Origin: Parvibaculaceae bacterium
Lineage (GTDB): Bacteria > Pseudomonadota > Alphaproteobacteria > RS24 > CBDDDD01
Assembly (NCBI GenBank): GCA_965226465.1
Contig: OZ245362.1
Location: 411,566 to 475,565 of the forward strand
Reading direction: 5' to 3'
DNA: 64,000 nt
Part shown: in pieces, positions 1-64,000 of the stretch
Position numbering within the stretch: the stretch's first letter is position 1
Layout: each line of letters starts with the position of its first letter
Translations under genes and position numbers: made by a program
The notes under the pieces: generated by a model
The model's input: the letters and a program-made list of their open reading frames with translations, nothing else
What the model was told of the DNA's origin: nothing
The model's database searches: none

Positions 1-1
1 T

Positions 2-3000
2 ATTGATTGTCTTGAAACCCAATGCAAGGGAAGTACCAGCTTTATTCCCGGAAGCATTGACAGTTCCACCTTTACCCTTGATTCCCGTGGGTTTGCTGTT
101 GAAGAGGGTAAGTTTTATTTCAGTAGCGCAAACCCATTGCTTAATGTAGCGAGGAGCGGCATCACCAGTAAAGTGCAGATTGATGGGTTTCTTTATGTTG
201 ATGCTATAAGTTTGGATGGCGATGGTAATCTAGTTTTTGGTGATAATGGTAATGCTCGTTTTGCTGCCCTTACCAAGGAAGGTAACTTTGAGGTTATCAA
301 TTATGGTTATATTTATGCTTCCGGTCTCGGTGCTATTTTTGCTTCCACTATTAGTAGTCTGAAGGTTTATAATGAAGGGCAATTTCGTACCGATAAATCA
401 GGGATTTCTGTTAATGCACCTGATCATGTTTTTGAACTTACCAATAAGGGTGGTATTCATTCCGGTGGTGAGGCTATTTATATAAATAGAGGGACGGTGA
501 CCATAGATAATGAGGGAAGTATTTACAGCACTATTCTTAACTCAAGCAATAGACTTCCTTACTGTGACTTCAACACCGCTATTTGTATAAAGGATACCAA
601 AAGTGGAAGTGGTCCAGTTATTATTATAAACCGTAGCGGGGGAGAGATCCGTTATACTGTAGGGAGGACTTATAGCGGTACTCCTCCCGACGGAGCGGCA
701 ATTTCCATAGGCAATCGTTCTGATGTAGAGATTTATAATGAGGGCTTTATTGTAGGAGCACGTGCTTCCGTCACTCCATCAAAGCTCTATGGCATTATCT
801 GGGAAGAAAGCCGTGGCTTTATCTCAAATAGCGGAGGGATTTATGGTGGAGACGGAGCTATAAAAATCGGTGATAATGAGGATGACCCCACAGAATCTAT
901 CATTGAAGTTCGTAATATAGGCACCATTGAAGCACGATTTCAGAATAGCAGGGCGATTGATATAGGAGAGGATACAGAGTTTACGCTTATCAATTATGAC
1001 GGTGCTGAAATTACAGGGGATAGCTATGCCATTTATGCTAATAGTAAATATCATAGCATACATATCATCAATTATGGGTTTATCACTGCCCTTAATGGAG
1101 AAAGCATAGCCCTATCTTTACAACAAAATAGAGGAGAGGCGTTCACTGCCGATAAAACTATTATTCATAATTACGGGAAGGTCCGTGCAGCCACCGGCAT
1201 TGAGATTACTGGTGGAGCGTTGATATTCAATAGTGCTATTGACGCTTCCATTAGCGGTTTTGATGGTTCCGGCATTCGGATTTCTTATGGTATAGGGCGT
1301 GTTGAAAATGGAGAGGGTCAGCGTGATGTTGCCAGCATTTTTAATAGTGGGAGCATTTTCGGTGAGCGTAATGGCATTTATTATGAAGCAGATACGAATA
1401 CAAGCCTTTTGATTAATAATGAAGGCAATATCACTTCCAGGAATATTGCTATCCATGTTGATACCAGAAATAAGATCGGGGATTTTAATGTTTCTAAAAT
1501 AGACATTCTCAATAAAGTGACAGGTGGTATTTATGGTAGAGATAAAGGAATTAGAATTACAAGTATCGGTGTCGGTGCCTCACAAATTGCTGATGAGAAA
1601 GTCTTTATTCAGAATGAAGGCGGCATATTGGGGAGAGGTATCGGTATTTCAATTGATACGCCGGTTAATTTTCTGGATATTACCAATGAGGCAAGCGGTG
1701 TGATTGCAAGTGAGGGCATTGCTATTGATATACCCACAAGCGGGGGCAATGCGGATAGGGGTAACTATTTAATCAGTAATTATGGGCGTATCCTTTCCGA
1801 TAAAACTGCTTATCGCGATCTCGGTCAGGGGCAATTGCTCAATCAGGGTTTTATTCTCGGTGATATTATTATTGTCGGTGCCGGTTCTGTCGTGAATGAG
1901 GGTAATGCTGACAATGATTTCAAAAAGGATTTATTAGGCAGAATAGGGGGGCAGCTTTATTCTTATAAAACAAGTATTGATGTCGCTTCGGGCGTGATTG
2001 TCGGCAATATTTATTTTTATGATAATCGCAATGATGATAAGGGGGCGGCTATTGCGAATAAATTTATCAATTCAGGCACCATTTATGGCAATATTGATAT
2101 GGCTAAGGGAGATGATATTTATGAGCATAGGGGCAATGGTCGTGTGGAGGGGATTATTGATCCGGGTGAAGGGGCTGATATCATAAAGATTACTTCCGGA
2201 GAGATGGTTCTTAATATTCTTAATAAAGCTAGCGTGGAGGGGCATAGGTTCTTATTTGACAGTAAGGATAAAATTCAGGTTCTAGAAAACGCCAGGCTTA
2301 CTATTAATATAAGTGTTCCTGATAAGGTTACTATGATTAACTCCATCACCGCTGCAAGTGGTTCAGAGGTTTATATTGGTAATATCTCTTTGGGCAATCT
2401 TGTTGGGGCAAGCGGACCTATATTGGATATGGGGGATACGGATATTACTATTAATGGCGTGTTAGGGGTTCAGTTCCGCTTTGAGGCTCGCAGTTTATTT
2501 CACTTATCTGAGGATTACGATTTGCAGGATTTGGTTGGTCGCGAGATACCGCGAATTACACGAAAGGTAGAGCTGCTTACGACAACAGGCAACTTCACTA
2601 TACCCAATGTGATAAGAAAACCCATTATTATGGATATTAGCTTTGAGGTTGATAGCACCAATAAGAAAATTTACATGACCTATAATGGGGTTGATTTTAC
2701 CAATGTGGGTGAGCTTCCCAATGCGTCCGAAGATGTGCGCAAATTTGCTGAATATTTGCAACGCCTATTAGAGGCTGAGGAGATGGTCAGCTTGCCTGCG
2801 GGGTATAGCCTTCTTAGCTCTCTTATTACCATAGATACTCTGAGCGACTATATTGCCAAGCTGGAGGAGGCATTGGGGGTGGCGAATTATGACTCACTGC
2901 TTAGCGATTTAAGCGAGATTAGCGGTGTCAGTGGTTTTGTGGATGATTTCACCTCCGCCAATTGTGCCGTGCGCGATAGAAGCCATCAAAGCCTTGTGGT

Positions 3001-3829
3001 CAGCTTTGAGGAGAGCGGCTGTAGTTGGACTTCCTTTACGGAGCAATCTCTCGGGGATAGAGATGAGCAGGCTATTACAAGCGGGCGGCAGGCACCACTT
3101 GGCGAGCATTGGGTCAGCATGGTTGCGGCTCAATATAAGAAAGTGGAGCTTGTTGATAGGGTGGAAGGGCATGCCCGTGATAGTGAGACTTATCTGCTTG
3201 GTGCAGGGCTTCGCTCGCGCGCACCCATCGCCAATGTCGCTGATTTATCCGTTAGCTTGACTATGGGGCGGGGGGAGCATCGGCGTAATAGGGAATGGGC
3301 GAGTGTTCAGCAGGCTTCTATGCCGGAGATGAACTTCCAGATGGTGCGTATTGGGGCAAGTCGCAGTTTTGCATTGCCGCTCAAAGGTAGTTGGAAGATT
3401 ACTCCGTCTACGGATTATAATTTGGTGCGGGTTGATGTTAGTGATTTACAGCATGAGGCGGTATCGGGTGAGAGTGTATTTGCGATAGATGATATGGAGC
3501 ATAATCGTCAAAGTGTGCGTGTTGGGCTTGAATTGCGTGGGGAGCATGAAAGCGAGAGAGGCTCTAGCCTCACGGCTTTTGCCAGAGTTGGTGTTGAGCA
3601 TTATATTACTGGTCGCTCGGCGGGATATACTATCCGCCTTGTGGGGGCGAGTGAGGGCTTTAGCTATTATGGTCGTCCGATTGATGAGAATGTGCTTACG
3701 ACTTCCTTTGGGATTACCAAAGTGCGTGGTAAAGCGGTTAGCTTCCGTGTTTTCTATGAAGGGAAGCAGGGGATTGGCGGTATTTATGAAAACCATGAAG
3801 CCAAGCTGGAGCTATTAAAACGCTTTTAG
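2..3829 (+). CDS. Autotransporter-like outer-membrane protein, paralog AT1 (5'-truncated by the window edge)
   Basis: The frame of ORF 137..3829 is open back to nt 2 (IDCLETQCKGSTSF...), matching the DC..CKG hinge of the other paralogs, so 137 is not the true start. I.N.G.I beta-helix-like repeats; ~270-aa C-terminal amphipathic beta domain ending ...KLELLKRF. Confidence 0.85.
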   Translation: MDCLETQCKGSTSFIPGSIDSSTFTLDSRGFAVEEGKFYFSSANPLLNVARSGITSKVQIDGFLYVDAISLDGDGNLVFGDNGNARFAALTKEGNFEVINYGYIYASGLGAIFASTISSLKVYNEGQFRTDKSGISVNAPDHVFELTNKGGIHSGGEAIYINRGTVTIDNEGSIYSTILNSSNRLPYCDFNTAICIKDTKSGSGPVIIINRSGGEIRYTVGRTYSGTPPDGAAISIGNRSDVEIYNEGFIVGARASVTPSKLYGIIWEESRGFISNSGGIYGGDGAIKIGDNEDDPTESIIEVRNIGTIEARFQNSRAIDIGEDTEFTLINYDGAEITGDSYAIYANSKYHSIHIINYGFITALNGESIALSLQQNRGEAFTADKTIIHNYGKVRAATGIEITGGALIFNSAIDASISGFDGSGIRISYGIGRVENGEGQRDVASIFNSGSIFGERNGIYYEADTNTSLLINNEGNITSRNIAIHVDTRNKIGDFNVSKIDILNKVTGGIYGRDKGIRITSIGVGASQIADEKVFIQNEGGILGRGIGISIDTPVNFLDITNEASGVIASEGIAIDIPTSGGNADRGNYLISNYGRILSDKTAYRDLGQGQLLNQGFILGDIIIVGAGSVVNEGNADNDFKKDLLGRIGGQLYSYKTSIDVASGVIVGNIYFYDNRNDDKGAAIANKFINSGTIYGNIDMAKGDDIYEHRGNGRVEGIIDPGEGADIIKITSGEMVLNILNKASVEGHRFLFDSKDKIQVLENARLTINISVPDKVTMINSITAASGSEVYIGNISLGNLVGASGPILDMGDTDITINGVLGVQFRFEARSLFHLSEDYDLQDLVGREIPRITRKVELLTTTGNFTIPNVIRKPIIMDISFEVDSTNKKIYMTYNGVDFTNVGELPNASEDVRKFAEYLQRLLEAEEMVSLPAGYSLLSSLITIDTLSDYIAKLEEALGVANYDSLLSDLSEISGVSGFVDDFTSANCAVRDRSHQSLVVSFEESGCSWTSFTEQSLGDRDEQAITSGRQAPLGEHWVSMVAAQYKKVELVDRVEGHARDSETYLLGAGLRSRAPIANVADLSVSLTMGRGEHRRNREWASVQQASMPEMNFQMVRIGASRSFALPLKGSWKITPSTDYNLVRVDVSDLQHEAVSGESVFAIDDMEHNRQSVRVGLELRGEHESERGSSLTAFARVGVEHYITGRSAGYTIRLVGASEGFSYYGRPIDENVLTTSFGITKVRGKAVSFRVFYEGKQGIGGIYENHEAKLELLKRF

Positions 3830-3915
3830 CACCCGAATTGTTACGTTTTTGTTAATCTTTTTAATAATTTCTATAAAAAGTAATTTATATCAATGGGTTA
3901 AAAAGCAAGTTTCAT

Positions 3916-3944
3916 TTGACATTAAACGGTTTTGTTTCTAGGCT
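3916..3944 (+). promoter_or_regulatory. Sigma70-type promoter for AT2
   Basis: TTGACA (3916-3921), 17-nt spacer, TAGGCT (3939-3944). Nearly the same element precedes AT6. Confidence 0.7.
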
Positions 3945-3981
3945 AGAGTCGTTGCATTTTTAACGCCTTGAGGGAAATAGT

Positions 3982-6900
3982 ATGTATAAATTAATAGCTA
4001 TAGCAGGACTATTCACTAGCCTTTTATTTACAATGGGTGAAGCACGGGCGCAAAGTTTTGAGGATTGTGACCCTGCTACTGACACCTGTACACAAAACAA
4101 GGGCACGATAACTATTACCAATGATGAGGCTATAGAGCTTGGCGCAGGCGATAACATTATTAATAATGGTTTTCTTAGCGCTAGCGAAACTGTGGCTGGC
4201 ACAATCAATATTGGTCAAAATGGCGGCTCTTTATTGCCGGGTCCGGGGGATGATGTTATTAATAATGGGTTTATCCGTGCTGGTACTGGGGGCGGTGCTG
4301 ATGTTATCGCTAAGGGTATTATCAATATATATGATTTGCTTGACCTTTGTGCCGGTCATGATGTGCTCAATAATGAAAAGGGCAGTGAGATTAATTTTCT
4401 TTCGGGGACGTATTCAGGTGCTACAGGCAAGCTGCTTTTTGGAACGGAGGATGATGTCCTCAATAATAGAGGCACAATCACATTTAACAATGATGGTGCT
4501 GTTATAGATTTTGGAACAGGCAATGACAGGCTTATCAATGCTGAAAGCGGTGTCATTTCTATTGTGGTGGGAACGGCTAGCATTATCAATGGTGTTGTTG
4601 AAAATGCGGGCGTAATTTCTCTGCTTGCAGACTCAACGCTGGTTCTCAGTGAATATACAGAAACAGGAACAGGGAATGTTAAAATAAAATATGGTAGCAC
4701 TCCTACCCTTGATATTAAGAAAGCAACCGACAGCCTGACGCTGGATATAGACTTCACCGGTGTCACGCCTAGCGGAACGAGCCATACTCTGATTGCTCTA
4801 TCCAATAACCCTCTGAAAAATGTTAAGATTCTTGCCGCGGATGTCACTACATTGGGGCTTACCAATCCGCAAATTGTTTCACTGCTCACAAAAAACGCCG
4901 ATAACACATTCTCGCATCAGCTGGTTGCGCGTGAAGACCCGACTGCTCTGCCCGCAATTGGCTATGATATAGCGACAAAGGCAGTGATTGATTGTGATAC
5001 GATTCTTGCCTGTAAGGGTATTAATACTGCCATTGATACTAGTTCTGCTACGAATTTTGATAGCGCAAGCATTACGCTTGATGCCAATGGGTTTGCCGTT
5101 GATGGCGGTTATGCTTATTTTGCTAGATCCAATCCTCTGCTCACGCTTGCGACAGCGGTGGATAGTAAGGTTCAAATTCATGGGCTGGTTTATGTCGGTG
5201 ATGTAAGCACGCCAGCAACACCAGGAACGGGGAACAATCCAGTAACTACCTATCCTCTGACGATTGCTAGCGGGGGTGATTTTGCCTTTGCCGCTATTAG
5301 CGGTGGGGGCAATTTTGAGCTTACCAATTATGGTGCCATTATCGGCTCCGGTGATGCGCTTATTTCTTTGACTGAGTTGGCAAGCGGAAAGATTTATAAT
5401 GAGGGAAGCATTAGTGCCGCTAAAGCCGCCATTAAAATTGATGATACTAGTGGTGCTGAAACCTATCAGATTACCAATAAGGGTAGTATTGGCTCCGATG
5501 GTGAGGCTATCCTTGCAAAAGGCGGGGTGATTACCATAGATAATTCGGGCGGCATTGGAAGCTCCATTGAACTGGTGGCAGATGCCCAAGGTGGTGATGG
5601 GAAACATGCTACTATTCATATAGGGGAGGATGCTACTGCAGACGCTAATGCGGTTACCATTATTAACCGCAAGGGTGGCAAGATTAGGTATCGTATAGGC
5701 TCTCTTGATGGTAGCACTACTCCCGATAGCACACCGGTCTATGTAGCCAGTCTTTCCGCTTTGAAGATTTATAATGCAGGGGATATCATTGTCTCTAAAG
5801 GGGCAAATGCCAAAGCTGGTATAAAGGGTTACGCTATTTTCTGGAATGGCAATGATGGTAGCATTTCCAATACTGGCAGAATTATCGGTTTAGACTCCGC
5901 TATACATGTTGTAGGGTCAACAGCACGTGCTGTATCTGATATTGTTATCCATAATAATGGTCTTATCAAATCCAATGGGCAAACAATTAATATAGAGGGT
6001 GCGGCTCACAAGGTTAGCATTTTCAATTATGAGGGGGGTACGATAAGCACGGCTGGCACTGCTGAGGCTATTCGTGCGAACCAATATGGCGAGTTCTATC
6101 TTACCAATCACGGGCTTATCATTGGTGGTGGAGCTACGACATTATTCATGGGGGCGAACACAGCTTCCGGCACTGAGATTGTTGCCCATAATAATGTTAT
6201 CTATAATACAGGCAGGATTGTAAATACAAAGGCAGAAGTAGGCAGGGCTATTAAGTGGACTGGTTCCGGTTTCTTGTATAATCTTGGAACTGATGCTCTT
6301 ATTTCAGGAGCTAAGGAGGCTATTTGGATAGATAAGGGGCTTTCCAGCAATGCTGGGCGAGAAGTTTTCACGCTTATCAATAGTGGTAGAATTTTCTCCG
6401 AAAAAGGGCATGGTGTTCGTATGGCGGCAGCTACCAATACAAGCCTTAGGGTGGAAAACTATGGCGTGATTCAAGGTGCTCTAAACGGTATCTTTGTTTA
6501 TGTTGATACCAAAACGCACAGCCCTGTAAATGCTAAAGTGGATATTTTGAATAGAGCAGGTGGTGGCATTTATGGTGATCAGTATGCTATTTATGTCTTT
6601 TCTCTTGGAGCCGATACTACCAAGAATACTGCAGGAGAAAAATTGGTCATTCATAATGATGGCGATATATTCAGTAAGGATATTGCCATTAATATATTGG
6701 AGATTATTGGGGCGCTGGATATTACCAATGGTCCCAATGGTGCCATTGTCGCCAAGACAAATGAGCTTTACCGTGAAGTAGAAGGGGAAGCCTATAAGGA
6801 GCTTGACCGTGATGTCTATGATGACACCATTGCTATTAATATTGATAATGCAGACTCAGGTCAACACAGCTCATATGTCAGCCGTAGAGGGCACGTTGCT

Positions 6901-8985
6901 CCGGGCAGTTATTTGATTACCAATAGGGGGCGTATCCTTTCCAATGGCATTGCGTATCGCGATCTCGGATCAGGGCATTTACTGAATACGGGCTTTATCC
7001 TCGGCGATATCATCATCGCGGGTAATAAGGTTACTCTTATGAATCTGGCTGACCCCAATAATGATTTCAATAAGGATTTATTCGGCAAAGTGGGCGACCG
7101 CAGCTATAGCTTCCTTATAGACCCAAGCAAAGTCGCCTCAGGTGTTATTGTCGGCGATATTTATTTCTATGATAAAGATGTAGGGGAAGCTGGCAGTGAC
7201 AATCATGAGCAAAGGCTTACCAATTCCGGTATCATCTATGGTGATATATATTTTGGTAAGGGGGGTAGCGATAGATATAACCATCATGGAAATGCGCGTG
7301 TAGAGGGAACGGTTAGCCTTGGTGCCGGAGCCGATTTTTTGATAGTTCACAACGGCGGAACAATGTATCTTAATGTTAGCCGTGACCCCTCTGTCGTCGG
7401 AGACAAGTTTATATTTGATAGTGATGATGAAATCAGCGTTAACGGTGGTGGCACTCTGGTCATGAATATAAATGGTCCCGGAACAGCACTGAACGCCAAG
7501 AAGCTGAGTATAGGCCAGGGCGGGAAGCTCTATATCGGCAATCTTTCCTTACGGGATTTCATTATTGACGCCGAAAAGCCCTTACTGGATTTTGGGTCAA
7601 CAGGGCTTTCAGCTGCGGGTAGTACGACGATTGGCGTTGCTTTCAAATTTGACGAATACTTCCTAACCCTTGCCAAATTATGGGAACGGTTTGGAGAGGT
7701 TGGAACCAAAATAGAATTGATTAAAGTAAGAGGTGGCAGTAGCAGTTTCGCAGTTACTGGTATTAGTTTTATACGCCCTGTCATTATGGATATTGATTTT
7801 GAGAAGGATATTCCCAATAAAACAATCTTTGCAACCTATAATGGGCTGGACTTCACCAATGCGGGTAGCCTTCCCGGTGCGCCCGAAGATGCCAGCAAGT
7901 TTGCTGACTATTTGGAGCGTCTATTGCAAGCAGAAGAGTTGGTGAGCCTTCCTGCTGGTGAAAGACTTATCAGCTCGCTTGTTCAGGTTAGTGATTTGGG
8001 CACCTATATTGCTAGGCTGGAAGAAGCATTGGGGACGGCAAATTATGACTCACTGCTGAGCGATTTAAGTGAGATTAATGCTGTCAGTAGCTTTGTTGAT
8101 GACTTCACTTCTGCCAATTGTGCGGTGCGGGATAAAGCCTATCAGAGCCTTGTGGTGCGCCATGAGGAGAGCGGGTGTAGTTGGACTTCCTTTACGGAGC
8201 GTGCGGTTGGTAATAGAGATGAGCAAGCCATTACAAGCGGGCGGCAGTCGCCTCTTGGTGATAATTGGGTCAGCATGGTAGCGGGGCAATATAAAAAAGT
8301 GGAACTTGTGGATAGGGTAGAAGGTCATGCCCGTGATAGCGAAACCTATCTCCTCGGTGCAGGGCTTCGCTCTCGTGCGCCGATTGCCAATGTCGCTGAT
8401 GTTTCTGTCAGCCTGACTATGGGACGGGGCGAGCATCGCCGCAACAGAGAATGGGCAAGTGTGCAGCAGGCTTCTATGCCTGAGATGAACTTCCAGATGG
8501 TGCGTATTGGCGCAAGCCGTAGCTTTGCTCTTCCCCTTAGAGGAAGTTGGAAGATTACTCCTTCCACAGACTATAACCTCGTGCGTGTTGGTGTTAGTGA
8601 TTTACAGCATGAGGCGGTATCGGGTGAGAGTGTGTTTGCGATAGATGATATGGAGCATAATCGCCAAAGTGTGCGTGTTGGGCTTGAGTTGCGTGGGGAG
8701 CATGAAAGTGAGAGAGGAGCCAATATTACGGCTTTTGCCCGAATTGGTGTTGAGCATTACATTAATGGTCGCTCGGCGGGATATACCATCCGCCTTGTGG
8801 GGGCGAGTGAGGGCTTTAGCTATTATGGTCGTCCGATTGATGAGAATGTGCTTACGACTTCCTTTGGTATTACAAAGGCTCGTGGCAAAGCGGTTAGCTT
8901 CCGTGCTTTCTATGAAGGGAAGCAGGGGATTGGTGGTATTTATGAGAATCATGAAGCCAAGCTGGAGCTTCTAAAACGCTTTTAG
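3982..8985 (+). CDS. Autotransporter-like protein AT2 (1667 aa)
   Basis: Sec signal peptide (MYKLIAIAGLF...ARA/Q), SD-like GAGGG, 5 GxG(D/N)D repeats, DCDTILACKG hinge, beta-helix repeats, conserved beta domain with terminal Phe. Confidence 0.88.
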   Translation: MYKLIAIAGLFTSLLFTMGEARAQSFEDCDPATDTCTQNKGTITITNDEAIELGAGDNIINNGFLSASETVAGTINIGQNGGSLLPGPGDDVINNGFIRAGTGGGADVIAKGIINIYDLLDLCAGHDVLNNEKGSEINFLSGTYSGATGKLLFGTEDDVLNNRGTITFNNDGAVIDFGTGNDRLINAESGVISIVVGTASIINGVVENAGVISLLADSTLVLSEYTETGTGNVKIKYGSTPTLDIKKATDSLTLDIDFTGVTPSGTSHTLIALSNNPLKNVKILAADVTTLGLTNPQIVSLLTKNADNTFSHQLVAREDPTALPAIGYDIATKAVIDCDTILACKGINTAIDTSSATNFDSASITLDANGFAVDGGYAYFARSNPLLTLATAVDSKVQIHGLVYVGDVSTPATPGTGNNPVTTYPLTIASGGDFAFAAISGGGNFELTNYGAIIGSGDALISLTELASGKIYNEGSISAAKAAIKIDDTSGAETYQITNKGSIGSDGEAILAKGGVITIDNSGGIGSSIELVADAQGGDGKHATIHIGEDATADANAVTIINRKGGKIRYRIGSLDGSTTPDSTPVYVASLSALKIYNAGDIIVSKGANAKAGIKGYAIFWNGNDGSISNTGRIIGLDSAIHVVGSTARAVSDIVIHNNGLIKSNGQTINIEGAAHKVSIFNYEGGTISTAGTAEAIRANQYGEFYLTNHGLIIGGGATTLFMGANTASGTEIVAHNNVIYNTGRIVNTKAEVGRAIKWTGSGFLYNLGTDALISGAKEAIWIDKGLSSNAGREVFTLINSGRIFSEKGHGVRMAAATNTSLRVENYGVIQGALNGIFVYVDTKTHSPVNAKVDILNRAGGGIYGDQYAIYVFSLGADTTKNTAGEKLVIHNDGDIFSKDIAINILEIIGALDITNGPNGAIVAKTNELYREVEGEAYKELDRDVYDDTIAINIDNADSGQHSSYVSRRGHVAPGSYLITNRGRILSNGIAYRDLGSGHLLNTGFILGDIIIAGNKVTLMNLADPNNDFNKDLFGKVGDRSYSFLIDPSKVASGVIVGDIYFYDKDVGEAGSDNHEQRLTNSGIIYGDIYFGKGGSDRYNHHGNARVEGTVSLGAGADFLIVHNGGTMYLNVSRDPSVVGDKFIFDSDDEISVNGGGTLVMNINGPGTALNAKKLSIGQGGKLYIGNLSLRDFIIDAEKPLLDFGSTGLSAAGSTTIGVAFKFDEYFLTLAKLWERFGEVGTKIELIKVRGGSSSFAVTGISFIRPVIMDIDFEKDIPNKTIFATYNGLDFTNAGSLPGAPEDASKFADYLERLLQAEELVSLPAGERLISSLVQVSDLGTYIARLEEALGTANYDSLLSDLSEINAVSSFVDDFTSANCAVRDKAYQSLVVRHEESGCSWTSFTERAVGNRDEQAITSGRQSPLGDNWVSMVAGQYKKVELVDRVEGHARDSETYLLGAGLRSRAPIANVADVSVSLTMGRGEHRRNREWASVQQASMPEMNFQMVRIGASRSFALPLRGSWKITPSTDYNLVRVGVSDLQHEAVSGESVFAIDDMEHNRQSVRVGLELRGEHESERGANITAFARIGVEHYINGRSAGYTIRLVGASEGFSYYGRPIDENVLTTSFGITKARGKAVSFRAFYEGKQGIGGIYENHEAKLELLKRF

Positions 8986-9073
8986 CCTCTAAATCCTTAG
9001 GGCTTGATTAACCTTTTTAAAAAGATTAATAAAAATCCTTTATTATCATTACGCTAAGACGAAAGAAAAAATC

Positions 9074-9102
9074 TTGCTATCTATTAATAGTGCAATTATT
9101 AT
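9074..9102 (+). promoter_or_regulatory. Sigma70-type promoter for AT3
   Basis: TTGCTA (9074-9079), 17 nt, TATTAT (9097-9102), at a position comparable to the AT2/AT6 promoters. Confidence 0.5.
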
Positions 9103-9192
9103 CTAGAACGATTCTGCTAAAAAGAAGGTTTTATATAATATAGCATTCTTATCAAGTGCTGTAGCATTGTTTTAAAGTTTGGGATAGAAGTC

Positions 9193-12100
9193 ATGCGCAA
9201 ACTATTAATGATTATCGGAATAGCCATCGGTTTTTTGCCAGCAGGGTTCGCCCATGCCCAAGGACTGCCTACCACCCAATCTGAGCTGAGCGATGAGGCT
9301 GATAGCGTTATATTTTCTCCTCTAGGAATAACGGAATGGACTGTGGGTGATGGGGAGGTTCTTGATTTTGGTGGGGGTGGGGACATGATAACATTGTCAG
9401 GTATTCAGGCTATCCTAACGATAGATGGAGGGCGCATAGATTTTGGTACAGGCAATGATAAGATAATCCTTCAGGGTGTTTATTCTTTCCTCACTCTTAA
9501 GAATGGGGGCATGATAAATTTCGGAACGGGCAATGATGAATTAACGATATCCGATACTGCCAATATTGTTGGAGATGAAGGGGGCGGCACAATTAATTTT
9601 GGTGCGGGTAATGATAAAATCTTAAATGACGGGGATTTCCAATCGGGTAGTGGAAGCTTGGTAGTAGATTTGGGTGATGGTGATGATGTTTTTATCAATA
9701 GGAATATCGTCAATAATATTTCCATAAAATTTGGGGCAGGTGATGATGTTTTTATCAATGAAGCAGAGGGTAGTGCTACGCTGGGTAGCACGCTTAGTTT
9801 TGGCGATGGCTATGACAGGCTTATTAATGAGGGTGTTATTATTTTTGAAAGCCCCTCAATCCAAAGCCAATTTGTGTTTGAACAGGGGGCTAGTGGTAGC
9901 TTTTCTCTGGTCACTGGTTTTGAAAAAGCCACTACTGCTCCCATTTTCTTTACCGATTTGGAAAGCTTATTGCTTGATGGTGTTGTCAATCTTGACTTTA
10001 CAGGAACAGCGCCCGCTGAAGTCCCCGCAGAATATAGAGTGATTGGCTTCCACCGAGAGGCGGCGGTTCATATTGCGAGCGGCTTTAGGCTCGTTATTTC
10101 TGAGACCAATCTCGGCGCTTTGGGAATTGCGAATGTGGATGTTATTCCCACCATTAGCTCAACGGGGCAGTTTATCACATTGCGTGAGGACCCGAGCATA
10201 GCACCGGCGCGCATTTATGATATAGCAGAAAAGGCAAGCCTTGATTGTGATACGGCGCTTGTCTGTAAGGGTAGCACTGAGAGTCTCAGTTCTTTCAGAA
10301 CTTACAGGCAAGGTGAAATGTTTAGCAGCGAAACGTTCACGCTTGATGCTAACGGGTTTGCGGTTGAGGGGGGTCATACTTTCTTTGCTTCTCCCGCCTC
10401 AACTTCGCCTATGATGCTCACCCTTTCAACGGCTGTGGATAGTAAGGTTCAGGTTCATGGTCTGATTTATGTCGGTGATGTAAGACCGCAGCACTCCCAC
10501 ATTGAGCAATTTTTTATTGCCTTCAGCAAGCTGGTTTTTGGTGAAAATAATAACCATGCCTTTGCCAATATTAGCGGTGGGGGCAATTTTGAGCTTACCA
10601 ATTATGGTGGCATTATCGGGTCTGGTGCTGTGCTTATTACTCTGACTGATTTGGCAAGCGCAAAGATTTATAATGAGGGATTTATTCAAGCCGATAAAGT
10701 AGCCATTGCATTTGATGATGCTACAGGGTCTGAAACCTTTGAGCTTACCAATAAGGGCAGTATTCGTGCCAGCGGGGAGGTTATTCATATAGATGGCGGG
10801 GTGGCGACCATAGATAATGAGGGAAGTATTTACAGCTCTATTCTTGCCGCCGCCGACCGCCATTCCAGCGGTGCTATCAATGCCGCTATTGCGATAGACA
10901 GCGCCGCTCTGGAAAGCGATGCGCTTGTTATTATTAACCGCAAAAATGGGAGGATTATTTATGATGTGGGGGCGACTTATAGCGGGGCAGGGGGAGCGGG
11001 GGCGGCGGTTTTTGTCAATAATCGTTCCGATGCCAATCTTTATAATGAGGGTTTTATTTTCGGCAGGAAGGGCAGAACCATTCCTTCAGCCTCGCTTACG
11101 GCTCATGGCATTATCTGGAAGGATAGCACCGGTATCCTTGCCAATAGAGGCGGGATTTATGGCAAGGATGAAACCATAAAAATTGAAGGTGCTTCCGATA
11201 TTACTCTTTATAACAAGGGAATTATTAAATCCGCCAATAAGGCGGCAATTGAGATAGGTGGGGGTGGTGATGTTACCCTTACCAATTATGGCAATGGCGA
11301 GATTAGCGGAAATAGTTATGGGATTAATGCCCTTGCTTATAGTGGCGTTTATATTACCAATCTGGGAGAGATACGGGCTGCTACCAAGGGGGGCGTGGCG
11401 CTCTCCTTTAGACAAAATGCCGCACCTGAAGGCACCAAAGGGGCTGCTCTGATTGACACTAAAACGTTCGTCTATAATTTGGGGGATATTATCGGTGCCA
11501 CAGGCATTTATCTTGCCGGTGGCGGTGTTATCCATAATCATGGCGCAAATAGCCTCATTTATGGTGCCGATAAGGCTATTCATATCACGCATGGAAGACC
11601 ACGCTATGACGGCGGGGCGCAACGAAACAAGATTACAATTTTTAACGCCGCAGGGGCGAAAATTAACAGTCCTGTCTATGGCATTTATGTTGATGCGGCG
11701 CAGAATACCGACTTTATCCTCAATAATAGGGGCGATGTTTCTGGAGATGGTATCTCAGGCTATGGGCTTTATGTTGATATTGATGAGACAAAATCTGGCG
11801 CTAGTTTTAATGGTGCCAAGCTGACCATTACTAATCATGTGAGGGGCGGCATTTATGGTAGGAGTGCGGGCGTGCGTATTGTCAATATTCTGGATAATGG
11901 CAAGGCTCAGACTGTTGATGAAAAAATTACCATTCAAAATGCAGGCGGCATATTGGGGAGGGATATCGGTATTTTAATTGATGAGCCGATTAGTTTTCTG
12001 GATATTACCAATGAGGCAAGCGGGGTCATTGTCGGCGAGAATATCGCTATTCAGATGCTGAGCGGAAGCCCGGGTGGTGCTAATTCGGCGAATTATTTAA

Positions 12101-14145
12101 TTACCAATAAGGGGCATCTTCTTTCCGATACTATAGCGTTGCACAATCCCGGGCAGGGGTATTTTCTCAATCAAGGCTTTACCCTCGGCGATATCATCTT
12201 GGCAGGCGATGGCAGTACCCTTACCAATAGACCGTATACCAATAATAATTTCAATACGGATTTATGCGGTATTGTGGGCGAGCGCAGTTATAGCTTTGTT
12301 AAGGAAGCAATAGGCAAAGTCGCCCCAGGTGTCATTGTCGGTAATATTTATTTCTATGATAAAGATGTAGGTGAAGCTAGCAGTCCCGATGCTTCGCAAC
12401 AGCTTTATAATTACGGAGTTATCTATGGCAATGTATATTTCGGTAAAGGGGATACTGATAGATATAGGCATTTCAGAAATGCGCGTGTAGAGGGAACGGT
12501 TTGGCTTGGTGACGGCGCTGATTTTTTGATAGTTGAAAGAGGCGGAACAATGTATCTTAATGCTACCCGTGCCCCCTTTATTGCGGGCGACAAGTTTATG
12601 TTTGATAGTAATGATAAAATTACCATTAACTATGGTGGCACTCTGTTCCTGAATATAAATGGTGCCGGAACAGTAATGAGAATTGATGACCTGCAAGTAG
12701 CCAGCAATGGGAAGCTCTATATCAGCAATCTTGCCTTACGGGATTTCATTATTGACGCCGAAAAGCCCTTACTGGACCTTGGGGCAGGAAGAATTGAGGC
12801 TTTTGGGGATGCTAGGATTGGCGTTGCTTTCAGATTTGACGAAGAGTTCATATTATGGGCACAGCATGGTGAGGTTGGAACCAAAATAGAATTGATTAGA
12901 TCAAGCCGTAATCACGTAGCTGCTCGTACTGTGTTTCTAAGACCTGTCATTATGAATATTGACTTTGAGTTTAGTGGCACAAAAATCTATGCAACCTATA
13001 ATGGGCTGGACTTCACCAATGCGGGTAGCCTTCCCGGTGCGCCTGAGGATGCCTCCCGCTTTGCTTTCTATCTGGAGCGTTTATTGCAAGCAGAAGAGTT
13101 GGTTGCCCTTCCTTCTGGTCAAAGCCTTCTCAGCTCCCTTATTCAGGTTACGGATTTGGATAGCTATATTGCTAGGCTGGAGGAGGCATTGGGGGCGGCG
13201 AATTATGATGCGCTTCTCAGTGATTTAAGCGAGATTAGCGGTGTCAGTGGTTTTGTGGATGATTTTACCTCTGCCAATTGTGCCGTGCGCGATAAAGCCT
13301 ATCAGAGCCTTGTGGTGCGTCATGAGGAAAGTGGTTGTAGCTGGACTTCCTTTACGGAGCAATCTCTCGGGGATAGAGATGAGCAGGCTATTACGAGCGG
13401 GAGGCAGGCGCCGCTTGGGGAGCATTGGGTCAGTATGGTAGCGGGGCAATATAAGAAAGTGGAGCTTGTTGATAGGGTGGAGGGGCATGCCCGTGATAGT
13501 GAGACTTATCTGCTTGGTGCAGGGCTTCGCTCGCGCGCACCCATCGCCAATGTCGCTGATTTATCTGTTAGCTTGACTATGGGGCGGGGGGAGCATCGTC
13601 GTAATAGGGAGTGGGCGAGTGTTCAGCAGGCTTCTGTGCCGGAGATGAACTTCCAGATGGTTCGTATTGGGGCAAGCCGTAGCTTTGCATTGCCGCTCAA
13701 AGGTAGCTGGAAAATTACTCCGTCTACGGACTATAATCTGGTGCGGGTTGATGTTAGTGATTTGCAGCATGAGGGTAGTGCAGGGGATAGGGTTTTTGCG
13801 GTAGATGATATGGAGCATAATCGTCAAAGTGTGCGTGTTGGGCTTGAGTTGCGTGGGGAGCATGAAAGTGAGAGAGGCTCCAGTATTACCGCTTTTGCCA
13901 GAATTGGTGTTGAGCATTATGTCAATGGTCGCTCGGCTGGATATACCATCCGCCTTGTCGGGGCAAGTCAGGGCTTCACCTATTATGGTCGTCCGATTGA
14001 TGAGAATGTGCTTACGACTTCCTTTGGGATTACCAAAGCGCGGGGTAAAGCGGTTAGCTTCCGTGCTTTCTATGAAGGGAAGCAGGGGATTGGTGGTATT
14101 TATGAGAATCATGAAGCTAAGCTGGAGGTTTTAAGGCGCTTTTAG
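9193..14145 (+). CDS. Autotransporter-like protein AT3 (1650 aa)
   Basis: Signal peptide ending AHA/Q, 7 FGxG(D/N)D repeats, DCDTALVCKG hinge, conserved beta domain ending VLRRF. Confidence 0.88.
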   Translation: MRKLLMIIGIAIGFLPAGFAHAQGLPTTQSELSDEADSVIFSPLGITEWTVGDGEVLDFGGGGDMITLSGIQAILTIDGGRIDFGTGNDKIILQGVYSFLTLKNGGMINFGTGNDELTISDTANIVGDEGGGTINFGAGNDKILNDGDFQSGSGSLVVDLGDGDDVFINRNIVNNISIKFGAGDDVFINEAEGSATLGSTLSFGDGYDRLINEGVIIFESPSIQSQFVFEQGASGSFSLVTGFEKATTAPIFFTDLESLLLDGVVNLDFTGTAPAEVPAEYRVIGFHREAAVHIASGFRLVISETNLGALGIANVDVIPTISSTGQFITLREDPSIAPARIYDIAEKASLDCDTALVCKGSTESLSSFRTYRQGEMFSSETFTLDANGFAVEGGHTFFASPASTSPMMLTLSTAVDSKVQVHGLIYVGDVRPQHSHIEQFFIAFSKLVFGENNNHAFANISGGGNFELTNYGGIIGSGAVLITLTDLASAKIYNEGFIQADKVAIAFDDATGSETFELTNKGSIRASGEVIHIDGGVATIDNEGSIYSSILAAADRHSSGAINAAIAIDSAALESDALVIINRKNGRIIYDVGATYSGAGGAGAAVFVNNRSDANLYNEGFIFGRKGRTIPSASLTAHGIIWKDSTGILANRGGIYGKDETIKIEGASDITLYNKGIIKSANKAAIEIGGGGDVTLTNYGNGEISGNSYGINALAYSGVYITNLGEIRAATKGGVALSFRQNAAPEGTKGAALIDTKTFVYNLGDIIGATGIYLAGGGVIHNHGANSLIYGADKAIHITHGRPRYDGGAQRNKITIFNAAGAKINSPVYGIYVDAAQNTDFILNNRGDVSGDGISGYGLYVDIDETKSGASFNGAKLTITNHVRGGIYGRSAGVRIVNILDNGKAQTVDEKITIQNAGGILGRDIGILIDEPISFLDITNEASGVIVGENIAIQMLSGSPGGANSANYLITNKGHLLSDTIALHNPGQGYFLNQGFTLGDIILAGDGSTLTNRPYTNNNFNTDLCGIVGERSYSFVKEAIGKVAPGVIVGNIYFYDKDVGEASSPDASQQLYNYGVIYGNVYFGKGDTDRYRHFRNARVEGTVWLGDGADFLIVERGGTMYLNATRAPFIAGDKFMFDSNDKITINYGGTLFLNINGAGTVMRIDDLQVASNGKLYISNLALRDFIIDAEKPLLDLGAGRIEAFGDARIGVAFRFDEEFILWAQHGEVGTKIELIRSSRNHVAARTVFLRPVIMNIDFEFSGTKIYATYNGLDFTNAGSLPGAPEDASRFAFYLERLLQAEELVALPSGQSLLSSLIQVTDLDSYIARLEEALGAANYDALLSDLSEISGVSGFVDDFTSANCAVRDKAYQSLVVRHEESGCSWTSFTEQSLGDRDEQAITSGRQAPLGEHWVSMVAGQYKKVELVDRVEGHARDSETYLLGAGLRSRAPIANVADLSVSLTMGRGEHRRNREWASVQQASVPEMNFQMVRIGASRSFALPLKGSWKITPSTDYNLVRVDVSDLQHEGSAGDRVFAVDDMEHNRQSVRVGLELRGEHESERGSSITAFARIGVEHYVNGRSAGYTIRLVGASQGFTYYGRPIDENVLTTSFGITKARGKAVSFRAFYEGKQGIGGIYENHEAKLEVLRRF

Positions 14146-14233
14146 CCTCTGAATCGTTTGGGTTTTATTAACCATTTTTAAAAAAACTATAAAAAGCTAG
14201 CTTCTTCAGTATATTAGGGGGGCTTTTTGGTGA

Positions 14234-14262
14234 TTGCTTTTTCTATGTTCGCAATTTAGAAT
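14234..14262 (+). promoter_or_regulatory. Sigma70-type promoter for AT4 (and probably AT5)
   Basis: TTGCTT (14234-14239), 17 nt, TAGAAT (14257-14262). Confidence 0.55.
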
Positions 14263-14313
14263 AAAGGGAGTAATAGTTTGCTTTCTATTAATGTTTAATA
14301 GGGTTAGGGTGAT

Positions 14314-17300
14314 ATGGTGAAGGCTAGTTTTTATAAATTGTTGAGCTTGGTTGTGATTGCCGGTTTTTTGGCGGGTTCTGCTTATGCTGCTGTGCCTAGT
14401 CAAAGTGATCTGACGGAGGATGATGATAGTTTTATACTGGGCTTGTCGGGTGCATTGGTGGAGACCTTGACGATAAGTGATTCTGAGACACTTGATTTTA
14501 AGGGGGGTGCTGACAGTTTGTCGGGTGGTAGTGGCTCCATCACGATAACGGGTGGCACGTTAAACTTTGGGGCGGGTGCTGATAGGCTTACGCTTGATGC
14601 TGGTTTTACGCTTAATCTTGAGGCGGGAAGCAGTAGGGGAGGCAAGATAGAGTTTGGGGCGGGCGATGATGTTTTTGTGAATAATTTTGTGGTTGGTGGA
14701 GCCAATGGCGAGATTGATTTTGAGGCGGGCAATGACAGGCTAGAAAACCGTGGCACTGCTCTTGGTGTTTCTGATAATACAAAGATTTTGAAAATAATAT
14801 TTGGAGCGGGGGATGATGTTTTCATCAATGCTGCCAAGTCTTATGCTTCGCTGGATTTTGGGGCGGGTAATGACAGGCTGACAAACTCAGACCTGATTGA
14901 TGTGAGCAACCCTAGCGGGAGTACGGATAAGGTTATAAAATTTGGCGAGGATGATGATGTTTTTATTAATGAGGCGGGTGGTATCGTAAGGCTTTCGGGC
15001 TTGTCCATAGAATTTGGTACGGGCAATGACAGGCTGGAAAATGCCAGCGCTAATTTTGGTACTGATGTTGCCGCCGAGCTTTTGAAAGTAGAGTTTGGGG
15101 AAGGCAATGATGTTTTTATCAATACGGGTACCTCTTATGCTTCTTTGGAGTTTGGGGAGGGTAATGACAGGCTTGTGAACTCAGGCACGATTTATATCAA
15201 TGAGGGGGGTAGTCATGGGAAGGTGCTAAGTTTTGGGGCGGGCGATGATGTGTTTATTAATGAGCTTGGTGCTCTTGTTCTGCTTGTCGGTGTGCCATTG
15301 ACATTTGGGGAGGGGCGTGACCGTTTTGATAATAGGGGTACTTTAAATCTGTTTGCGGCGATTTCTGACACTACTGCTGTTGGCTCTTCGGTGGGGATTA
15401 ACTGGGATGATTTGGAGATTTTCACCAATAGCGGCACGATTGGTATTCAGCTTAGCGGGGACGCTCCGCTGACGCCGCGTGTGAGATATAGGTTGCTGAG
15501 CCTAGATGTGGGGGCGATTGTGGATATTGATAGCATTATTACTTCCATTACCATTGGCAATGCGGATTTAACTAAGTTGCAGATTAGTGATGCACAATAT
15601 CTTCCTATTATTGATAAAGTCACCGCTACCGATGGCACGGTGAGGTTGAGGGAATATATTATTGTTCAGCAAAGGGATGCGCTTCTTGCGGCACCGGTGC
15701 GGGTTTATGATGTGGCGACAAAGGCGAGCCTTGATTGTTCTACGGCACTTGTTTGTAAGGGTGGCAATACCCCCCTTACCAGTATTGATAGCGCAACGAT
15801 TAGCCTTGATGCTAATGGGTTTGCGGTTGAGGGTGGTATGATTTATTTTGTCAAGCCCAGTGGTTATTTGCTTTCTGCAATATCGCAGGACATAACTACT
15901 AAAATTCAGATTCATGGTGTGATTTTTGTCGGTGATATAAACGTGAGCTCAACAACAGTAGGCGACCCGCCTGTGACTAGTTATAGCACGTCTTTTGGTA
16001 GCGGGACTAATCATGGTTTTATTGAGGCTGGTGGTGGTGATGGCAGTTTTGAACTTCTTAATTATGGCGTCATCATTGCTTCTGGTCGTTATGGTGCTAT
16101 CTCATTTGCTGATGCGGATAGTGTAAAAATATATAATGAGGGTTCTATTCAAACTGCCCATACGGCGATTAAGTTTTCAAATGAAACTACAGGGACTTTA
16201 GAGATTACCAATAAGGGCGGTATTCGTGCTGGCGGTGAGGCTATTTATGTAGATGGCGGGGTGGTGACGATAGATAATGAGGGAAGTATTTATAGCTCTA
16301 TTCTTAACCCTGGCTATACCCAATCTCCCAGTGCTATTAATGCGACTATTTCTGTGGATAGCCTTTTAAATCGTAGCGGGGCGCTGGTTATTATTAACCG
16401 CAAGGGCGGGAAGATTATTTATACGGTAGGTGATAGCTATAGCGGCACGGAGCAGGCGGGGGCGGCGGTTTTTGTCAATGGGCGTAGCAATGCAAGGATT
16501 TATAATGAGGGTCTTATTGTCGGCGGTGTGAAGCAGAGCGTTCCCTCCATCCTGCTTACTGCTCATGGCATTATCTGGCAGGGTAATACGGGGACGATTG
16601 CCAATAGGGGAGAGGTTCATGGGCATGATGGGGCTATAAAGATTAGTAATTCTGGCAGTTCGTTCACGCTGAGCATTCATAATGACGGGCTTATCAGGGG
16701 CTATGAGGGGTATGGGATTGAGCTGGCAGATAAGGCGGAGGTTCGGATTACCAATTATGTTGGCGGGGTGATTATTTCAGATGATAATCATGGCATTTAT
16801 GCGCTTGGATATAGGGGTGCTTATATTAATAATTTCGGGCGCATTACCAGCAAGGGTAAAGCAGGGGTGTATTTATCACAGGGGGCGAGTGCTGACCTTT
16901 CTTCCGATAAAACGGTTATTTATAATTTGGGCGAGATTTTCGGCTGGGATAGCGGTGTTTATGTTGAGGGGGGCGGCTATATATTAAATAAGGATGCGGA
17001 CGCCATTATTAACGGCTATGCGCAAGATGGTGTTCATATTGGTGTCGGAAAAACGCGCACAGATAGCGATAATGCTAAATTGCGTGATATTTTATATGTT
17101 TATAATAGTGGGCAGATTTCAGGCGGTCGCCATGGTATTCATCATGCGGCAAATACCAATACCAGCCTTTTTGTTGATAGTGTTGGTCAGATACATGGTG
17201 GTGATAGTGGTATTGTGGTTAATGCGGGGAGCAGTAGCACTGGCGGGTTTGGCAAGAGCAAGGTGGATATTATTAATAGGGAAGGGGCGGGTATTCATGG

Positions 17301-19680
17301 GTTTAAGAACGGTATTTATATCGCAAGTCTTGGTGATGGTGCTACGCCTGCTGTGGTGGATGAAAAAATTATCATTACCAATCACGGCAGTATTCTTGGT
17401 GGTCGCAGGGGTATTTTGATAGAAGAGGCGACGGCGTTTCTGGAGATTATTAATAGTCCTTTGGGGGTGATTGCCGCTAAGGGTGTCAATGGGGTTGCTA
17501 TTGATATTAATGCGGCGGGCGGCAAGGGCGGCACTTCTGGGCGCAATCAATATTTCATCAATAATCAGGGGCGTATTCTTTCCGATGGGATTGCCTATCG
17601 TGATAAGGGGGCGGGGCAGTTTCAGAATACAGGCTTTGTTTTTGGGGATATTGTCATGATTGGTGATAGGGGTAGGCTTGTGAATCAGACTGATCCCGAT
17701 AATGATTTTACAAAGGATGTTATGAATGTCAGTGTAAAGAGAGATTCTTATAATTATTCTTATGGTTATCAAGCCCTTTCGGAAAATATTGGCTCAGGGG
17801 TGATTGTCGGCAATATTTACTTTTTTGATAATAGCAATGGGCTTACAGACCCTGCGAGCGAGGGGACTGATCAGGATTTGAGTAATGGAGGCATTATCTA
17901 TGGCAATATATATTTCGGTAAAGGAAATGGTCAGTATAGACATTTTGCCGGTGGCAAGGTGCATGGCATTATTAATTTTGAGGGGAATGGTGATATGTTA
18001 GGAAATTCAGGGAGGTTGGTTATTAATCTTTCCCACAATTCCGAAATAGAGGGATATAGAGTAAAAGCTGGTGGTAACTTTAATATTTTAGCAGGGGATG
18101 GGCGCACTGGTGCGGTGACGGTTGTCAATATAGATGGTCCCATGAAGCCTAATGTTCACACGTTAAATACAGGCAGCCATGCAAATCTTTATATCGGCAA
18201 TATTAATATGAGAGATGTTCTGTTTCCCTCTGACAAGCCTTTATTGGATATGGGAGATAATAATATAAATCTGGATTTTGGAGCCTTTTTGGGGGTTGCT
18301 TTTCGTTTTGACAGGGACACGATGAATTATCTCAGAGTTCCCCCAACCGAAGCCAAACTAACTTTGCTTACAACAAATGACCCCATTGATTTTGTCTGGC
18401 TTTTCTATGGTCAAGGAGGAGGGATCAAAAAGCCTGTGATTATGGATATTGATTTTGAGGTTGTTGAGGTTTTTCCGTATATAGAGGATTTGGGGTTTAA
18501 TGCGCAGCGTATAGAAGGGGTTTATATGACCTATAAGGGGCTGGACTTTACCAATGCGGGTAACCTGCCCAATGCCCCTGAAGATGCAAGCAAGTTTGCC
18601 GATTATTTGGAGCGTTTATTTGAAGCGGAAGAGACATTTTCAATCCCTGCCAGTGCCAGCCTGTTAAGCACATTTTTCCAAGTTGATGATTTAGATGAGT
18701 ATATCGCCCTGCTGCAAGAGGCATTGGGGACGGCAAATTATGATGCGCTGCTCAGTGATTTAAGCGAGATTAGTGGGGTCAGCGGTTTTGTGGATGACTT
18801 CACCTCCGCCAATTGCGCCGTGCGCGATAAAGCCTATCAAAGCCTTGTGGTTAGCTTTGAGGAGAGCGGGTGTAGTTGGACTTCCTTTGCCCAGCGTGCG
18901 GTTGGCGATAGAGATGAGCAGGTTATTACGAGCGGGCGCCAATCGCCGCTTGGCGAGCATTGGGTCAGCATGGTAGCGGGGCAATATAAAAAAGTGGAAC
19001 TTGTGGATAGGGTGGAGGGTCATGCCCGTAATAGCGAAACCTATCTGCTCGGTGCAGGGCTTCGCTCGCTGGCTCCCATTGCCAATGTCGCTGAGGTTTC
19101 TCTCAGCCTGACTATGGGGCGGGGGGAGCACCGCCGCAATAGGGAATGGGCTTCTATCCAGCAAGCAAGCTTGCCGGAGATGAACTTCCAAATGGTGCGT
19201 ATTGGCGCAAGGCGTAGCTTTGCATTGCCGCTCAAAGGTAGCTGGAAAATTACTCCGTCTACGGACTTTACTATGGTGCGCCTTGATATTAAAGATTTAC
19301 AGCATGAGGGCAGTGCAGGGGATAGAGTTTTTGCGGTAGATGATATGGAGCATAACCGCCAAAGTGTCCGTGCCGGTATTGAGTTGCGTGGGGAGCATGA
19401 AGCCCAAAGAGGCTCCACCATTACCGCCTTTGCTAAAGTTGGCGTTGAGCATTATATCAATGGTCGCTCGGCGGGATACACCATCCGCCTTATCGGTGCC
19501 AATGAGGGCTTCACCTATTATGGTCGCCCCATTGATGAGAATGTGCTTACCACCTCGCTTGGCTTTACAGCAAAACGTGGTAAGGTGGTTACTATGCGTG
19601 TCTTTTATGAAGGAAAGCAGGGGATTGGCGGCATTTATGAAAACCATGAAGCTAAGTTGGAGTTTTTGAAACGGTTTTAA
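14314..19680 (+). CDS. Autotransporter-like protein AT4 (1788 aa)
   Basis: Signal peptide ending AYA/A, ~12 FGxG(D/N)D repeats, DCSTALVCKG hinge, beta domain ending FLKRF. Confidence 0.88.
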   Translation: MVKASFYKLLSLVVIAGFLAGSAYAAVPSQSDLTEDDDSFILGLSGALVETLTISDSETLDFKGGADSLSGGSGSITITGGTLNFGAGADRLTLDAGFTLNLEAGSSRGGKIEFGAGDDVFVNNFVVGGANGEIDFEAGNDRLENRGTALGVSDNTKILKIIFGAGDDVFINAAKSYASLDFGAGNDRLTNSDLIDVSNPSGSTDKVIKFGEDDDVFINEAGGIVRLSGLSIEFGTGNDRLENASANFGTDVAAELLKVEFGEGNDVFINTGTSYASLEFGEGNDRLVNSGTIYINEGGSHGKVLSFGAGDDVFINELGALVLLVGVPLTFGEGRDRFDNRGTLNLFAAISDTTAVGSSVGINWDDLEIFTNSGTIGIQLSGDAPLTPRVRYRLLSLDVGAIVDIDSIITSITIGNADLTKLQISDAQYLPIIDKVTATDGTVRLREYIIVQQRDALLAAPVRVYDVATKASLDCSTALVCKGGNTPLTSIDSATISLDANGFAVEGGMIYFVKPSGYLLSAISQDITTKIQIHGVIFVGDINVSSTTVGDPPVTSYSTSFGSGTNHGFIEAGGGDGSFELLNYGVIIASGRYGAISFADADSVKIYNEGSIQTAHTAIKFSNETTGTLEITNKGGIRAGGEAIYVDGGVVTIDNEGSIYSSILNPGYTQSPSAINATISVDSLLNRSGALVIINRKGGKIIYTVGDSYSGTEQAGAAVFVNGRSNARIYNEGLIVGGVKQSVPSILLTAHGIIWQGNTGTIANRGEVHGHDGAIKISNSGSSFTLSIHNDGLIRGYEGYGIELADKAEVRITNYVGGVIISDDNHGIYALGYRGAYINNFGRITSKGKAGVYLSQGASADLSSDKTVIYNLGEIFGWDSGVYVEGGGYILNKDADAIINGYAQDGVHIGVGKTRTDSDNAKLRDILYVYNSGQISGGRHGIHHAANTNTSLFVDSVGQIHGGDSGIVVNAGSSSTGGFGKSKVDIINREGAGIHGFKNGIYIASLGDGATPAVVDEKIIITNHGSILGGRRGILIEEATAFLEIINSPLGVIAAKGVNGVAIDINAAGGKGGTSGRNQYFINNQGRILSDGIAYRDKGAGQFQNTGFVFGDIVMIGDRGRLVNQTDPDNDFTKDVMNVSVKRDSYNYSYGYQALSENIGSGVIVGNIYFFDNSNGLTDPASEGTDQDLSNGGIIYGNIYFGKGNGQYRHFAGGKVHGIINFEGNGDMLGNSGRLVINLSHNSEIEGYRVKAGGNFNILAGDGRTGAVTVVNIDGPMKPNVHTLNTGSHANLYIGNINMRDVLFPSDKPLLDMGDNNINLDFGAFLGVAFRFDRDTMNYLRVPPTEAKLTLLTTNDPIDFVWLFYGQGGGIKKPVIMDIDFEVVEVFPYIEDLGFNAQRIEGVYMTYKGLDFTNAGNLPNAPEDASKFADYLERLFEAEETFSIPASASLLSTFFQVDDLDEYIALLQEALGTANYDALLSDLSEISGVSGFVDDFTSANCAVRDKAYQSLVVSFEESGCSWTSFAQRAVGDRDEQVITSGRQSPLGEHWVSMVAGQYKKVELVDRVEGHARNSETYLLGAGLRSLAPIANVAEVSLSLTMGRGEHRRNREWASIQQASLPEMNFQMVRIGARRSFALPLKGSWKITPSTDFTMVRLDIKDLQHEGSAGDRVFAVDDMEHNRQSVRAGIELRGEHEAQRGSTITAFAKVGVEHYINGRSAGYTIRLIGANEGFTYYGRPIDENVLTTSLGFTAKRGKVVTMRVFYEGKQGIGGIYENHEAKLEFLKRF

Positions 19681-19704
19681 TCAATAAAGGGAGGGAATTA
19701 TATA

Positions 19705-22700
19705 ATGTATAGACTGGTCTTATTTGTGGCTTTATTTTCCGGTTTTGCGTTAAGTGATGCCTCCGCCCAGATTGTCAATGGGGATGATAGCGATAATATA
19801 TATACAAACTCAATAACCGCACCTGTCGCAGTAAGCAGAAGCTATGGCGGGGGGGATGATATGCTTACCAATTCAGGAACCGTTAATATATTCATTGCCG
19901 GTAGCCTTGACTTTGGCACAGGTGATGATGTTCTCGTCAATGAGGCGGGCGGTATAGTCGCCATATTTGGCTCCTTGCTTTTCGGGGCGGGGGATAATCG
20001 CATTACCAATTCAGGCATCCTCAATGTGTGGAATAATGCTCGTGTCAGTTTCGGGGCGGGGACAGACCGTATCATTAATGAAGCGGGCGCAAACCTCAAT
20101 ATAGGAAACGGAAATAATAGCAATAAAACAGGACATGCGGTGCTCAGTCTTGGGGCGGGTGATGATAGCCTTAGCAGTAGCGGGGCGGTCAGAATTGGCT
20201 TTGTGGATACATCAAATAGCATTGATGTTACCGCCAATCTTGATTTTGGAGAGGGCGATGACAGCTTTACAAGCTCGGATAGCGTTATTATCAATCCGGG
20301 AAGTCAGGTGAGCTTCGGTGCTGGCGATGACAGCCTTGTCAATACAGGCACCGGCACGCTCACGATGAGAAGCAATGCGGCAATCAGCTTCGGAGCAGGC
20401 AATGATGCCATTACCAATGCCGGCATTGTCAATATAGAGGGTACGAATAACTCCAATTTGGGGCGCATAAGCTTTGGCGAGGGCGATGATATATTTACCA
20501 ATGAAGCAGGCGCAGTGCTCAATGTGAAGGGTAGCGCCGAGCTGCTTCTTGGCGCTGGCAATGACAGGGTTATCAATGCAGGGGCGATTACCATAACAGG
20601 ATTTGGCGAGATAGATCTGGGCAGCGGTGATGATATATTTGAAAACCGACAAGGGGCAAGCCTCACCATAAGCCAACGATTTGAAAGGCTCGTCTTTGGA
20701 AAAGCAGGGGCGGATGGCTATGACAGGCTTATTAATGATGGTGCTATTATTTTTACAAAAGCCTCCACCCAAAGCCAATTTCTGGATGTGTTTGAACAGG
20801 GGGCTAGTGGTAGCCTTTCTCTGGTCACCGGCTTTGCAACAGCGACTACGGCAGGCATTCTTTTTGCCAATCTGGAAAGCTTATTGCTTGATGGTGTTAT
20901 CAATCTTGGTTTTACAGGAACAGCGCCCGCTACTATCCCCGCAGAATATAGAGTGATTGCCTTCCACCCAGAGGCGGCGGTTCATATTGCGAGCGGCTTT
21001 AGGCTCGTTATTTCTGAGACAAATCTCAGCACTTTGGGAATTGCGAATTTGGAAGTTATTCCCACCATTAGCCCAAGCAGGCAGTTTATCCTATTGCGCG
21101 AGGACCCAAGCATATTGCCCGCGCGCGTTTATGATGTGGCAACAAAGCCAAGTCTTGATTGCTCCACGGTGCTTGTCTGTAAGGGTAGCAATGCCCTTAG
21201 CAGTATTGATAGCGCAACGATTACGCTTAGCGCCAATGGGTTTGCGGTTGAGGGCGGGATCGTTTATTATGCCAAGCCAACTGGTTTTTTGCTTTCTTCG
21301 TCATTGCAGAACATAACTGCTAAAATTCAGATTGAGGGCGTGGTTTATGTCGGTGATGTAAGCCTGGATGATAATAATAAGCCGGCTCTTGGTAGCGGGA
21401 CTAATCATGGTTTTGCTGAGCTTAGTGGTGATGGCAGCAGTTTTGAAATTCTCAACTATGGCTCCATTATTGCTTCTGGTAATTTTGGTGCTATCTCATT
21501 TGCTGCTGTGGATAGTGTAAAAATATATAATGAGGGTTCTATTAGCACCGCCCATACGGCGATTAAGTTTTCAAATGAAAATACGGGGACTTTAGAGATT
21601 ACCAATAAGGGCAGTATTCGTGCTGGCGGTGAGGCTATTTATGTAGATGGCGGAGTGGTGACCATAGATAATGAGGGAAGTATTTATAGCTCTATTCTTA
21701 GCGACCGCTATACTCAGTCTCCCAGTGCTATTAATGCGACTATTTCTGTGGATAGCAATCTTCAACGCAGCGGGGCGCTGGTTATTATTAACCGCAAAAA
21801 TGGGGAGATTATTTATACGGTAGGCGATAGCTATAGCGGCACGGAGTATGCGGGGGCGGCGGTTTTTGTCAATGGGCGTAGCAATGCAAGGATTTATAAT
21901 GAGGGTCTTATTGTCGGCGGTGTGAAGCAGAGCGTTCCCTCCATCCTGCTTACTGCTCATGGCATTATCTGGAAGGAGAGCACCGGTAGTATCAGTAATA
22001 GAGGCGGGATTTACAGCAAGGATGAAACCATAAAAATTGAAGACCTTTCCGATATTACTCTTTATAACAAGGGAATTATTAACTCCGCCAATAAGGCGGC
22101 AATTGAGATAAGCTCGGCGGTAAGCAATAGGAAGAGTACTGTTACCATTACCAATTATGGCAATGGCGTGATTAGCGGAAATAGCTATGGGATTAATGCC
22201 CTTGCTTATAGCGGCATTTATATTACCAATCTGGGAGAGATACGGGCTGCTATTAATGGGGGCGTGGCGCTCTCCTTTAGACAAGCTGCCGGACCTGCTG
22301 GTATGAAAGGGGCGGCTCTTATTGACACTAAAACGTTGGTCTATAATTTGGGGGATATTATCGGTGCCACAGGCATTTATCTTGCCGGTGCCGGTGTCGT
22401 CTATAATAATGGCGCAGATAGCCTCATTTATGGTGCCGATAAAGCCGTTCATATCACACATGGAAGACCACGTTATGACAATGGGGTGCAACGAAGTAAG
22501 ATTACGATTTTTAACGCCGCAGGGGCGAAAATTAACAGTCCCGCCTATGGCATTTATGTTGATGCGGCGCAGAATACCGACTTCACCCTCAATAATAGGG
22601 GCGATGTTTCTGGAGATGGAGCCTCAGGCTATGGGCTTTATGTTGATATTGATGAGACAAAGTTTGGCGCTAGTTTTAAGGGTGCTAAGCTGACCATTAC

Positions 22701-24996
22701 TAATCATGCAAGGGGCGGCATTTATGGTAGGAGTGCGGGCATACGCATTGTCAATATTCTGGATAATGCCGCTGGCACGGTGCAGACTGTTGATGAAAAA
22801 ATTACCATTCAAAATGCGGGCGGCATATTGGGGAGGGATATCGGTATTTTAATTGATGAGCCGATTAGTTTTCTGGATATTACCAATGAGGCAAGCGGGG
22901 TCATTGTCGGCGAGAATATCGCTATTCAGGTGCTGAGCGAAAACTCGGGCGGCTCCGATATGGCGAATTATTTGATTACCAATAAGGGGCATATTCTTTC
23001 CGATACTATGGCGTTGCACAATCCTGGGCAGGGGCATTTGCAAAATACAGGCTTTATCCTTGGCGATATTGTCATTGTAAAAGCAGGCAGTGTGGTCAAT
23101 GAGGCTAGTGCTGACAATATTCTCAAAAAGGATTTATTCGGCAGGATAGCAGGGCAGCTTTATTCTTATAAAACCGCTATTGATGTCGCTTCGGGCGTGA
23201 TTATCGGCAATATTTATTTCTATGATGTTAGCGGTGATGATAAGGGGACAGCCATTGCACATAAATTTGTCAATTCCGGCACCGTCTATGGCAATATTGA
23301 TTTGGCTAAGGGAGATGATATTTATGAGCATAGGGGCAATGGTAGCGTGGAGGGGATTATTACTCCGGGCGATGGTGCTGATACGATAAGCGTTGCAAGC
23401 GGCGTGATGGCGCTTAATCTTTTCAATAAGAGGAATGTGGATGGCGACAAGGTCATATTTGACAGCGCCGATAAAATTGAAGTTGCCGCCAATGCCGCAT
23501 TGATTATGAATATCGCCAAAGCGGGCGAGGTTGTTAGCACTATTGCTTCCATGAGGGGAGCGGCGGAATCCAGCGTTTATATTGGCAATATTTCTCTGGC
23601 GGAGATTTTCAACTTCACTAAGCCCATATTGGATCTGGGTAGTACGAATATTGATATTCAAGGCTCGCTTGGGGTGCAGTTCCGTCTTGATAGGGATAGT
23701 TTATTATTCTTGCCAGTGGCGCAACCGCAAAGGGTGGAGCTTCTTACGACGAGCGGAAGCTTTAGCATTGCCGATAGCATGAAGAAGCCGATTATTATGG
23801 ATATTAGCTTTGCATTGGATAGCACCAATAAGAAGATTTACATGACCTATAATGGGCTGGACTTTACCAATGCGGGTGAGCTTCCCAATGCGCCTGAGGG
23901 GGCGCACAAATTTGCTGAATATTTGCAACGCCTATTAGAGGCTGAGGAGATAGTCGGCTTGCCTGCGGGGTATAGCCTTCTTAGCTCTCTTATTACCATA
24001 GATACTCTGAGCGACTATATTGCCAAGCTGGAGGAGGCATTGGGGGTGGTGAATTATGATGCGCTCCTCAGCGATTTAAGCGAGATTAGCGGCGTCAGCG
24101 GTTTTGTGGATGATTTTACTTCTGCCAATTGTGCCGTGCGCGATAGAAGCCATCAAAGCCTTGTGGTGCGCCATGAGGAGAGCGGCTGTAGCTGGACTTC
24201 CTTTACGGAGCAGTCCATTGGCGGTAGAGATGAGCAGGCTATTACAAGCGGGAGACAAGCCCCGCTTGGTGAGCATTGGGTCAGCATGGTTGCGGGGCAA
24301 TATAAGAAAGTGGAGCTTGTGGATAGGGTGGAGGGTCATGCCCGTGATAGCGAGACTTATCTGCTTGGTGCAGGGCTTCGCTCGCGTGCGCCCATTGCCA
24401 ATGTCGCTGAGGTTTCTGTTAGCTTGACTATGGGGCGGGGGGAGCATCGGCGTAATAGGGAATGGGCGAGTGTGCAACAGGCTTCTATTCCTGAGATGAA
24501 CTTCCAAATGGTGCGTATTGGGGCAAGCCGTAGCTTTGCATTGCCGCTCAAGGGAAGCTGGAAGATTACTCCGTCTACGGACGTTAATCTGGTGCGGGTT
24601 GATATTAGCGATTTACAGCATGAGGGTAGCACAGGGGATAGGGTTTTTGCGGTAGATGATATGGAGCATAACCGCCAAAGTGTGCGAGCCGGTATTGAGC
24701 TTCGTGGGGAGCATGAAAGCGAGAGAGGTGCGAGTATTACGGCTTTTGCGAGAATTGGTGTTGAGCATTATGTCAATGGTCGCTCGGCGGGGTATAGCAT
24801 TCGCCTTGTGGGGGCAAGTCAGGGCTTTACCTATTATGGACGGGCGATTGATGAGAATGTGCTTACCACTTCCTTTGGCATTACCAGCAAGCGTGGCAGA
24901 GCAATCAGTATACGTGCCTTTTATGAAGGGAAGCAGGGGATTGGCGGTATTTATGAGAATCATGAAGCCAAGCTGGAACTGCTAAGACGCTTTTAG
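19705..24996 (+). CDS. Autotransporter-like protein AT5 (1763 aa)
   Basis: SD GGAGGG in a 24-nt spacer after AT4, signal peptide ending ASA/Q, ~12 repeats, DCSTVLVCKG hinge, beta domain ending LLRRF. Confidence 0.88.
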   Translation: MYRLVLFVALFSGFALSDASAQIVNGDDSDNIYTNSITAPVAVSRSYGGGDDMLTNSGTVNIFIAGSLDFGTGDDVLVNEAGGIVAIFGSLLFGAGDNRITNSGILNVWNNARVSFGAGTDRIINEAGANLNIGNGNNSNKTGHAVLSLGAGDDSLSSSGAVRIGFVDTSNSIDVTANLDFGEGDDSFTSSDSVIINPGSQVSFGAGDDSLVNTGTGTLTMRSNAAISFGAGNDAITNAGIVNIEGTNNSNLGRISFGEGDDIFTNEAGAVLNVKGSAELLLGAGNDRVINAGAITITGFGEIDLGSGDDIFENRQGASLTISQRFERLVFGKAGADGYDRLINDGAIIFTKASTQSQFLDVFEQGASGSLSLVTGFATATTAGILFANLESLLLDGVINLGFTGTAPATIPAEYRVIAFHPEAAVHIASGFRLVISETNLSTLGIANLEVIPTISPSRQFILLREDPSILPARVYDVATKPSLDCSTVLVCKGSNALSSIDSATITLSANGFAVEGGIVYYAKPTGFLLSSSLQNITAKIQIEGVVYVGDVSLDDNNKPALGSGTNHGFAELSGDGSSFEILNYGSIIASGNFGAISFAAVDSVKIYNEGSISTAHTAIKFSNENTGTLEITNKGSIRAGGEAIYVDGGVVTIDNEGSIYSSILSDRYTQSPSAINATISVDSNLQRSGALVIINRKNGEIIYTVGDSYSGTEYAGAAVFVNGRSNARIYNEGLIVGGVKQSVPSILLTAHGIIWKESTGSISNRGGIYSKDETIKIEDLSDITLYNKGIINSANKAAIEISSAVSNRKSTVTITNYGNGVISGNSYGINALAYSGIYITNLGEIRAAINGGVALSFRQAAGPAGMKGAALIDTKTLVYNLGDIIGATGIYLAGAGVVYNNGADSLIYGADKAVHITHGRPRYDNGVQRSKITIFNAAGAKINSPAYGIYVDAAQNTDFTLNNRGDVSGDGASGYGLYVDIDETKFGASFKGAKLTITNHARGGIYGRSAGIRIVNILDNAAGTVQTVDEKITIQNAGGILGRDIGILIDEPISFLDITNEASGVIVGENIAIQVLSENSGGSDMANYLITNKGHILSDTMALHNPGQGHLQNTGFILGDIVIVKAGSVVNEASADNILKKDLFGRIAGQLYSYKTAIDVASGVIIGNIYFYDVSGDDKGTAIAHKFVNSGTVYGNIDLAKGDDIYEHRGNGSVEGIITPGDGADTISVASGVMALNLFNKRNVDGDKVIFDSADKIEVAANAALIMNIAKAGEVVSTIASMRGAAESSVYIGNISLAEIFNFTKPILDLGSTNIDIQGSLGVQFRLDRDSLLFLPVAQPQRVELLTTSGSFSIADSMKKPIIMDISFALDSTNKKIYMTYNGLDFTNAGELPNAPEGAHKFAEYLQRLLEAEEIVGLPAGYSLLSSLITIDTLSDYIAKLEEALGVVNYDALLSDLSEISGVSGFVDDFTSANCAVRDRSHQSLVVRHEESGCSWTSFTEQSIGGRDEQAITSGRQAPLGEHWVSMVAGQYKKVELVDRVEGHARDSETYLLGAGLRSRAPIANVAEVSVSLTMGRGEHRRNREWASVQQASIPEMNFQMVRIGASRSFALPLKGSWKITPSTDVNLVRVDISDLQHEGSTGDRVFAVDDMEHNRQSVRAGIELRGEHESERGASITAFARIGVEHYVNGRSAGYSIRLVGASQGFTYYGRAIDENVLTTSFGITSKRGRAISIRAFYEGKQGIGGIYENHEAKLELLRRF

Positions 24997-25081
24997 CCCT
25001 CAAATTGGTAGGATTTTGTTAACCTTTTCAAAACCAATAAAAAAAGTCATTTATATCAATGGGTTAAAAATATGTTTTTAT

Positions 25082-25110
25082 TTGACATTAAGCGGCTTTG
25101 TTTATAGTCT
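25082..25110 (+). promoter_or_regulatory. Sigma70-type promoter for AT6
   Basis: TTGACA (25082-25087), 17 nt, TAGTCT (25105-25110); homologous to the AT2 promoter. Confidence 0.7.
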
Positions 25111-25153
25111 AAAATCATCTAATTTTTAAAACTACCTTCGGGAGGGGGAAATC

Positions 25154-28100
25154 ATGTATAAATTAATAGCCATAGCAGGACTATTCGCAAGCCTTTTATT
25201 TACAACGGGCGAAGCACAGGCACAGACTTATGAGAGTTGTACTCCTGTTGATTTCCAGACCTATACTGATTTTGCTTCCGAGGTCTGTAGCACAGTGACT
25301 CCTAGTTTAAGCGGTACTGCTAATAGTATAAGTTCCAGTAATAGCATTAAGCTTACCAGCTCTCTTGATTTTCTTGGTGGCGATGACGTGATTGAGCTTA
25401 CCGCTAACTCAGATAGCTATCAATCACATATTAGCATAGGCGATGGTGTGATAGTTAGTTTTGGCGCCGGCAATGATAAGCTTGATGTGATTTATGCTAA
25501 AACCAATCTAGAGGTGAATGCAGGGGGGCTGATTGATTTTGGTGCGGATGATGATGAGTTGATCTTTAAGGGTGCTCTGGCAGATATATACGGTACAATA
25601 AACTTTGGCACCGGAAATGATGTGCTTGAAAACTTCCACATATTTACTGTTGAGACAACTGGTAGGGTAGACTTTGGGGCAGGGGATGACACATTTTATG
25701 TTTATCACCATTCTATTAAACCACTTGAAAGCTTTATTATAGAGGGTGTTGTAGACCTTGGTGCGGATAATGACCGACTTTATAATGAAGGTGCTATTGT
25801 TCTATCAGGAGCAGGAGCTGCTAAACTGCTATTTGGTGCAGGCAATGATGTTTTGCATAATGGCTTTGATGTTAATGGCAAGGGTGATGCCAATAGCGTT
25901 ACTGCTTTGATACATCTTGAACCCGGAGCTGTTGCAGACGCGCCACCTGTTATGGATTTTGGTGCCGGCGATGACATTATTAATAATGGTTTTCTTAGCT
26001 CTACCGTAAGTGCAGATGGTACAATAACGATTGGTGATACCGGACATGCTTTCCTCTTGCTTGGTGCAGGGAATGACATTATTAATAATGGGTTTTACCG
26101 TGCCGCCCAAGGTGCCGACCTTGAAGCTTTCGGCAAGGGTATTATTAACATACATGATGTGCTTGACCTTGGTGCTGGCGATGATGTGCTCAATAATGAA
26201 AAGGGCAGTGAGATTCATTTTAAATCGTTTTTTCACCTCACAGTTTCCCCTGCACCTAGTCTTCTTTTTGGAGCGGGTGATGATGTTCTCAATAATAGAG
26301 GCACAATCACATTTCAACAACACGGTTCTCTTATAGATTTTGGGACAGGTAATGACAGGCTTATCAATGCTGAAAGCGGTGTCATTTCTATTACAGAGTT
26401 TGGATTTGATGCCGCCAATAATATTATTCCTTATGATGCTGGAACATTTAGCATTATTAATGGTGTTGTTGAAAATGCGGGTGTAATTTCTCTGATTGTA
26501 GGCTCAACATTGGTTATGGATACATATATAGAGACAGGAACAGGGAATATTAAAATAAAGCCTGACTTTAGCGGTGCTGGTTTTGTTAATCTTGATATTA
26601 AGGAAACCCCCGCCCGTATTACGTTGGATATAGATATAGGCAGTAGCACAATAGCTGCTGGAACAACCAGCTTTACTCTGTTTGCTCTATCCAAATATGA
26701 GATTATGAAAAATGTTAGGCTCAATGCCGCGGGTGCCACTGCGTTAAGGCTTACCAATCCGCAAATTGTTTCGCTTATGGTGAAGCAGTCTGATAACACA
26801 TTCTCGCACCAGCTGGTTGCGCAGGAAAACCCTCTTGCTCTGCCTACAATTGGCTATGATATAGCGACAAAGGCAAGCCTTGACTGCTCCACTGCTCTTG
26901 TCTGTAAGGGTATTAATACTGCCATTAGCAGTACGGTTTTTGATAGCACAACGCTTACGCTTACTGCCGATGGATTTGCCGTTGATGGCGGGCATGCTTA
27001 TTTTGCTAAAACCGCCCCTTTGCTCACGCTTACAACGGCGGTAGATACTAAGGTTCAAATTCATGGGCTGGTTTATGTCGGTAATGTAAGTGCGACAGCA
27101 GTAACAACAAATGCGGGAGAGGCGAATGAAGCAACTACCTATCCTCTGACTTTAGGTGCTGAGACTACCTATGCCTTTGCTGAAATTAGCGGTGGGGGCA
27201 ATTTTGAGCTTACCAATTATGGTGCCATTATCGGCTCCGGTGATGCGCTTATTTCTCTGACTGATTTGGCAAGCGGAAAGATTTATAATGAGGGCAGTAT
27301 TAGTGCCGCTAAAGCCGCCATTAAAATTACTGACGCTACCGGTGCTGAAGTCTATCAGATTACCAATAAGGGCAGTATTGGCTCCGATGGCGAGGCTATT
27401 ATTGCAGAAGGCGGCGTGATTACCATAGATAATTCAGGCGGCATTGGAAGCTCCATTGAACTGGTGGCAAATGCCCAAGGTGGTGATGGTAAACATGCTA
27501 CTATTCATATAGGGGATAATGCCACGGCAAATGCTAATGCGGTTACCATTATTAACCGTAAAGGTGGCAGGATTGGATATAGAATAGGCTCTCTTGATGG
27601 TAGCACTCCTCCCGATAGCACTCCGATTTATGTAGCCAGTCTTTCCGCTTTGAAAATTTATAATGCAGGGGATATTATTATCTCCAAATCTTCAGATGCC
27701 GCCAGCAATACAGCAGGGTATGCTATTTTCTGGAATGGCAATACTGGTAGCATTTTCAATACTGGCAGAATTATCGGTATAGAATCCGCCATACATATTA
27801 CAGGGTCAACAGCAAGTGCTACATCTGATATTACTATCCATAATAATGGTCTTATCAAATCCAGTGAGGACACGATTAATATAGATAATGCGGCTCATAA
27901 GGTCAGCATTTTCAATTATGAGGATGGTACGATAAGCGGTGGTGGTGCAGGTGAGACTATTCGTGTGCAGAGTCATGCCGAGTTCTATCTTACCAATCAC
28001 GGGCTTATAACTGGTGGTGGAGCTTCAACAATACTCCTGAATACGAACAGAAATACCAGTAATGCGGTTGCTGCCCATAATAGCGTTATCTATAATACAG

Positions 28101-30820
28101 GCAGGATTTTAAGCTCAAAGGGTGAAAGAGGCAGAGCTATTCAGTGGAGAGGTTCAGGTTTCTTGTTTAATATTGGAACTGATGCTCTTATTTCAGGAGA
28201 TGCAGAGGCTATTTTTTTAGAGAGGGGGCGTTCCAGCAATGCCGACGACCGAGAAGTTTTCACGCTTATCAATAGTGGTAAAATTCTCTCCTCAGTAGGA
28301 TATGGTATTCGTGCGGCGGGAAACACCAATACAAGTATTCTTGTGGATAATGTCGGTGTGATTAGCGGTGCTACAAGCGGTATCTTTGTTAATATCACTA
28401 CCGCACAGCACAGCATTGTAAATGCTAAAGTGGATATTTTGAATAAAGCGGGGGGTGGCATTTATGGTGATGAGTCGGCTATTCATATCGTTTCTCTTGG
28501 AGCCGATGATACCAAAAATACTGTGGCTGAAAAATTGGTCATTACTAATGATGGCGATATATTCAGTAAGGATATTACTATTAATATAGCTGAGATTATT
28601 GGGGCGTTGGATATTACTAATGGTCCAAATGGTGCTATTGTGGCTAAGACGAATGAGCTTGACCGTGAGGCTTATGATGGAACCATTGCCATTAATATCA
28701 GCGATGCAGGCTCAGGGGGTGCGGTAGCAAATTATGCCATTACCAATATGGGGCGTATTCTTTCCAATAGCATTGCCTATCGTGCGCTCGGAATAGGGCA
28801 TTTGAACAATACTGGCTTTATCCTCGGCGATATCATCGTGGCGGGTGATGGCTCTACCCTTATCAATCGGGTTGATGCCGATAATGATTTCAAGAAGGAT
28901 TTATTCGGCAAAGTGGGCGACCGTAGCTATAGCTTCCTTAGAGACCCAAGCCAAGTCGCCTCTGGGGTGATTATCGGTAATATTTATTTCTATGATAGAA
29001 GTCTCATCACCGTGGTTGAGAACGCTGATGGTACCTTTACCACTACCGATACCAATACCGCTAAGGGGCAAACGCTTACCAATTCGGGAATTATCTATGG
29101 GAATATAGATTTTGGTAAAGGTAACGATACCTATAACCATGAAGGAAATGGACGCGTGGAGGGAACGGTTACGCTGGGTGCAGGAGAAGACACTTTGAAT
29201 GTTAATAGCGGAACAATGTATCTTAATGTTGCCCGTGACCGCCTTATCGCTGGAGACAAGTTTATATTTGATAGTTTTGATAAGATCATCGTTAATAATG
29301 GTGGCACTCTGGTCATGAATATAAATAGTGTTGGAACAGTATTTTCTATCACTACCGTGGACGTAAAAAGTGGTGGAAAGTTCTATCTCGGCAATCTTTC
29401 CATGAAGGATTTCATTATAAACACCGGTGATACGTACTTAATAGACTTTGATGGAGCAGCGCTTACCCTTCCTACGGGTGCTACGTTTGGTCTTAATTTC
29501 CGCTTTGACGACGATTTTATGCTTTGGGCACAGCTTGGAGATAATGCCCCCAAAATAAGATTGATTACCACAGCGGGTGGTTGGGACGTTGCTAGCCCCA
29601 CACTTGCAAGCCCTGTCATTATGGATATTGACTTTGAGGTGAATAATAACAATGAAGCACTCTTTGCAACCTATAAAGGGCTGGACTTCACCAATGCAGG
29701 TAGCCTGCCCGGTGCGCCTGCAGATGCCAGCAAGTTTGCTGATTATCTGCAACGTCTATTGCAAGCAGAAGAGTTGTTCAAGCTTCCTGCCGGTGAAAGC
29801 CTTATCAGCTCCCTCATTCAGGTTGATGATTTGGGCACCTATATTGCCAGGCTGGAAGAAGCATTGGGCACAGCGAATTATGACTCACTGCTCAGCGATT
29901 TAAGCGAGATTAGTGCCGTCAGCAGTTTTGTTGATGACTTCACCTCCGCCAATTGTGCCGTGCGTGATACAGCCTATCAAAGCCTTGTCGTCAGCCATGA
30001 GGAGAGCGGGTGCAGCTGGACTTCCTTTACGGAACGCTCCGTTGGTGGTAGAGATGAGCAAGCCATTACAAGCGGGAGGCAGTCGCCTCTTGGTGATAAC
30101 TGGGTCAGCATGGTTGCCGCTCAATATAAAAAAGTGGAACTTGTGGATAGCGTGGAAGGTCATGCCCGTGATAGCGAAACCTATCTCCTCGGTGCAGGGC
30201 TTCGCTCTCGTGCGCCGATTGCCAATGTTGCTGAGGTTTCTGTCAGCCTGACTATGGGACGTGGCGAGCACCGCCGCAACAGAGAATGGGCAAGTGTGCA
30301 ACAGGCTTCTATGCCTGAGATGAACTTCCAGATGGTGCGTATTGGCGCAAGCCGTAGCTTTGCATTGCCGCTCAAAGGTAGCTGGAAGATTACCCCTTCC
30401 ACAGACTATAACCTCGTGCGCGTTGATGTCAGCGATTTACAGCATGAGGCAGTAGCGGGTGATAGTATCTTTGCCATAGATGATATGGAGCATAACCGCC
30501 AAAGTGTGCGTGCCAGCCTTGAGTTGCGCGGTGAGCATGAAAGCCAAAGAGGCTCCACCATTGCCGCCTTTGCCAGAATTGGCGTTGAGCATTATATTAC
30601 TGGTCGCTCGGCTGGATATAGTATCCGCCTTGTCGGTGCCAGTGAGGGCTTCACCTATGCTGGGCGGGCGATTGATGAGAATGTGCTTACCACTTCCTTT
30701 GGTATTACCAGCAAGCGGGGCAAAACAGTTAGCTTCCGTGCCTTCTATGAAGGGAAGCAGGGCATTAACGGCATTTATGAAAACCATGAAGCCAAGATGG
30801 AACTGCTAAAACGCTTCTAA
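25154..30820 (+). CDS. Autotransporter-like protein AT6 (1888 aa)
   Basis: SD GGAGG, signal peptide almost identical to AT2, ~12 repeats, DCSTALVCKG hinge, beta domain ending LLKRF. Confidence 0.88.
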   Translation: MYKLIAIAGLFASLLFTTGEAQAQTYESCTPVDFQTYTDFASEVCSTVTPSLSGTANSISSSNSIKLTSSLDFLGGDDVIELTANSDSYQSHISIGDGVIVSFGAGNDKLDVIYAKTNLEVNAGGLIDFGADDDELIFKGALADIYGTINFGTGNDVLENFHIFTVETTGRVDFGAGDDTFYVYHHSIKPLESFIIEGVVDLGADNDRLYNEGAIVLSGAGAAKLLFGAGNDVLHNGFDVNGKGDANSVTALIHLEPGAVADAPPVMDFGAGDDIINNGFLSSTVSADGTITIGDTGHAFLLLGAGNDIINNGFYRAAQGADLEAFGKGIINIHDVLDLGAGDDVLNNEKGSEIHFKSFFHLTVSPAPSLLFGAGDDVLNNRGTITFQQHGSLIDFGTGNDRLINAESGVISITEFGFDAANNIIPYDAGTFSIINGVVENAGVISLIVGSTLVMDTYIETGTGNIKIKPDFSGAGFVNLDIKETPARITLDIDIGSSTIAAGTTSFTLFALSKYEIMKNVRLNAAGATALRLTNPQIVSLMVKQSDNTFSHQLVAQENPLALPTIGYDIATKASLDCSTALVCKGINTAISSTVFDSTTLTLTADGFAVDGGHAYFAKTAPLLTLTTAVDTKVQIHGLVYVGNVSATAVTTNAGEANEATTYPLTLGAETTYAFAEISGGGNFELTNYGAIIGSGDALISLTDLASGKIYNEGSISAAKAAIKITDATGAEVYQITNKGSIGSDGEAIIAEGGVITIDNSGGIGSSIELVANAQGGDGKHATIHIGDNATANANAVTIINRKGGRIGYRIGSLDGSTPPDSTPIYVASLSALKIYNAGDIIISKSSDAASNTAGYAIFWNGNTGSIFNTGRIIGIESAIHITGSTASATSDITIHNNGLIKSSEDTINIDNAAHKVSIFNYEDGTISGGGAGETIRVQSHAEFYLTNHGLITGGGASTILLNTNRNTSNAVAAHNSVIYNTGRILSSKGERGRAIQWRGSGFLFNIGTDALISGDAEAIFLERGRSSNADDREVFTLINSGKILSSVGYGIRAAGNTNTSILVDNVGVISGATSGIFVNITTAQHSIVNAKVDILNKAGGGIYGDESAIHIVSLGADDTKNTVAEKLVITNDGDIFSKDITINIAEIIGALDITNGPNGAIVAKTNELDREAYDGTIAINISDAGSGGAVANYAITNMGRILSNSIAYRALGIGHLNNTGFILGDIIVAGDGSTLINRVDADNDFKKDLFGKVGDRSYSFLRDPSQVASGVIIGNIYFYDRSLITVVENADGTFTTTDTNTAKGQTLTNSGIIYGNIDFGKGNDTYNHEGNGRVEGTVTLGAGEDTLNVNSGTMYLNVARDRLIAGDKFIFDSFDKIIVNNGGTLVMNINSVGTVFSITTVDVKSGGKFYLGNLSMKDFIINTGDTYLIDFDGAALTLPTGATFGLNFRFDDDFMLWAQLGDNAPKIRLITTAGGWDVASPTLASPVIMDIDFEVNNNNEALFATYKGLDFTNAGSLPGAPADASKFADYLQRLLQAEELFKLPAGESLISSLIQVDDLGTYIARLEEALGTANYDSLLSDLSEISAVSSFVDDFTSANCAVRDTAYQSLVVSHEESGCSWTSFTERSVGGRDEQAITSGRQSPLGDNWVSMVAAQYKKVELVDSVEGHARDSETYLLGAGLRSRAPIANVAEVSVSLTMGRGEHRRNREWASVQQASMPEMNFQMVRIGASRSFALPLKGSWKITPSTDYNLVRVDVSDLQHEAVAGDSIFAIDDMEHNRQSVRASLELRGEHESQRGSTIAAFARIGVEHYITGRSAGYSIRLVGASEGFTYAGRAIDENVLTTSFGITSKRGKTVSFRAFYEGKQGINGIYENHEAKMELLKRF

Positions 30821-31270
30821 TTACCTACCACGATAGGGGGGGACATCCTGCTCAGGGATAAATATATCCTGAGGCTTTTGCCCCTTTTGCCAGAATATAT
30901 CTATCGGAATACCACCGCGGGGATACCAATAGCCTCCAATCCTCAGCCAGTGAGGGGAAAGGTGCGAAACCAGCTTCTTGCCTATCGCCAAAGTCGTATC
31001 CTCATGAAAAGCACCGTGATTGCGAAAACTGCTCAAATATAATTTCAAAGACTTGCTCTCCACAAGCCAGCCATCGGGAACATAATCAATCAGAAAATAG
31101 GCAAAGTCAGCCTGCCCCGTCACCGGACATAGACAGGTGAACTCAGGAGCGGTAAAGCGTACCGCATATTGACTGTCAGAGTGCGGGTTGGCAAACCGCT
31201 CAAGCTTGGCATCATCGGGGCTTTGGGGCAGGGGGGTGGGAACACCTAATTGCTTCAGCTTATCCGCCAT
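30821..31270 (-). CDS. queF: NADPH-dependent preQ0 (7-cyano-7-deazaguanine) reductase, type I
   Basis: [14 protein letters not shown] and [18 protein letters not shown] motifs. Start taken at ATG 31270, which has a GAGGGG SD. Confidence 0.95.
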
Positions 31271-31628
31271 TTTGCTCCCCCTCATATATGCAATGCTCCT
31301 GACAGCTATCGCGGTGTAGCTCTATGCGTGAGAGGGCGGGAAGCTGTGGTGATAATTCGCTCCATAACCAGAGGGCGATATTCTCTAGGGTCGGCACCTC
31401 CAGACCCTTAATGTCGTTCAGATAATGATGGTCCAGCTTTTGCTTCACCTTATCCAATATGCTCCCAAACTGGGCAAAATCCATAACCTGCCCCGCCCCA
31501 TCCGGCATCCCGCTCAAAAACACAGAGGCGCGAAAAGAGTGCCCATGCATCCGCCGATAACTGCTATCCTCACCGCCAAGCGATAAGTGATGGGCTGCCT
31601 CAAAATGGAACTCACGCATAATCTGCAT
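31260..31628 (-). CDS. queD: 6-carboxytetrahydropterin synthase
   Basis: FEAAH, HGHSF, LDH.YLN and PTLENIA motifs; lies within the que cluster. Confidence 0.93.
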
Positions 31629-32287
31629 TACGGTATCCCTATGATTTTATGTATCTGCAAGCTTAGCTTCCATTGCGGGTGTGCATCGCAATAGCGCATT
31701 GCCTGCTCTATCGTTGTATGCTTATCCTGCTTTTTATCCACAGGGTCAAGGGGTTGCAGAAAAAAATAATCAAAGGGCAAATGTTCAAAATCCTCGGGCT
31801 GTATCGTCTTTTGCGGATAGACCAGCTTCAGCTCATTGCCCGTGCGCTGCTCTAATTGCGAACAGCCTTGCTTGGGGCTTACGCATATCCAATCTATGCC
31901 ATTGGGCAGTTTTTTGGTGCCGTTGGTTTCTATCGCAATTTCAAAACCGCGCGCTTTAACCGCCTTGATGAGCGGGCTATCCAGTTGTAGTGCCGGCTCG
32001 CCTCCCGTAAAGACGACATAGGGCTTGCTGTTGGTGTTCTTTGCGCCCTTTTGCCATGAGTGGCTAATCGCCTCCGCCAATGCTTCGGCAGTTGGGAAGC
32101 TACCGCCGCCATTGCCATTTGTGCCGATAAAATCCGTATCGCAAAAACTGCATATCGCTTGCTCCCTATCCTGCTCACGCCCCGACCATAAATTGCAGCC
32201 CGCAAAACGGCAGAGAACACTATTGCGCCCTGAGCGGGCGCCTTCGCCTTGTAGGGTGAAATATATTTCCTTAAGCTGATATGCCAT
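31628..32287 (-). CDS. queE: 7-carboxy-7-deazaguanine synthase (radical SAM, Cx14Cx2C type)
   Basis: TLQGEG, GCNLW...CSFCDTDF, VFTGGEP, IETNG, W.LSLQIHK motifs. Confidence 0.95.
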   Translation of the reverse strand: MAYQLKEIYFTLQGEGARSGRNSVLCRFAGCNLWSGREQDREQAICSFCDTDFIGTNGNGGGSFPTAEALAEAISHSWQKGAKNTNSKPYVVFTGGEPALQLDSPLIKAVKARGFEIAIETNGTKKLPNGIDWICVSPKQGCSQLEQRTGNELKLVYPQKTIQPEDFEHLPFDYFFLQPLDPVDKKQDKHTTIEQAMRYCDAHPQWKLSLQIHKIIGIP

Positions 32288-32978
32288 TTTTATATTCTTC
32301 TACACCTTTCTGCCTTAATATGCAGGCGGGACACGCTCCGCATCCCTTGCCCCAAGAGTGAGGGCTTTGCTCACCCCTATAGCAGGAATGGCTGTGCTCC
32401 ATTATCATCGCTACCATCTCCTTGCCGCCAAGCTGCTCGGCAAGGTGCCAGCTTTGGGCTTTGGTTATGTGCATGAGGGGTGTTTCCAGTTTTATCTTGC
32501 TTCCTAGACCCAGTGCCAAGGTTTTTTGCAATGCTTCCAGCGTCTGCTCGCGGCAGTCTGGGTAGCCAGAATAATCCGCCTCGCACATGCCGCCTACCAA
32601 AACAGAAATATCTTGCCGCCATGCCCAAGCGGCTCCATAGGTGAAAAATAACAAATTGCGCCCGGGAACAAAGCTATTGGGTAGCCCCTGCTTGCCTATC
32701 CCTATCTCCTTATCCTCGGTCAGTGATGAGCCGCCAATCTGCTCCAGTGCGGGGAGGCTTAGTTGCTTGTCCCGCCCAAGTTTTGCGCCAAATTGAGGGT
32801 AATGCTCCCTTATCAAAGCAATAATGTGCTGGCGTGCCTCCATTTCTACACCATGGCGCTGACCATAAGAAAAACCAAGCGTTTCTACCCCCTCATAGCG
32901 AGAAAGCGCCCATATCAGGCTTATCGTGGAGTCCTGTCCGCCTGAAAATAAAACCATTGCTCGCTTTTTCTTACGCAT
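32271..32978 (-). CDS. queC: 7-cyano-7-deazaguanine synthase
   Basis: SGGQDS PP-loop, YGQRH, FVPGRN, YPDCR and C-terminal CG.CP.C zinc motif. Confidence 0.96.
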   Translation of the reverse strand: MRKKKRAMVLFSGGQDSTISLIWALSRYEGVETLGFSYGQRHGVEMEARQHIIALIREHYPQFGAKLGRDKQLSLPALEQIGGSSLTEDKEIGIGKQGLPNSFVPGRNLLFFTYGAAWAWRQDISVLVGGMCEADYSGYPDCREQTLEALQKTLALGLGSKIKLETPLMHITKAQSWHLAEQLGGKEMVAMIMEHSHSCYRGEQSPHSWGKGCGACPACILRQKGVEEYKNGISA

Positions 32979-33023
32979 TTTCTTTTGCCCTTTGCTCGTT
33001 TATTCTATAGTAAAGTATCATAA

Positions 33024-34325
<1,302 letters not shown>

Positions 34326-34368
34326 AAAAAGCTTGACGGCGGGAATCGGTTTGTGATTCGCTGGAAAT

Positions 34369-34719
34369 ATGGTTCGTTTTATTCGATATACGCCTCTTAT
34401 CTTACCCCGTGCCTATGGGCGCATGCAGTTTCGTCTTAGTGGTCTTATTTTATTCATGCTTGTTGTTCTGTCGCTGACCTATCTTAGCTATCAAATTACC
34501 AGCGGTGATGCTGGACTTCGTGCCTGGCAGGATTTGCAGGCTAGCCTGGAAAACCGCCAAACCTATTTAGCTGAACTTGAAGAGCATAATATCTCTTTAG
34601 AGCGCGATATTGAAGGGCTCGGTGGAGGGGATAATCTGGACCTTGACCTGCTTGATGAGCGTGTGCGTACTGTGCTCGGTTATGCAAACAGGCATGAAAA
34701 AATTATCCTATTAGATTAA
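34369..34719 (+). CDS. ftsB: Septum formation initiator (FtsB/DivIC family)
   Basis: Single TM helix, coiled coil, DLDLLDERVR..LGY motif; typical position between eno and pdhA. Confidence 0.85.
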   Translation: MVRFIRYTPLILPRAYGRMQFRLSGLILFMLVVLSLTYLSYQITSGDAGLRAWQDLQASLENRQTYLAELEEHNISLERDIEGLGGGDNLDLDLLDERVRTVLGYANRHEKIILLD

Positions 34720-34911
34720 AAAATACAGATTCTTTACTCTTTGGGTTCTAAAGTTTCAAACTATTTATGATTTGCGCAAGATTGCGTTTTTTACTCATTT
34801 TCCTTTGTTTTTCAGAGACACAGGGCTTATGATTATGTAGGACAGGGATAGGGAAAACATTATTCCTGAGACATTTATCTGTATAGGGATATTTGTAGGA
34901 GTAAAAAAACT

Positions 34912-35889
34912 ATGGCAGAAAAGAAAACAGCAAAAGCCCCAAAATTGTTGGAGCTATATAGAAAAATGTTGCTTATTCGCCGCTTTGAAGAAAAAGCAGG
35001 ACAGCTTTATGGCATGGGACTGATTGGGGGATTTTGCCATTTATATATCGGGCAAGAAGCTGTCATTATTGGGGTGCAATCTGTTTTGAAGGAAGGGGAT
35101 CAGGTTATTACGGGCTATCGTGACCATGGACATATGCTGGCTTGTGATATGTCGGCAGGGCGGGTAATGGCAGAGTTATTAGGTCGCGCAGAGGGCTATT
35201 CCGCAGGCAAGGGCGGGTCAATGCATATGTTTAGTGTCGAAAAAAACTTTTTTGGAGGGCATGGAATTGTCGCTGCACAGGTTCCCATTGGTACAGGGCT
35301 TGCTCTTGCCAACCATTATCGGGGTAATGATAATGTATCCGTTACATATTTCGGTGATGGTGCCGCTAATCAGGGGCAGGTCTATGAAAGCTTTAATATG
35401 GCAAAGCTTTGGAACTTGCCCGTAATTTATATAATTGAAAACAATCAATATGCAATGGGAACAAGTGTAGCGCGCTCCAGCGCACAGACGAAATTATATA
35501 AGCGTGGTACCGGTTTTGATATTGAGGGAAAAGAAGTGGATGGCATGGATGTTGAGGCAGTACGCATGGCAGCAAGCGAGGCGGTAGCACATTGCCGTGC
35601 AGGAAAGGGACCTATCATATTGGAGATGAACACATATCGCTATCGCGGGCATTCTATGTCAGACCCTGCCAAATATCGTGAGCGGGAAGAGGTGGATAAA
35701 ATACGCAATGAGAAAGACCCCATTGAATCCATTAAAAACAGGCTTATTAAGTCAGGGCTTGCCAGCGAGGATGATTTGAAAGCAATGGATAAGGAAGTTC
35801 GTGCTGAGGTGATTGAGGCAACCGAATTTGCTCAAGCCTCACCTGAGCCTGATGCAGCAGAATTATATAAGGATATATTGGTGGAGTAA
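34912..35889 (+). CDS. pdhA: Pyruvate dehydrogenase E1 alpha
   Basis: [24 protein letters not shown] motif, [11 protein letters not shown]. Confidence 0.98.
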
Positions 35890-36941
35890 TGGCAAAGAAG
35901 ATGAAAATACCTACACAGCCCTTAGCTGTAGCGGATGAATGGTTTGTACCCGATGGAGATACGCCTATGCGCGAGATTACGGTGCGTGATGCACTATGCG
36001 AGGCAATGGCAGAAGAAATGCGCCATGATGAGCGTGTATTTGTAATGGGAGAGGAGGTTGCAGAATATCAGGGGGCCTATAAGGTAACACGTGGGCTATT
36101 GGATGAATTTGGTACCCGCCGCGTGATAGATACTCCTATCACTGAGCATGGTTTTGCCGGTGTTGGCATTGGCGCAGCTATGGCAGATTTACGCCCTATT
36201 GTAGAGTTTATGACTTTTAACTTTGCAATGCAGGCTATGGATCAGATTATAAACTCAGCCGCTAAAACACATTACATGTCCGGGGGGCAGATTACTTGCC
36301 CAATCGTGTTTCGTGGACCTAATGGTGCCGCTGCTCGGGTGGCAGCACAGCATAGTCAGGACTATGCCGCATGGTATGCGCATATTCCTGGATTGAGGGT
36401 CATTGCCCCTTATTCTGCAGATGCAGCTAAGGGATTATTAAAGGCAGCCATACGCGACCCTAATCCTGTAGTTTTTCTGGAGCATGAAATTTTATATGGG
36501 CATAGTTTTAATCTGCCCGATATAGATGATTATATTGCTCCTATTGGTAAGGCACGGATTTTGCGTGAGGGAGAGGATGTAACGTTAGTAAGCTATTCCA
36601 ATGCCATGACGCATACATTAGAGGCTGCAAATATATTGGCGGAGGAGGGCATATCCTGTGAAGTTATAGATTTATGCACATTGCGCCCTCTGGATATGGA
36701 TACAGTGATAGAATCAGTGCAAAAAACCAGCCGCTTGGTCACAGTGGAAGAGTGCTTTCCTATATGTGGCATTGGTGCCGAAATTTCTGCTAATGTGGTA
36801 GAGCATGCTTTTGATTGGCTGGATGCAGAGCCAAAGCGTGTTTCAGGAGAGGATGTGCCCATGCCCTATGCCGCAAATTTAGAAAAACTTGCTCTTGCCA
36901 GTGCCGAAAAGGTTATAAATGCTGTAAAGTCGATATTATAG
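35889..36941 (+). CDS. pdhB: Pyruvate dehydrogenase E1 beta (no N-terminal lipoyl domain)
   Basis: [40 protein letters not shown] motifs. Confidence 0.97.
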
Positions 36942-36953
36942 GGAGAGAAGAAT

Positions 36954-38222
36954 ATGCCTATATCAATTTTAATGCCTGCTTTATCCCCAACTATGGAGGA
37001 GGGCAAGCTTGCCAAATGGCTGGTGAAGGAGGGAGATAATGTTTCTTCGGGAGATATTATTGCAGAAATAGAAACTGATAAGGCAACCATGGAGTTTGAA
37101 GCTGTTGATGAGGGTGTTGTCGCAAAGATTTTAGTTGCTGAAGGCACAGAAGGGGTAAAAGTAAATAATCCGATTTGTATATTATTGGAAGATGGGGAGA
37201 GCGCCGATGACATTGGTGATGTAGAAGCTCCTCCTGTTGCAAAAAAGGAAGAAACACCCACAAAGGAAGCTCCAAAAGAAGAAAAGGAAACAAGCCCCGC
37301 CTCTAAAGCAGCTACCCCTGCGCCACCGGCTCCTAAAACCAGAGACCATATTGCAGCAAGCCCGTTAGCAAAACGTATTGCAAAAGATAAGAATATTAAT
37401 CTTGCCACTGTGCAGGGTAGCGGTCCAAGAGGGCGTATTGTCAAAGCGGATGTAGAGAATATTGGGGGAGCAAGTACAAATATTGCCATGCCCGCTCCCT
37501 CCGGTGCTGTAGATGCACGCAGTTTCTATGCACCAGATAGCTATGAGGAAGTACCACTTGATACAATGCGGGCAACAATTGCGCGGCGCCTGACGGAAGC
37601 AAAACAACAAATTCCACATTATTATCTCAGCATGGATTGCCGTTTGGATGAATTGTTAGAGGCAAGAAAGCGCATTAATGAAAAGCTGAAGGAAGGCAAA
37701 GTCAGCGTAAATGATTTCCTTATGAAGGCTACTGCGCGGGCACTTATGGACCATCCTTCCGTTAATGCAAGCTGGGCGGAAAACGCTATATTACAGCATA
37801 AGCATGCAGATATTAGTGTTGCCGTTGCTATTGAGGGCGGGCTTATTACTCCCATTATTCGTGCGGTGGAGCAAAAGGGTTTAATAGAAATCTCCCAAGA
37901 GGTTAAAGATATGGCCACTCGTGCTAGAGAGAGAAGGCTTAACCCTGATGAATATGAAGGCGGAAGTTTCAGCATTTCTAATCTTGGTATGTTTGGTATT
38001 CGTGCCTTTAGTGCCGTGATAAACCCTCCTCAGGCAGCTATTTTAGCTATAGGAGCTGGAGAAAAGCGTGCAATTGCTGATGAAGCCGGTAATCTTACTG
38101 TTGCTACAATGCTAAGCTGCACGCTCTCTGCTGACCATAGAGTAATTGATGGTGCTGCTGCAGCAGGCTTTTTACAATCGCTCAGGGAGTATATTGAGCA
38201 CCCTGCAAGCATATTACGCTAG
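36954..38222 (+). CDS. pdhC: Dihydrolipoamide acetyltransferase E2
   Basis: Lipoyl domain [11 protein letters not shown]...ETDKA, E3-binding ASPLAKR, catalytic DHRVIDG. Confidence 0.97.
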
Positions 38223-38233
38223 GAGGCACATAA

Positions 38234-39625
38234 ATGGCAGAGCAAAGCTTTGATGTTGTTGTGATTGGATCTGGTCCTGGAGGCTATGTTGCCGCTATAC
38301 GAGCTGCTCAGCTTGGAAAAAAAACTGCAGTGATAGAGCGTGATGCACTGGGTGGCATTTGCCTCAATTGGGGCTGTATCCCTACAAAAGCCCTGCTACA
38401 AAGCGCACATGTCTATCACCAATTGCAAAGATTGCAAGAATATGGGCTTTCTGCCCAGAAACCTGCCTTTTCTTTAGAAAAAATTGTAGAGCGCAGCCGC
38501 AGCATTTCTGCCAAATTATCAGGGGGTATTCGTTATTTGCTTAAAAAGAACAAAGTGGAGCTTATTGAAGGGGAAGGGAAGCTAATAGGCAAAAATGAGA
38601 TAGAGATTGGCAAGAAAAAGGTAAAGGCAAAACATATTATTTTGGCAACAGGAGCCAGAGCCCGCAGTTTTCCAGGAATTGAGCCTGATGGTAAGCATAT
38701 CTGGTCCTATAAAGAGGCGCTTTTACCTGATAGCCTGCCGAAAAAGCTACTTGTAGTAGGATCTGGAGCAATTGGTGTAGAGTTTGCCAGTTTTTTCAAT
38801 GCATTAGGTACAAAAGTAACGATTATAGAGCTTTTGGATAGAATTGTGCCTGCAGAGGATGAAGAAATATCAAATATTGCAAAGAAAGAGTTTGAAAAAC
38901 AAGGAGTTAAAATATTTACTTCAACTAAAGTATCAAATATAAAAACAACAGCTTCAGGGGTAACCGCAGAGATAAGTTCAAAAGAGGGTAAGCTAAGCAA
39001 GGAAAGTTTTGACCGTGCCATTATTGCTGTTGGCGTTCTAGGAAATATTGAAAATCTGGGGCTGGATAAAGTCGGGATAAAAACAGAAAACAACCAGATT
39101 TGCGTTAACGCTCTTTGCCAGACCAATACACCCAATATTTATGCAATTGGTGATGTAGCCGGTGCCCCCTGGTTGGCTCATAAGGCAAGCCATGAAGGCG
39201 TGTTGGTGGCAGAGCATATTGCAGGGAAATCCCCTCATACACTTTGCCGTACCCATATTCCAGGCTGTACGTATAGCTTTCCGCAAATTGCTTCTATTGG
39301 TATGAACGAGTTGGAGGCAAAGGAAAAATTAGGAGCAAAGGGAATTAAAGTTGGGCGGGCTCCTTTTCAGGGTAATGGTAAGGCTTTGGCATTAGGGGAG
39401 AGCGAAGGGCTGATTAAGACCATATTTGATGCTAAAACAGGAGAGCTTTTAGGAGCCCATATGATAGGTCCTGAGGTTACGGAGTTAATACAGGGATTTG
39501 TGGTAGCTCGTGCTCTGGAGGCTACGGAGGAGGCACTTATGGGAACCATCTGGCCGCATCCCACGCTCTCTGAGGCTATGCATGAAAGTGTGTTGGAGGC
39601 ATTTGATCAACCGATTAATCTATAG
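38234..39625 (+). CDS. lpdA: Dihydrolipoamide dehydrogenase E3
   Basis: GSGPGGY, GGICLNWGCIPTK, HPTLSE motifs. Confidence 0.98.
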   Translation: MAEQSFDVVVIGSGPGGYVAAIRAAQLGKKTAVIERDALGGICLNWGCIPTKALLQSAHVYHQLQRLQEYGLSAQKPAFSLEKIVERSRSISAKLSGGIRYLLKKNKVELIEGEGKLIGKNEIEIGKKKVKAKHIILATGARARSFPGIEPDGKHIWSYKEALLPDSLPKKLLVVGSGAIGVEFASFFNALGTKVTIIELLDRIVPAEDEEISNIAKKEFEKQGVKIFTSTKVSNIKTTASGVTAEISSKEGKLSKESFDRAIIAVGVLGNIENLGLDKVGIKTENNQICVNALCQTNTPNIYAIGDVAGAPWLAHKASHEGVLVAEHIAGKSPHTLCRTHIPGCTYSFPQIASIGMNELEAKEKLGAKGIKVGRAPFQGNGKALALGESEGLIKTIFDAKTGELLGAHMIGPEVTELIQGFVVARALEATEEALMGTIWPHPTLSEAMHESVLEAFDQPINL

Positions 39626-39632
39626 GTAAAAA

Positions 39633-40583
39633 ATGGCAGTAATTGTAGATATTATGAAACAACGCCTAAGGCATCCTGAAAAGGCGCATAAGCCTGATAC
39701 GCCTATTTTACGAAAGCCTGACTGGATACGGGTGAAATCGCCTAACTCTCCTGCTTATGCCGAGACCAGCCGTATCATTCGTGAGAATAAATTGGTAACG
39801 GTTTGCCAAGAGGCAGCTTGTCCCAATATTGGTGAATGCTGGGCAAAAGGTCATGCGACTATGATGATTATGGGGGATATCTGCACGCGTGCCTGTGCTT
39901 TTTGTAATGTACGCACAGGAAAGCCAATTGCTCTTGATAAGGATGAGCCCCAACGTGTTGCAGATGCTGTTGCTAAGCTTGAACTTAATCATGTGGTGAT
40001 TACTTCCGTAGACCGTGATGATCTGGAAGATGGCGGTGCCCAACATTTTGCAGATGTGATTGCAGCCATCCGTAAATGCTCCCCTAATACGACTATTGAA
40101 ATTTTAACTCCTGACTTCTTACGCAAGGAGGGTGCATTAGAAATTGTTGTTGAGGCAAAACCGGATGTTTTTAATCATAATCTGGAAACCGTGCCACGCC
40201 TTTATTTAACAATACGTCCAGGCGCTCGCTATTTCCATTCTTTGCGTTTGCTCCAGCGTGTGCGCGAGTTAGACCCCAATATGTTCACGAAATCCGGGAT
40301 TATGGTCGGACTTGGTGAAACGCGTGAGGAGGTGTTGCAGATTATGGATGATATGCGCACTGCCAATGTAGATTTCATCACCATTGGGCAATATCTCCAG
40401 CCTACACGCAAACATGCGGCTGTTGATAGATATTTACCGCCTAATGAGTTTCTGACCTATGAAAAGACCGCATGGGCAAAAGGTTTTTTGATGGTGTCTG
40501 CAAGCCCTCTGACCCGCTCCTCGCATCATGCAGGGGAAGATTTTGCTCGCCTTCGTGCTGCTCGTGAAAAGCAAAATGGATGA
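39633..40583 (+). CDS. lipA: Lipoyl synthase
   Basis: [12 protein letters not shown] and CTRACAFC motifs. Confidence 0.98.
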
Positions 40584-41031
40584 TAAAAGCGTAAAATTTT
40601 CCCGTACGCTTTCTTATACATCGGAGCAAATGTTTGCTCTTGTTGCTGATATTGATAGCTATTCCGATTTTCTTCCCTTTTGTAATATTTCTAATGTTCA
40701 AAAAAGAGAACAAAAGGCAGAAGGGGAGTGGTTAGAGGCCATTCTTGGTATTTCCTATAAGTTTATTAAAGAGCAATATACAAGCCGTATATTGCTGGAT
40801 AAAAAAAATATGCAGATTAAAGTTGAGCAAATCTCAGGACCATTAAAATATTTATATAATTTCTGGAACTTCTCTGATGTTGAGGAAGGTTGTGAAATAA
40901 GTTGCGAAATATGTTTTAGCTTTAAGAGCCGTTTCTTGGCCATGATTTTAGAGCCTTTTTTAATGAAGGCCGGGGAGATGATGATTAATGCATTTGAGAA
41001 ACGTGCTATGGAGTTTTATGATAGCAATTGA
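40576..41031 (+). CDS. RatA/Coq10-like START-domain protein
   Basis: [19 protein letters not shown] ... AFEKRA signature; usual neighbour of lipA. Start taken at ATG 40576, overlapping the lipA stop. Confidence 0.85.
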
Positions 41032-41486
41032 TTGAGAAGGGCAAGCGCAGCTTCTACACTTTCCTGTCTTATTTTTAATCTTGTACCGGAAAAATGACAT
41101 TCTTTGTGCAAGGTGCCCTCTTTACTGGCAGCTGCAATATGCACCAGTCCTACAGGCTTTTCTCTGCTACCGCCTTTCGGCCCAGCAATACCTGTAATGC
41201 TTACAGCAATATCTGCATCTGCTTTTTCTCTTGCCCCTGTGGCCATAGCAAGGGCAACTTCTTTGCTGACGGCTCCTTTTTCTTGTAAAAGGGCAGGGGA
41301 AACGCCAAGAAGGTCAGTTTTTGCTTGATTGGAATAGGTAACAAAGCCACGTTCAAATACCTGACTTGCTCCTGCAATATCGGTAAGTGTTGCAGCAACC
41401 ATACCGCCGGTACAGCTTTCCGCCGTTGTAATGCGTATGGCTTTTTGGCATGCGGCTTCTATAATTTGTCCGGCAAGTTCGTTCAT
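41016..41486 (-). CDS. cinA: CinA C-terminal domain / NMN amidohydrolase (PncC-like)
   Basis: AESCTGG, GFVTYSN.AK, GAVS, SITGIAGP.GG, KPVGLV motifs. Confidence 0.92.
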   Translation of the reverse strand: MNELAGQIIEAACQKAIRITTAESCTGGMVAATLTDIAGASQVFERGFVTYSNQAKTDLLGVSPALLQEKGAVSKEVALAMATGAREKADADIAVSITGIAGPKGGSREKPVGLVHIAAASKEGTLHKECHFSGTRLKIRQESVEAALALLNQLLS

Positions 41487-41980
41487 AATAATTTTGCGCC
41501 CAGCACAAGGTAAATAAGTCCTGCTGCCATGCTTCCTGCTATTACATCATCCAACATGATACCAATTGCATCTTTACGCCTGTCGGCTAGATATACCGGC
41601 CAGGGTTTTATAATGTCAAAAAATCGAAATAAGCAAAATGCAATTGCCAGAGAGAATATATCCAGACCATAAGGTGCAATGGCAGCCATAGCAATCCATT
41701 GCCCAACAAGCTCATCAATAATAATGCTTTGCGGATCGCTGTCTTTAGGGCTTGCTATTAACCATCTATGGCTTGCCCATAGACCGGTGCAGAGAGCGAT
41801 TAAAATCGCAATCAGCAATACCCAAAGGGGGGCATAATGATAAATGGCATAGCCTGTGGGTAGCGCTATTAAAGACCCTATTGTGCCCGGCATTTTACGG
41901 ACAAAGCCAATACCGGCAAGGCTTGCTAGGAACACTGAAGGATACCAAAGGCGTAAGGAGGGGGGAATTTTTTGGAACAT
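41483..41980 (-). CDS. pgpA: Phosphatidylglycerophosphatase A
   Basis: PGTIGS, DPQSIIIDELVGQW, LFRFFDIIKPWP, GIMLDDVIAG motifs. Start taken at ATG 41980, coupled to the ispDF stop. Confidence 0.93.
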   Translation of the reverse strand: MFQKIPPSLRLWYPSVFLASLAGIGFVRKMPGTIGSLIALPTGYAIYHYAPLWVLLIAILIALCTGLWASHRWLIASPKDSDPQSIIIDELVGQWIAMAAIAPYGLDIFSLAIAFCLFRFFDIIKPWPVYLADRRKDAIGIMLDDVIAGSMAAGLIYLVLGAKLL

Positions 41981-43104
41981 TATTTTTTTTCCCTTACACT
42001 GAGGATAATTTGAGCGGCAATTCCTTCTCCCCGACCTGTCCAACCCATGCCTTCTGTTGTAGATGCTTTTAGCCCGATATTTGCAGGCGATATATCAAGA
42101 AGGCTGGAAATTTCTTTTTGTATTGATTGAGCATGTGGCGATATAGAAGGAGCCTGGCAGATAATGGTGCAATCAACATGTATTATCTCAATCCCTTTTT
42201 CTTTTACCAGCCGTAAAGCATGTTGAACGAAATCCTTTGAGTTTCTATTTTTATTTTCTGGCTTACTATCAGGGAAATGTGTGCCGATATCCCCTGCACC
42301 AATTGTACCAAGCAAGGCATCCGTCAGGGCATGGAGAAGAACATCTCCGTCAGAATGGCTTTCAATACCATGCGTGTGGGGAATATTGATGCCGCCTACT
42401 ATAATTTTATTTCCTTCAGAAAAAGAGTGAGCATCAAAACCGCTTGTTGTTTTATAGTGCATTTCTTCTCCAAAATCCTGGGGATAGGTTAGTTTACGAT
42501 TTTTCACTTCTCCTGCAATGCTTGTTATTTTCATATCTGCCTGCTCGGCAATCGTGCTGTCATCATCGGCTTCTATCTGTGCGTTTTGATAAGCAGTAAG
42601 GATAGATTTGAAATGAAATGCCTGCGGTGTTTGTACCAAAGCATATTCTTGGCGTGGGAGGCTGTTTATCTGGTTATTTTTCATTTGTTTTAGGCTATCT
42701 GTCATTGGTAATAAGGGGATAATTGCTTCTTCTTTTTTCAGTTTTTCTAATAAGGCATCCAGCATATTATTGGAGAAAAAAGGGCGCGCAGCGTCATGGA
42801 TGAGTACATAATCCGGATTATATTTTGCAATTGCTTCCAGTCCCGAATATGCAGATTGTTGACGGCGCAATCCGCCATAGGCAGAAGGGAAGCATTTCTC
42901 AATATTTTTTGAAGCCTGCTCATAATATTTTTCATCCCCCTTAGCAATCATTGTGCAAATGCCATTAATTTTTGGATGTTTGCTTAAGCGCAGCAGGCTA
43001 TGGCGAAGCATAGCAATGCCTTCTATAGGCATATATGCCTTAGGAAGGGTCTGCTTTGAACGCTCTCCCTTACCTGCTGCCAGAATAAGAGCAATGGTTT
43101 TCAT
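41980..43104 (-). CDS. ispDF: Bifunctional IspD/IspF (MEP pathway)
   Basis: LAAGKGER, IHDAARP, VQTPQAF (IspD); GFDAH, HSDGDVLLHALTDALLG, GRGEGIAA (IspF). Confidence 0.95.
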   Translation of the reverse strand: MKTIALILAAGKGERSKQTLPKAYMPIEGIAMLRHSLLRLSKHPKINGICTMIAKGDEKYYEQASKNIEKCFPSAYGGLRRQQSAYSGLEAIAKYNPDYVLIHDAARPFFSNNMLDALLEKLKKEEAIIPLLPMTDSLKQMKNNQINSLPRQEYALVQTPQAFHFKSILTAYQNAQIEADDDSTIAEQADMKITSIAGEVKNRKLTYPQDFGEEMHYKTTSGFDAHSFSEGNKIIVGGINIPHTHGIESHSDGDVLLHALTDALLGTIGAGDIGTHFPDSKPENKNRNSKDFVQHALRLVKEKGIEIIHVDCTIICQAPSISPHAQSIQKEISSLLDISPANIGLKASTTEGMGWTGRGEGIAAQIILSVREKK

Positions 43105-43140
43105 AGAAGCAGTCTACCCTTTTCTTATAAATTTTACGAG

Positions 43141-44946
43141 TTAATGCTTTTCTTTTCCCCACCAGCTATCCGGTCTTATACCATAAAGAGAATGCTGAGC
43201 CGGCATTGCAATGTGGTTCCAATAGGCAAGCCATTGATGCTTCTGGTAATAAAGGGGAATAAAATATGTTCCTGACATGAGCAAACGATCTAAAGCACGA
43301 GTAGCATCGGTGAACTCGTCTCTGTTTTTGGCAGCAAGCAAATATTCTATCATCCTGTCTATCCCCTTATGCTTAATTCCTGCATAATTACGGCTACCTT
43401 TCGTATTGGCAGCATCTGAGCTCCAATAGAATAATTGCTCATTTCCAGGAGATAGAGAGGCATAATAACGATAGAAAATCATATCAAAATCAAAATCTGT
43501 AAGCCGCTGTTGATATTGACTGGAATCAACATAGCGGATGTGAGGCTCTATGCCTGCACGTTTTAGCATGCTGGCATAGCTAAGTGCCAGGCGTTCATCC
43601 TGTTTATTGACTACCAATAATTCAAAAGAAAAGGGTTGTTGTGTTTTTTTATTTATTAGCACACCTTTTTTTATTGTATAGCCTGCTTTACTAAGTAATT
43701 GTAATGCCTCCCGCCTTGCTTTGCGGTTATAACCATCTCCGCGGGTTTTGGGAGCGGTATAGCCATTTTTTAAAATTTCTTTTTCTACCTTATATGGTTT
43801 CAGCCATTTTCTCTCCGTTGAGCTTGCTGCTACATTATGGGAAGAGAGAGGGGAATTATCAAAATAGCTTTGTGTACGGATAAAGCTGTTATTATAAAGA
43901 TTCTTATTAATCCATTCAAAATCAAATAAAAGCTCCAAGGCTTTCCTTACCCGAACATCCTTAAATATATCGCGCCTGGTATTAAAAACCAGTGCGTTTA
44001 ATCCGGAGGGAAGAGAGGTTACAATTTTTTTCTTTAAGACTTTTCTCTCTTTTACAGCCTGAAATCCAAATTGTTCGCTCCAGCGTGTAGGATCGCTTCC
44101 AACCCAAATATCCGATTTTCCTGCCTTAAAGGCTTCAAAAGAAGTGTTTTTGTCACGGTAATATTCGCGGATAATTTCTTTAAATGCAAAACGCCCCTTA
44201 TTCACATTAAGATTCTTGCCCCAATATTCAGGATTTTGTTTAAGAACCATGCGGGAAGGAACATCAAATGAAGAAACAATATAGGGACCGGAGCCAAGTG
44301 GAGGGCGGAGATTTACCTCATCAAATCGTATATTTTCATAATAATGTTTTGGTAATACAACCATTAGCCCGATAATGAGGGGAAGCTCCCTGTCATTTTT
44401 TTCTTTAAAGAAAAAGCGGATAGCGTGCTTTCCTATACGCTCATAGTGAGAGACTTTATTATAATAAAACCGGTGGTTTGGACGACCTTCTTTTCTTAAA
44501 AGATTAAAAGTGAATATAACATCTTTCACGCCCAATCGGGTGCCATCGGAAAACCGTGCCTTGGGGTTCATCCAAAATGTAACAGAGCTACGGTCTTCAG
44601 GAATTTCTAGTTTTTCTGCAAGCAGTCCATAAAGAGAGAAGGGTTCATCATAGTTACGAGCTGTAAGGCGCTCAAAAACAAAGTCAACAAGACCTTTCGC
44701 TGCATTTCCCCTTGTGACGAAAGGATTGAAATTATCAAAACTTCCAATTTCAGCAAGCCGTAAGGTGCCTGCATGGTCTATATTGGGTTGCGTATAGGGA
44801 AAATGTGAAAACCCCTCCTCTAAGGCAGGCTTGCCATGCATTGCTATTCCATGAGCCGGCATGGCATTGGAGGGGGAAGTACTGCTATTTGCTACAATAA
44901 AACAGACCAGCAAAAGGCAAATGAAGCAAATCTTACTCTTACACAT
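43141..44946 (-). CDS. ABC transporter extracellular solute-binding protein, family 5 (YejA-like)
   Basis: Signal peptide, HGIAMHGKP, GSFDNFNPF, DEPFSLYGLLA, PLGSGPY, SPGNEQ..YW, RALDRLL motifs. Confidence 0.9.
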   Translation of the reverse strand: MCKSKICFICLLLVCFIVANSSTSPSNAMPAHGIAMHGKPALEEGFSHFPYTQPNIDHAGTLRLAEIGSFDNFNPFVTRGNAAKGLVDFVFERLTARNYDEPFSLYGLLAEKLEIPEDRSSVTFWMNPKARFSDGTRLGVKDVIFTFNLLRKEGRPNHRFYYNKVSHYERIGKHAIRFFFKEKNDRELPLIIGLMVVLPKHYYENIRFDEVNLRPPLGSGPYIVSSFDVPSRMVLKQNPEYWGKNLNVNKGRFAFKEIIREYYRDKNTSFEAFKAGKSDIWVGSDPTRWSEQFGFQAVKERKVLKKKIVTSLPSGLNALVFNTRRDIFKDVRVRKALELLFDFEWINKNLYNNSFIRTQSYFDNSPLSSHNVAASSTERKWLKPYKVEKEILKNGYTAPKTRGDGYNRKARREALQLLSKAGYTIKKGVLINKKTQQPFSFELLVVNKQDERLALSYASMLKRAGIEPHIRYVDSSQYQQRLTDFDFDMIFYRYYASLSPGNEQLFYWSSDAANTKGSRNYAGIKHKGIDRMIEYLLAAKNRDEFTDATRALDRLLMSGTYFIPLYYQKHQWLAYWNHIAMPAQHSLYGIRPDSWWGKEKH

Positions 44947-45293
44947 TAGCGATAGATACGTTGTGTTGTAACCATTTCTCCGCTAGAGAGGCATTCCATC
45001 ACAATGGTTCCATCATTGACCCATACTTTGATGGTGTATTCCTGCGGAGAGTCCTCTTCCACACGCACGGGGTAGCGACCACGAAGCGGGCTGGTAAGTT
45101 GATTAATTACTTGCTGACAGGCACCAAATTCTATCTGCTGTTTATTCGTATCTTTCACTTTACCTTCACGAGGAAAGCTTTTCTTTTGATATGATTCCAT
45201 AAGCTGTTCAGGGGTAAAAACTTTTTCTGCCTTTGCTTCTGCTATAAAACTGCCAAGTAGAAATATGATGCTTATTCCTATTTTTGTGTACAT
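44946..45293 (-). CDS. Hypothetical exported protein (115 aa)
   Basis: SD-like GAGAG, signal peptide ending AKA/E, stop coupled to the start of the solute-binding protein. No family recognised. Confidence 0.7.
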   Translation of the reverse strand: MYTKIGISIIFLLGSFIAEAKAEKVFTPEQLMESYQKKSFPREGKVKDTNKQQIEFGACQQVINQLTSPLRGRYPVRVEEDSPQEYTIKVWVNDGTIVMECLSSGEMVTTQRIYR

Positions 45294-45409
45294 AATTATA
45301 CTCTCTTTTTCCTAACGTTAAGGGGGGTTAGACTATCCTAAGGGTTAGCTATAAAAAGGCAATAGTTTTTTCTTGCTTAGGCTTGTGCTAATAGGGGCAA
45401 GTGAAAAGT

Positions 45410-45499
45410 GGATGGGTGGCCGAGTGGTTGAAGGCACTGGTCTTGAAAACCAGCAGGTGTTCACGCATCTCGTGGGTTCGAATCCCACCCCATCCGCCA
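45410..45499 (+). tRNA. tRNA-Ser (anticodon UGA)
   Basis: GGATGGG/CCCATCC acceptor stem, anticodon arm CTGGT-CTTGAAA-ACCAG, long variable arm, GGTTCGAATCC T-arm, encoded CCA. Confidence 0.97.
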
Positions 45500-45578
45500 T
45501 TTGAATGTTATTCTTACTATTTGGCAAATAGGTAGAGAAAGGATATATTCTGCCAGAACTTGATAAGAGAGAATCATT

Positions 45579-46499
45579 TTGCAAAAAATTTTATACAGAA
45601 CATCTCTTTTGCTGATTATGGGAGGCGTCTTGTTTGCCTGTGCATCCTATAGTACGGATACGGCGCGGCAGGCAAGAAATAGTGCAGGGGGAGTATATAA
45701 GATAGGCACGCCCTATGTAATTGATGGGAAGAGTTATATCCCAAAGGTGGATACCAGCTATGACAAGATTGGCGCCGCCTCCTGGTATGGTGGGGAAGAC
45801 CATGGCGATTTGACAGCAAATGGTGAAAGATTTGATATGAATGGTTTGACGGCAGCCCATCCGACATTGCCCATGCCAATCCATGTCAGGGTAACAAATC
45901 TTGAAAATAATCGTTCTCTTATTTTAAGGGTCAATGATAGAGGACCCTTTAAGCGAGGCCGTGAAATAGATTTATCCCGCCGGGCAGCCGAGATACTTGG
46001 TTTCAAGGATAAGGGAACAGCAAAAGTGCGGGTTCAATATATAGGACCCGCTCCTCTTTATGATAAGGATGGGGTGAAGGTATTAGGAAAAAAAGCAGTG
46101 GTCAGCTTTTTTTCTAAAGCACCCAAAACGGAGGAACGGTTCCGTGCTGTAAATGCCGCTCCTGTTTCACCCGTGACCATAAGCCCTATGGGAAAGAAAG
46201 AAGATACATATCAGACAAAAGGGAGAGTTTCCATTCCCCTCATGCGTAATCAAATTGTCATTGACCCTGAAGGGCGGTTTTTTGTACAGGCAGGTGCTTT
46301 TTCCGATAGAAATAATGCGTATCTTATCCATAAGCGTTTAGAAGGGTTTCCAGGCCTTGAACTATATGCAGCAGAGAAGAATGGCACAAAGCTGTGGCGT
46401 GTGCTATTAGGACCTTTTGGAGAGCGTGGCATGGCAGAGAAATTATTGCACCTTATATTGGAACAGGGGCATCATGATGCTTTCATTATGACGCAATAA
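45579..46499 (+). CDS. rlpA: Septal ring lytic transglycosylase RlpA (lipoprotein, DPBB plus SPOR domains)
   Basis: Lipobox LFAC, YKIG.PY, ASWYG, TANGE, AAHPTLP, RVNDRGPF; C-terminal VQAGAF SPOR domain. Confidence 0.93.
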   Translation: MQKILYRTSLLLIMGGVLFACASYSTDTARQARNSAGGVYKIGTPYVIDGKSYIPKVDTSYDKIGAASWYGGEDHGDLTANGERFDMNGLTAAHPTLPMPIHVRVTNLENNRSLILRVNDRGPFKRGREIDLSRRAAEILGFKDKGTAKVRVQYIGPAPLYDKDGVKVLGKKAVVSFFSKAPKTEERFRAVNAAPVSPVTISPMGKKEDTYQTKGRVSIPLMRNQIVIDPEGRFFVQAGAFSDRNNAYLIHKRLEGFPGLELYAAEKNGTKLWRVLLGPFGERGMAEKLLHLILEQGHHDAFIMTQ

Positions 46500-46534
46500 T
46501 AGGCTAAAATCATGAAGATAAAGGTCAAAAAATT

Positions 46535-47695
46535 ATGAAAAAAGCAGGGCGATATATAATATTTATAGGGGTATTATTAGGGCTGGCATTGTCTTTTACC
46601 AGGCTGGAAGCACAACTTTTACAGACCAAAGCCGAGCAGGCTTTTCTGATGGATGCCTATAGCGGAGTGGTGCTTTTGGAAAAAGATTCCGATGTGCTTA
46701 TGTCCCCTGCAAGCATGAGCAAGCTTATGACCAGCCTGTTGGTATTTGAAGCATTGGAAGATGGGCGTATTAAGCTTGGCGATTTATTCCTTGTCAGTGA
46801 TAATGCCTGGAAAAAAGGGGGAGCCCCATCGGGGGGGTCTACCATGTTTGCCAAGAGGGGATCGCGTGTGCCAGTGGACGCTTTATTGCGTGGTGTTATT
46901 GTGCAGTCAGGCAATGATGCCAGTATTGTGCTTGCTGAGGGACTTGCTGGCAGTGAAGAAGTTTTTTCCCGTCATATGACCGAGCGGGCACATGAATTGG
47001 GGCTAACAAAATCCAGCTTTGTCAATGCAACTGGCTGGCCAGATCCCGGACAAAAAATGACAGCGCGTGAGCTTGCTGTTCTTGCTAAATATATCATCAA
47101 AAATTATCCGCAATATTATGGCATGTATTCTGAAAAATCATTCACATGGAATGATATTAAACAGCAAAATCGTAACCCTCTGCTCTATGCCAATATTGGA
47201 GCGGACGGGCTTAAAACCGGACATACGAAAGAATCTGGCTATGGTTTGGTTGCCTCTGCCGTATCCGGTGAAAGGCGGCTTATTCTGGTAATTAATGGTC
47301 TAAAGAGCAAACAAGACCGTGCCCAAGAAGCACAGCGCATTATGAATTGGGGGTTCCGCAATTTTAATAATTATAAAATATTTGACCGTGAGGAGGGCGT
47401 ATTGCGTGCTCCTGTTTGGCATGGTGAATATAGAACCGTTCCTCTTATTGCACAGAAACAATTTAGTGCAGTCATTCCTCGCCGCTTATTCCGAAAAATG
47501 TCTGTAAGCGTAGAATATAAATCCCCCCTGATTGCTCCTTTGAAAAAAGGTGAGGTTGTTGGTGAGGCGCGCGTATTTGTACCAGGCATGGAACCACAAA
47601 AAGTACCTGTTGTGATAGGCATGGATATGGAGCGCAAAGGATTTTTTAGAAGAACTTTCTCATCTCTCATTTATCTTACTCTGGGCAAGATATGA
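46535..47695 (+). CDS. dacA: D-alanyl-D-alanine carboxypeptidase (PBP5/6 family)
   Basis: PASMSKLMT (SxxK), SGNDA (SxN), DGLKTG (KTG). Confidence 0.93.
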   Translation: MKKAGRYIIFIGVLLGLALSFTRLEAQLLQTKAEQAFLMDAYSGVVLLEKDSDVLMSPASMSKLMTSLLVFEALEDGRIKLGDLFLVSDNAWKKGGAPSGGSTMFAKRGSRVPVDALLRGVIVQSGNDASIVLAEGLAGSEEVFSRHMTERAHELGLTKSSFVNATGWPDPGQKMTARELAVLAKYIIKNYPQYYGMYSEKSFTWNDIKQQNRNPLLYANIGADGLKTGHTKESGYGLVASAVSGERRLILVINGLKSKQDRAQEAQRIMNWGFRNFNNYKIFDREEGVLRAPVWHGEYRTVPLIAQKQFSAVIPRRLFRKMSVSVEYKSPLIAPLKKGEVVGEARVFVPGMEPQKVPVVIGMDMERKGFFRRTFSSLIYLTLGKI

Positions 47696-47696
47696 T

Positions 47697-48308
47697 ATGG
47701 CAATAGGTAAAGCACGCTTTATCACATTAGAGGGTGCAGATGGCACAGGAAAATCAACCCAGTGCCGTTTATTGGTAGAATATTTGCAAAAAAAAGGGCA
47801 TCAAGTGATTACAACTCACGAGCCATATGGAAAGCTGCGTGAGATTTTGCTTTCACAGAAATGGGAGCCTATGAGTGAAGCATTGCTCATGACGGCAGCA
47901 CGGATACAGCATGTTGCTGAACTTATTTTGCCAGCTTTGCAGAAAGGGCAATGGGTCGTTTGTGATAGGTTTCTTGACTCAACTCTTGCCTATCAGGGAA
48001 GCGCAAGAGGGCTTGGCATAGAGCGGATGGAGGCATTGCAGGAAGGCATATTGCGTCCTGATTTGACATTATGGCTAAGCCTTCCTGTGGAGATAAGCCT
48101 TAGACGCTTACAGGAGAGAAAAAAAGAGCAGAACCATAATCATTTTGATTTGGAACCCATTGCCTTTCATGAAAAAGTAGCAAAAGGCTTTTCTGAATGT
48201 GCTGCCCGTGCAGCAGAGCGGTTTCATATAATCAATGCTGATGCCAGCGAAAAAGAAGTATGGGAACGGATTGAGAAAATCATGCAGCAATTTGAGGAAA
48301 AGAAATGA
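47697..48308 (+). CDS. tmk: Thymidylate kinase
   Basis: FITLEGADGTGKSTQ P-loop, CDRFLDSTLAYQG. Confidence 0.95.
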   Translation: MAIGKARFITLEGADGTGKSTQCRLLVEYLQKKGHQVITTHEPYGKLREILLSQKWEPMSEALLMTAARIQHVAELILPALQKGQWVVCDRFLDSTLAYQGSARGLGIERMEALQEGILRPDLTLWLSLPVEISLRRLQERKKEQNHNHFDLEPIAFHEKVAKGFSECAARAAERFHIINADASEKEVWERIEKIMQQFEEKK

Positions 48309-49384
48309 TCCAATCTATGATAGAAGAGGGGCAGACTGGAATAGAATGGGTTGAAAAACTATATGGACAGACACGTGCCGAGAAGGAGTTTCTGGAAAGC
48401 GTTCAAAGCGAAAATATACATCATGCATGGTTGCTAAGTGGAAAAAAGGGAGTTGGCAAAGCAAGTTTTGCTTATCGTGCGGCAGCGTTTTTATTGCAGG
48501 GTGAGAGAAACTTTGATAGCGAGAATGTAAAGCTGGATGAGCAGAGCCGTGCTTTGCCTTTGGTGAAGGGATTGTCCCACCCTGATCTTCTTGTTCTGCG
48601 CCGTCCCTGGGACGAAAAGAGTAAAAAATATAAAGAAATGATTACAGTAGAAGAGTCCCGCCGTGTCAGTGCTTTTTTTGAACATCACGCAGGTTTTGGC
48701 GGTTGGCGGATTTGTATCATTGATGCCCTTGATGAGATGAATGAGACGGCAGCCAATGCACTTTTGAAAACATTGGAGGAGCCGCCTGAGAAATGTATAT
48801 TTTTTCTTATATGCCATTCTGTCGGCAATATATTGCCTACAATTATTTCAAGATGTCGTAAGCTTGCATTTCAGCCACTTACGGAAGCAGATATTAGTGA
48901 GATATTGCGGATAAAAGATGCTAATGGTTTATTTTCTGAAGATGAACGAATGGCTTGCTCTTTTCTAGGGGAGGGTAGTGCGGGGCGTGCCGTGGATTTA
49001 TTGGAAAATAATGGGTTGGAGCTTTATAAGCAAATGGTCACGCTCCTTATGACTTTGCCTGATTTACCTGCTGAGCAATTGCATGAGCTGTGTGATCGAG
49101 TAAGTCAGGACAAGAACAGCTTGGCAAGTTTTATTTCTCTCTATAGCGATTGGTTACATCGTCTTATTCGCTATGCTGCTACAGATATTTCCCCAACCCC
49201 ACTTTTTGAAGGAGAGGAAAAGTTATATTTGCGCCTTAAGGATACATTGCCTTTAGAAAGGCTGGTGGAATTATGGGAGAGCTTGCAAAAGGAGTATTCC
49301 CAAACCCTTGAGCTTAATCTGGATAGCAGGCAGTTTTTATTGGAATGTTTTTTCTCTCTTGCCAGCCAATGGCGGAAGCGTTAA
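48305..49384 (+). CDS. holB: DNA polymerase III delta' subunit
   Basis: HHAWLLSG..GVGKA, HPDL, AANALLKTLEEPP, LPTIISRC; follows tmk. Confidence 0.93.
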   Translation: MIQSMIEEGQTGIEWVEKLYGQTRAEKEFLESVQSENIHHAWLLSGKKGVGKASFAYRAAAFLLQGERNFDSENVKLDEQSRALPLVKGLSHPDLLVLRRPWDEKSKKYKEMITVEESRRVSAFFEHHAGFGGWRICIIDALDEMNETAANALLKTLEEPPEKCIFFLICHSVGNILPTIISRCRKLAFQPLTEADISEILRIKDANGLFSEDERMACSFLGEGSAGRAVDLLENNGLELYKQMVTLLMTLPDLPAEQLHELCDRVSQDKNSLASFISLYSDWLHRLIRYAATDISPTPLFEGEEKLYLRLKDTLPLERLVELWESLQKEYSQTLELNLDSRQFLLECFFSLASQWRKR

Positions 49385-49393
49385 CCAAGAAGC

Positions 49394-50935
49394 ATGAAGC
49401 CATTTTATATTACAACCGCTATCTCCTATCCTAATGGACCTCCCCATATCGGTCATGCTTATGAAGCAATTGCAACAGATGTGTTAGCACGCTTTTGGCG
49501 TCTTAAGGGCTATGATGTATTTTTTCTAACCGGTACGGATGACCATGGACAAAAAATGGTTCAAACAGCTTCAAAGCAAGGCAAAACCCCTGAGCAGCTT
49601 GCTGATGAGATGGTACCTGCTTTCCGAAAAATGGTGAAAGACTGCTTATGCAGTAATGATGATTTTATTCGTACCAGCGAAAAGCGCCACCATGATGCGG
49701 TGATTGAAATGTGGCGGCGCATGGAAGAAAAGGGAGATATTTATCTTGACCATTATGCAGGCTGGTATTGTGTTCGTGATGAGGCATTTTATACGGATAG
49801 CGATTTGACAACCAATGAGCTCGGAGAAAAAATTGGCCCCAATGGCAATCCGGTGGAATGGATGGAAGAGGAAAGCTATTTTTTTCGACTTTCTGCCTAT
49901 CAAGACAGGCTTTTGGAGCATTATAAAAAACACCCTGAGTTTCTGCAGCCCAAAAGCCGCATGAATGAGATTGTCAATTTTGTAAAAGGGGGATTAAAGG
50001 ATTTATCTATTTCCCGTACAAATTTTGATTGGGGGGTAAAAGTTCCCAATAATGATAAGCATATAGTATATGTTTGGGTGGATGCATTAACAAATTACAT
50101 TAGTTCTCTTGGTTTTCCTAATGATAAAAAACAATATTTTAATAAATATTGGCCTGCTAATTTACATATAATAGGGAAGGATATTACCCGGTTTCATGCT
50201 GTTTATTGGCCTGCTTTTTTATTTTCAGCTGAGCTTGCTTTACCAAAAACTATTTTTGCACATGGTTTTTTAAATCTTAAAGGCAAAAAAATGTCAAAAT
50301 CTTCAGGAAATGTGCTTTCTCCTGATGATATGTTGGAACACTTTGGGGTGGATCAAACCCGCTACTTCCTTATGCGTGAGGTTATTTTTGGTGCTGATGG
50401 AAGTTTTAGCGATGAGGCTATAACACAGCGCATTAATGCAGATTTAGCGAATGATTTAGGAAATTTAGCACAAAGATGCCTGTCTATGATTATGAAAAAT
50501 TGTGAGGGACTTATTCCTAAGCCTGCCAAGTTTTCTGCACAGGACAAGGAAATGCTGGAAATGGCGGATAATCTTTTGGAGAAGGTAAGCACCCATATGG
50601 AGCAGCTTGCCCCTCATCATTATCTTGCAGAAATATGGGAGTTAATAGCGGAAGCAAATCGTTATTTTGCTATGCAAAAGCCCTGGGAACTGAAGGAGTC
50701 AGATATAGATAGAATGAATACTACGCTTTATGTAACCGCCGAATTAATTCGCCAAATTGCAATCTTGGTGCAGCCTGTTGTACCAAAGGGGGCAGAAAAG
50801 CTGTTAAATACGCTAAATATTGAAAAAAATAGCCGTGATTTTGTATATTTGGGTAAAAAAGGTCGCCTGGCTGGCGGTATAGCTCTTGCCGATATACCCG
50901 AAGGTGTTTTCCCCCGATTGCAATTAAAAGGATAA
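49394..50935 (+). CDS. metG: Methionine--tRNA ligase
   Basis: YPNGPPHIGH, GTDDHGQK, YVWVDAL, KMSKS motifs. Confidence 0.98.
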   Translation: MKPFYITTAISYPNGPPHIGHAYEAIATDVLARFWRLKGYDVFFLTGTDDHGQKMVQTASKQGKTPEQLADEMVPAFRKMVKDCLCSNDDFIRTSEKRHHDAVIEMWRRMEEKGDIYLDHYAGWYCVRDEAFYTDSDLTTNELGEKIGPNGNPVEWMEEESYFFRLSAYQDRLLEHYKKHPEFLQPKSRMNEIVNFVKGGLKDLSISRTNFDWGVKVPNNDKHIVYVWVDALTNYISSLGFPNDKKQYFNKYWPANLHIIGKDITRFHAVYWPAFLFSAELALPKTIFAHGFLNLKGKKMSKSSGNVLSPDDMLEHFGVDQTRYFLMREVIFGADGSFSDEAITQRINADLANDLGNLAQRCLSMIMKNCEGLIPKPAKFSAQDKEMLEMADNLLEKVSTHMEQLAPHHYLAEIWELIAEANRYFAMQKPWELKESDIDRMNTTLYVTAELIRQIAILVQPVVPKGAEKLLNTLNIEKNSRDFVYLGKKGRLAGGIALADIPEGVFPRLQLKG

Positions 50936-51038
50936 TCGGCAAGTTTTCTCTTGCCATTCTTCGCGAATAGTAGTGTCATTTATACCACATATACGTTGTA
51001 TGTAGGCAACAGGTAGAGGCTAATAGGCTGGATCTTCA

Positions 51039-53351
51039 ATGAAACGCTATATAAGCATTCCTCTTTGGAAATGGAATTTAGGGAATAGGGCTTTCTCCCA
51101 ATTGGGAGAGATATGGAAACGCATATTCAGCTTTGCTGACCGGGCACGCCTTATGGGAAGCCTCTCGGCTACTATTGTTTTGCTCGGCATTATGTCCGGC
51201 ATTGCTACCTATATCATTCTCTCCGGCTTTACCGCAATCAAGCCAACAAGAGAAGTCGTTGCTCTCCTTTTTGTCACCAATCTTGTGCTGGTGCTCACTC
51301 TTGCAGGGCTGGTGGTACGACGCCTTGTTATCTTATGGATTGACAGACATAATCAGGTTTCTGGCTCCCGATTGCACACACGCCTGGTGACATTATTTTC
51401 TATTATCGCTCTTATACCTGCAGCGATTATGGCTATCTTTGCCATTTTCACGCTTCATTATGGATTAGACCGATGGTTTAGCCAGCGCACACAAACGATT
51501 ATTGATAATACGGCTACCATTGCAGATGCCTACCTTGATGAACATCGTCAAGCACTGAGGCGTGATGCGACTGCTATGTCTTCCGACCTTAATCGTGATG
51601 CGGCTATATATAGCCGTGATAAGGAAAAATTTAAGCGCCTTATTAGCGCTCAGGCAGTGCTTCGCTCTATGCCTATGGCCGTTATAATTGATAAAACAGG
51701 GAAAGTGTTATCTCAGGCAAGGTCCAATAGAGGCAGCCCTCCTTTTGCTCCTCCTTTGAAAGCCTTTGAGTTGGCAGATGAGGGAACCCCTGTCATGATG
51801 ACTTTCAGTGACGAAAGTCAGGTGCGGGTGCTTAGCAGGCTTAATGCTTTTGCCGATAATGCCTATCTTTATGTAGCACGCTTTGTGGATGCCCGTGTGT
51901 TAGAGCATTTGCAACGCATTGAGGTTGCAGAAAAGGAATATTCCGATTTTGCAGGCAGGCGCACCGAAGTAGAAATAACCTTTGCCCTTATTTATGTCGG
52001 TATTGCCTTTATGATTTTGCTTTCTGCAATTTGGCTGGGGCTGTGGGTAGCGAACCGTCTGGCAAGCCCGATTGGTGAGCTTATCCATGTTGCAGATAAA
52101 ATCAGTCATGGAGATTTATCTGCGCGTGTAAAAAAGCTTTATGGTAATGATGAATTATCAGAATTAGGCGGAAGCTTTAACCGCATGACGGAACAATTAG
52201 AGACCCAGCGTCGAGAGCTTATAGAAGCACATGGTGATTTGGATGAACGCCATCGCTTCACCCATGCTGTTCTGGAAGGGGTAAGCTCTGGTGTGATTGG
52301 GATTAATGCTAAGGGAATTATAGACCATGCCAATGAGGCAGCAGAGAGATTAACAAGAAGCACTCAGCTTATCGGGAAAAAAATTGAACAAGTTCTGCCT
52401 GCTTTTACTTCTTTGCTTATGCGTAGCCAAAAAATGAAAGGGCAGGATATAAAGGGGCAGATTGTGCTCCGCGATGAGAATGGAGATGAACATTATCTTA
52501 TGGTGCGTGTTACAAGTGAGGTCACGCAAAAGGGACTTACCGTTCTGACTTTTGATGATGTTACCAGCCTTCTTTCTGCACAACGCTCTGCCGCATGGGC
52601 AGATATTGCCAGGCGTATTGCTCATGAGATTAAAAACCCTCTCACGCCTATCCAGCTTTCTGCTGAGCGTTTACACAAAAAATATTCCAATAAAATGGCA
52701 GAGAATGAAGATGTGTTTGAACAATGTGTAACTACAATTGTCCGGCAAGTGAAAGATATTGGAAAAATGGTAGATGAGTTTTCCTCTTTTGCGCGCATGC
52801 CTTCTGCCGTTATGCGCGAGTTTGATATTTTGGATGTGGTGAAGCAGGTATTATTTTTACAAAAAGTTGCTTATCCTGATATTGATTATGCCCTTGATGC
52901 TCCAGAAAGTGTAGAGAGGGTAATTGGTGATAGAAGACAATTTAGTCAGGCATTGACAAATATTTTGAAAAATGCGGCAGAGAGCATCGCTCAAACAACT
53001 CTTACCGAAGGAAAAAGAAAGCATCGGATTGAAATGTGGGTAAAACCTGTTGGTAAAGGCGATGGTGAGTTAGAAATTTCTGTATTTGATACCGGATTAG
53101 GACTTCCTAAAGAACGTGCACAGCTAACCGAGCCCTATGTAACCAGTCGAGAAGGGGGGACAGGCTTAGGGCTGGTCATTGTGAAAAAGGTTATGGAAGA
53201 CCATGGTGGCAGACTTATCCTTAAGGATGCTCCCTGGGTAGAGGAGGGGGAAACAGGGGCCGCAGTTATTCTGCGTTTTCCTATGAATGCAAGCAATATG
53301 AATAGTGAGGATAGCGTTAAATCTATAAACAGAGAAAGGAAAAGCATATGA
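51039..53351 (+). CDS. ntrY: Sensor histidine kinase NtrY
   Basis: TM helices, HAMP and PAS-like regions, AWADIARRIAHEIKNPLTPIQLSAERL H-box, GTGLGL; upstream of ntrX. Confidence 0.93.
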   Translation: MKRYISIPLWKWNLGNRAFSQLGEIWKRIFSFADRARLMGSLSATIVLLGIMSGIATYIILSGFTAIKPTREVVALLFVTNLVLVLTLAGLVVRRLVILWIDRHNQVSGSRLHTRLVTLFSIIALIPAAIMAIFAIFTLHYGLDRWFSQRTQTIIDNTATIADAYLDEHRQALRRDATAMSSDLNRDAAIYSRDKEKFKRLISAQAVLRSMPMAVIIDKTGKVLSQARSNRGSPPFAPPLKAFELADEGTPVMMTFSDESQVRVLSRLNAFADNAYLYVARFVDARVLEHLQRIEVAEKEYSDFAGRRTEVEITFALIYVGIAFMILLSAIWLGLWVANRLASPIGELIHVADKISHGDLSARVKKLYGNDELSELGGSFNRMTEQLETQRRELIEAHGDLDERHRFTHAVLEGVSSGVIGINAKGIIDHANEAAERLTRSTQLIGKKIEQVLPAFTSLLMRSQKMKGQDIKGQIVLRDENGDEHYLMVRVTSEVTQKGLTVLTFDDVTSLLSAQRSAAWADIARRIAHEIKNPLTPIQLSAERLHKKYSNKMAENEDVFEQCVTTIVRQVKDIGKMVDEFSSFARMPSAVMREFDILDVVKQVLFLQKVAYPDIDYALDAPESVERVIGDRRQFSQALTNILKNAAESIAQTTLTEGKRKHRIEMWVKPVGKGDGELEISVFDTGLGLPKERAQLTEPYVTSREGGTGLGLVIVKKVMEDHGGRLILKDAPWVEEGETGAAVILRFPMNASNMNSEDSVKSINRERKSI

Positions 53352-54781
53352 ATATGGGACCGGAAATACTCATCATAGATGATGAGCAGGATATTTGTGA
53401 ATTGGTAGCAGGAATTTTAGAGGATGATGGCTTTCAAACCCGCAGTGCTTATGATAGTGCCGGTGCCATTAAAGAAATTACTGCCCGCCAGCCAGATTTA
53501 GTTTTGCTCGATATTTGGCTACAAAACAGCCATATGGATGGGTTAGAGCTTTTAAAAGAAATAAAAAAATGTGCACCTAACCTTCCTGTCGTGATGATTA
53601 GTGGACATGGCAATATAGAGACTGCCGTTACAGCTCTGAAAAATGGTGCGCATGATTATATTGAAAAGCCTTTTGAAACAGAAAAATTATTATTGGTCAT
53701 TAAGCGTATTATAGAAAGAATGGCTCTTAAGCGTGAAAATGATGAGCTTCGTATGCGCGCAGGCATTCCTCTCAAACTGATAGGAAGCTCTCGTATAGTA
53801 GAGCAATTGCAAAATCATATTAATAAAATTGCTGTTACGGGAAGCCGTGTATTTATTCAGGGAGAAACAGGGTCCGGTAAAGAAGTTGTCGCTCGCCTTT
53901 TATACAAGCAATCTTCCCGTGCAGATGGTCCCTTTATTGCAGTAAATTCTGCCGTATTAAGCTCTACGCATTTAGAGGAAGTTTTATTTGGCCGTATTCG
54001 AAATGGCAGGGTGGAGCCGGGTCTTTTTGAGCGTGCTCATAGGGGGGTTTTGTTTTTTGATGAAATAGGTGAAATGCCGCTGGAAACGCAAGGTAGAATT
54101 GTACGCTTATTGGTGGAGCAGAAATTTACCCGCATTGGTGATTCTACACCTGTTGAGGTTGATGTCAGGGTCTTTTCATCCTCTACCCATGACCCACAAA
54201 GCCTCATTGATACTGGCAGACTACGTGAGGATTTGTTTCACCGGCTTAATGTGCTTTCTCTCCATGTGCCTCCGCTTTCCAAAAGGCGTGAAGATATTCC
54301 AGACCTTATCGAATATTTTAGTGATGAATTGAGCAGGATATCAGGTCTTAGCAAATGTCCGATTAGCAAGGAGACCCTGTCTATATTGCAATATTATAAA
54401 TGGCCCGGCAATGTCCGCCAGCTACGCAATTGCCTGGAGCATTTATTCATTATGGCTTCGGGTAGCGGTGTAGAAGAAATTACCCCTGATATGCTTCCTG
54501 CCAATATTCGTTCTGTCACTTCTATGCAGGCAGGCAGAACGCAGGATAATCACATTATGACCTTGCCGCTTCGTGAAGCACGGGAATGCTTTGAAAAAAA
54601 ATATTTACTTACCCAAATTGATAGATTTGATGGCAATATATCACGTACCGCCTCATTTATAGAAATGGAGCGTTCTGCTCTACACCGAAAGCTGAAGGGA
54701 CTTGGTATTGCTTCCCAAAAAAATAATGAAGAAGATGGCGAAGAGGAAGAAATAACTACAGAAATAAGGAAAAAAGCATGA
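53348..54781 (+). CDS. ntrX: Response regulator NtrX (REC-AAA+-HTH)
   Basis: LLDIWL..S.MDG, MISGHGNIETAV, GETGSGKE, no GAFTGA motif, MERSALHRKLK. Confidence 0.94.
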   Translation: MNMGPEILIIDDEQDICELVAGILEDDGFQTRSAYDSAGAIKEITARQPDLVLLDIWLQNSHMDGLELLKEIKKCAPNLPVVMISGHGNIETAVTALKNGAHDYIEKPFETEKLLLVIKRIIERMALKRENDELRMRAGIPLKLIGSSRIVEQLQNHINKIAVTGSRVFIQGETGSGKEVVARLLYKQSSRADGPFIAVNSAVLSSTHLEEVLFGRIRNGRVEPGLFERAHRGVLFFDEIGEMPLETQGRIVRLLVEQKFTRIGDSTPVEVDVRVFSSSTHDPQSLIDTGRLREDLFHRLNVLSLHVPPLSKRREDIPDLIEYFSDELSRISGLSKCPISKETLSILQYYKWPGNVRQLRNCLEHLFIMASGSGVEEITPDMLPANIRSVTSMQAGRTQDNHIMTLPLREARECFEKKYLLTQIDRFDGNISRTASFIEMERSALHRKLKGLGIASQKNNEEDGEEEEITTEIRKKA

Positions 54782-56154
54782 AGTTAATTATCTGTGGAGC
54801 CGGGCAGGTGGGCTATCACCTTGCGCGGCAATTATCGCAAGAGGGTAATGAGATTACAATTATTGATAATCAGATAGAAAACATTGAGGAGGTTAATAAC
54901 TCGCTTGATGTTCGTGCAATTATTGGACATGGTGCGCATCCAGATATTTTAGAAAAAGCAGGTGCCAGAGAAGCAGATATGCTTATCGCCGTTACGCATT
55001 CCGATGAAGTGAATATGATTGCTTGCCAGATTGCTCATACTCTTTTTGAAATGCCGCGTAAGATTGCCCGTATTCGTCAACAAAGCTATTTAGCAAATGA
55101 GTGGAAAAATTTATTTCGGCGCGACCACATGCCTATTGATGTGATTATATCTCCAGAGTTAGAGGTTGGACGGCTCGTTTTGCGGCGCCTTGCTATGCCA
55201 AGCGTTTTTGACAGTGAGCTATTTGGAGAAGGGAAAATATATATGCTCGGCTTGCGGGTGGATGAAACCTGCCCTGTATTGGATACCCCGCTTATCCAAT
55301 TGACAGGATTATTTCCTGACCTTGGGGCGATTGTTGTGGGAATTATTCGTGATGGCGCTCTTTTTGTTCCTAAAAGTGATGATTATATGCAGGCAAATGA
55401 CAGTGTGTATCTTATTACCCCTGAAGAGGATGTAGAGCGCACCATAAATATTTTCGGCTATTCACAATCTGAAGCGCGGAATATTATTTTAGTAGGAGGG
55501 GGTAATATAGGAAAATATGTTGCCGAGCAGTTGGATAAAGGAAGCGGAGCTGGCTCCCTGCGTGTCATTGAAAATAATCCAGAAAAAGCCCGTGAATTAG
55601 CAAGAAATATTGAGAAAGCCATTGTCCTGGAGGGAAGTGGTCTTGACCGCGATATTCTTGTGGAAGCGGGTGTGCGTGGAGCAGAGTTGACTGTTGCACT
55701 TACCAATAATGATCAGGTGAATATTCTTACCTCTCTTATGGCAAGGGAGGAGGGCTGTCCTCATACACTCTGTCTTGTCAATAATCCTGATTTTGTACCT
55801 ATGATATCCAAGCTTGGTGTTGATGATGCAATTAATCCAAGGGCGACAACCATTTCCTCCATATTACGCCATATCCGACATGGAAGAATTTTGCAGGTTT
55901 ATTCCGTAGCAGATGGGCAGGCAGAAATTACGGAGGCGGTTGCTCTTGGCTCTTCTCCGGTTATTGGTAAGGAGTTAAGTGAAATATCTTTTCCGGATGG
56001 GGTAATGGTTGGGGCTATATTACGTGAGGGGAAGGTTCTTAAACCAAGAGGGAGCCTACGCATAGAGGAGGGAGACCATGTGGTGCTTTTTGTTCTTTCT
56101 TCCAGCGTGCAGGCAGTAGAGCGTATGTTCCGCGTGAGCCTTGAATATTTTTAG
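54778..56154 (+). CDS. trkA: Trk potassium uptake protein TrkA
   Basis: Two RCK/NAD-binding motifs (GAGQVG, GGGNIG), ISPE, SDEVNMIAC. Confidence 0.95.
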   Translation: MKLIICGAGQVGYHLARQLSQEGNEITIIDNQIENIEEVNNSLDVRAIIGHGAHPDILEKAGAREADMLIAVTHSDEVNMIACQIAHTLFEMPRKIARIRQQSYLANEWKNLFRRDHMPIDVIISPELEVGRLVLRRLAMPSVFDSELFGEGKIYMLGLRVDETCPVLDTPLIQLTGLFPDLGAIVVGIIRDGALFVPKSDDYMQANDSVYLITPEEDVERTINIFGYSQSEARNIILVGGGNIGKYVAEQLDKGSGAGSLRVIENNPEKARELARNIEKAIVLEGSGLDRDILVEAGVRGAELTVALTNNDQVNILTSLMAREEGCPHTLCLVNNPDFVPMISKLGVDDAINPRATTISSILRHIRHGRILQVYSVADGQAEITEAVALGSSPVIGKELSEISFPDGVMVGAILREGKVLKPRGSLRIEEGDHVVLFVLSSSVQAVERMFRVSLEYF

Positions 56155-56163
56155 AACAATATT

Positions 56164-57600
56164 ATGCCGCTTGCTTCTTTTCTATATATATTTGGTTGGG
56201 GAACCTGTTCGCTTGCATTGATAATGCTTGCCCCTTTGCTTGTGGCTTTAGGAGGTGTAGAGCGGGAATTTGCTCATATATTTTTATATAGTTTTCTGCT
56301 TACCAGTTTTGTGGGAGGCGCATTAATTTCTATTGGTACGCCTCCGCAGGGTCGAGAGAAGAATATGGCTGCCATGCTATTATCGGCAGTTTGTTATTGG
56401 TTAGTCCTGCCTTTATTGGCGGCCATACCTTTTTGGGCAGGAATTGAAAACTGGACGATTACCCGCGCTTATTTTGAAGCGGTTTCAGGACTTACGACAA
56501 CCGGTATGACTTTGCTACATTATCCTGAAGGGGAGCAACAAAGTATTTTACTTTGGCGAGCAATGTTAAATTGGTTGGGGGGTGCATGGACATTATTTTT
56601 TGGCATGGCTGTATTTTCACGCCTCGGCATAGGTGAACTGGTAGGGCGTGGAATTATATTTGACCGTGCTCGGAAGGGGGTATTTTCTCCATTATTGGTA
56701 GCTATTGGCTGGCTTTATGTGCCCATTAGTATATTGGGCATTGCTCTATTATGGGTTATGGGTGCTCCTTTTTTTGAAGCGATTTGCTTTGGTTTGTCAG
56801 CAATATCAACAGGTGGTTTTTCGCCCATAAGTGGTGGTGTAAACACCATATTTCCTCCTCTTGCTGAGCTTGTTTTATGTCTTATGATGTTATTTGGCGC
56901 CATTGGCTTGCCTATACATATTTTTCTTTTTCGGGGTCGGTTTCAAATTTTATTAAGCGATGAAGAATTACGAGGCTTTTTTGTTTTTCTATTGCTGCTC
57001 TTTGGAATATTCCTTTTAGCAATCTTTTTTTCCGAAGGATGGAATATTTCTAAGATTTTTTCTGCCTTTGTCAGTGCGGTTTCTTTTATTAGCTCTACCG
57101 GATTTGTTATGGCGGAGGGCGCACCTTGGGGAGTGCCGGTTATTTTACTTGGCATTATTGCTCTTATTGGAACAATGGGATTATCTACGGGGGGAGGGGT
57201 AAAGTTATTTCGGGTGCTTATATGGATAAAAAGCATTGCCAGCCAATTGCGTTTATATATTTTCCCCCATGCATCACAAGAAATTATGTTAAGTGGGCGG
57301 GTGCTTTCTCAGAATGCATTGCATAGCCTATGCCTTTCCCTTTTACTATATCCTTTTTGCTTTGCCTTACTTATGGGAATATTAGGAATGACAGGGGTTG
57401 ATTTCTATTTGGCATGGATAGGGCTTGTATCGGCTCTTGGGAATATGAGCGGCATATTCCTTCACAGCGAGGGGGGAGCTCACTGGCTTATGCAGAGCAA
57501 TTCTTCCTCGCTCAGTGTGCTTGGTCTGGCAATGGTTTTAGGAAGAATTGAGTTTTTAGCTTTTCTGGCTTTGCTGAACCCTGCATACTGGCGAAGATAG
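56164..57600 (+). CDS. trkH: TrkH-family potassium uptake membrane protein
   Basis: Polytopic; FEAVSGLTTTG, STGGFS, STGGGVK, MVLGRIE motifs. Confidence 0.9.
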   Translation: MPLASFLYIFGWGTCSLALIMLAPLLVALGGVEREFAHIFLYSFLLTSFVGGALISIGTPPQGREKNMAAMLLSAVCYWLVLPLLAAIPFWAGIENWTITRAYFEAVSGLTTTGMTLLHYPEGEQQSILLWRAMLNWLGGAWTLFFGMAVFSRLGIGELVGRGIIFDRARKGVFSPLLVAIGWLYVPISILGIALLWVMGAPFFEAICFGLSAISTGGFSPISGGVNTIFPPLAELVLCLMMLFGAIGLPIHIFLFRGRFQILLSDEELRGFFVFLLLLFGIFLLAIFFSEGWNISKIFSAFVSAVSFISSTGFVMAEGAPWGVPVILLGIIALIGTMGLSTGGGVKLFRVLIWIKSIASQLRLYIFPHASQEIMLSGRVLSQNALHSLCLSLLLYPFCFALLMGILGMTGVDFYLAWIGLVSALGNMSGIFLHSEGGAHWLMQSNSSSLSVLGLAMVLGRIEFLAFLALLNPAYWRR

Positions 57601-57608
57601 GAGTAAAT

Positions 57609-58454
57609 ATGTCAAGAATTGCATATGTAAATGGTCGCTATGTGCCACATTATCAGGCAGGGGTACATATTGAGGATAGAGGCTATCAGTTTGCTGATGG
57701 TGTTTATGAATTTTTTTCAATACGCCGTGGTAAATTACAGGATGAAAGCCTGCATCTGGATAGATTGGAATATTCCCTTAGTGAGCTTGATATAAAAATG
57801 CCGCTTCCCCGAAAGGCTTTGGAGTTTGTTTTGCAGGAGCTTGTAGCCTGCAATCGTATAATATGCGGCATGCTTTATGTACAGGTAACAAGAGGGGTAG
57901 CAAAGCGTAATCATAATATTCCGGAGGATGCAGAGCCTGTTCTTACCGCTACTGCATCACCAATAGATGAAAAGGAAATGCAAAGGAAAAGTGAGCAAGG
58001 CATTTCTGTCATTACCCTTCCTGATTTGCGCTGGGAAAGATGTGACATTAAAGCTATCGGATTGCTTCCTAATGTATTGGCACGCAAGCTTGCTGTGGAG
58101 AAAAAAGCGGATGATGCTTGGCAAGTAGGAAAAGAAGGCATGATTACTGAAGCAAGTGCTGCAAATGCCTGGATTGTTGATGAAAACAATATGCTGCGCA
58201 CCCATCCTGTTGGGAATAAGATTTTAAATGGGATAACAAGGCGTGTTTTATGCAGAATTATAGAAAAAGAAAAAATAAAATTCTCTGAAACCGCCTTTAC
58301 TCCAGAAGAGGCGTATAGAGCAAAGGAAGCCTTTTCTACCGCTTCCAGTTTTACCCTCCAACCTGTTGTGAAAATTGATGGTCATAAAATCGGTGATGGA
58401 AAGATAGGAACTATCACCCGGAAATTAGCAAAGCTCTATGGGAAATATTCTTAA
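57609..58454 (+). CDS. dat: D-amino-acid transaminase (PLP class IV)
   Basis: EDRGYQFADGVYE, YVQVTRG, RCDIK, ILNGITR motifs. Confidence 0.9.
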   Translation: MSRIAYVNGRYVPHYQAGVHIEDRGYQFADGVYEFFSIRRGKLQDESLHLDRLEYSLSELDIKMPLPRKALEFVLQELVACNRIICGMLYVQVTRGVAKRNHNIPEDAEPVLTATASPIDEKEMQRKSEQGISVITLPDLRWERCDIKAIGLLPNVLARKLAVEKKADDAWQVGKEGMITEASAANAWIVDENNMLRTHPVGNKILNGITRRVLCRIIEKEKIKFSETAFTPEEAYRAKEAFSTASSFTLQPVVKIDGHKIGDGKIGTITRKLAKLYGKYS

Positions 58455-59724
58455 GAAAAATGAAAATCGTGCTGTGCTTGTTGTGCCTGTTATGGCGCAT
58501 GAGAGAAGGGAGCGTAGCATTGAAGCACAATGTAAGGAAATAGGGGGGCTTGCCTGTGCAATTCATTTAGATATTGCCTGTATTGAAGCAGTAAAAATTT
58601 CACGCATTGATGCCGGCAAGCTATTTACAGCCGGGGGAGTAGAAAAAATTTCCATATGGGCAGAAAAATATGGGGCAGGGCTACTGATTATAGACAGCTC
58701 TCTTACCCCTATCCAGCAACGTAATTTGGAGCGGGAGCTGAAGATGAAAGTGCTGGACAGAACCGGTCTTATTTTAGAGATTTTTGGTGAAAGGGCACGC
58801 ACCGCAGAAGGGCAATTGCAGGTGGACCTTGCTCATTTGATTTACCAGAAAAGCCGCCTTGTTCGAAGCTGGACTCACCTTGAGCGACAACGTGCAGCGG
58901 CAGGCTTTATGGGTGGTCCGGGAGAAACGCAGATTGAGGCAGATAGGCGGCAAATTCAGACACGTATTCTTAGTATTCGTAGAAAGCTTGATAAGGTTAG
59001 AAAAACAAGGGCTTTGCATCGCAAACAGCGCCGACAGGCACCATGGTCTGTTATTGCGCTGGTCGGCTATACAAATGCAGGAAAAAGCACATTATTTAAT
59101 ACGATAACCAAATCTGAAGTAGTGGCAGAAAATATGCTTTTTGCAACCTTGGATCCGACATTGCGTATGGTAAAGTTGCCGGGTGGCCGTAAGATTATGC
59201 TGGCGGATACGGTGGGGTTTGTTTCTGCGCTTCCAACGGAGCTTATCGCTGCCTTTCGTGCCACATTGGAAGAAGTATTGGAGGCGGATATTATCCTGCA
59301 TATACGTGACATATCTCATTCTGATAGTGCCGTTCAAAAGCAGGATGTATTGAAGGTTTTAGGTTCTTTGGGTGTTCAGGAGCATGTTCCCATATTGGAG
59401 GTTTTAAACAAAAGCGATTTATTAGATGAAACAAAGCGTAGCTTTTGGGGGGATGGCTTGCTGGTCTCTGCAGAACAAAATGATGGAATGGATAGACTTT
59501 TAGAAAGAATTGAGCAGGAATTATCAAAAAATATAGTCAATATCAGCCTGGAACTTAGTGTAGAGGATGGTCAGGCACTTGCATGGCTACACCGTAATGG
59601 GGAAATGCTTTCTGAAAAGGGGAGGGAGAATGGTAATCTGCATATTACAGCGCGATTGGATAAGGTACAGCTTGGTCGTTTTTGTAAAAAATATCCTCAT
59701 TACCATCCTAATAAGGTTTCTTAG
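58438..59724 (+). CDS. hflX: GTPase HflX
   Basis: QQRNLE, DRTGLILEIF, GPGETQIE.DRR, VGYTNAGKSTL, LFATLDPT, DTVGF, NKSD. Confidence 0.97.
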   Translation: MGNILKKNENRAVLVVPVMAHERRERSIEAQCKEIGGLACAIHLDIACIEAVKISRIDAGKLFTAGGVEKISIWAEKYGAGLLIIDSSLTPIQQRNLERELKMKVLDRTGLILEIFGERARTAEGQLQVDLAHLIYQKSRLVRSWTHLERQRAAAGFMGGPGETQIEADRRQIQTRILSIRRKLDKVRKTRALHRKQRRQAPWSVIALVGYTNAGKSTLFNTITKSEVVAENMLFATLDPTLRMVKLPGGRKIMLADTVGFVSALPTELIAAFRATLEEVLEADIILHIRDISHSDSAVQKQDVLKVLGSLGVQEHVPILEVLNKSDLLDETKRSFWGDGLLVSAEQNDGMDRLLERIEQELSKNIVNISLELSVEDGQALAWLHRNGEMLSEKGRENGNLHITARLDKVQLGRFCKKYPHYHPNKVS

Positions 59725-59938
59725 TAGACAAGATAAACTATTTCTATATTTCAATAGTTTATAAAATATTTAGCGCATAATATATATTATGACAAATTAT
59801 TATATAGTATAAATTATCACAAATGCTCACGGTTTGGAGATTATTAAGATTTATAGGAAAGAATAGCTACTTAACCCGGCATATATTCGGATGGTCCGAA
59901 GCTGGCTAATGATGATCATATATAAAGGAGTTATGCTT

Positions 59939-60118
59939 ATGAAGGTCACGTTTATAAAACTAATGAAAGATGAAAATGGTGCAACAGCTATTGAATATGG
60001 TCTGATTGCAGCTGGTATTGCGGTTGCGATTGTGACTGCTGTTAATCAGATCGGTACAGATTTGACAGCCATGTTCACTGCAATTTCCGGTAAAATTACA
60101 GGAAATACGCCAAGCTAA
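59939..60118 (+). CDS. Flp/Fap type IVb pilin (flp1)
   Basis: KDENG/ATAIEYGLIAAGIAVAI Flp motif; SD AAGGAG 8 nt before ATG 59939. Confidence 0.92.
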   Translation: MKVTFIKLMKDENGATAIEYGLIAAGIAVAIVTAVNQIGTDLTAMFTAISGKITGNTPS

Positions 60119-60137
60119 TGGCCAGAGAGCAAAAATT

Positions 60138-60180
60138 GCAAGGGCTTGAGGCTTTGTTGCTTCCTGCCTTTGCCTTTTTT
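60138..60180 (+). terminator. Probable intrinsic terminator of flp1
   Basis: GCAAGGGC (60138-60145) pairs with GCCTTTGC (60166-60173), followed by C and T6. Confidence 0.5.
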
Positions 60181-60289
60181 GTAGCAGTCTGATTTATGTT
60201 TTCCGGGGCTTGTCCCTTTTTCCAATCTTCTCTTCCCCATGGGATTAGGAAAAGTCCCGGAAAACCCCTGCCTGCTCTCTTCTTAAGGC

Positions 60290-61057
60290 TTACTTAGCGC
60301 GTGAAAATAAGGAAAAGAAGTTTTCTGTAGTAGTCCGCGCTACATCCTCCAGGCTTATATGCTTACTATCTGCCAGGCATTGTGCTGTGTGGCGTATAAA
60401 AGCAGGCTCATTGCGCTTTCCACGATAAGGCACCGGTGCAAGATAAGGCGCATCGGTTTCAATAAGCAGTCTTTCCAGTGGGATATCTGCAAGGACATCC
60501 CTTAAATTCTGGGCGTTTTTAAAGGTAACAATCCCTGAAACCGATATATAAAAACCAAGCGCCAATGCCCTATCCGCCAATTCTTTTGTTCCTGTAAAGC
60601 AGTGAATTACTCCGGAAATCTCCCCTTTTTGCTCCTCTAATTGCCGACAGGTTTCTTGCTCGGCTTCGCGTGTATGGACGATGAGAGGAAGTTTTGTCTG
60701 TTTTGCTGCTTCAATATGCACTGCAAATGCTTGGATTTGTGCTTCTTTTGGGGAATTTTCATAATAAAAATCTAATCCAGTTTCTCCCAAAGCAATTACT
60801 TTACTGTGTGAGCTATACTCTATAAGCTTTTCTAAAGTAAGATTATTTTCTTTATCTGCTTCATGCGGATGTACGCCGATACTGGCATAAATATGGGGAT
60901 ATGTATCGGCAATCTTACAAATCCGCTCTATATCACTAAGGCGCGTGCAAATGCTCAGCATATTGGATACTTTTGCATCCCCTGCCCGCTTAATCACTTC
61001 TTCCCTATCTTCGCTAAAATCAGGGAAATCTAGATGACAATGGCTATCTACAAACAT
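60290..61057 (-). CDS. tatD: TatD-family hydrolase
   Basis: DSHCHL, GVHPH, GETGLD, IVHTREA, VIHCFTG, ETDAPYLAP.P.RGKRNEP. Confidence 0.95.
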   Translation of the reverse strand: MFVDSHCHLDFPDFSEDREEVIKRAGDAKVSNMLSICTRLSDIERICKIADTYPHIYASIGVHPHEADKENNLTLEKLIEYSSHSKVIALGETGLDFYYENSPKEAQIQAFAVHIEAAKQTKLPLIVHTREAEQETCRQLEEQKGEISGVIHCFTGTKELADRALALGFYISVSGIVTFKNAQNLRDVLADIPLERLLIETDAPYLAPVPYRGKRNEPAFIRHTAQCLADSKHISLEDVARTTTENFFSLFSRAK

Positions 61058-61156
61058 GGAAGAACTCTAGCATTTCAGTCTTGGTTATAAAACTCTTAAA
61101 CTATTCATCTTATCATAAAATTCAGTTCCTATAAATCTATCTCATGAAGAGGTTTC

Positions 61157-61384
61157 ATGATTCATTTCAAAGATTTAGCCAATGATGAAAAAGGCGCAAC
61201 TGCCTTAGAATATGCTTTAATTGCAACCCTTATCGGGGTTTCTATCATAGCGGGTATTACTTCGCTTAGATCAAGTACCGTAGAAAATATGGAAAAAAGT
61301 TCAGGAGCCATTACCAGTAGCACACCTGCACCACCTAATCCGGTAAGCACCCCTGGTTTCCCTGTAAGACCACCTGCAGATTAA
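61157..61384 (+). CDS. Second Flp-family pilin with Pro-rich C-terminal tail (flp2)
   Basis: DEKG/ATALEYALIATLIGVSII Flp motif; SD GAGG. Confidence 0.85.
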   Translation: MIHFKDLANDEKGATALEYALIATLIGVSIIAGITSLRSSTVENMEKSSGAITSSTPAPPNPVSTPGFPVRPPAD

Positions 61385-61659
61385 GAAGTATCATATTCAT
61401 CCTGATGCTGCTGCATATGGTTAAGGTGCAAAAGGCGTTGTAAAAGGGGCGTATTCTTGTTTTCAGGGGGCTTTGTTGCTCCTTCTATCCATGCAATAAG
61501 CTCCGTATCCTCACAGGCAAGAATTTCCTCATATATATCCAATTCTTGCTCACTCATATCTTTAAGAAAGCAATCCGCAAAGCGCCCAAGGATAAGGTCT
61601 AATTCCTTTGTGCCTCGATGCCAGGAGCGGAAATGTAATTTTTTGCGTCTTATGTCCAT
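61381..61659 (-). CDS. sdhE: Succinate dehydrogenase assembly factor 2 (SdhE)
   Basis: RRKKLHFRSWHRGTKELDLILGRFAD signature; divergent from recG. Confidence 0.93.
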   Translation of the reverse strand: MDIRRKKLHFRSWHRGTKELDLILGRFADCFLKDMSEQELDIYEEILACEDTELIAWIEGATKPPENKNTPLLQRLLHLNHMQQHQDEYDTS

Positions 61660-61735
61660 AATGCCTACCCATTATAGCAAAAAAAAGCTAGATTTAGAGC
61701 ATGATTATTGCCTGATTTTTTGGTCTTCTTAATAA

Positions 61736-63817
61736 ATGCGTCCAATTTCTTTGACTTCTCTTTTTGCTCCCCTATCCAGCCTGCAAGGTGTTGGTAATAA
61801 AATGGAGGAAAAATTGCGTTTGCTTTTTCAAGGCGACCGTATTGTTTCCATAATCTGGCATGTTCCCAATGATTATATAGACCGCAATCATGTCAGCAAG
61901 GTCAGCGATCTTATTGAAGGACAATTGGTGACCCTCTATATAGAAGCTCTTTCTCACAAGCTCGCAAGGCGAAAGGGATTAGCACATAGGGTTCAATGTA
62001 GTGATGAAACAGGAGAAATAGATCTGGTATTTTTTCACGGTAGCGGGAAATGGATAGAGGATGCTCTCGCTATAGCTGAATATAGATTTGTAAGCGGCAA
62101 GGTAGAGAAATATCAGAAGCGGTTACAAATGGTTCACCCCGACTATATCCTTACCGAGAAACAAAGGGAAGAAATGCCAAAATTAGAGCCTATATATCCG
62201 ATGATGGCGGGCATTGGTAAGCACATATTACTTAAGACAACAAACCAGATGATAGAGAAGCTACCTTCATTACCGGAATGGCAAAATCCCTCATGGTGCA
62301 AGCAACAAAACTGGCCTTCATGGAAAAAGGCAGTCACATTGCTCCATCGTCCGAAAAAGCTGGAGGATATCAAAGAAAACGCCCCTGCCCGTGAGCGTCT
62401 TGTCTATGACGAGTTGCTTGCCAATCAGTTGGCATTGCGCCTGACAAGAGCTTTTGGGAAGAAGCATAAAGGCAAGTCCTATAAGGGAAATGGTGAGATG
62501 AGAAAAGCTGTGCTTTCCGCCCTGCCCTATGAGTTGACCCCATCACAGGTAAAAGGCTTGGATGAGATATATGACGCCCAAAAGCAAGAAGAAAAGCAAA
62601 TACGCCTTTTACAGGGAGATGTTGGCTCCGGAAAGACATTATTGGCTCTTCTGGCAATGCTCAATGTAGTAGAAACCGGAGCACAGGCGACCCTTATGGC
62701 ACCGACAGAATTATTAGCCTGCCAGCATTTTAAAAATATAAGCCAAATATGTGCTCCCCTTAATATAGAAATAGCCTGCTTTCTAGGGCGTGATAGTGCA
62801 AAAGAGCGGGAAGAAAAAAGAGAAAAATTAAGAAAGGGGCAGATAAGTATTGCTATTGGTACACATGCTTTGTTTCAGGAAGGGGTAGAGTTTGCTCAAT
62901 TAGGTCTGGCCGTGATTGATGAACAACACCGCTTTGGAGTCCGTCAGCGCATGGCATTATTAGAGAAAAACAGGCAAAGCGATGTCCTGGTGATGACCGC
63001 TACCCCTATTCCAAGAACATTAAGCCTGATTGAATATGGAGATGTGGACGTTTCTTATCTTTTAGAAAAGCCTCCAGGGAGAAAGCCTATAGAAACCAGA
63101 ACAATATCTCTTTTGCGCCTTAATGAGGTAGAAGATGCGCTTTCGCGAGCTATTCAGCAAGGCAATCAGGTCTATTGGGTTTGCCCTGCTATTGAGGAAG
63201 ATAGTGGGCTTGCTGCGACTGAAGCGCGTTTTAGGGCACTATCCGCCCGTTTTAATAAGGAAAAAATAGGTTTTATACATGGGCAGATGCCAAGCCATGA
63301 GCGGCAATTGGTGATGGAGAAGTTTTTGGCAGGAGAGATTACTATATTGGTTGCAACGACAGTGATAGAGGTGGGTGTGGATGTGCCCTCTGCAAGTATT
63401 ATGGTGATTGAGGAAGCAGAAAGATTTGGTTTGGCACAATTACACCAATTGCGAGGGCGAGTTGGTCGCGGCGATAAGAAGTCAAGCTGTCTGCTATTGT
63501 ATAAATCTCCCTTAACAAAAAATGCCCGCACACGTCTTGAAGTATTACGAAAAAGCGATGATGGTTTTTTTATCGCTGAAGAAGATTTACGCTTGCGGGG
63601 TGCAGGAGAATTATTAGGGACACGCCAGAGCGGTTTGAGCAATTTCCATTTTGCAGATTTGCCATATCATGAAAAATGGCTCTTGCTTGCAGATAAGGAA
63701 GCACAGAATATTATTGAAGAGGATAAGGAGCTGACAAGTGCTCGTGGAAAATCTCTACGCATCCTGCTTTATCTATTTCAAAGAGATGAAGCCATAGGCT
63801 GTTTATGTTCGGGTTAG
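61736..63817 (+). CDS. recG: ATP-dependent DNA helicase RecG
   Basis: RLLQGDVGSGKT, MAPTELLA, IDEQHRFGV, MTATPIPRTL, QLHQLRGRVGRG. Confidence 0.98.
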   Translation: MRPISLTSLFAPLSSLQGVGNKMEEKLRLLFQGDRIVSIIWHVPNDYIDRNHVSKVSDLIEGQLVTLYIEALSHKLARRKGLAHRVQCSDETGEIDLVFFHGSGKWIEDALAIAEYRFVSGKVEKYQKRLQMVHPDYILTEKQREEMPKLEPIYPMMAGIGKHILLKTTNQMIEKLPSLPEWQNPSWCKQQNWPSWKKAVTLLHRPKKLEDIKENAPARERLVYDELLANQLALRLTRAFGKKHKGKSYKGNGEMRKAVLSALPYELTPSQVKGLDEIYDAQKQEEKQIRLLQGDVGSGKTLLALLAMLNVVETGAQATLMAPTELLACQHFKNISQICAPLNIEIACFLGRDSAKEREEKREKLRKGQISIAIGTHALFQEGVEFAQLGLAVIDEQHRFGVRQRMALLEKNRQSDVLVMTATPIPRTLSLIEYGDVDVSYLLEKPPGRKPIETRTISLLRLNEVEDALSRAIQQGNQVYWVCPAIEEDSGLAATEARFRALSARFNKEKIGFIHGQMPSHERQLVMEKFLAGEITILVATTVIEVGVDVPSASIMVIEEAERFGLAQLHQLRGRVGRGDKKSSCLLLYKSPLTKNARTRLEVLRKSDDGFFIAEEDLRLRGAGELLGTRQSGLSNFHFADLPYHEKWLLLADKEAQNIIEEDKELTSARGKSLRILLYLFQRDEAIGCLCSG

Positions 63818-64000
63818 TCTACAACCCCTGCCGAAATAACAAGCCTTGCGCCCTCCTCGGCATTCATATCAAGTTTGACAATGTCCTTGCGGGGTACAAA
63901 GAGCAAAAAGCCGGAAGTAGGATTGGGGGTAGTCGGTAGAAATACAGAGACAAGCTCATCATTTTCAAGCTGTTTTGCCACCTGCCCTTTCACTTTCTCT
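63814..64000 (-). CDS. DUF502-family membrane protein, C-terminal part (5'-truncated by the window edge)
   Basis: Manual minus-strand translation gives ...VSVFLPTTPNPTSGFLLFVPRKDIVKLDMNAEEGARLVISAGVVD*, with the PTTPNPTSG signature. Not in the ORF track. Confidence 0.85.
   Translation of the reverse strand, partial: EKVKGQVAKQLENDELVSVFLPTTPNPTSGFLLFVPRKDIVKLDMNAEEGARLVISAGVVD

Follow-up and report, generated by a model that had tools for sequence, protein, structure and literature searches.

Full-length, expressed outer-membrane paralogues that become mosaics through RecA-dependent gene conversion are found at Neisseria opa and at Helicobacter pylori babA/babB and sabA/sabB, where the loci are dispersed and repeat-driven phase variation accompanies exchange. 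Neisseria pilE/pilS, Anaplasma msp2, and Borrelia vlsE instead combine one expression site with silent, truncated donors. The Staphylococcus aureus lpl cluster is described as a set of tandem lipoprotein-like paralogues with one central conserved region as the exchange site, the conserved unit being the 3' part of an ORF, the spacer, and the 5' part of the next ORF (Tsuru and Kobayashi 2008, PMC2568036). Gene conversion among paralogues has also been proposed for the PmpG cluster of the Chlamydia Pmp proteins (bioRxiv 10.1101/506121). Here, we describe an array of six tandem autotransporter genes on the plus strand, AT1 to AT6, at positions 1-30820 of the window (the whole 64,000-nucleotide stretch of DNA that was analysed). 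Literature searches listed no publication on this array. The genes are as follows.

1..3829, plus strand: AT1; 5' end 1090 nt upstream of the window, full protein 1639 aa; PF03797
3982..8985, plus strand: AT2; 1667 aa; sibling of AT6 over its full length (78% nucleotide identity); PF03797 in a C-terminal scan
9193..14145, plus strand: AT3; 1650 aa; PF03797
14314..19680, plus strand: AT4; 1788 aa; PF03797 in a C-terminal scan
19705..24996, plus strand: AT5, the gene under study; 1763 aa; PF03797 in a C-terminal scan
25154..30820, plus strand: AT6; 1888 aa; sibling of AT2; PF03797 in a C-terminal scan

All six genes are complete ORFs with a start codon, a putative signal peptide, and a barrel; the spacer between AT4 and AT5 is 24 nt. 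By eye, each protein opens with a short basic segment that is followed by a hydrophobic one and by a site resembling A-x-A (in AT5, ...LSDASAQ). Whole-protein Pfam scans found PF03797 in AT1 (E 7.7e-13) and AT3 (E 4.4e-13) and missed the barrels of AT2, AT4, AT5, and AT6, which were found when the last 330 aa were scanned alone (46.6-54.7 bits; cut-off, 26). On the basis of this barrel, AT1-AT6 are predicted to be classical (type Va) autotransporters. An AlphaFold2 model of AT5 aa 330-1460 had a mean pLDDT of 70.4, and within it residues 240-810 consisted of short stacked strands, with 10-residue blocks mostly at pLDDT 70-97 and dips at loops. The best Foldseek matches of the model were to a beta-helix domain and to the EspP, EspC, Pet, Ag43, Fap2, and pertactin passengers, all of them weak (E from 9e-4, TM 0.12-0.34), and the AT5 passenger is accordingly modeled as beta-helical (a solenoid). 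A PDB sequence search with alignment A1 gave no match, and NCBIfam gave nothing for AT4, AT5, or AT6. Each array protein would comprise a signal peptide, a head of FGxGxD repeats, a long beta-solenoid passenger, and the PF03797 barrel; in AT5, positions 19705..20703 encode the putative signal peptide followed by nine FGxGxD-type repeats. Read from its start, AT5 is divided as follows.

19705..20703, plus strand: block 0, without a close paralogue; 85-97% identical to P0006 here
20713..21126, plus strand: block 1, AT3-like (AT3 9805-10279); dS 0.15
21127..21954, plus strand: block 2, AT4-like (AT4 15699-16582), with AT3-like flanks on both sides; dS 0.19
21806..21972, plus strand: near-identical tract with AT4 (16412-16578); 167 nt, 3 mismatches
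21973..23064, plus strand: block 3, AT3-like (AT3 ~11101-12194); dS 0.17
22783..22929, plus strand: near-identical tract with AT3 (11908-12054); 147 nt, 1 mismatch
23070..23400, plus strand: block 4a, AT1-like; dS 0.33
23401..23780, plus strand: block 4b, no close relative (nearest AT1, 57-65% nucleotide identity, dS 1.27)
23781..24060, plus strand: block 4c, AT1-like; dS 0.21; holds 23907-24049, which matches AT1 2740-2882 (143 nt, 2 mismatches)
24061..24996, plus strand: linker and beta-barrel (PF03797), 80-93% nucleotide identity among all six genes

AT5 thus runs from a private head through AT3-type, AT4-type, AT3-type, AT1-type, private, and AT1-type sequence into a common barrel. A first-pass annotation of the sequence had read its passenger as an AT3/AT4/AT3/AT1 mosaic, and all four blocks were recovered where it had placed them. 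BLASTN of AT5 against the array aligned AT3 9805-12194 with 20713-23069 (79.8%), AT4 15699-16582 with 21123-21976 (85.1%), and AT1 1588-3829 with 22788-24996 (79.6%), and in the codon alignment sliding identity to AT3 was 73-91% over block 1 and 79-98% over block 3, that to AT4 was 76-97% over block 2, and that to AT1 was 83-97% over block 4. The eight peptide landmarks that it had quoted are all in the AT5 translation, and its tract 2741-2882 versus 23908-24049 has exactly the two mismatches in 142 nt that it had counted. Its AT1 block proved not to be uniform: the AT5-AT1 dS of 1.27 at 23400-23780 equals the block 3 background for this pair (1.26), so that block 4 splits into two AT1-like patches on either side of a stretch lacking a close relative. 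In the barrel region, short tracts of 97-99% identity occur, with the gene pair changing from tract to tract.

Phylogenetic and substitution analyses agreed with this division. In trees of successive blocks, the sister of AT5 was AT3 (100/99), AT4 (100/99), AT3 (100/100), and AT1 (98/98, 84/89, 100/99); the block trees conflicted at 98-100% support, and all 10 alternative sister constraints were rejected by AU tests (p 0.019 to 2.7e-79), p-values that are optimistic because the blocks were set from similarity before tree building. Maximum chi-square analysis placed breakpoints at 21126/21127, 21954-21973, and 23064-23070, with 0 of 2000 permutations as high at each. Within a block, dS to the nearest paralogue was 0.15-0.33, versus 0.69 to saturated for the others. 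A GENECONV-like test of the longest concordant runs gave a global p of 0/1000 for 4 of the 15 gene pairs, three of which include AT5 (with AT1, AT3, and AT4), and a global p of 0.014 for another two; the remaining nine were not globally significant. Supported tree conflict between segments, significant breakpoints, and over-long identity tracts are together the marks of a gene family shaped by conversion, and these data establish recombination among the tandem paralogues, with its breakpoint positions and relative ages. Segmental gene conversion or unequal recombination had been proposed at first pass; recombination is borne out, but a single unequal crossover is insufficient for an AT4-like block inside AT3-like sequence, which needs conversion or a double exchange. 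Junctions were not significantly located in conserved islands, 0.20-0.91 of random neighbourhoods being equally conserved. J2, J4, and the start of block 4c fall at the 94th-96th percentile of conservation in 30-nt windows, which random neighbourhoods match in 20-26% of cases, and conservation is unremarkable at J1, J3, and the end of block 4a; a link between junctions and islands was dropped.

Paralogues that are 80-98% identical are a classical cause of chimeric assembly, and uneven selective constraint might imitate a mosaic. Contigs of three studies nevertheless bridge AT5 junctions 1, 2, and 4 independently: X4/X5, possibly the source sample, spans all three, X1 spans the first two, and X2, in which 7 of 30 bins are without cover, spans junction 1. 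Junction 3 has no bridging piece among the contigs listed, but the protein encoded by a separate assembly continues across it with the blocks in the same order. Constraint alone cannot explain a signal that lies at synonymous sites and is accompanied by supported topological conflict. We therefore regard an artefact of either kind as barely credible. The contigs of four runs, a format that drops rare variants, showed no alternative AT5 chimera of the sort that the first-pass annotation had envisaged in the population. In the joints listed (21257>21341, 23005>23123, 23069>23200, and 23226>23845), the short side measures 21-33 nt, as fits cross-mapping of paralogues, and these joints were not taken as alternative chimeras. 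The runs holding array sequence are labelled sponge and cave metagenomes.

Comparison with orthologues, made at the protein level, shows that the patchwork is old. Six proteins were available: P0004, P0006, and P0007, from one 9867-bp contig, and P0008-P0010. P0004 is the AT4 orthologue (82% amino-acid identity). P0006, which comes from another assembly and is an incomplete orthologue of AT5 (85%), repeats the AT3/AT4/AT3 order: AT3-type residues occupy 55 of 72 sites in block 1, AT4-type residues 50 of 63 in block 2, and AT3-type residues again 71 of 85 in block 3. The AT5 architecture is thus older than the split from that assembly, its main junctions being conserved across assemblies at 85% protein identity, and the notion that the array had assembled "new" passengers does not hold for this order. 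At 21801-21960, AT5 is AT4-type at 11 of 11 sites, and P0006 is AT4-type at 4, AT3-type at 5, and neither at 2; on these 11 informative amino-acid sites in one partial protein, the third junction seems shifted in P0006, which suggests conversion after the split. The tree of 21481-21954 pairs AT4 with AT5 (87/98), joined by M4 and then by M5n; AU tests there rejected a clade of AT5 with P0006 (M5n; p 0.009) and one of AT4 with M4 (p 0.039). Paralogues closer than orthologues, as in concerted evolution, were found in 21481-21954 only; in blocks 0 and 3 the orthologues group together. Since AT5 shares the state of AT4 and the AT4 orthologue at 21801-21960 and not that of P0006, AT5 would be the recipient there, and the tract 21806..21972 probably records an AT4-to-AT5 conversion that postdates the split from the related assembly.

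Related strains occur in at least two other studies (~91-99% identity), and exchange between strains is possible for any one block, such that the mosaic might have been imported by allelic replacement from the DNA of other strains and not from paralogues on the same chromosome. Every block nevertheless has its nearest known sequence within the array itself, in a paralogue 5-21 kb away; the near-identical tracts correspond to local paralogues; and at 21481-21954 the local paralogue is more similar than the orthologue from the other assembly. Together these points make import extremely doubtful.

Direction of transfer can be assigned only at ~21801-21960; blocks 1, 3, 4a, and 4c and the original block 2 event are left unpolarised. 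The description of AT5 as a mosaic of three neighbours is therefore correct as to the patchwork, whereas the recipient role that it implied is supported in that interval alone, and AT3 is equally mosaic: its head is AT1-like (9343-9822), its middle AT5-like (9763-10272 and 11083-12192), and its tail AT2-like (12253-12972). Elsewhere in the array, AT1 resembles AT5 in its tail (1850-2239 and 2570-2929) and AT3 in its head and upstream region, the AT2 tail is AT3-like at ~7132-7671, and pairing is confined to the units of upstream region plus head (AT1 with AT3, AT2 with AT6). Alternatively, AT5 or an AT5-like ancestor may have been the source from which AT3, AT4, and AT1 received segments, AT3 being a younger chimera put together from AT1-type (head), AT5-type (middle), and AT2-type (tail) pieces. 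The nearest relative of AT3 does change among three genes along its length, and block 2 corresponds to the sole segment of the AT4 passenger with a close paralogue (15754-16623). In the related assembly, moreover, the AT4 orthologue is preceded by a gene that does not resemble AT3 (P0010 and P0007 are 36% and 74.5% identical to AT3), and neither two word-index searches nor a representative search found an AT3 orthologue, although the fragmentary state of that assembly means that failure to find AT3 there does not show it to be absent. This polarity is countered by the recipient state of AT5 at 21801-21960 and by block 3, where AT5 groups with P0006 (82/86) and AT3 lies outside, meaning that AT3 and AT5 did not part later than the lineages did. 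We consider it a genuine possibility, if one we would not favor.

Our preferred reading, to which we assign a probability of about 0.85, is recurrent homologous recombination, mostly gene conversion, in a lineage-restricted tandem autotransporter family. The passenger family went undetected in 57 other genomes of the order (A2 search), an AT5 search of 40 relatives gave no match, and no DNA relatives were found in genome contigs (queried with AT5 and P0004) or metagenome contigs (alignment A1 and AT5). The genome that carries the array is the sole representative of its taxonomic family among the genomes examined, in a poorly known lineage. The passengers have repeatedly traded segments (~150-1100 nt) through general homologous recombination acting on the direct repeats, most exchanges being non-reciprocal conversions, with unequal crossover probably setting gene number; the short near-identical tracts and the shifted junction in P0006 would reflect conversion going on since the split. 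RecA, MutS, and MutL are encoded in the genome and RecG in the window, and we infer a RecA-dependent mechanism, as we do the direction of most transfers. The benefit would presumably be a diversified host-facing adhesin surface.

Programmed, high-frequency cassette variation, with the six genes as mutual donors and new chimeras arising quickly within the population, could also be considered, given tracts 143-167 nt long that are almost identical (1-3 mismatches), the size of the array for a 1.39-Mb genome, and the different chimera carried by relatives (P0010, a private head with an AT1-like tail). The block dS of 0.15-0.33 indicates that most exchanges are old, and the main junctions are kept across assemblies at 85% protein identity; for the contigs of four runs, no alternative AT5 joint was listed beyond likely cross-mapping. 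There are six full-length genes and no silent or truncated family copies elsewhere in the genome, where BLASTN gave a single HSP outside the array, of 47 nt, and TBLASTN gave 12 weak ones, all of them in one giant repeat protein. A scan of the 27 ORFs outside the array with at least 150 aa (12 antisense or overlapping ORFs lay outside it) matched no family of recombinases, transposases, or reverse transcriptases, in line with the earlier remark that the window encodes no site-specific recombinase. Programmed variation is on this evidence very unlikely. A diversity-generating retroelement and site-specific inversion were rejected on the same scan of 27 ORFs. No tandem repeats were detected at positions 1-31000, and no SSR exceeded the filter; the only homopolymers above it are G7 at 19849 and 30836, the former being the sole poly-G run within the AT genes, with no length variant among the contigs listed. 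A self-contained combinatorial generator, with six expressed full-length adhesin genes as mutual donors and neither cassettes nor a dedicated recombinase, is improbable. Were it true, host-associated populations would keep making new passenger combinations, and the shifted junction 3 and the private head and AT1-type tail of P0010 would be snapshots of the process.

Under the reading of recurrent conversion, the recombination in the AT array is of an old, ordinary gene-family kind and requires no new mechanism. In a lineage of which little is known, the array offers a clean, well-resolved case of a tandem surface-protein family that has evolved reticulately; devoting ~2% of the genome to it suggests that the proteins matter for life with a host, and dated conversion layers could calibrate the rate at which such families are remodelled. 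As in opa, bab, and sab, full-length paralogues trade variable segments to give mosaic genes, but the AT genes lie in strict tandem, without any sign of switching by repeats. Segmental, non-reciprocal copying into chimeric surface proteins is likewise shared with pilE/pilS, msp2, and vlsE, from which the array differs in having six complete genes and no silent fragments in the genome. Compared with lpl, the AT array has at least six junctions per gene together with internal patches, and its junctions are not shown to be enriched in conserved islands; the two have in common tandem host-interaction surface paralogues whose variable regions are shuffled by homologous recombination, with incongruent phylogenies within one ORF (PMC2568036). 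The Pmp repeat (PF02415) and middle domain (PF07548) were not detected in any of the six AT proteins (Pfam, E <=0.01). Unlike the PmpG cluster, the array is without frameshifted or truncated copies, and like that cluster it presents clustered autotransporter paralogues in a reduced genome (bioRxiv 10.1101/506121).

The six tandem autotransporter genes AT1 to AT6 have recombined with one another, and the passenger of AT5 is a mosaic of segments related to different neighbors. The array fills the first 31 kb of the window with open reading frames of 1639-1888 aa, and the remainder of the window carries housekeeping genes (que genes, enolase, pyruvate dehydrogenase complex, ispDF, metG, ntrYX-like, trkAH, hflX, and recG). 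The window occupies 411566-475565 of a 1,379,539-bp contig; the second contig of the genome is 11,485 bp.

Autotransporter genes of the array (window coordinates)
AT1: start 1090 nt before the window, end 3829, + strand
AT2: 3982-8985, + strand
AT3: 9193-14145, + strand
AT4: 14314-19680, + strand
AT5: 19705-24996, + strand
AT6: 25154-30820, + strand

GC content across the array (1-30000) is 0.41-0.48 per 2-kb window against a genome mean of 0.48, and GC skew is strongly positive (0.09-0.34). The AT4-AT5 spacer is only 24 nt (19681-19704) and contains the purine-rich AAAGGGAGGG; the remaining spacers are 152-207 nt. AT4 and AT5 may form a single transcript. Approximately 3.7 kb past the window end lies a 7702-aa open frame (G000:C1:479294-500668, - strand) whose only likeness to the AT heads is the FGxGDD-type repeat motif (short stretches of 25-46% identity) and that, together with the array, would occupy >3% of the 1.39-Mb genome.

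BLASTN and codon alignment reproduced the four-block AT3/AT4/AT3/AT1 composition of AT5 proposed in a first-pass annotation, and the peptides quoted there were found in the AT5 translation.

AT5 blocks and nearest paralogues (nucleotide identity; dS)
Block 1: 20713-21126, AT3, 73-91%; 0.15
Block 2: 21127-21954, AT4, 76-97%; 0.19
Block 3: 21973-23064, AT3, 79-98%; 0.17
Block 4a: 23070-23400, AT1, 83-87%; 0.33
Block 4b: 23401-23780, AT1 (weak), 57-65%; 1.27
Block 4c: 23781-24060, AT1, 91-97%; 0.21

Downstream of 24061, identity among all six genes is 80-93%. For blocks 1, 2, 3, 4a, and 4c, dS to any nonnearest paralogue was at least 0.69, up to saturated. An artifact of constraint is disfavored because the mosaic signal stands in synonymous divergence. 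Block 4, originally read as a single AT1 match, is better described as two AT1-like patches (4a and 4c), since the dS of block 4b equals the AT1-AT5 background of block 3 (1.26); the reported 142-nt tract shared with AT1 does contain exactly two mismatches.

Maximum chi-square analysis placed junctions at 21126/21127, 21954-21973, and 23064-23070, with the observed value reached in 0 of 2000 permutations at each. No single topology fits the gene: maximum likelihood trees joined AT5 with AT3 in blocks 1 (100/99) and 3 (100/100), with AT4 in block 2 (100/99), and with AT1 in blocks 4a, 4b, and 4c (98/98, 84/89, and 100/99, respectively). All 10 alternative sister constraints tried were rejected by the AU test (p 0.019 to 2.7e-79), although these p-values are optimistic because the blocks were picked beforehand from similarity. 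A GENECONV-like permutation of polymorphic sites gave a global p of 0/1000 for AT5-AT1, AT5-AT3, AT5-AT4, and AT2-AT6 and 0.014 for two further pairs, with 9 of 15 pairs not globally significant. Junctions 2, 3, and 4 (numbered along AT5) coincide with motifs that all six genes conserve, but our test did not show this to go beyond chance.

Misassembly is countered by metagenome contigs that span three of the four junctions as in the window. Contigs from runs X4/X5, possibly the source sample of the window, are identical to it across junctions 1 (19500-20999), 2 (20991-21539), and 4 (22900-23332); those of X1, an independent sponge metagenome, cross junctions 1 (20635-20904, 5 differences) and 2 (21079-21612, 7 differences), and a cave metagenome (X2) crosses junction 1 (20269-20894) at ~91% identity. 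Junction 3 was not spanned by any contig among those listed. The AT5 mosaic is not an artifact.

Only six family proteins were found outside this genome, three of them on one 9867-bp contig labeled Parvibaculales MAG. P0004, the AT4 orthologue, is 82% identical to AT4 in amino acids over its full length, and P0006, a partial AT5 orthologue (947 aa), is 85% identical to AT5 aa 1-954. Gene order and the size of the contig suggest that AT4 and AT5 are adjacent there also. We scored sites at which AT4 equals P0004 but differs from AT3.

States at scored sites
Block 1, AT3-type: AT5 53/72; P0006 55/72
Block 2 (21127-21800), AT4-type: AT5 51/64; P0006 50/63
21801-21960: AT5 11/11 AT4-type; P0006 4 AT4-type, 5 AT3-type, 2 neither
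Block 3, AT3-type: AT5 68/85; P0006 71/85

P0006 carries the same AT3/AT4/AT3 states, so the mosaic is older than the split of the two organisms and is conserved. The 21801-21960 sites suggest a third junction further upstream in P0006. In the tree for 21481-21954, ((AT4,AT5) 87/98, P0004) 69/73, P0006 falls outside, and an (AT5, P0006) clade was rejected (AU, p 0.009), which suggests that AT4 sequence converted AT5 later, in the lineage of the window; a 167-nt tract with 3 mismatches agrees with this. By contrast, orthologues group together in block 3 and in block 0, the putative signal peptide and head (19705-20703). The annotation's proposal is partly supported: recombination among the paralogues is shown, but the AT5 mosaic is an old product, and a direction of transfer is indicated for about 21801-21960 alone.

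What precedes the AT4 orthologue is not an AT3-like gene but another chimera: P0007, its 495-aa C terminus on the 9867-bp contig, overlaps P0010 by 42 identical residues, and in P0010 a head that resembles none of the six genes is joined to a tail that is AT1-like from about the position of AT5 nt 22600 (per-window identity 57-95%). The other two proteins are fragments, P0008 AT1-like (81%) and P0009 AT2/AT6-like (65-68%). An AT3 orthologue was absent from every search made, and array content may differ between lineages. The passenger family is restricted in distribution, with no matches to AT5 in 40 relatives or to the family query A2 in 57 genomes of the order, and only 7 proteins at E ≤1e-30 among 1.84 billion representatives.

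The whole family is reticulate, and describing AT5 as a mosaic of three neighbors is one projection of a network. In AT3 the head resembles AT1 (9343-9822), parts of the middle resemble AT5, and the tail resembles AT2 (12253-12972); this gene could be described in the same way. AT2 and AT6 are siblings along their full length (78%), AT4 has a close paralogue in block 2 only, and barrel tracts of 95-240 nt at 96-99% identity join changing gene pairs. Upstream regions are similar between AT1 (-1268..-1091) and AT3 (9014-9188; 89% over 178 nt) and between AT2 (3875-3937) and AT6 (25041-25103; 86% over 63 nt); as these are duplicated with the gene heads, promoter-plus-head units were copied together.

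Because the AT4-type patch sits inside AT3-type sequence, a single unequal crossover is excluded; such a patch requires nonreciprocal conversion or a double exchange. The genome encodes RecA, MutS, and MutL, and the window RecG; outside the array, no truncated or silent copies were found in the genome (one 47-nt BLASTN HSP; 12 weak TBLASTN HSPs, all within one giant protein), and the array itself showed no tandem repeats or repeat switches. These features lead us to infer that the exchange ran through general homologous recombination, acting on direct repeats separated by 5-21 kb. As the annotation had stated, no site-specific recombinase is evident: recombinase, transposase, and reverse transcriptase families were absent from 27 nonarray window ORFs of at least 150 aa (12 antisense or overlapping ORFs left out). 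The helicase gene recG (61736-63817), whose product has wedge, DEAD, Helicase_C, and RecG_dom3_C domains, is located 31 kb beyond the array; it serves recombination in general, and no specific link to these genes is apparent.

All six proteins have a PF03797 autotransporter barrel. Whole-protein scans matched it in only two; in AT2, AT4, AT5, and AT6 it emerged (46.6-54.7 bits) when the last 330 aa were scanned alone, and routine scans can overlook a barrel that follows a long repetitive passenger. The region AT5 aa 330-1460 was modeled with AlphaFold2 (mean pLDDT 70.4); most of model residues 240-810 are predicted with confidence, as short stacked strands. Foldseek matches of this model, every one weak, were to autotransporter passengers and a beta-helix domain. 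FGxGxD-type repeats number 2-11 per head. A G7 tract 145 nt into AT5 (19849-19855, encoding GGG) is conserved in P0006, with no length variant among those listed from four runs. Passenger dN/dS is 0.31-0.78 in blocks with a close paralogue and that of the barrel 0.09-0.16, as would suit an exposed surface that evolves fast, and we infer a possible adhesin role towards a host.

Neisseria opa and the H. pylori bab/sab genes are close to this array. The lack of truncated or silent copies rules out a cassette system, and, with no PF02415 or PF07548 match, the array does not belong to the Pmp family. Of the described systems, the S. aureus lpl tandem cluster (PMC2568036) and the chlamydial PmpG clusters (10.1101/506121) come closest.
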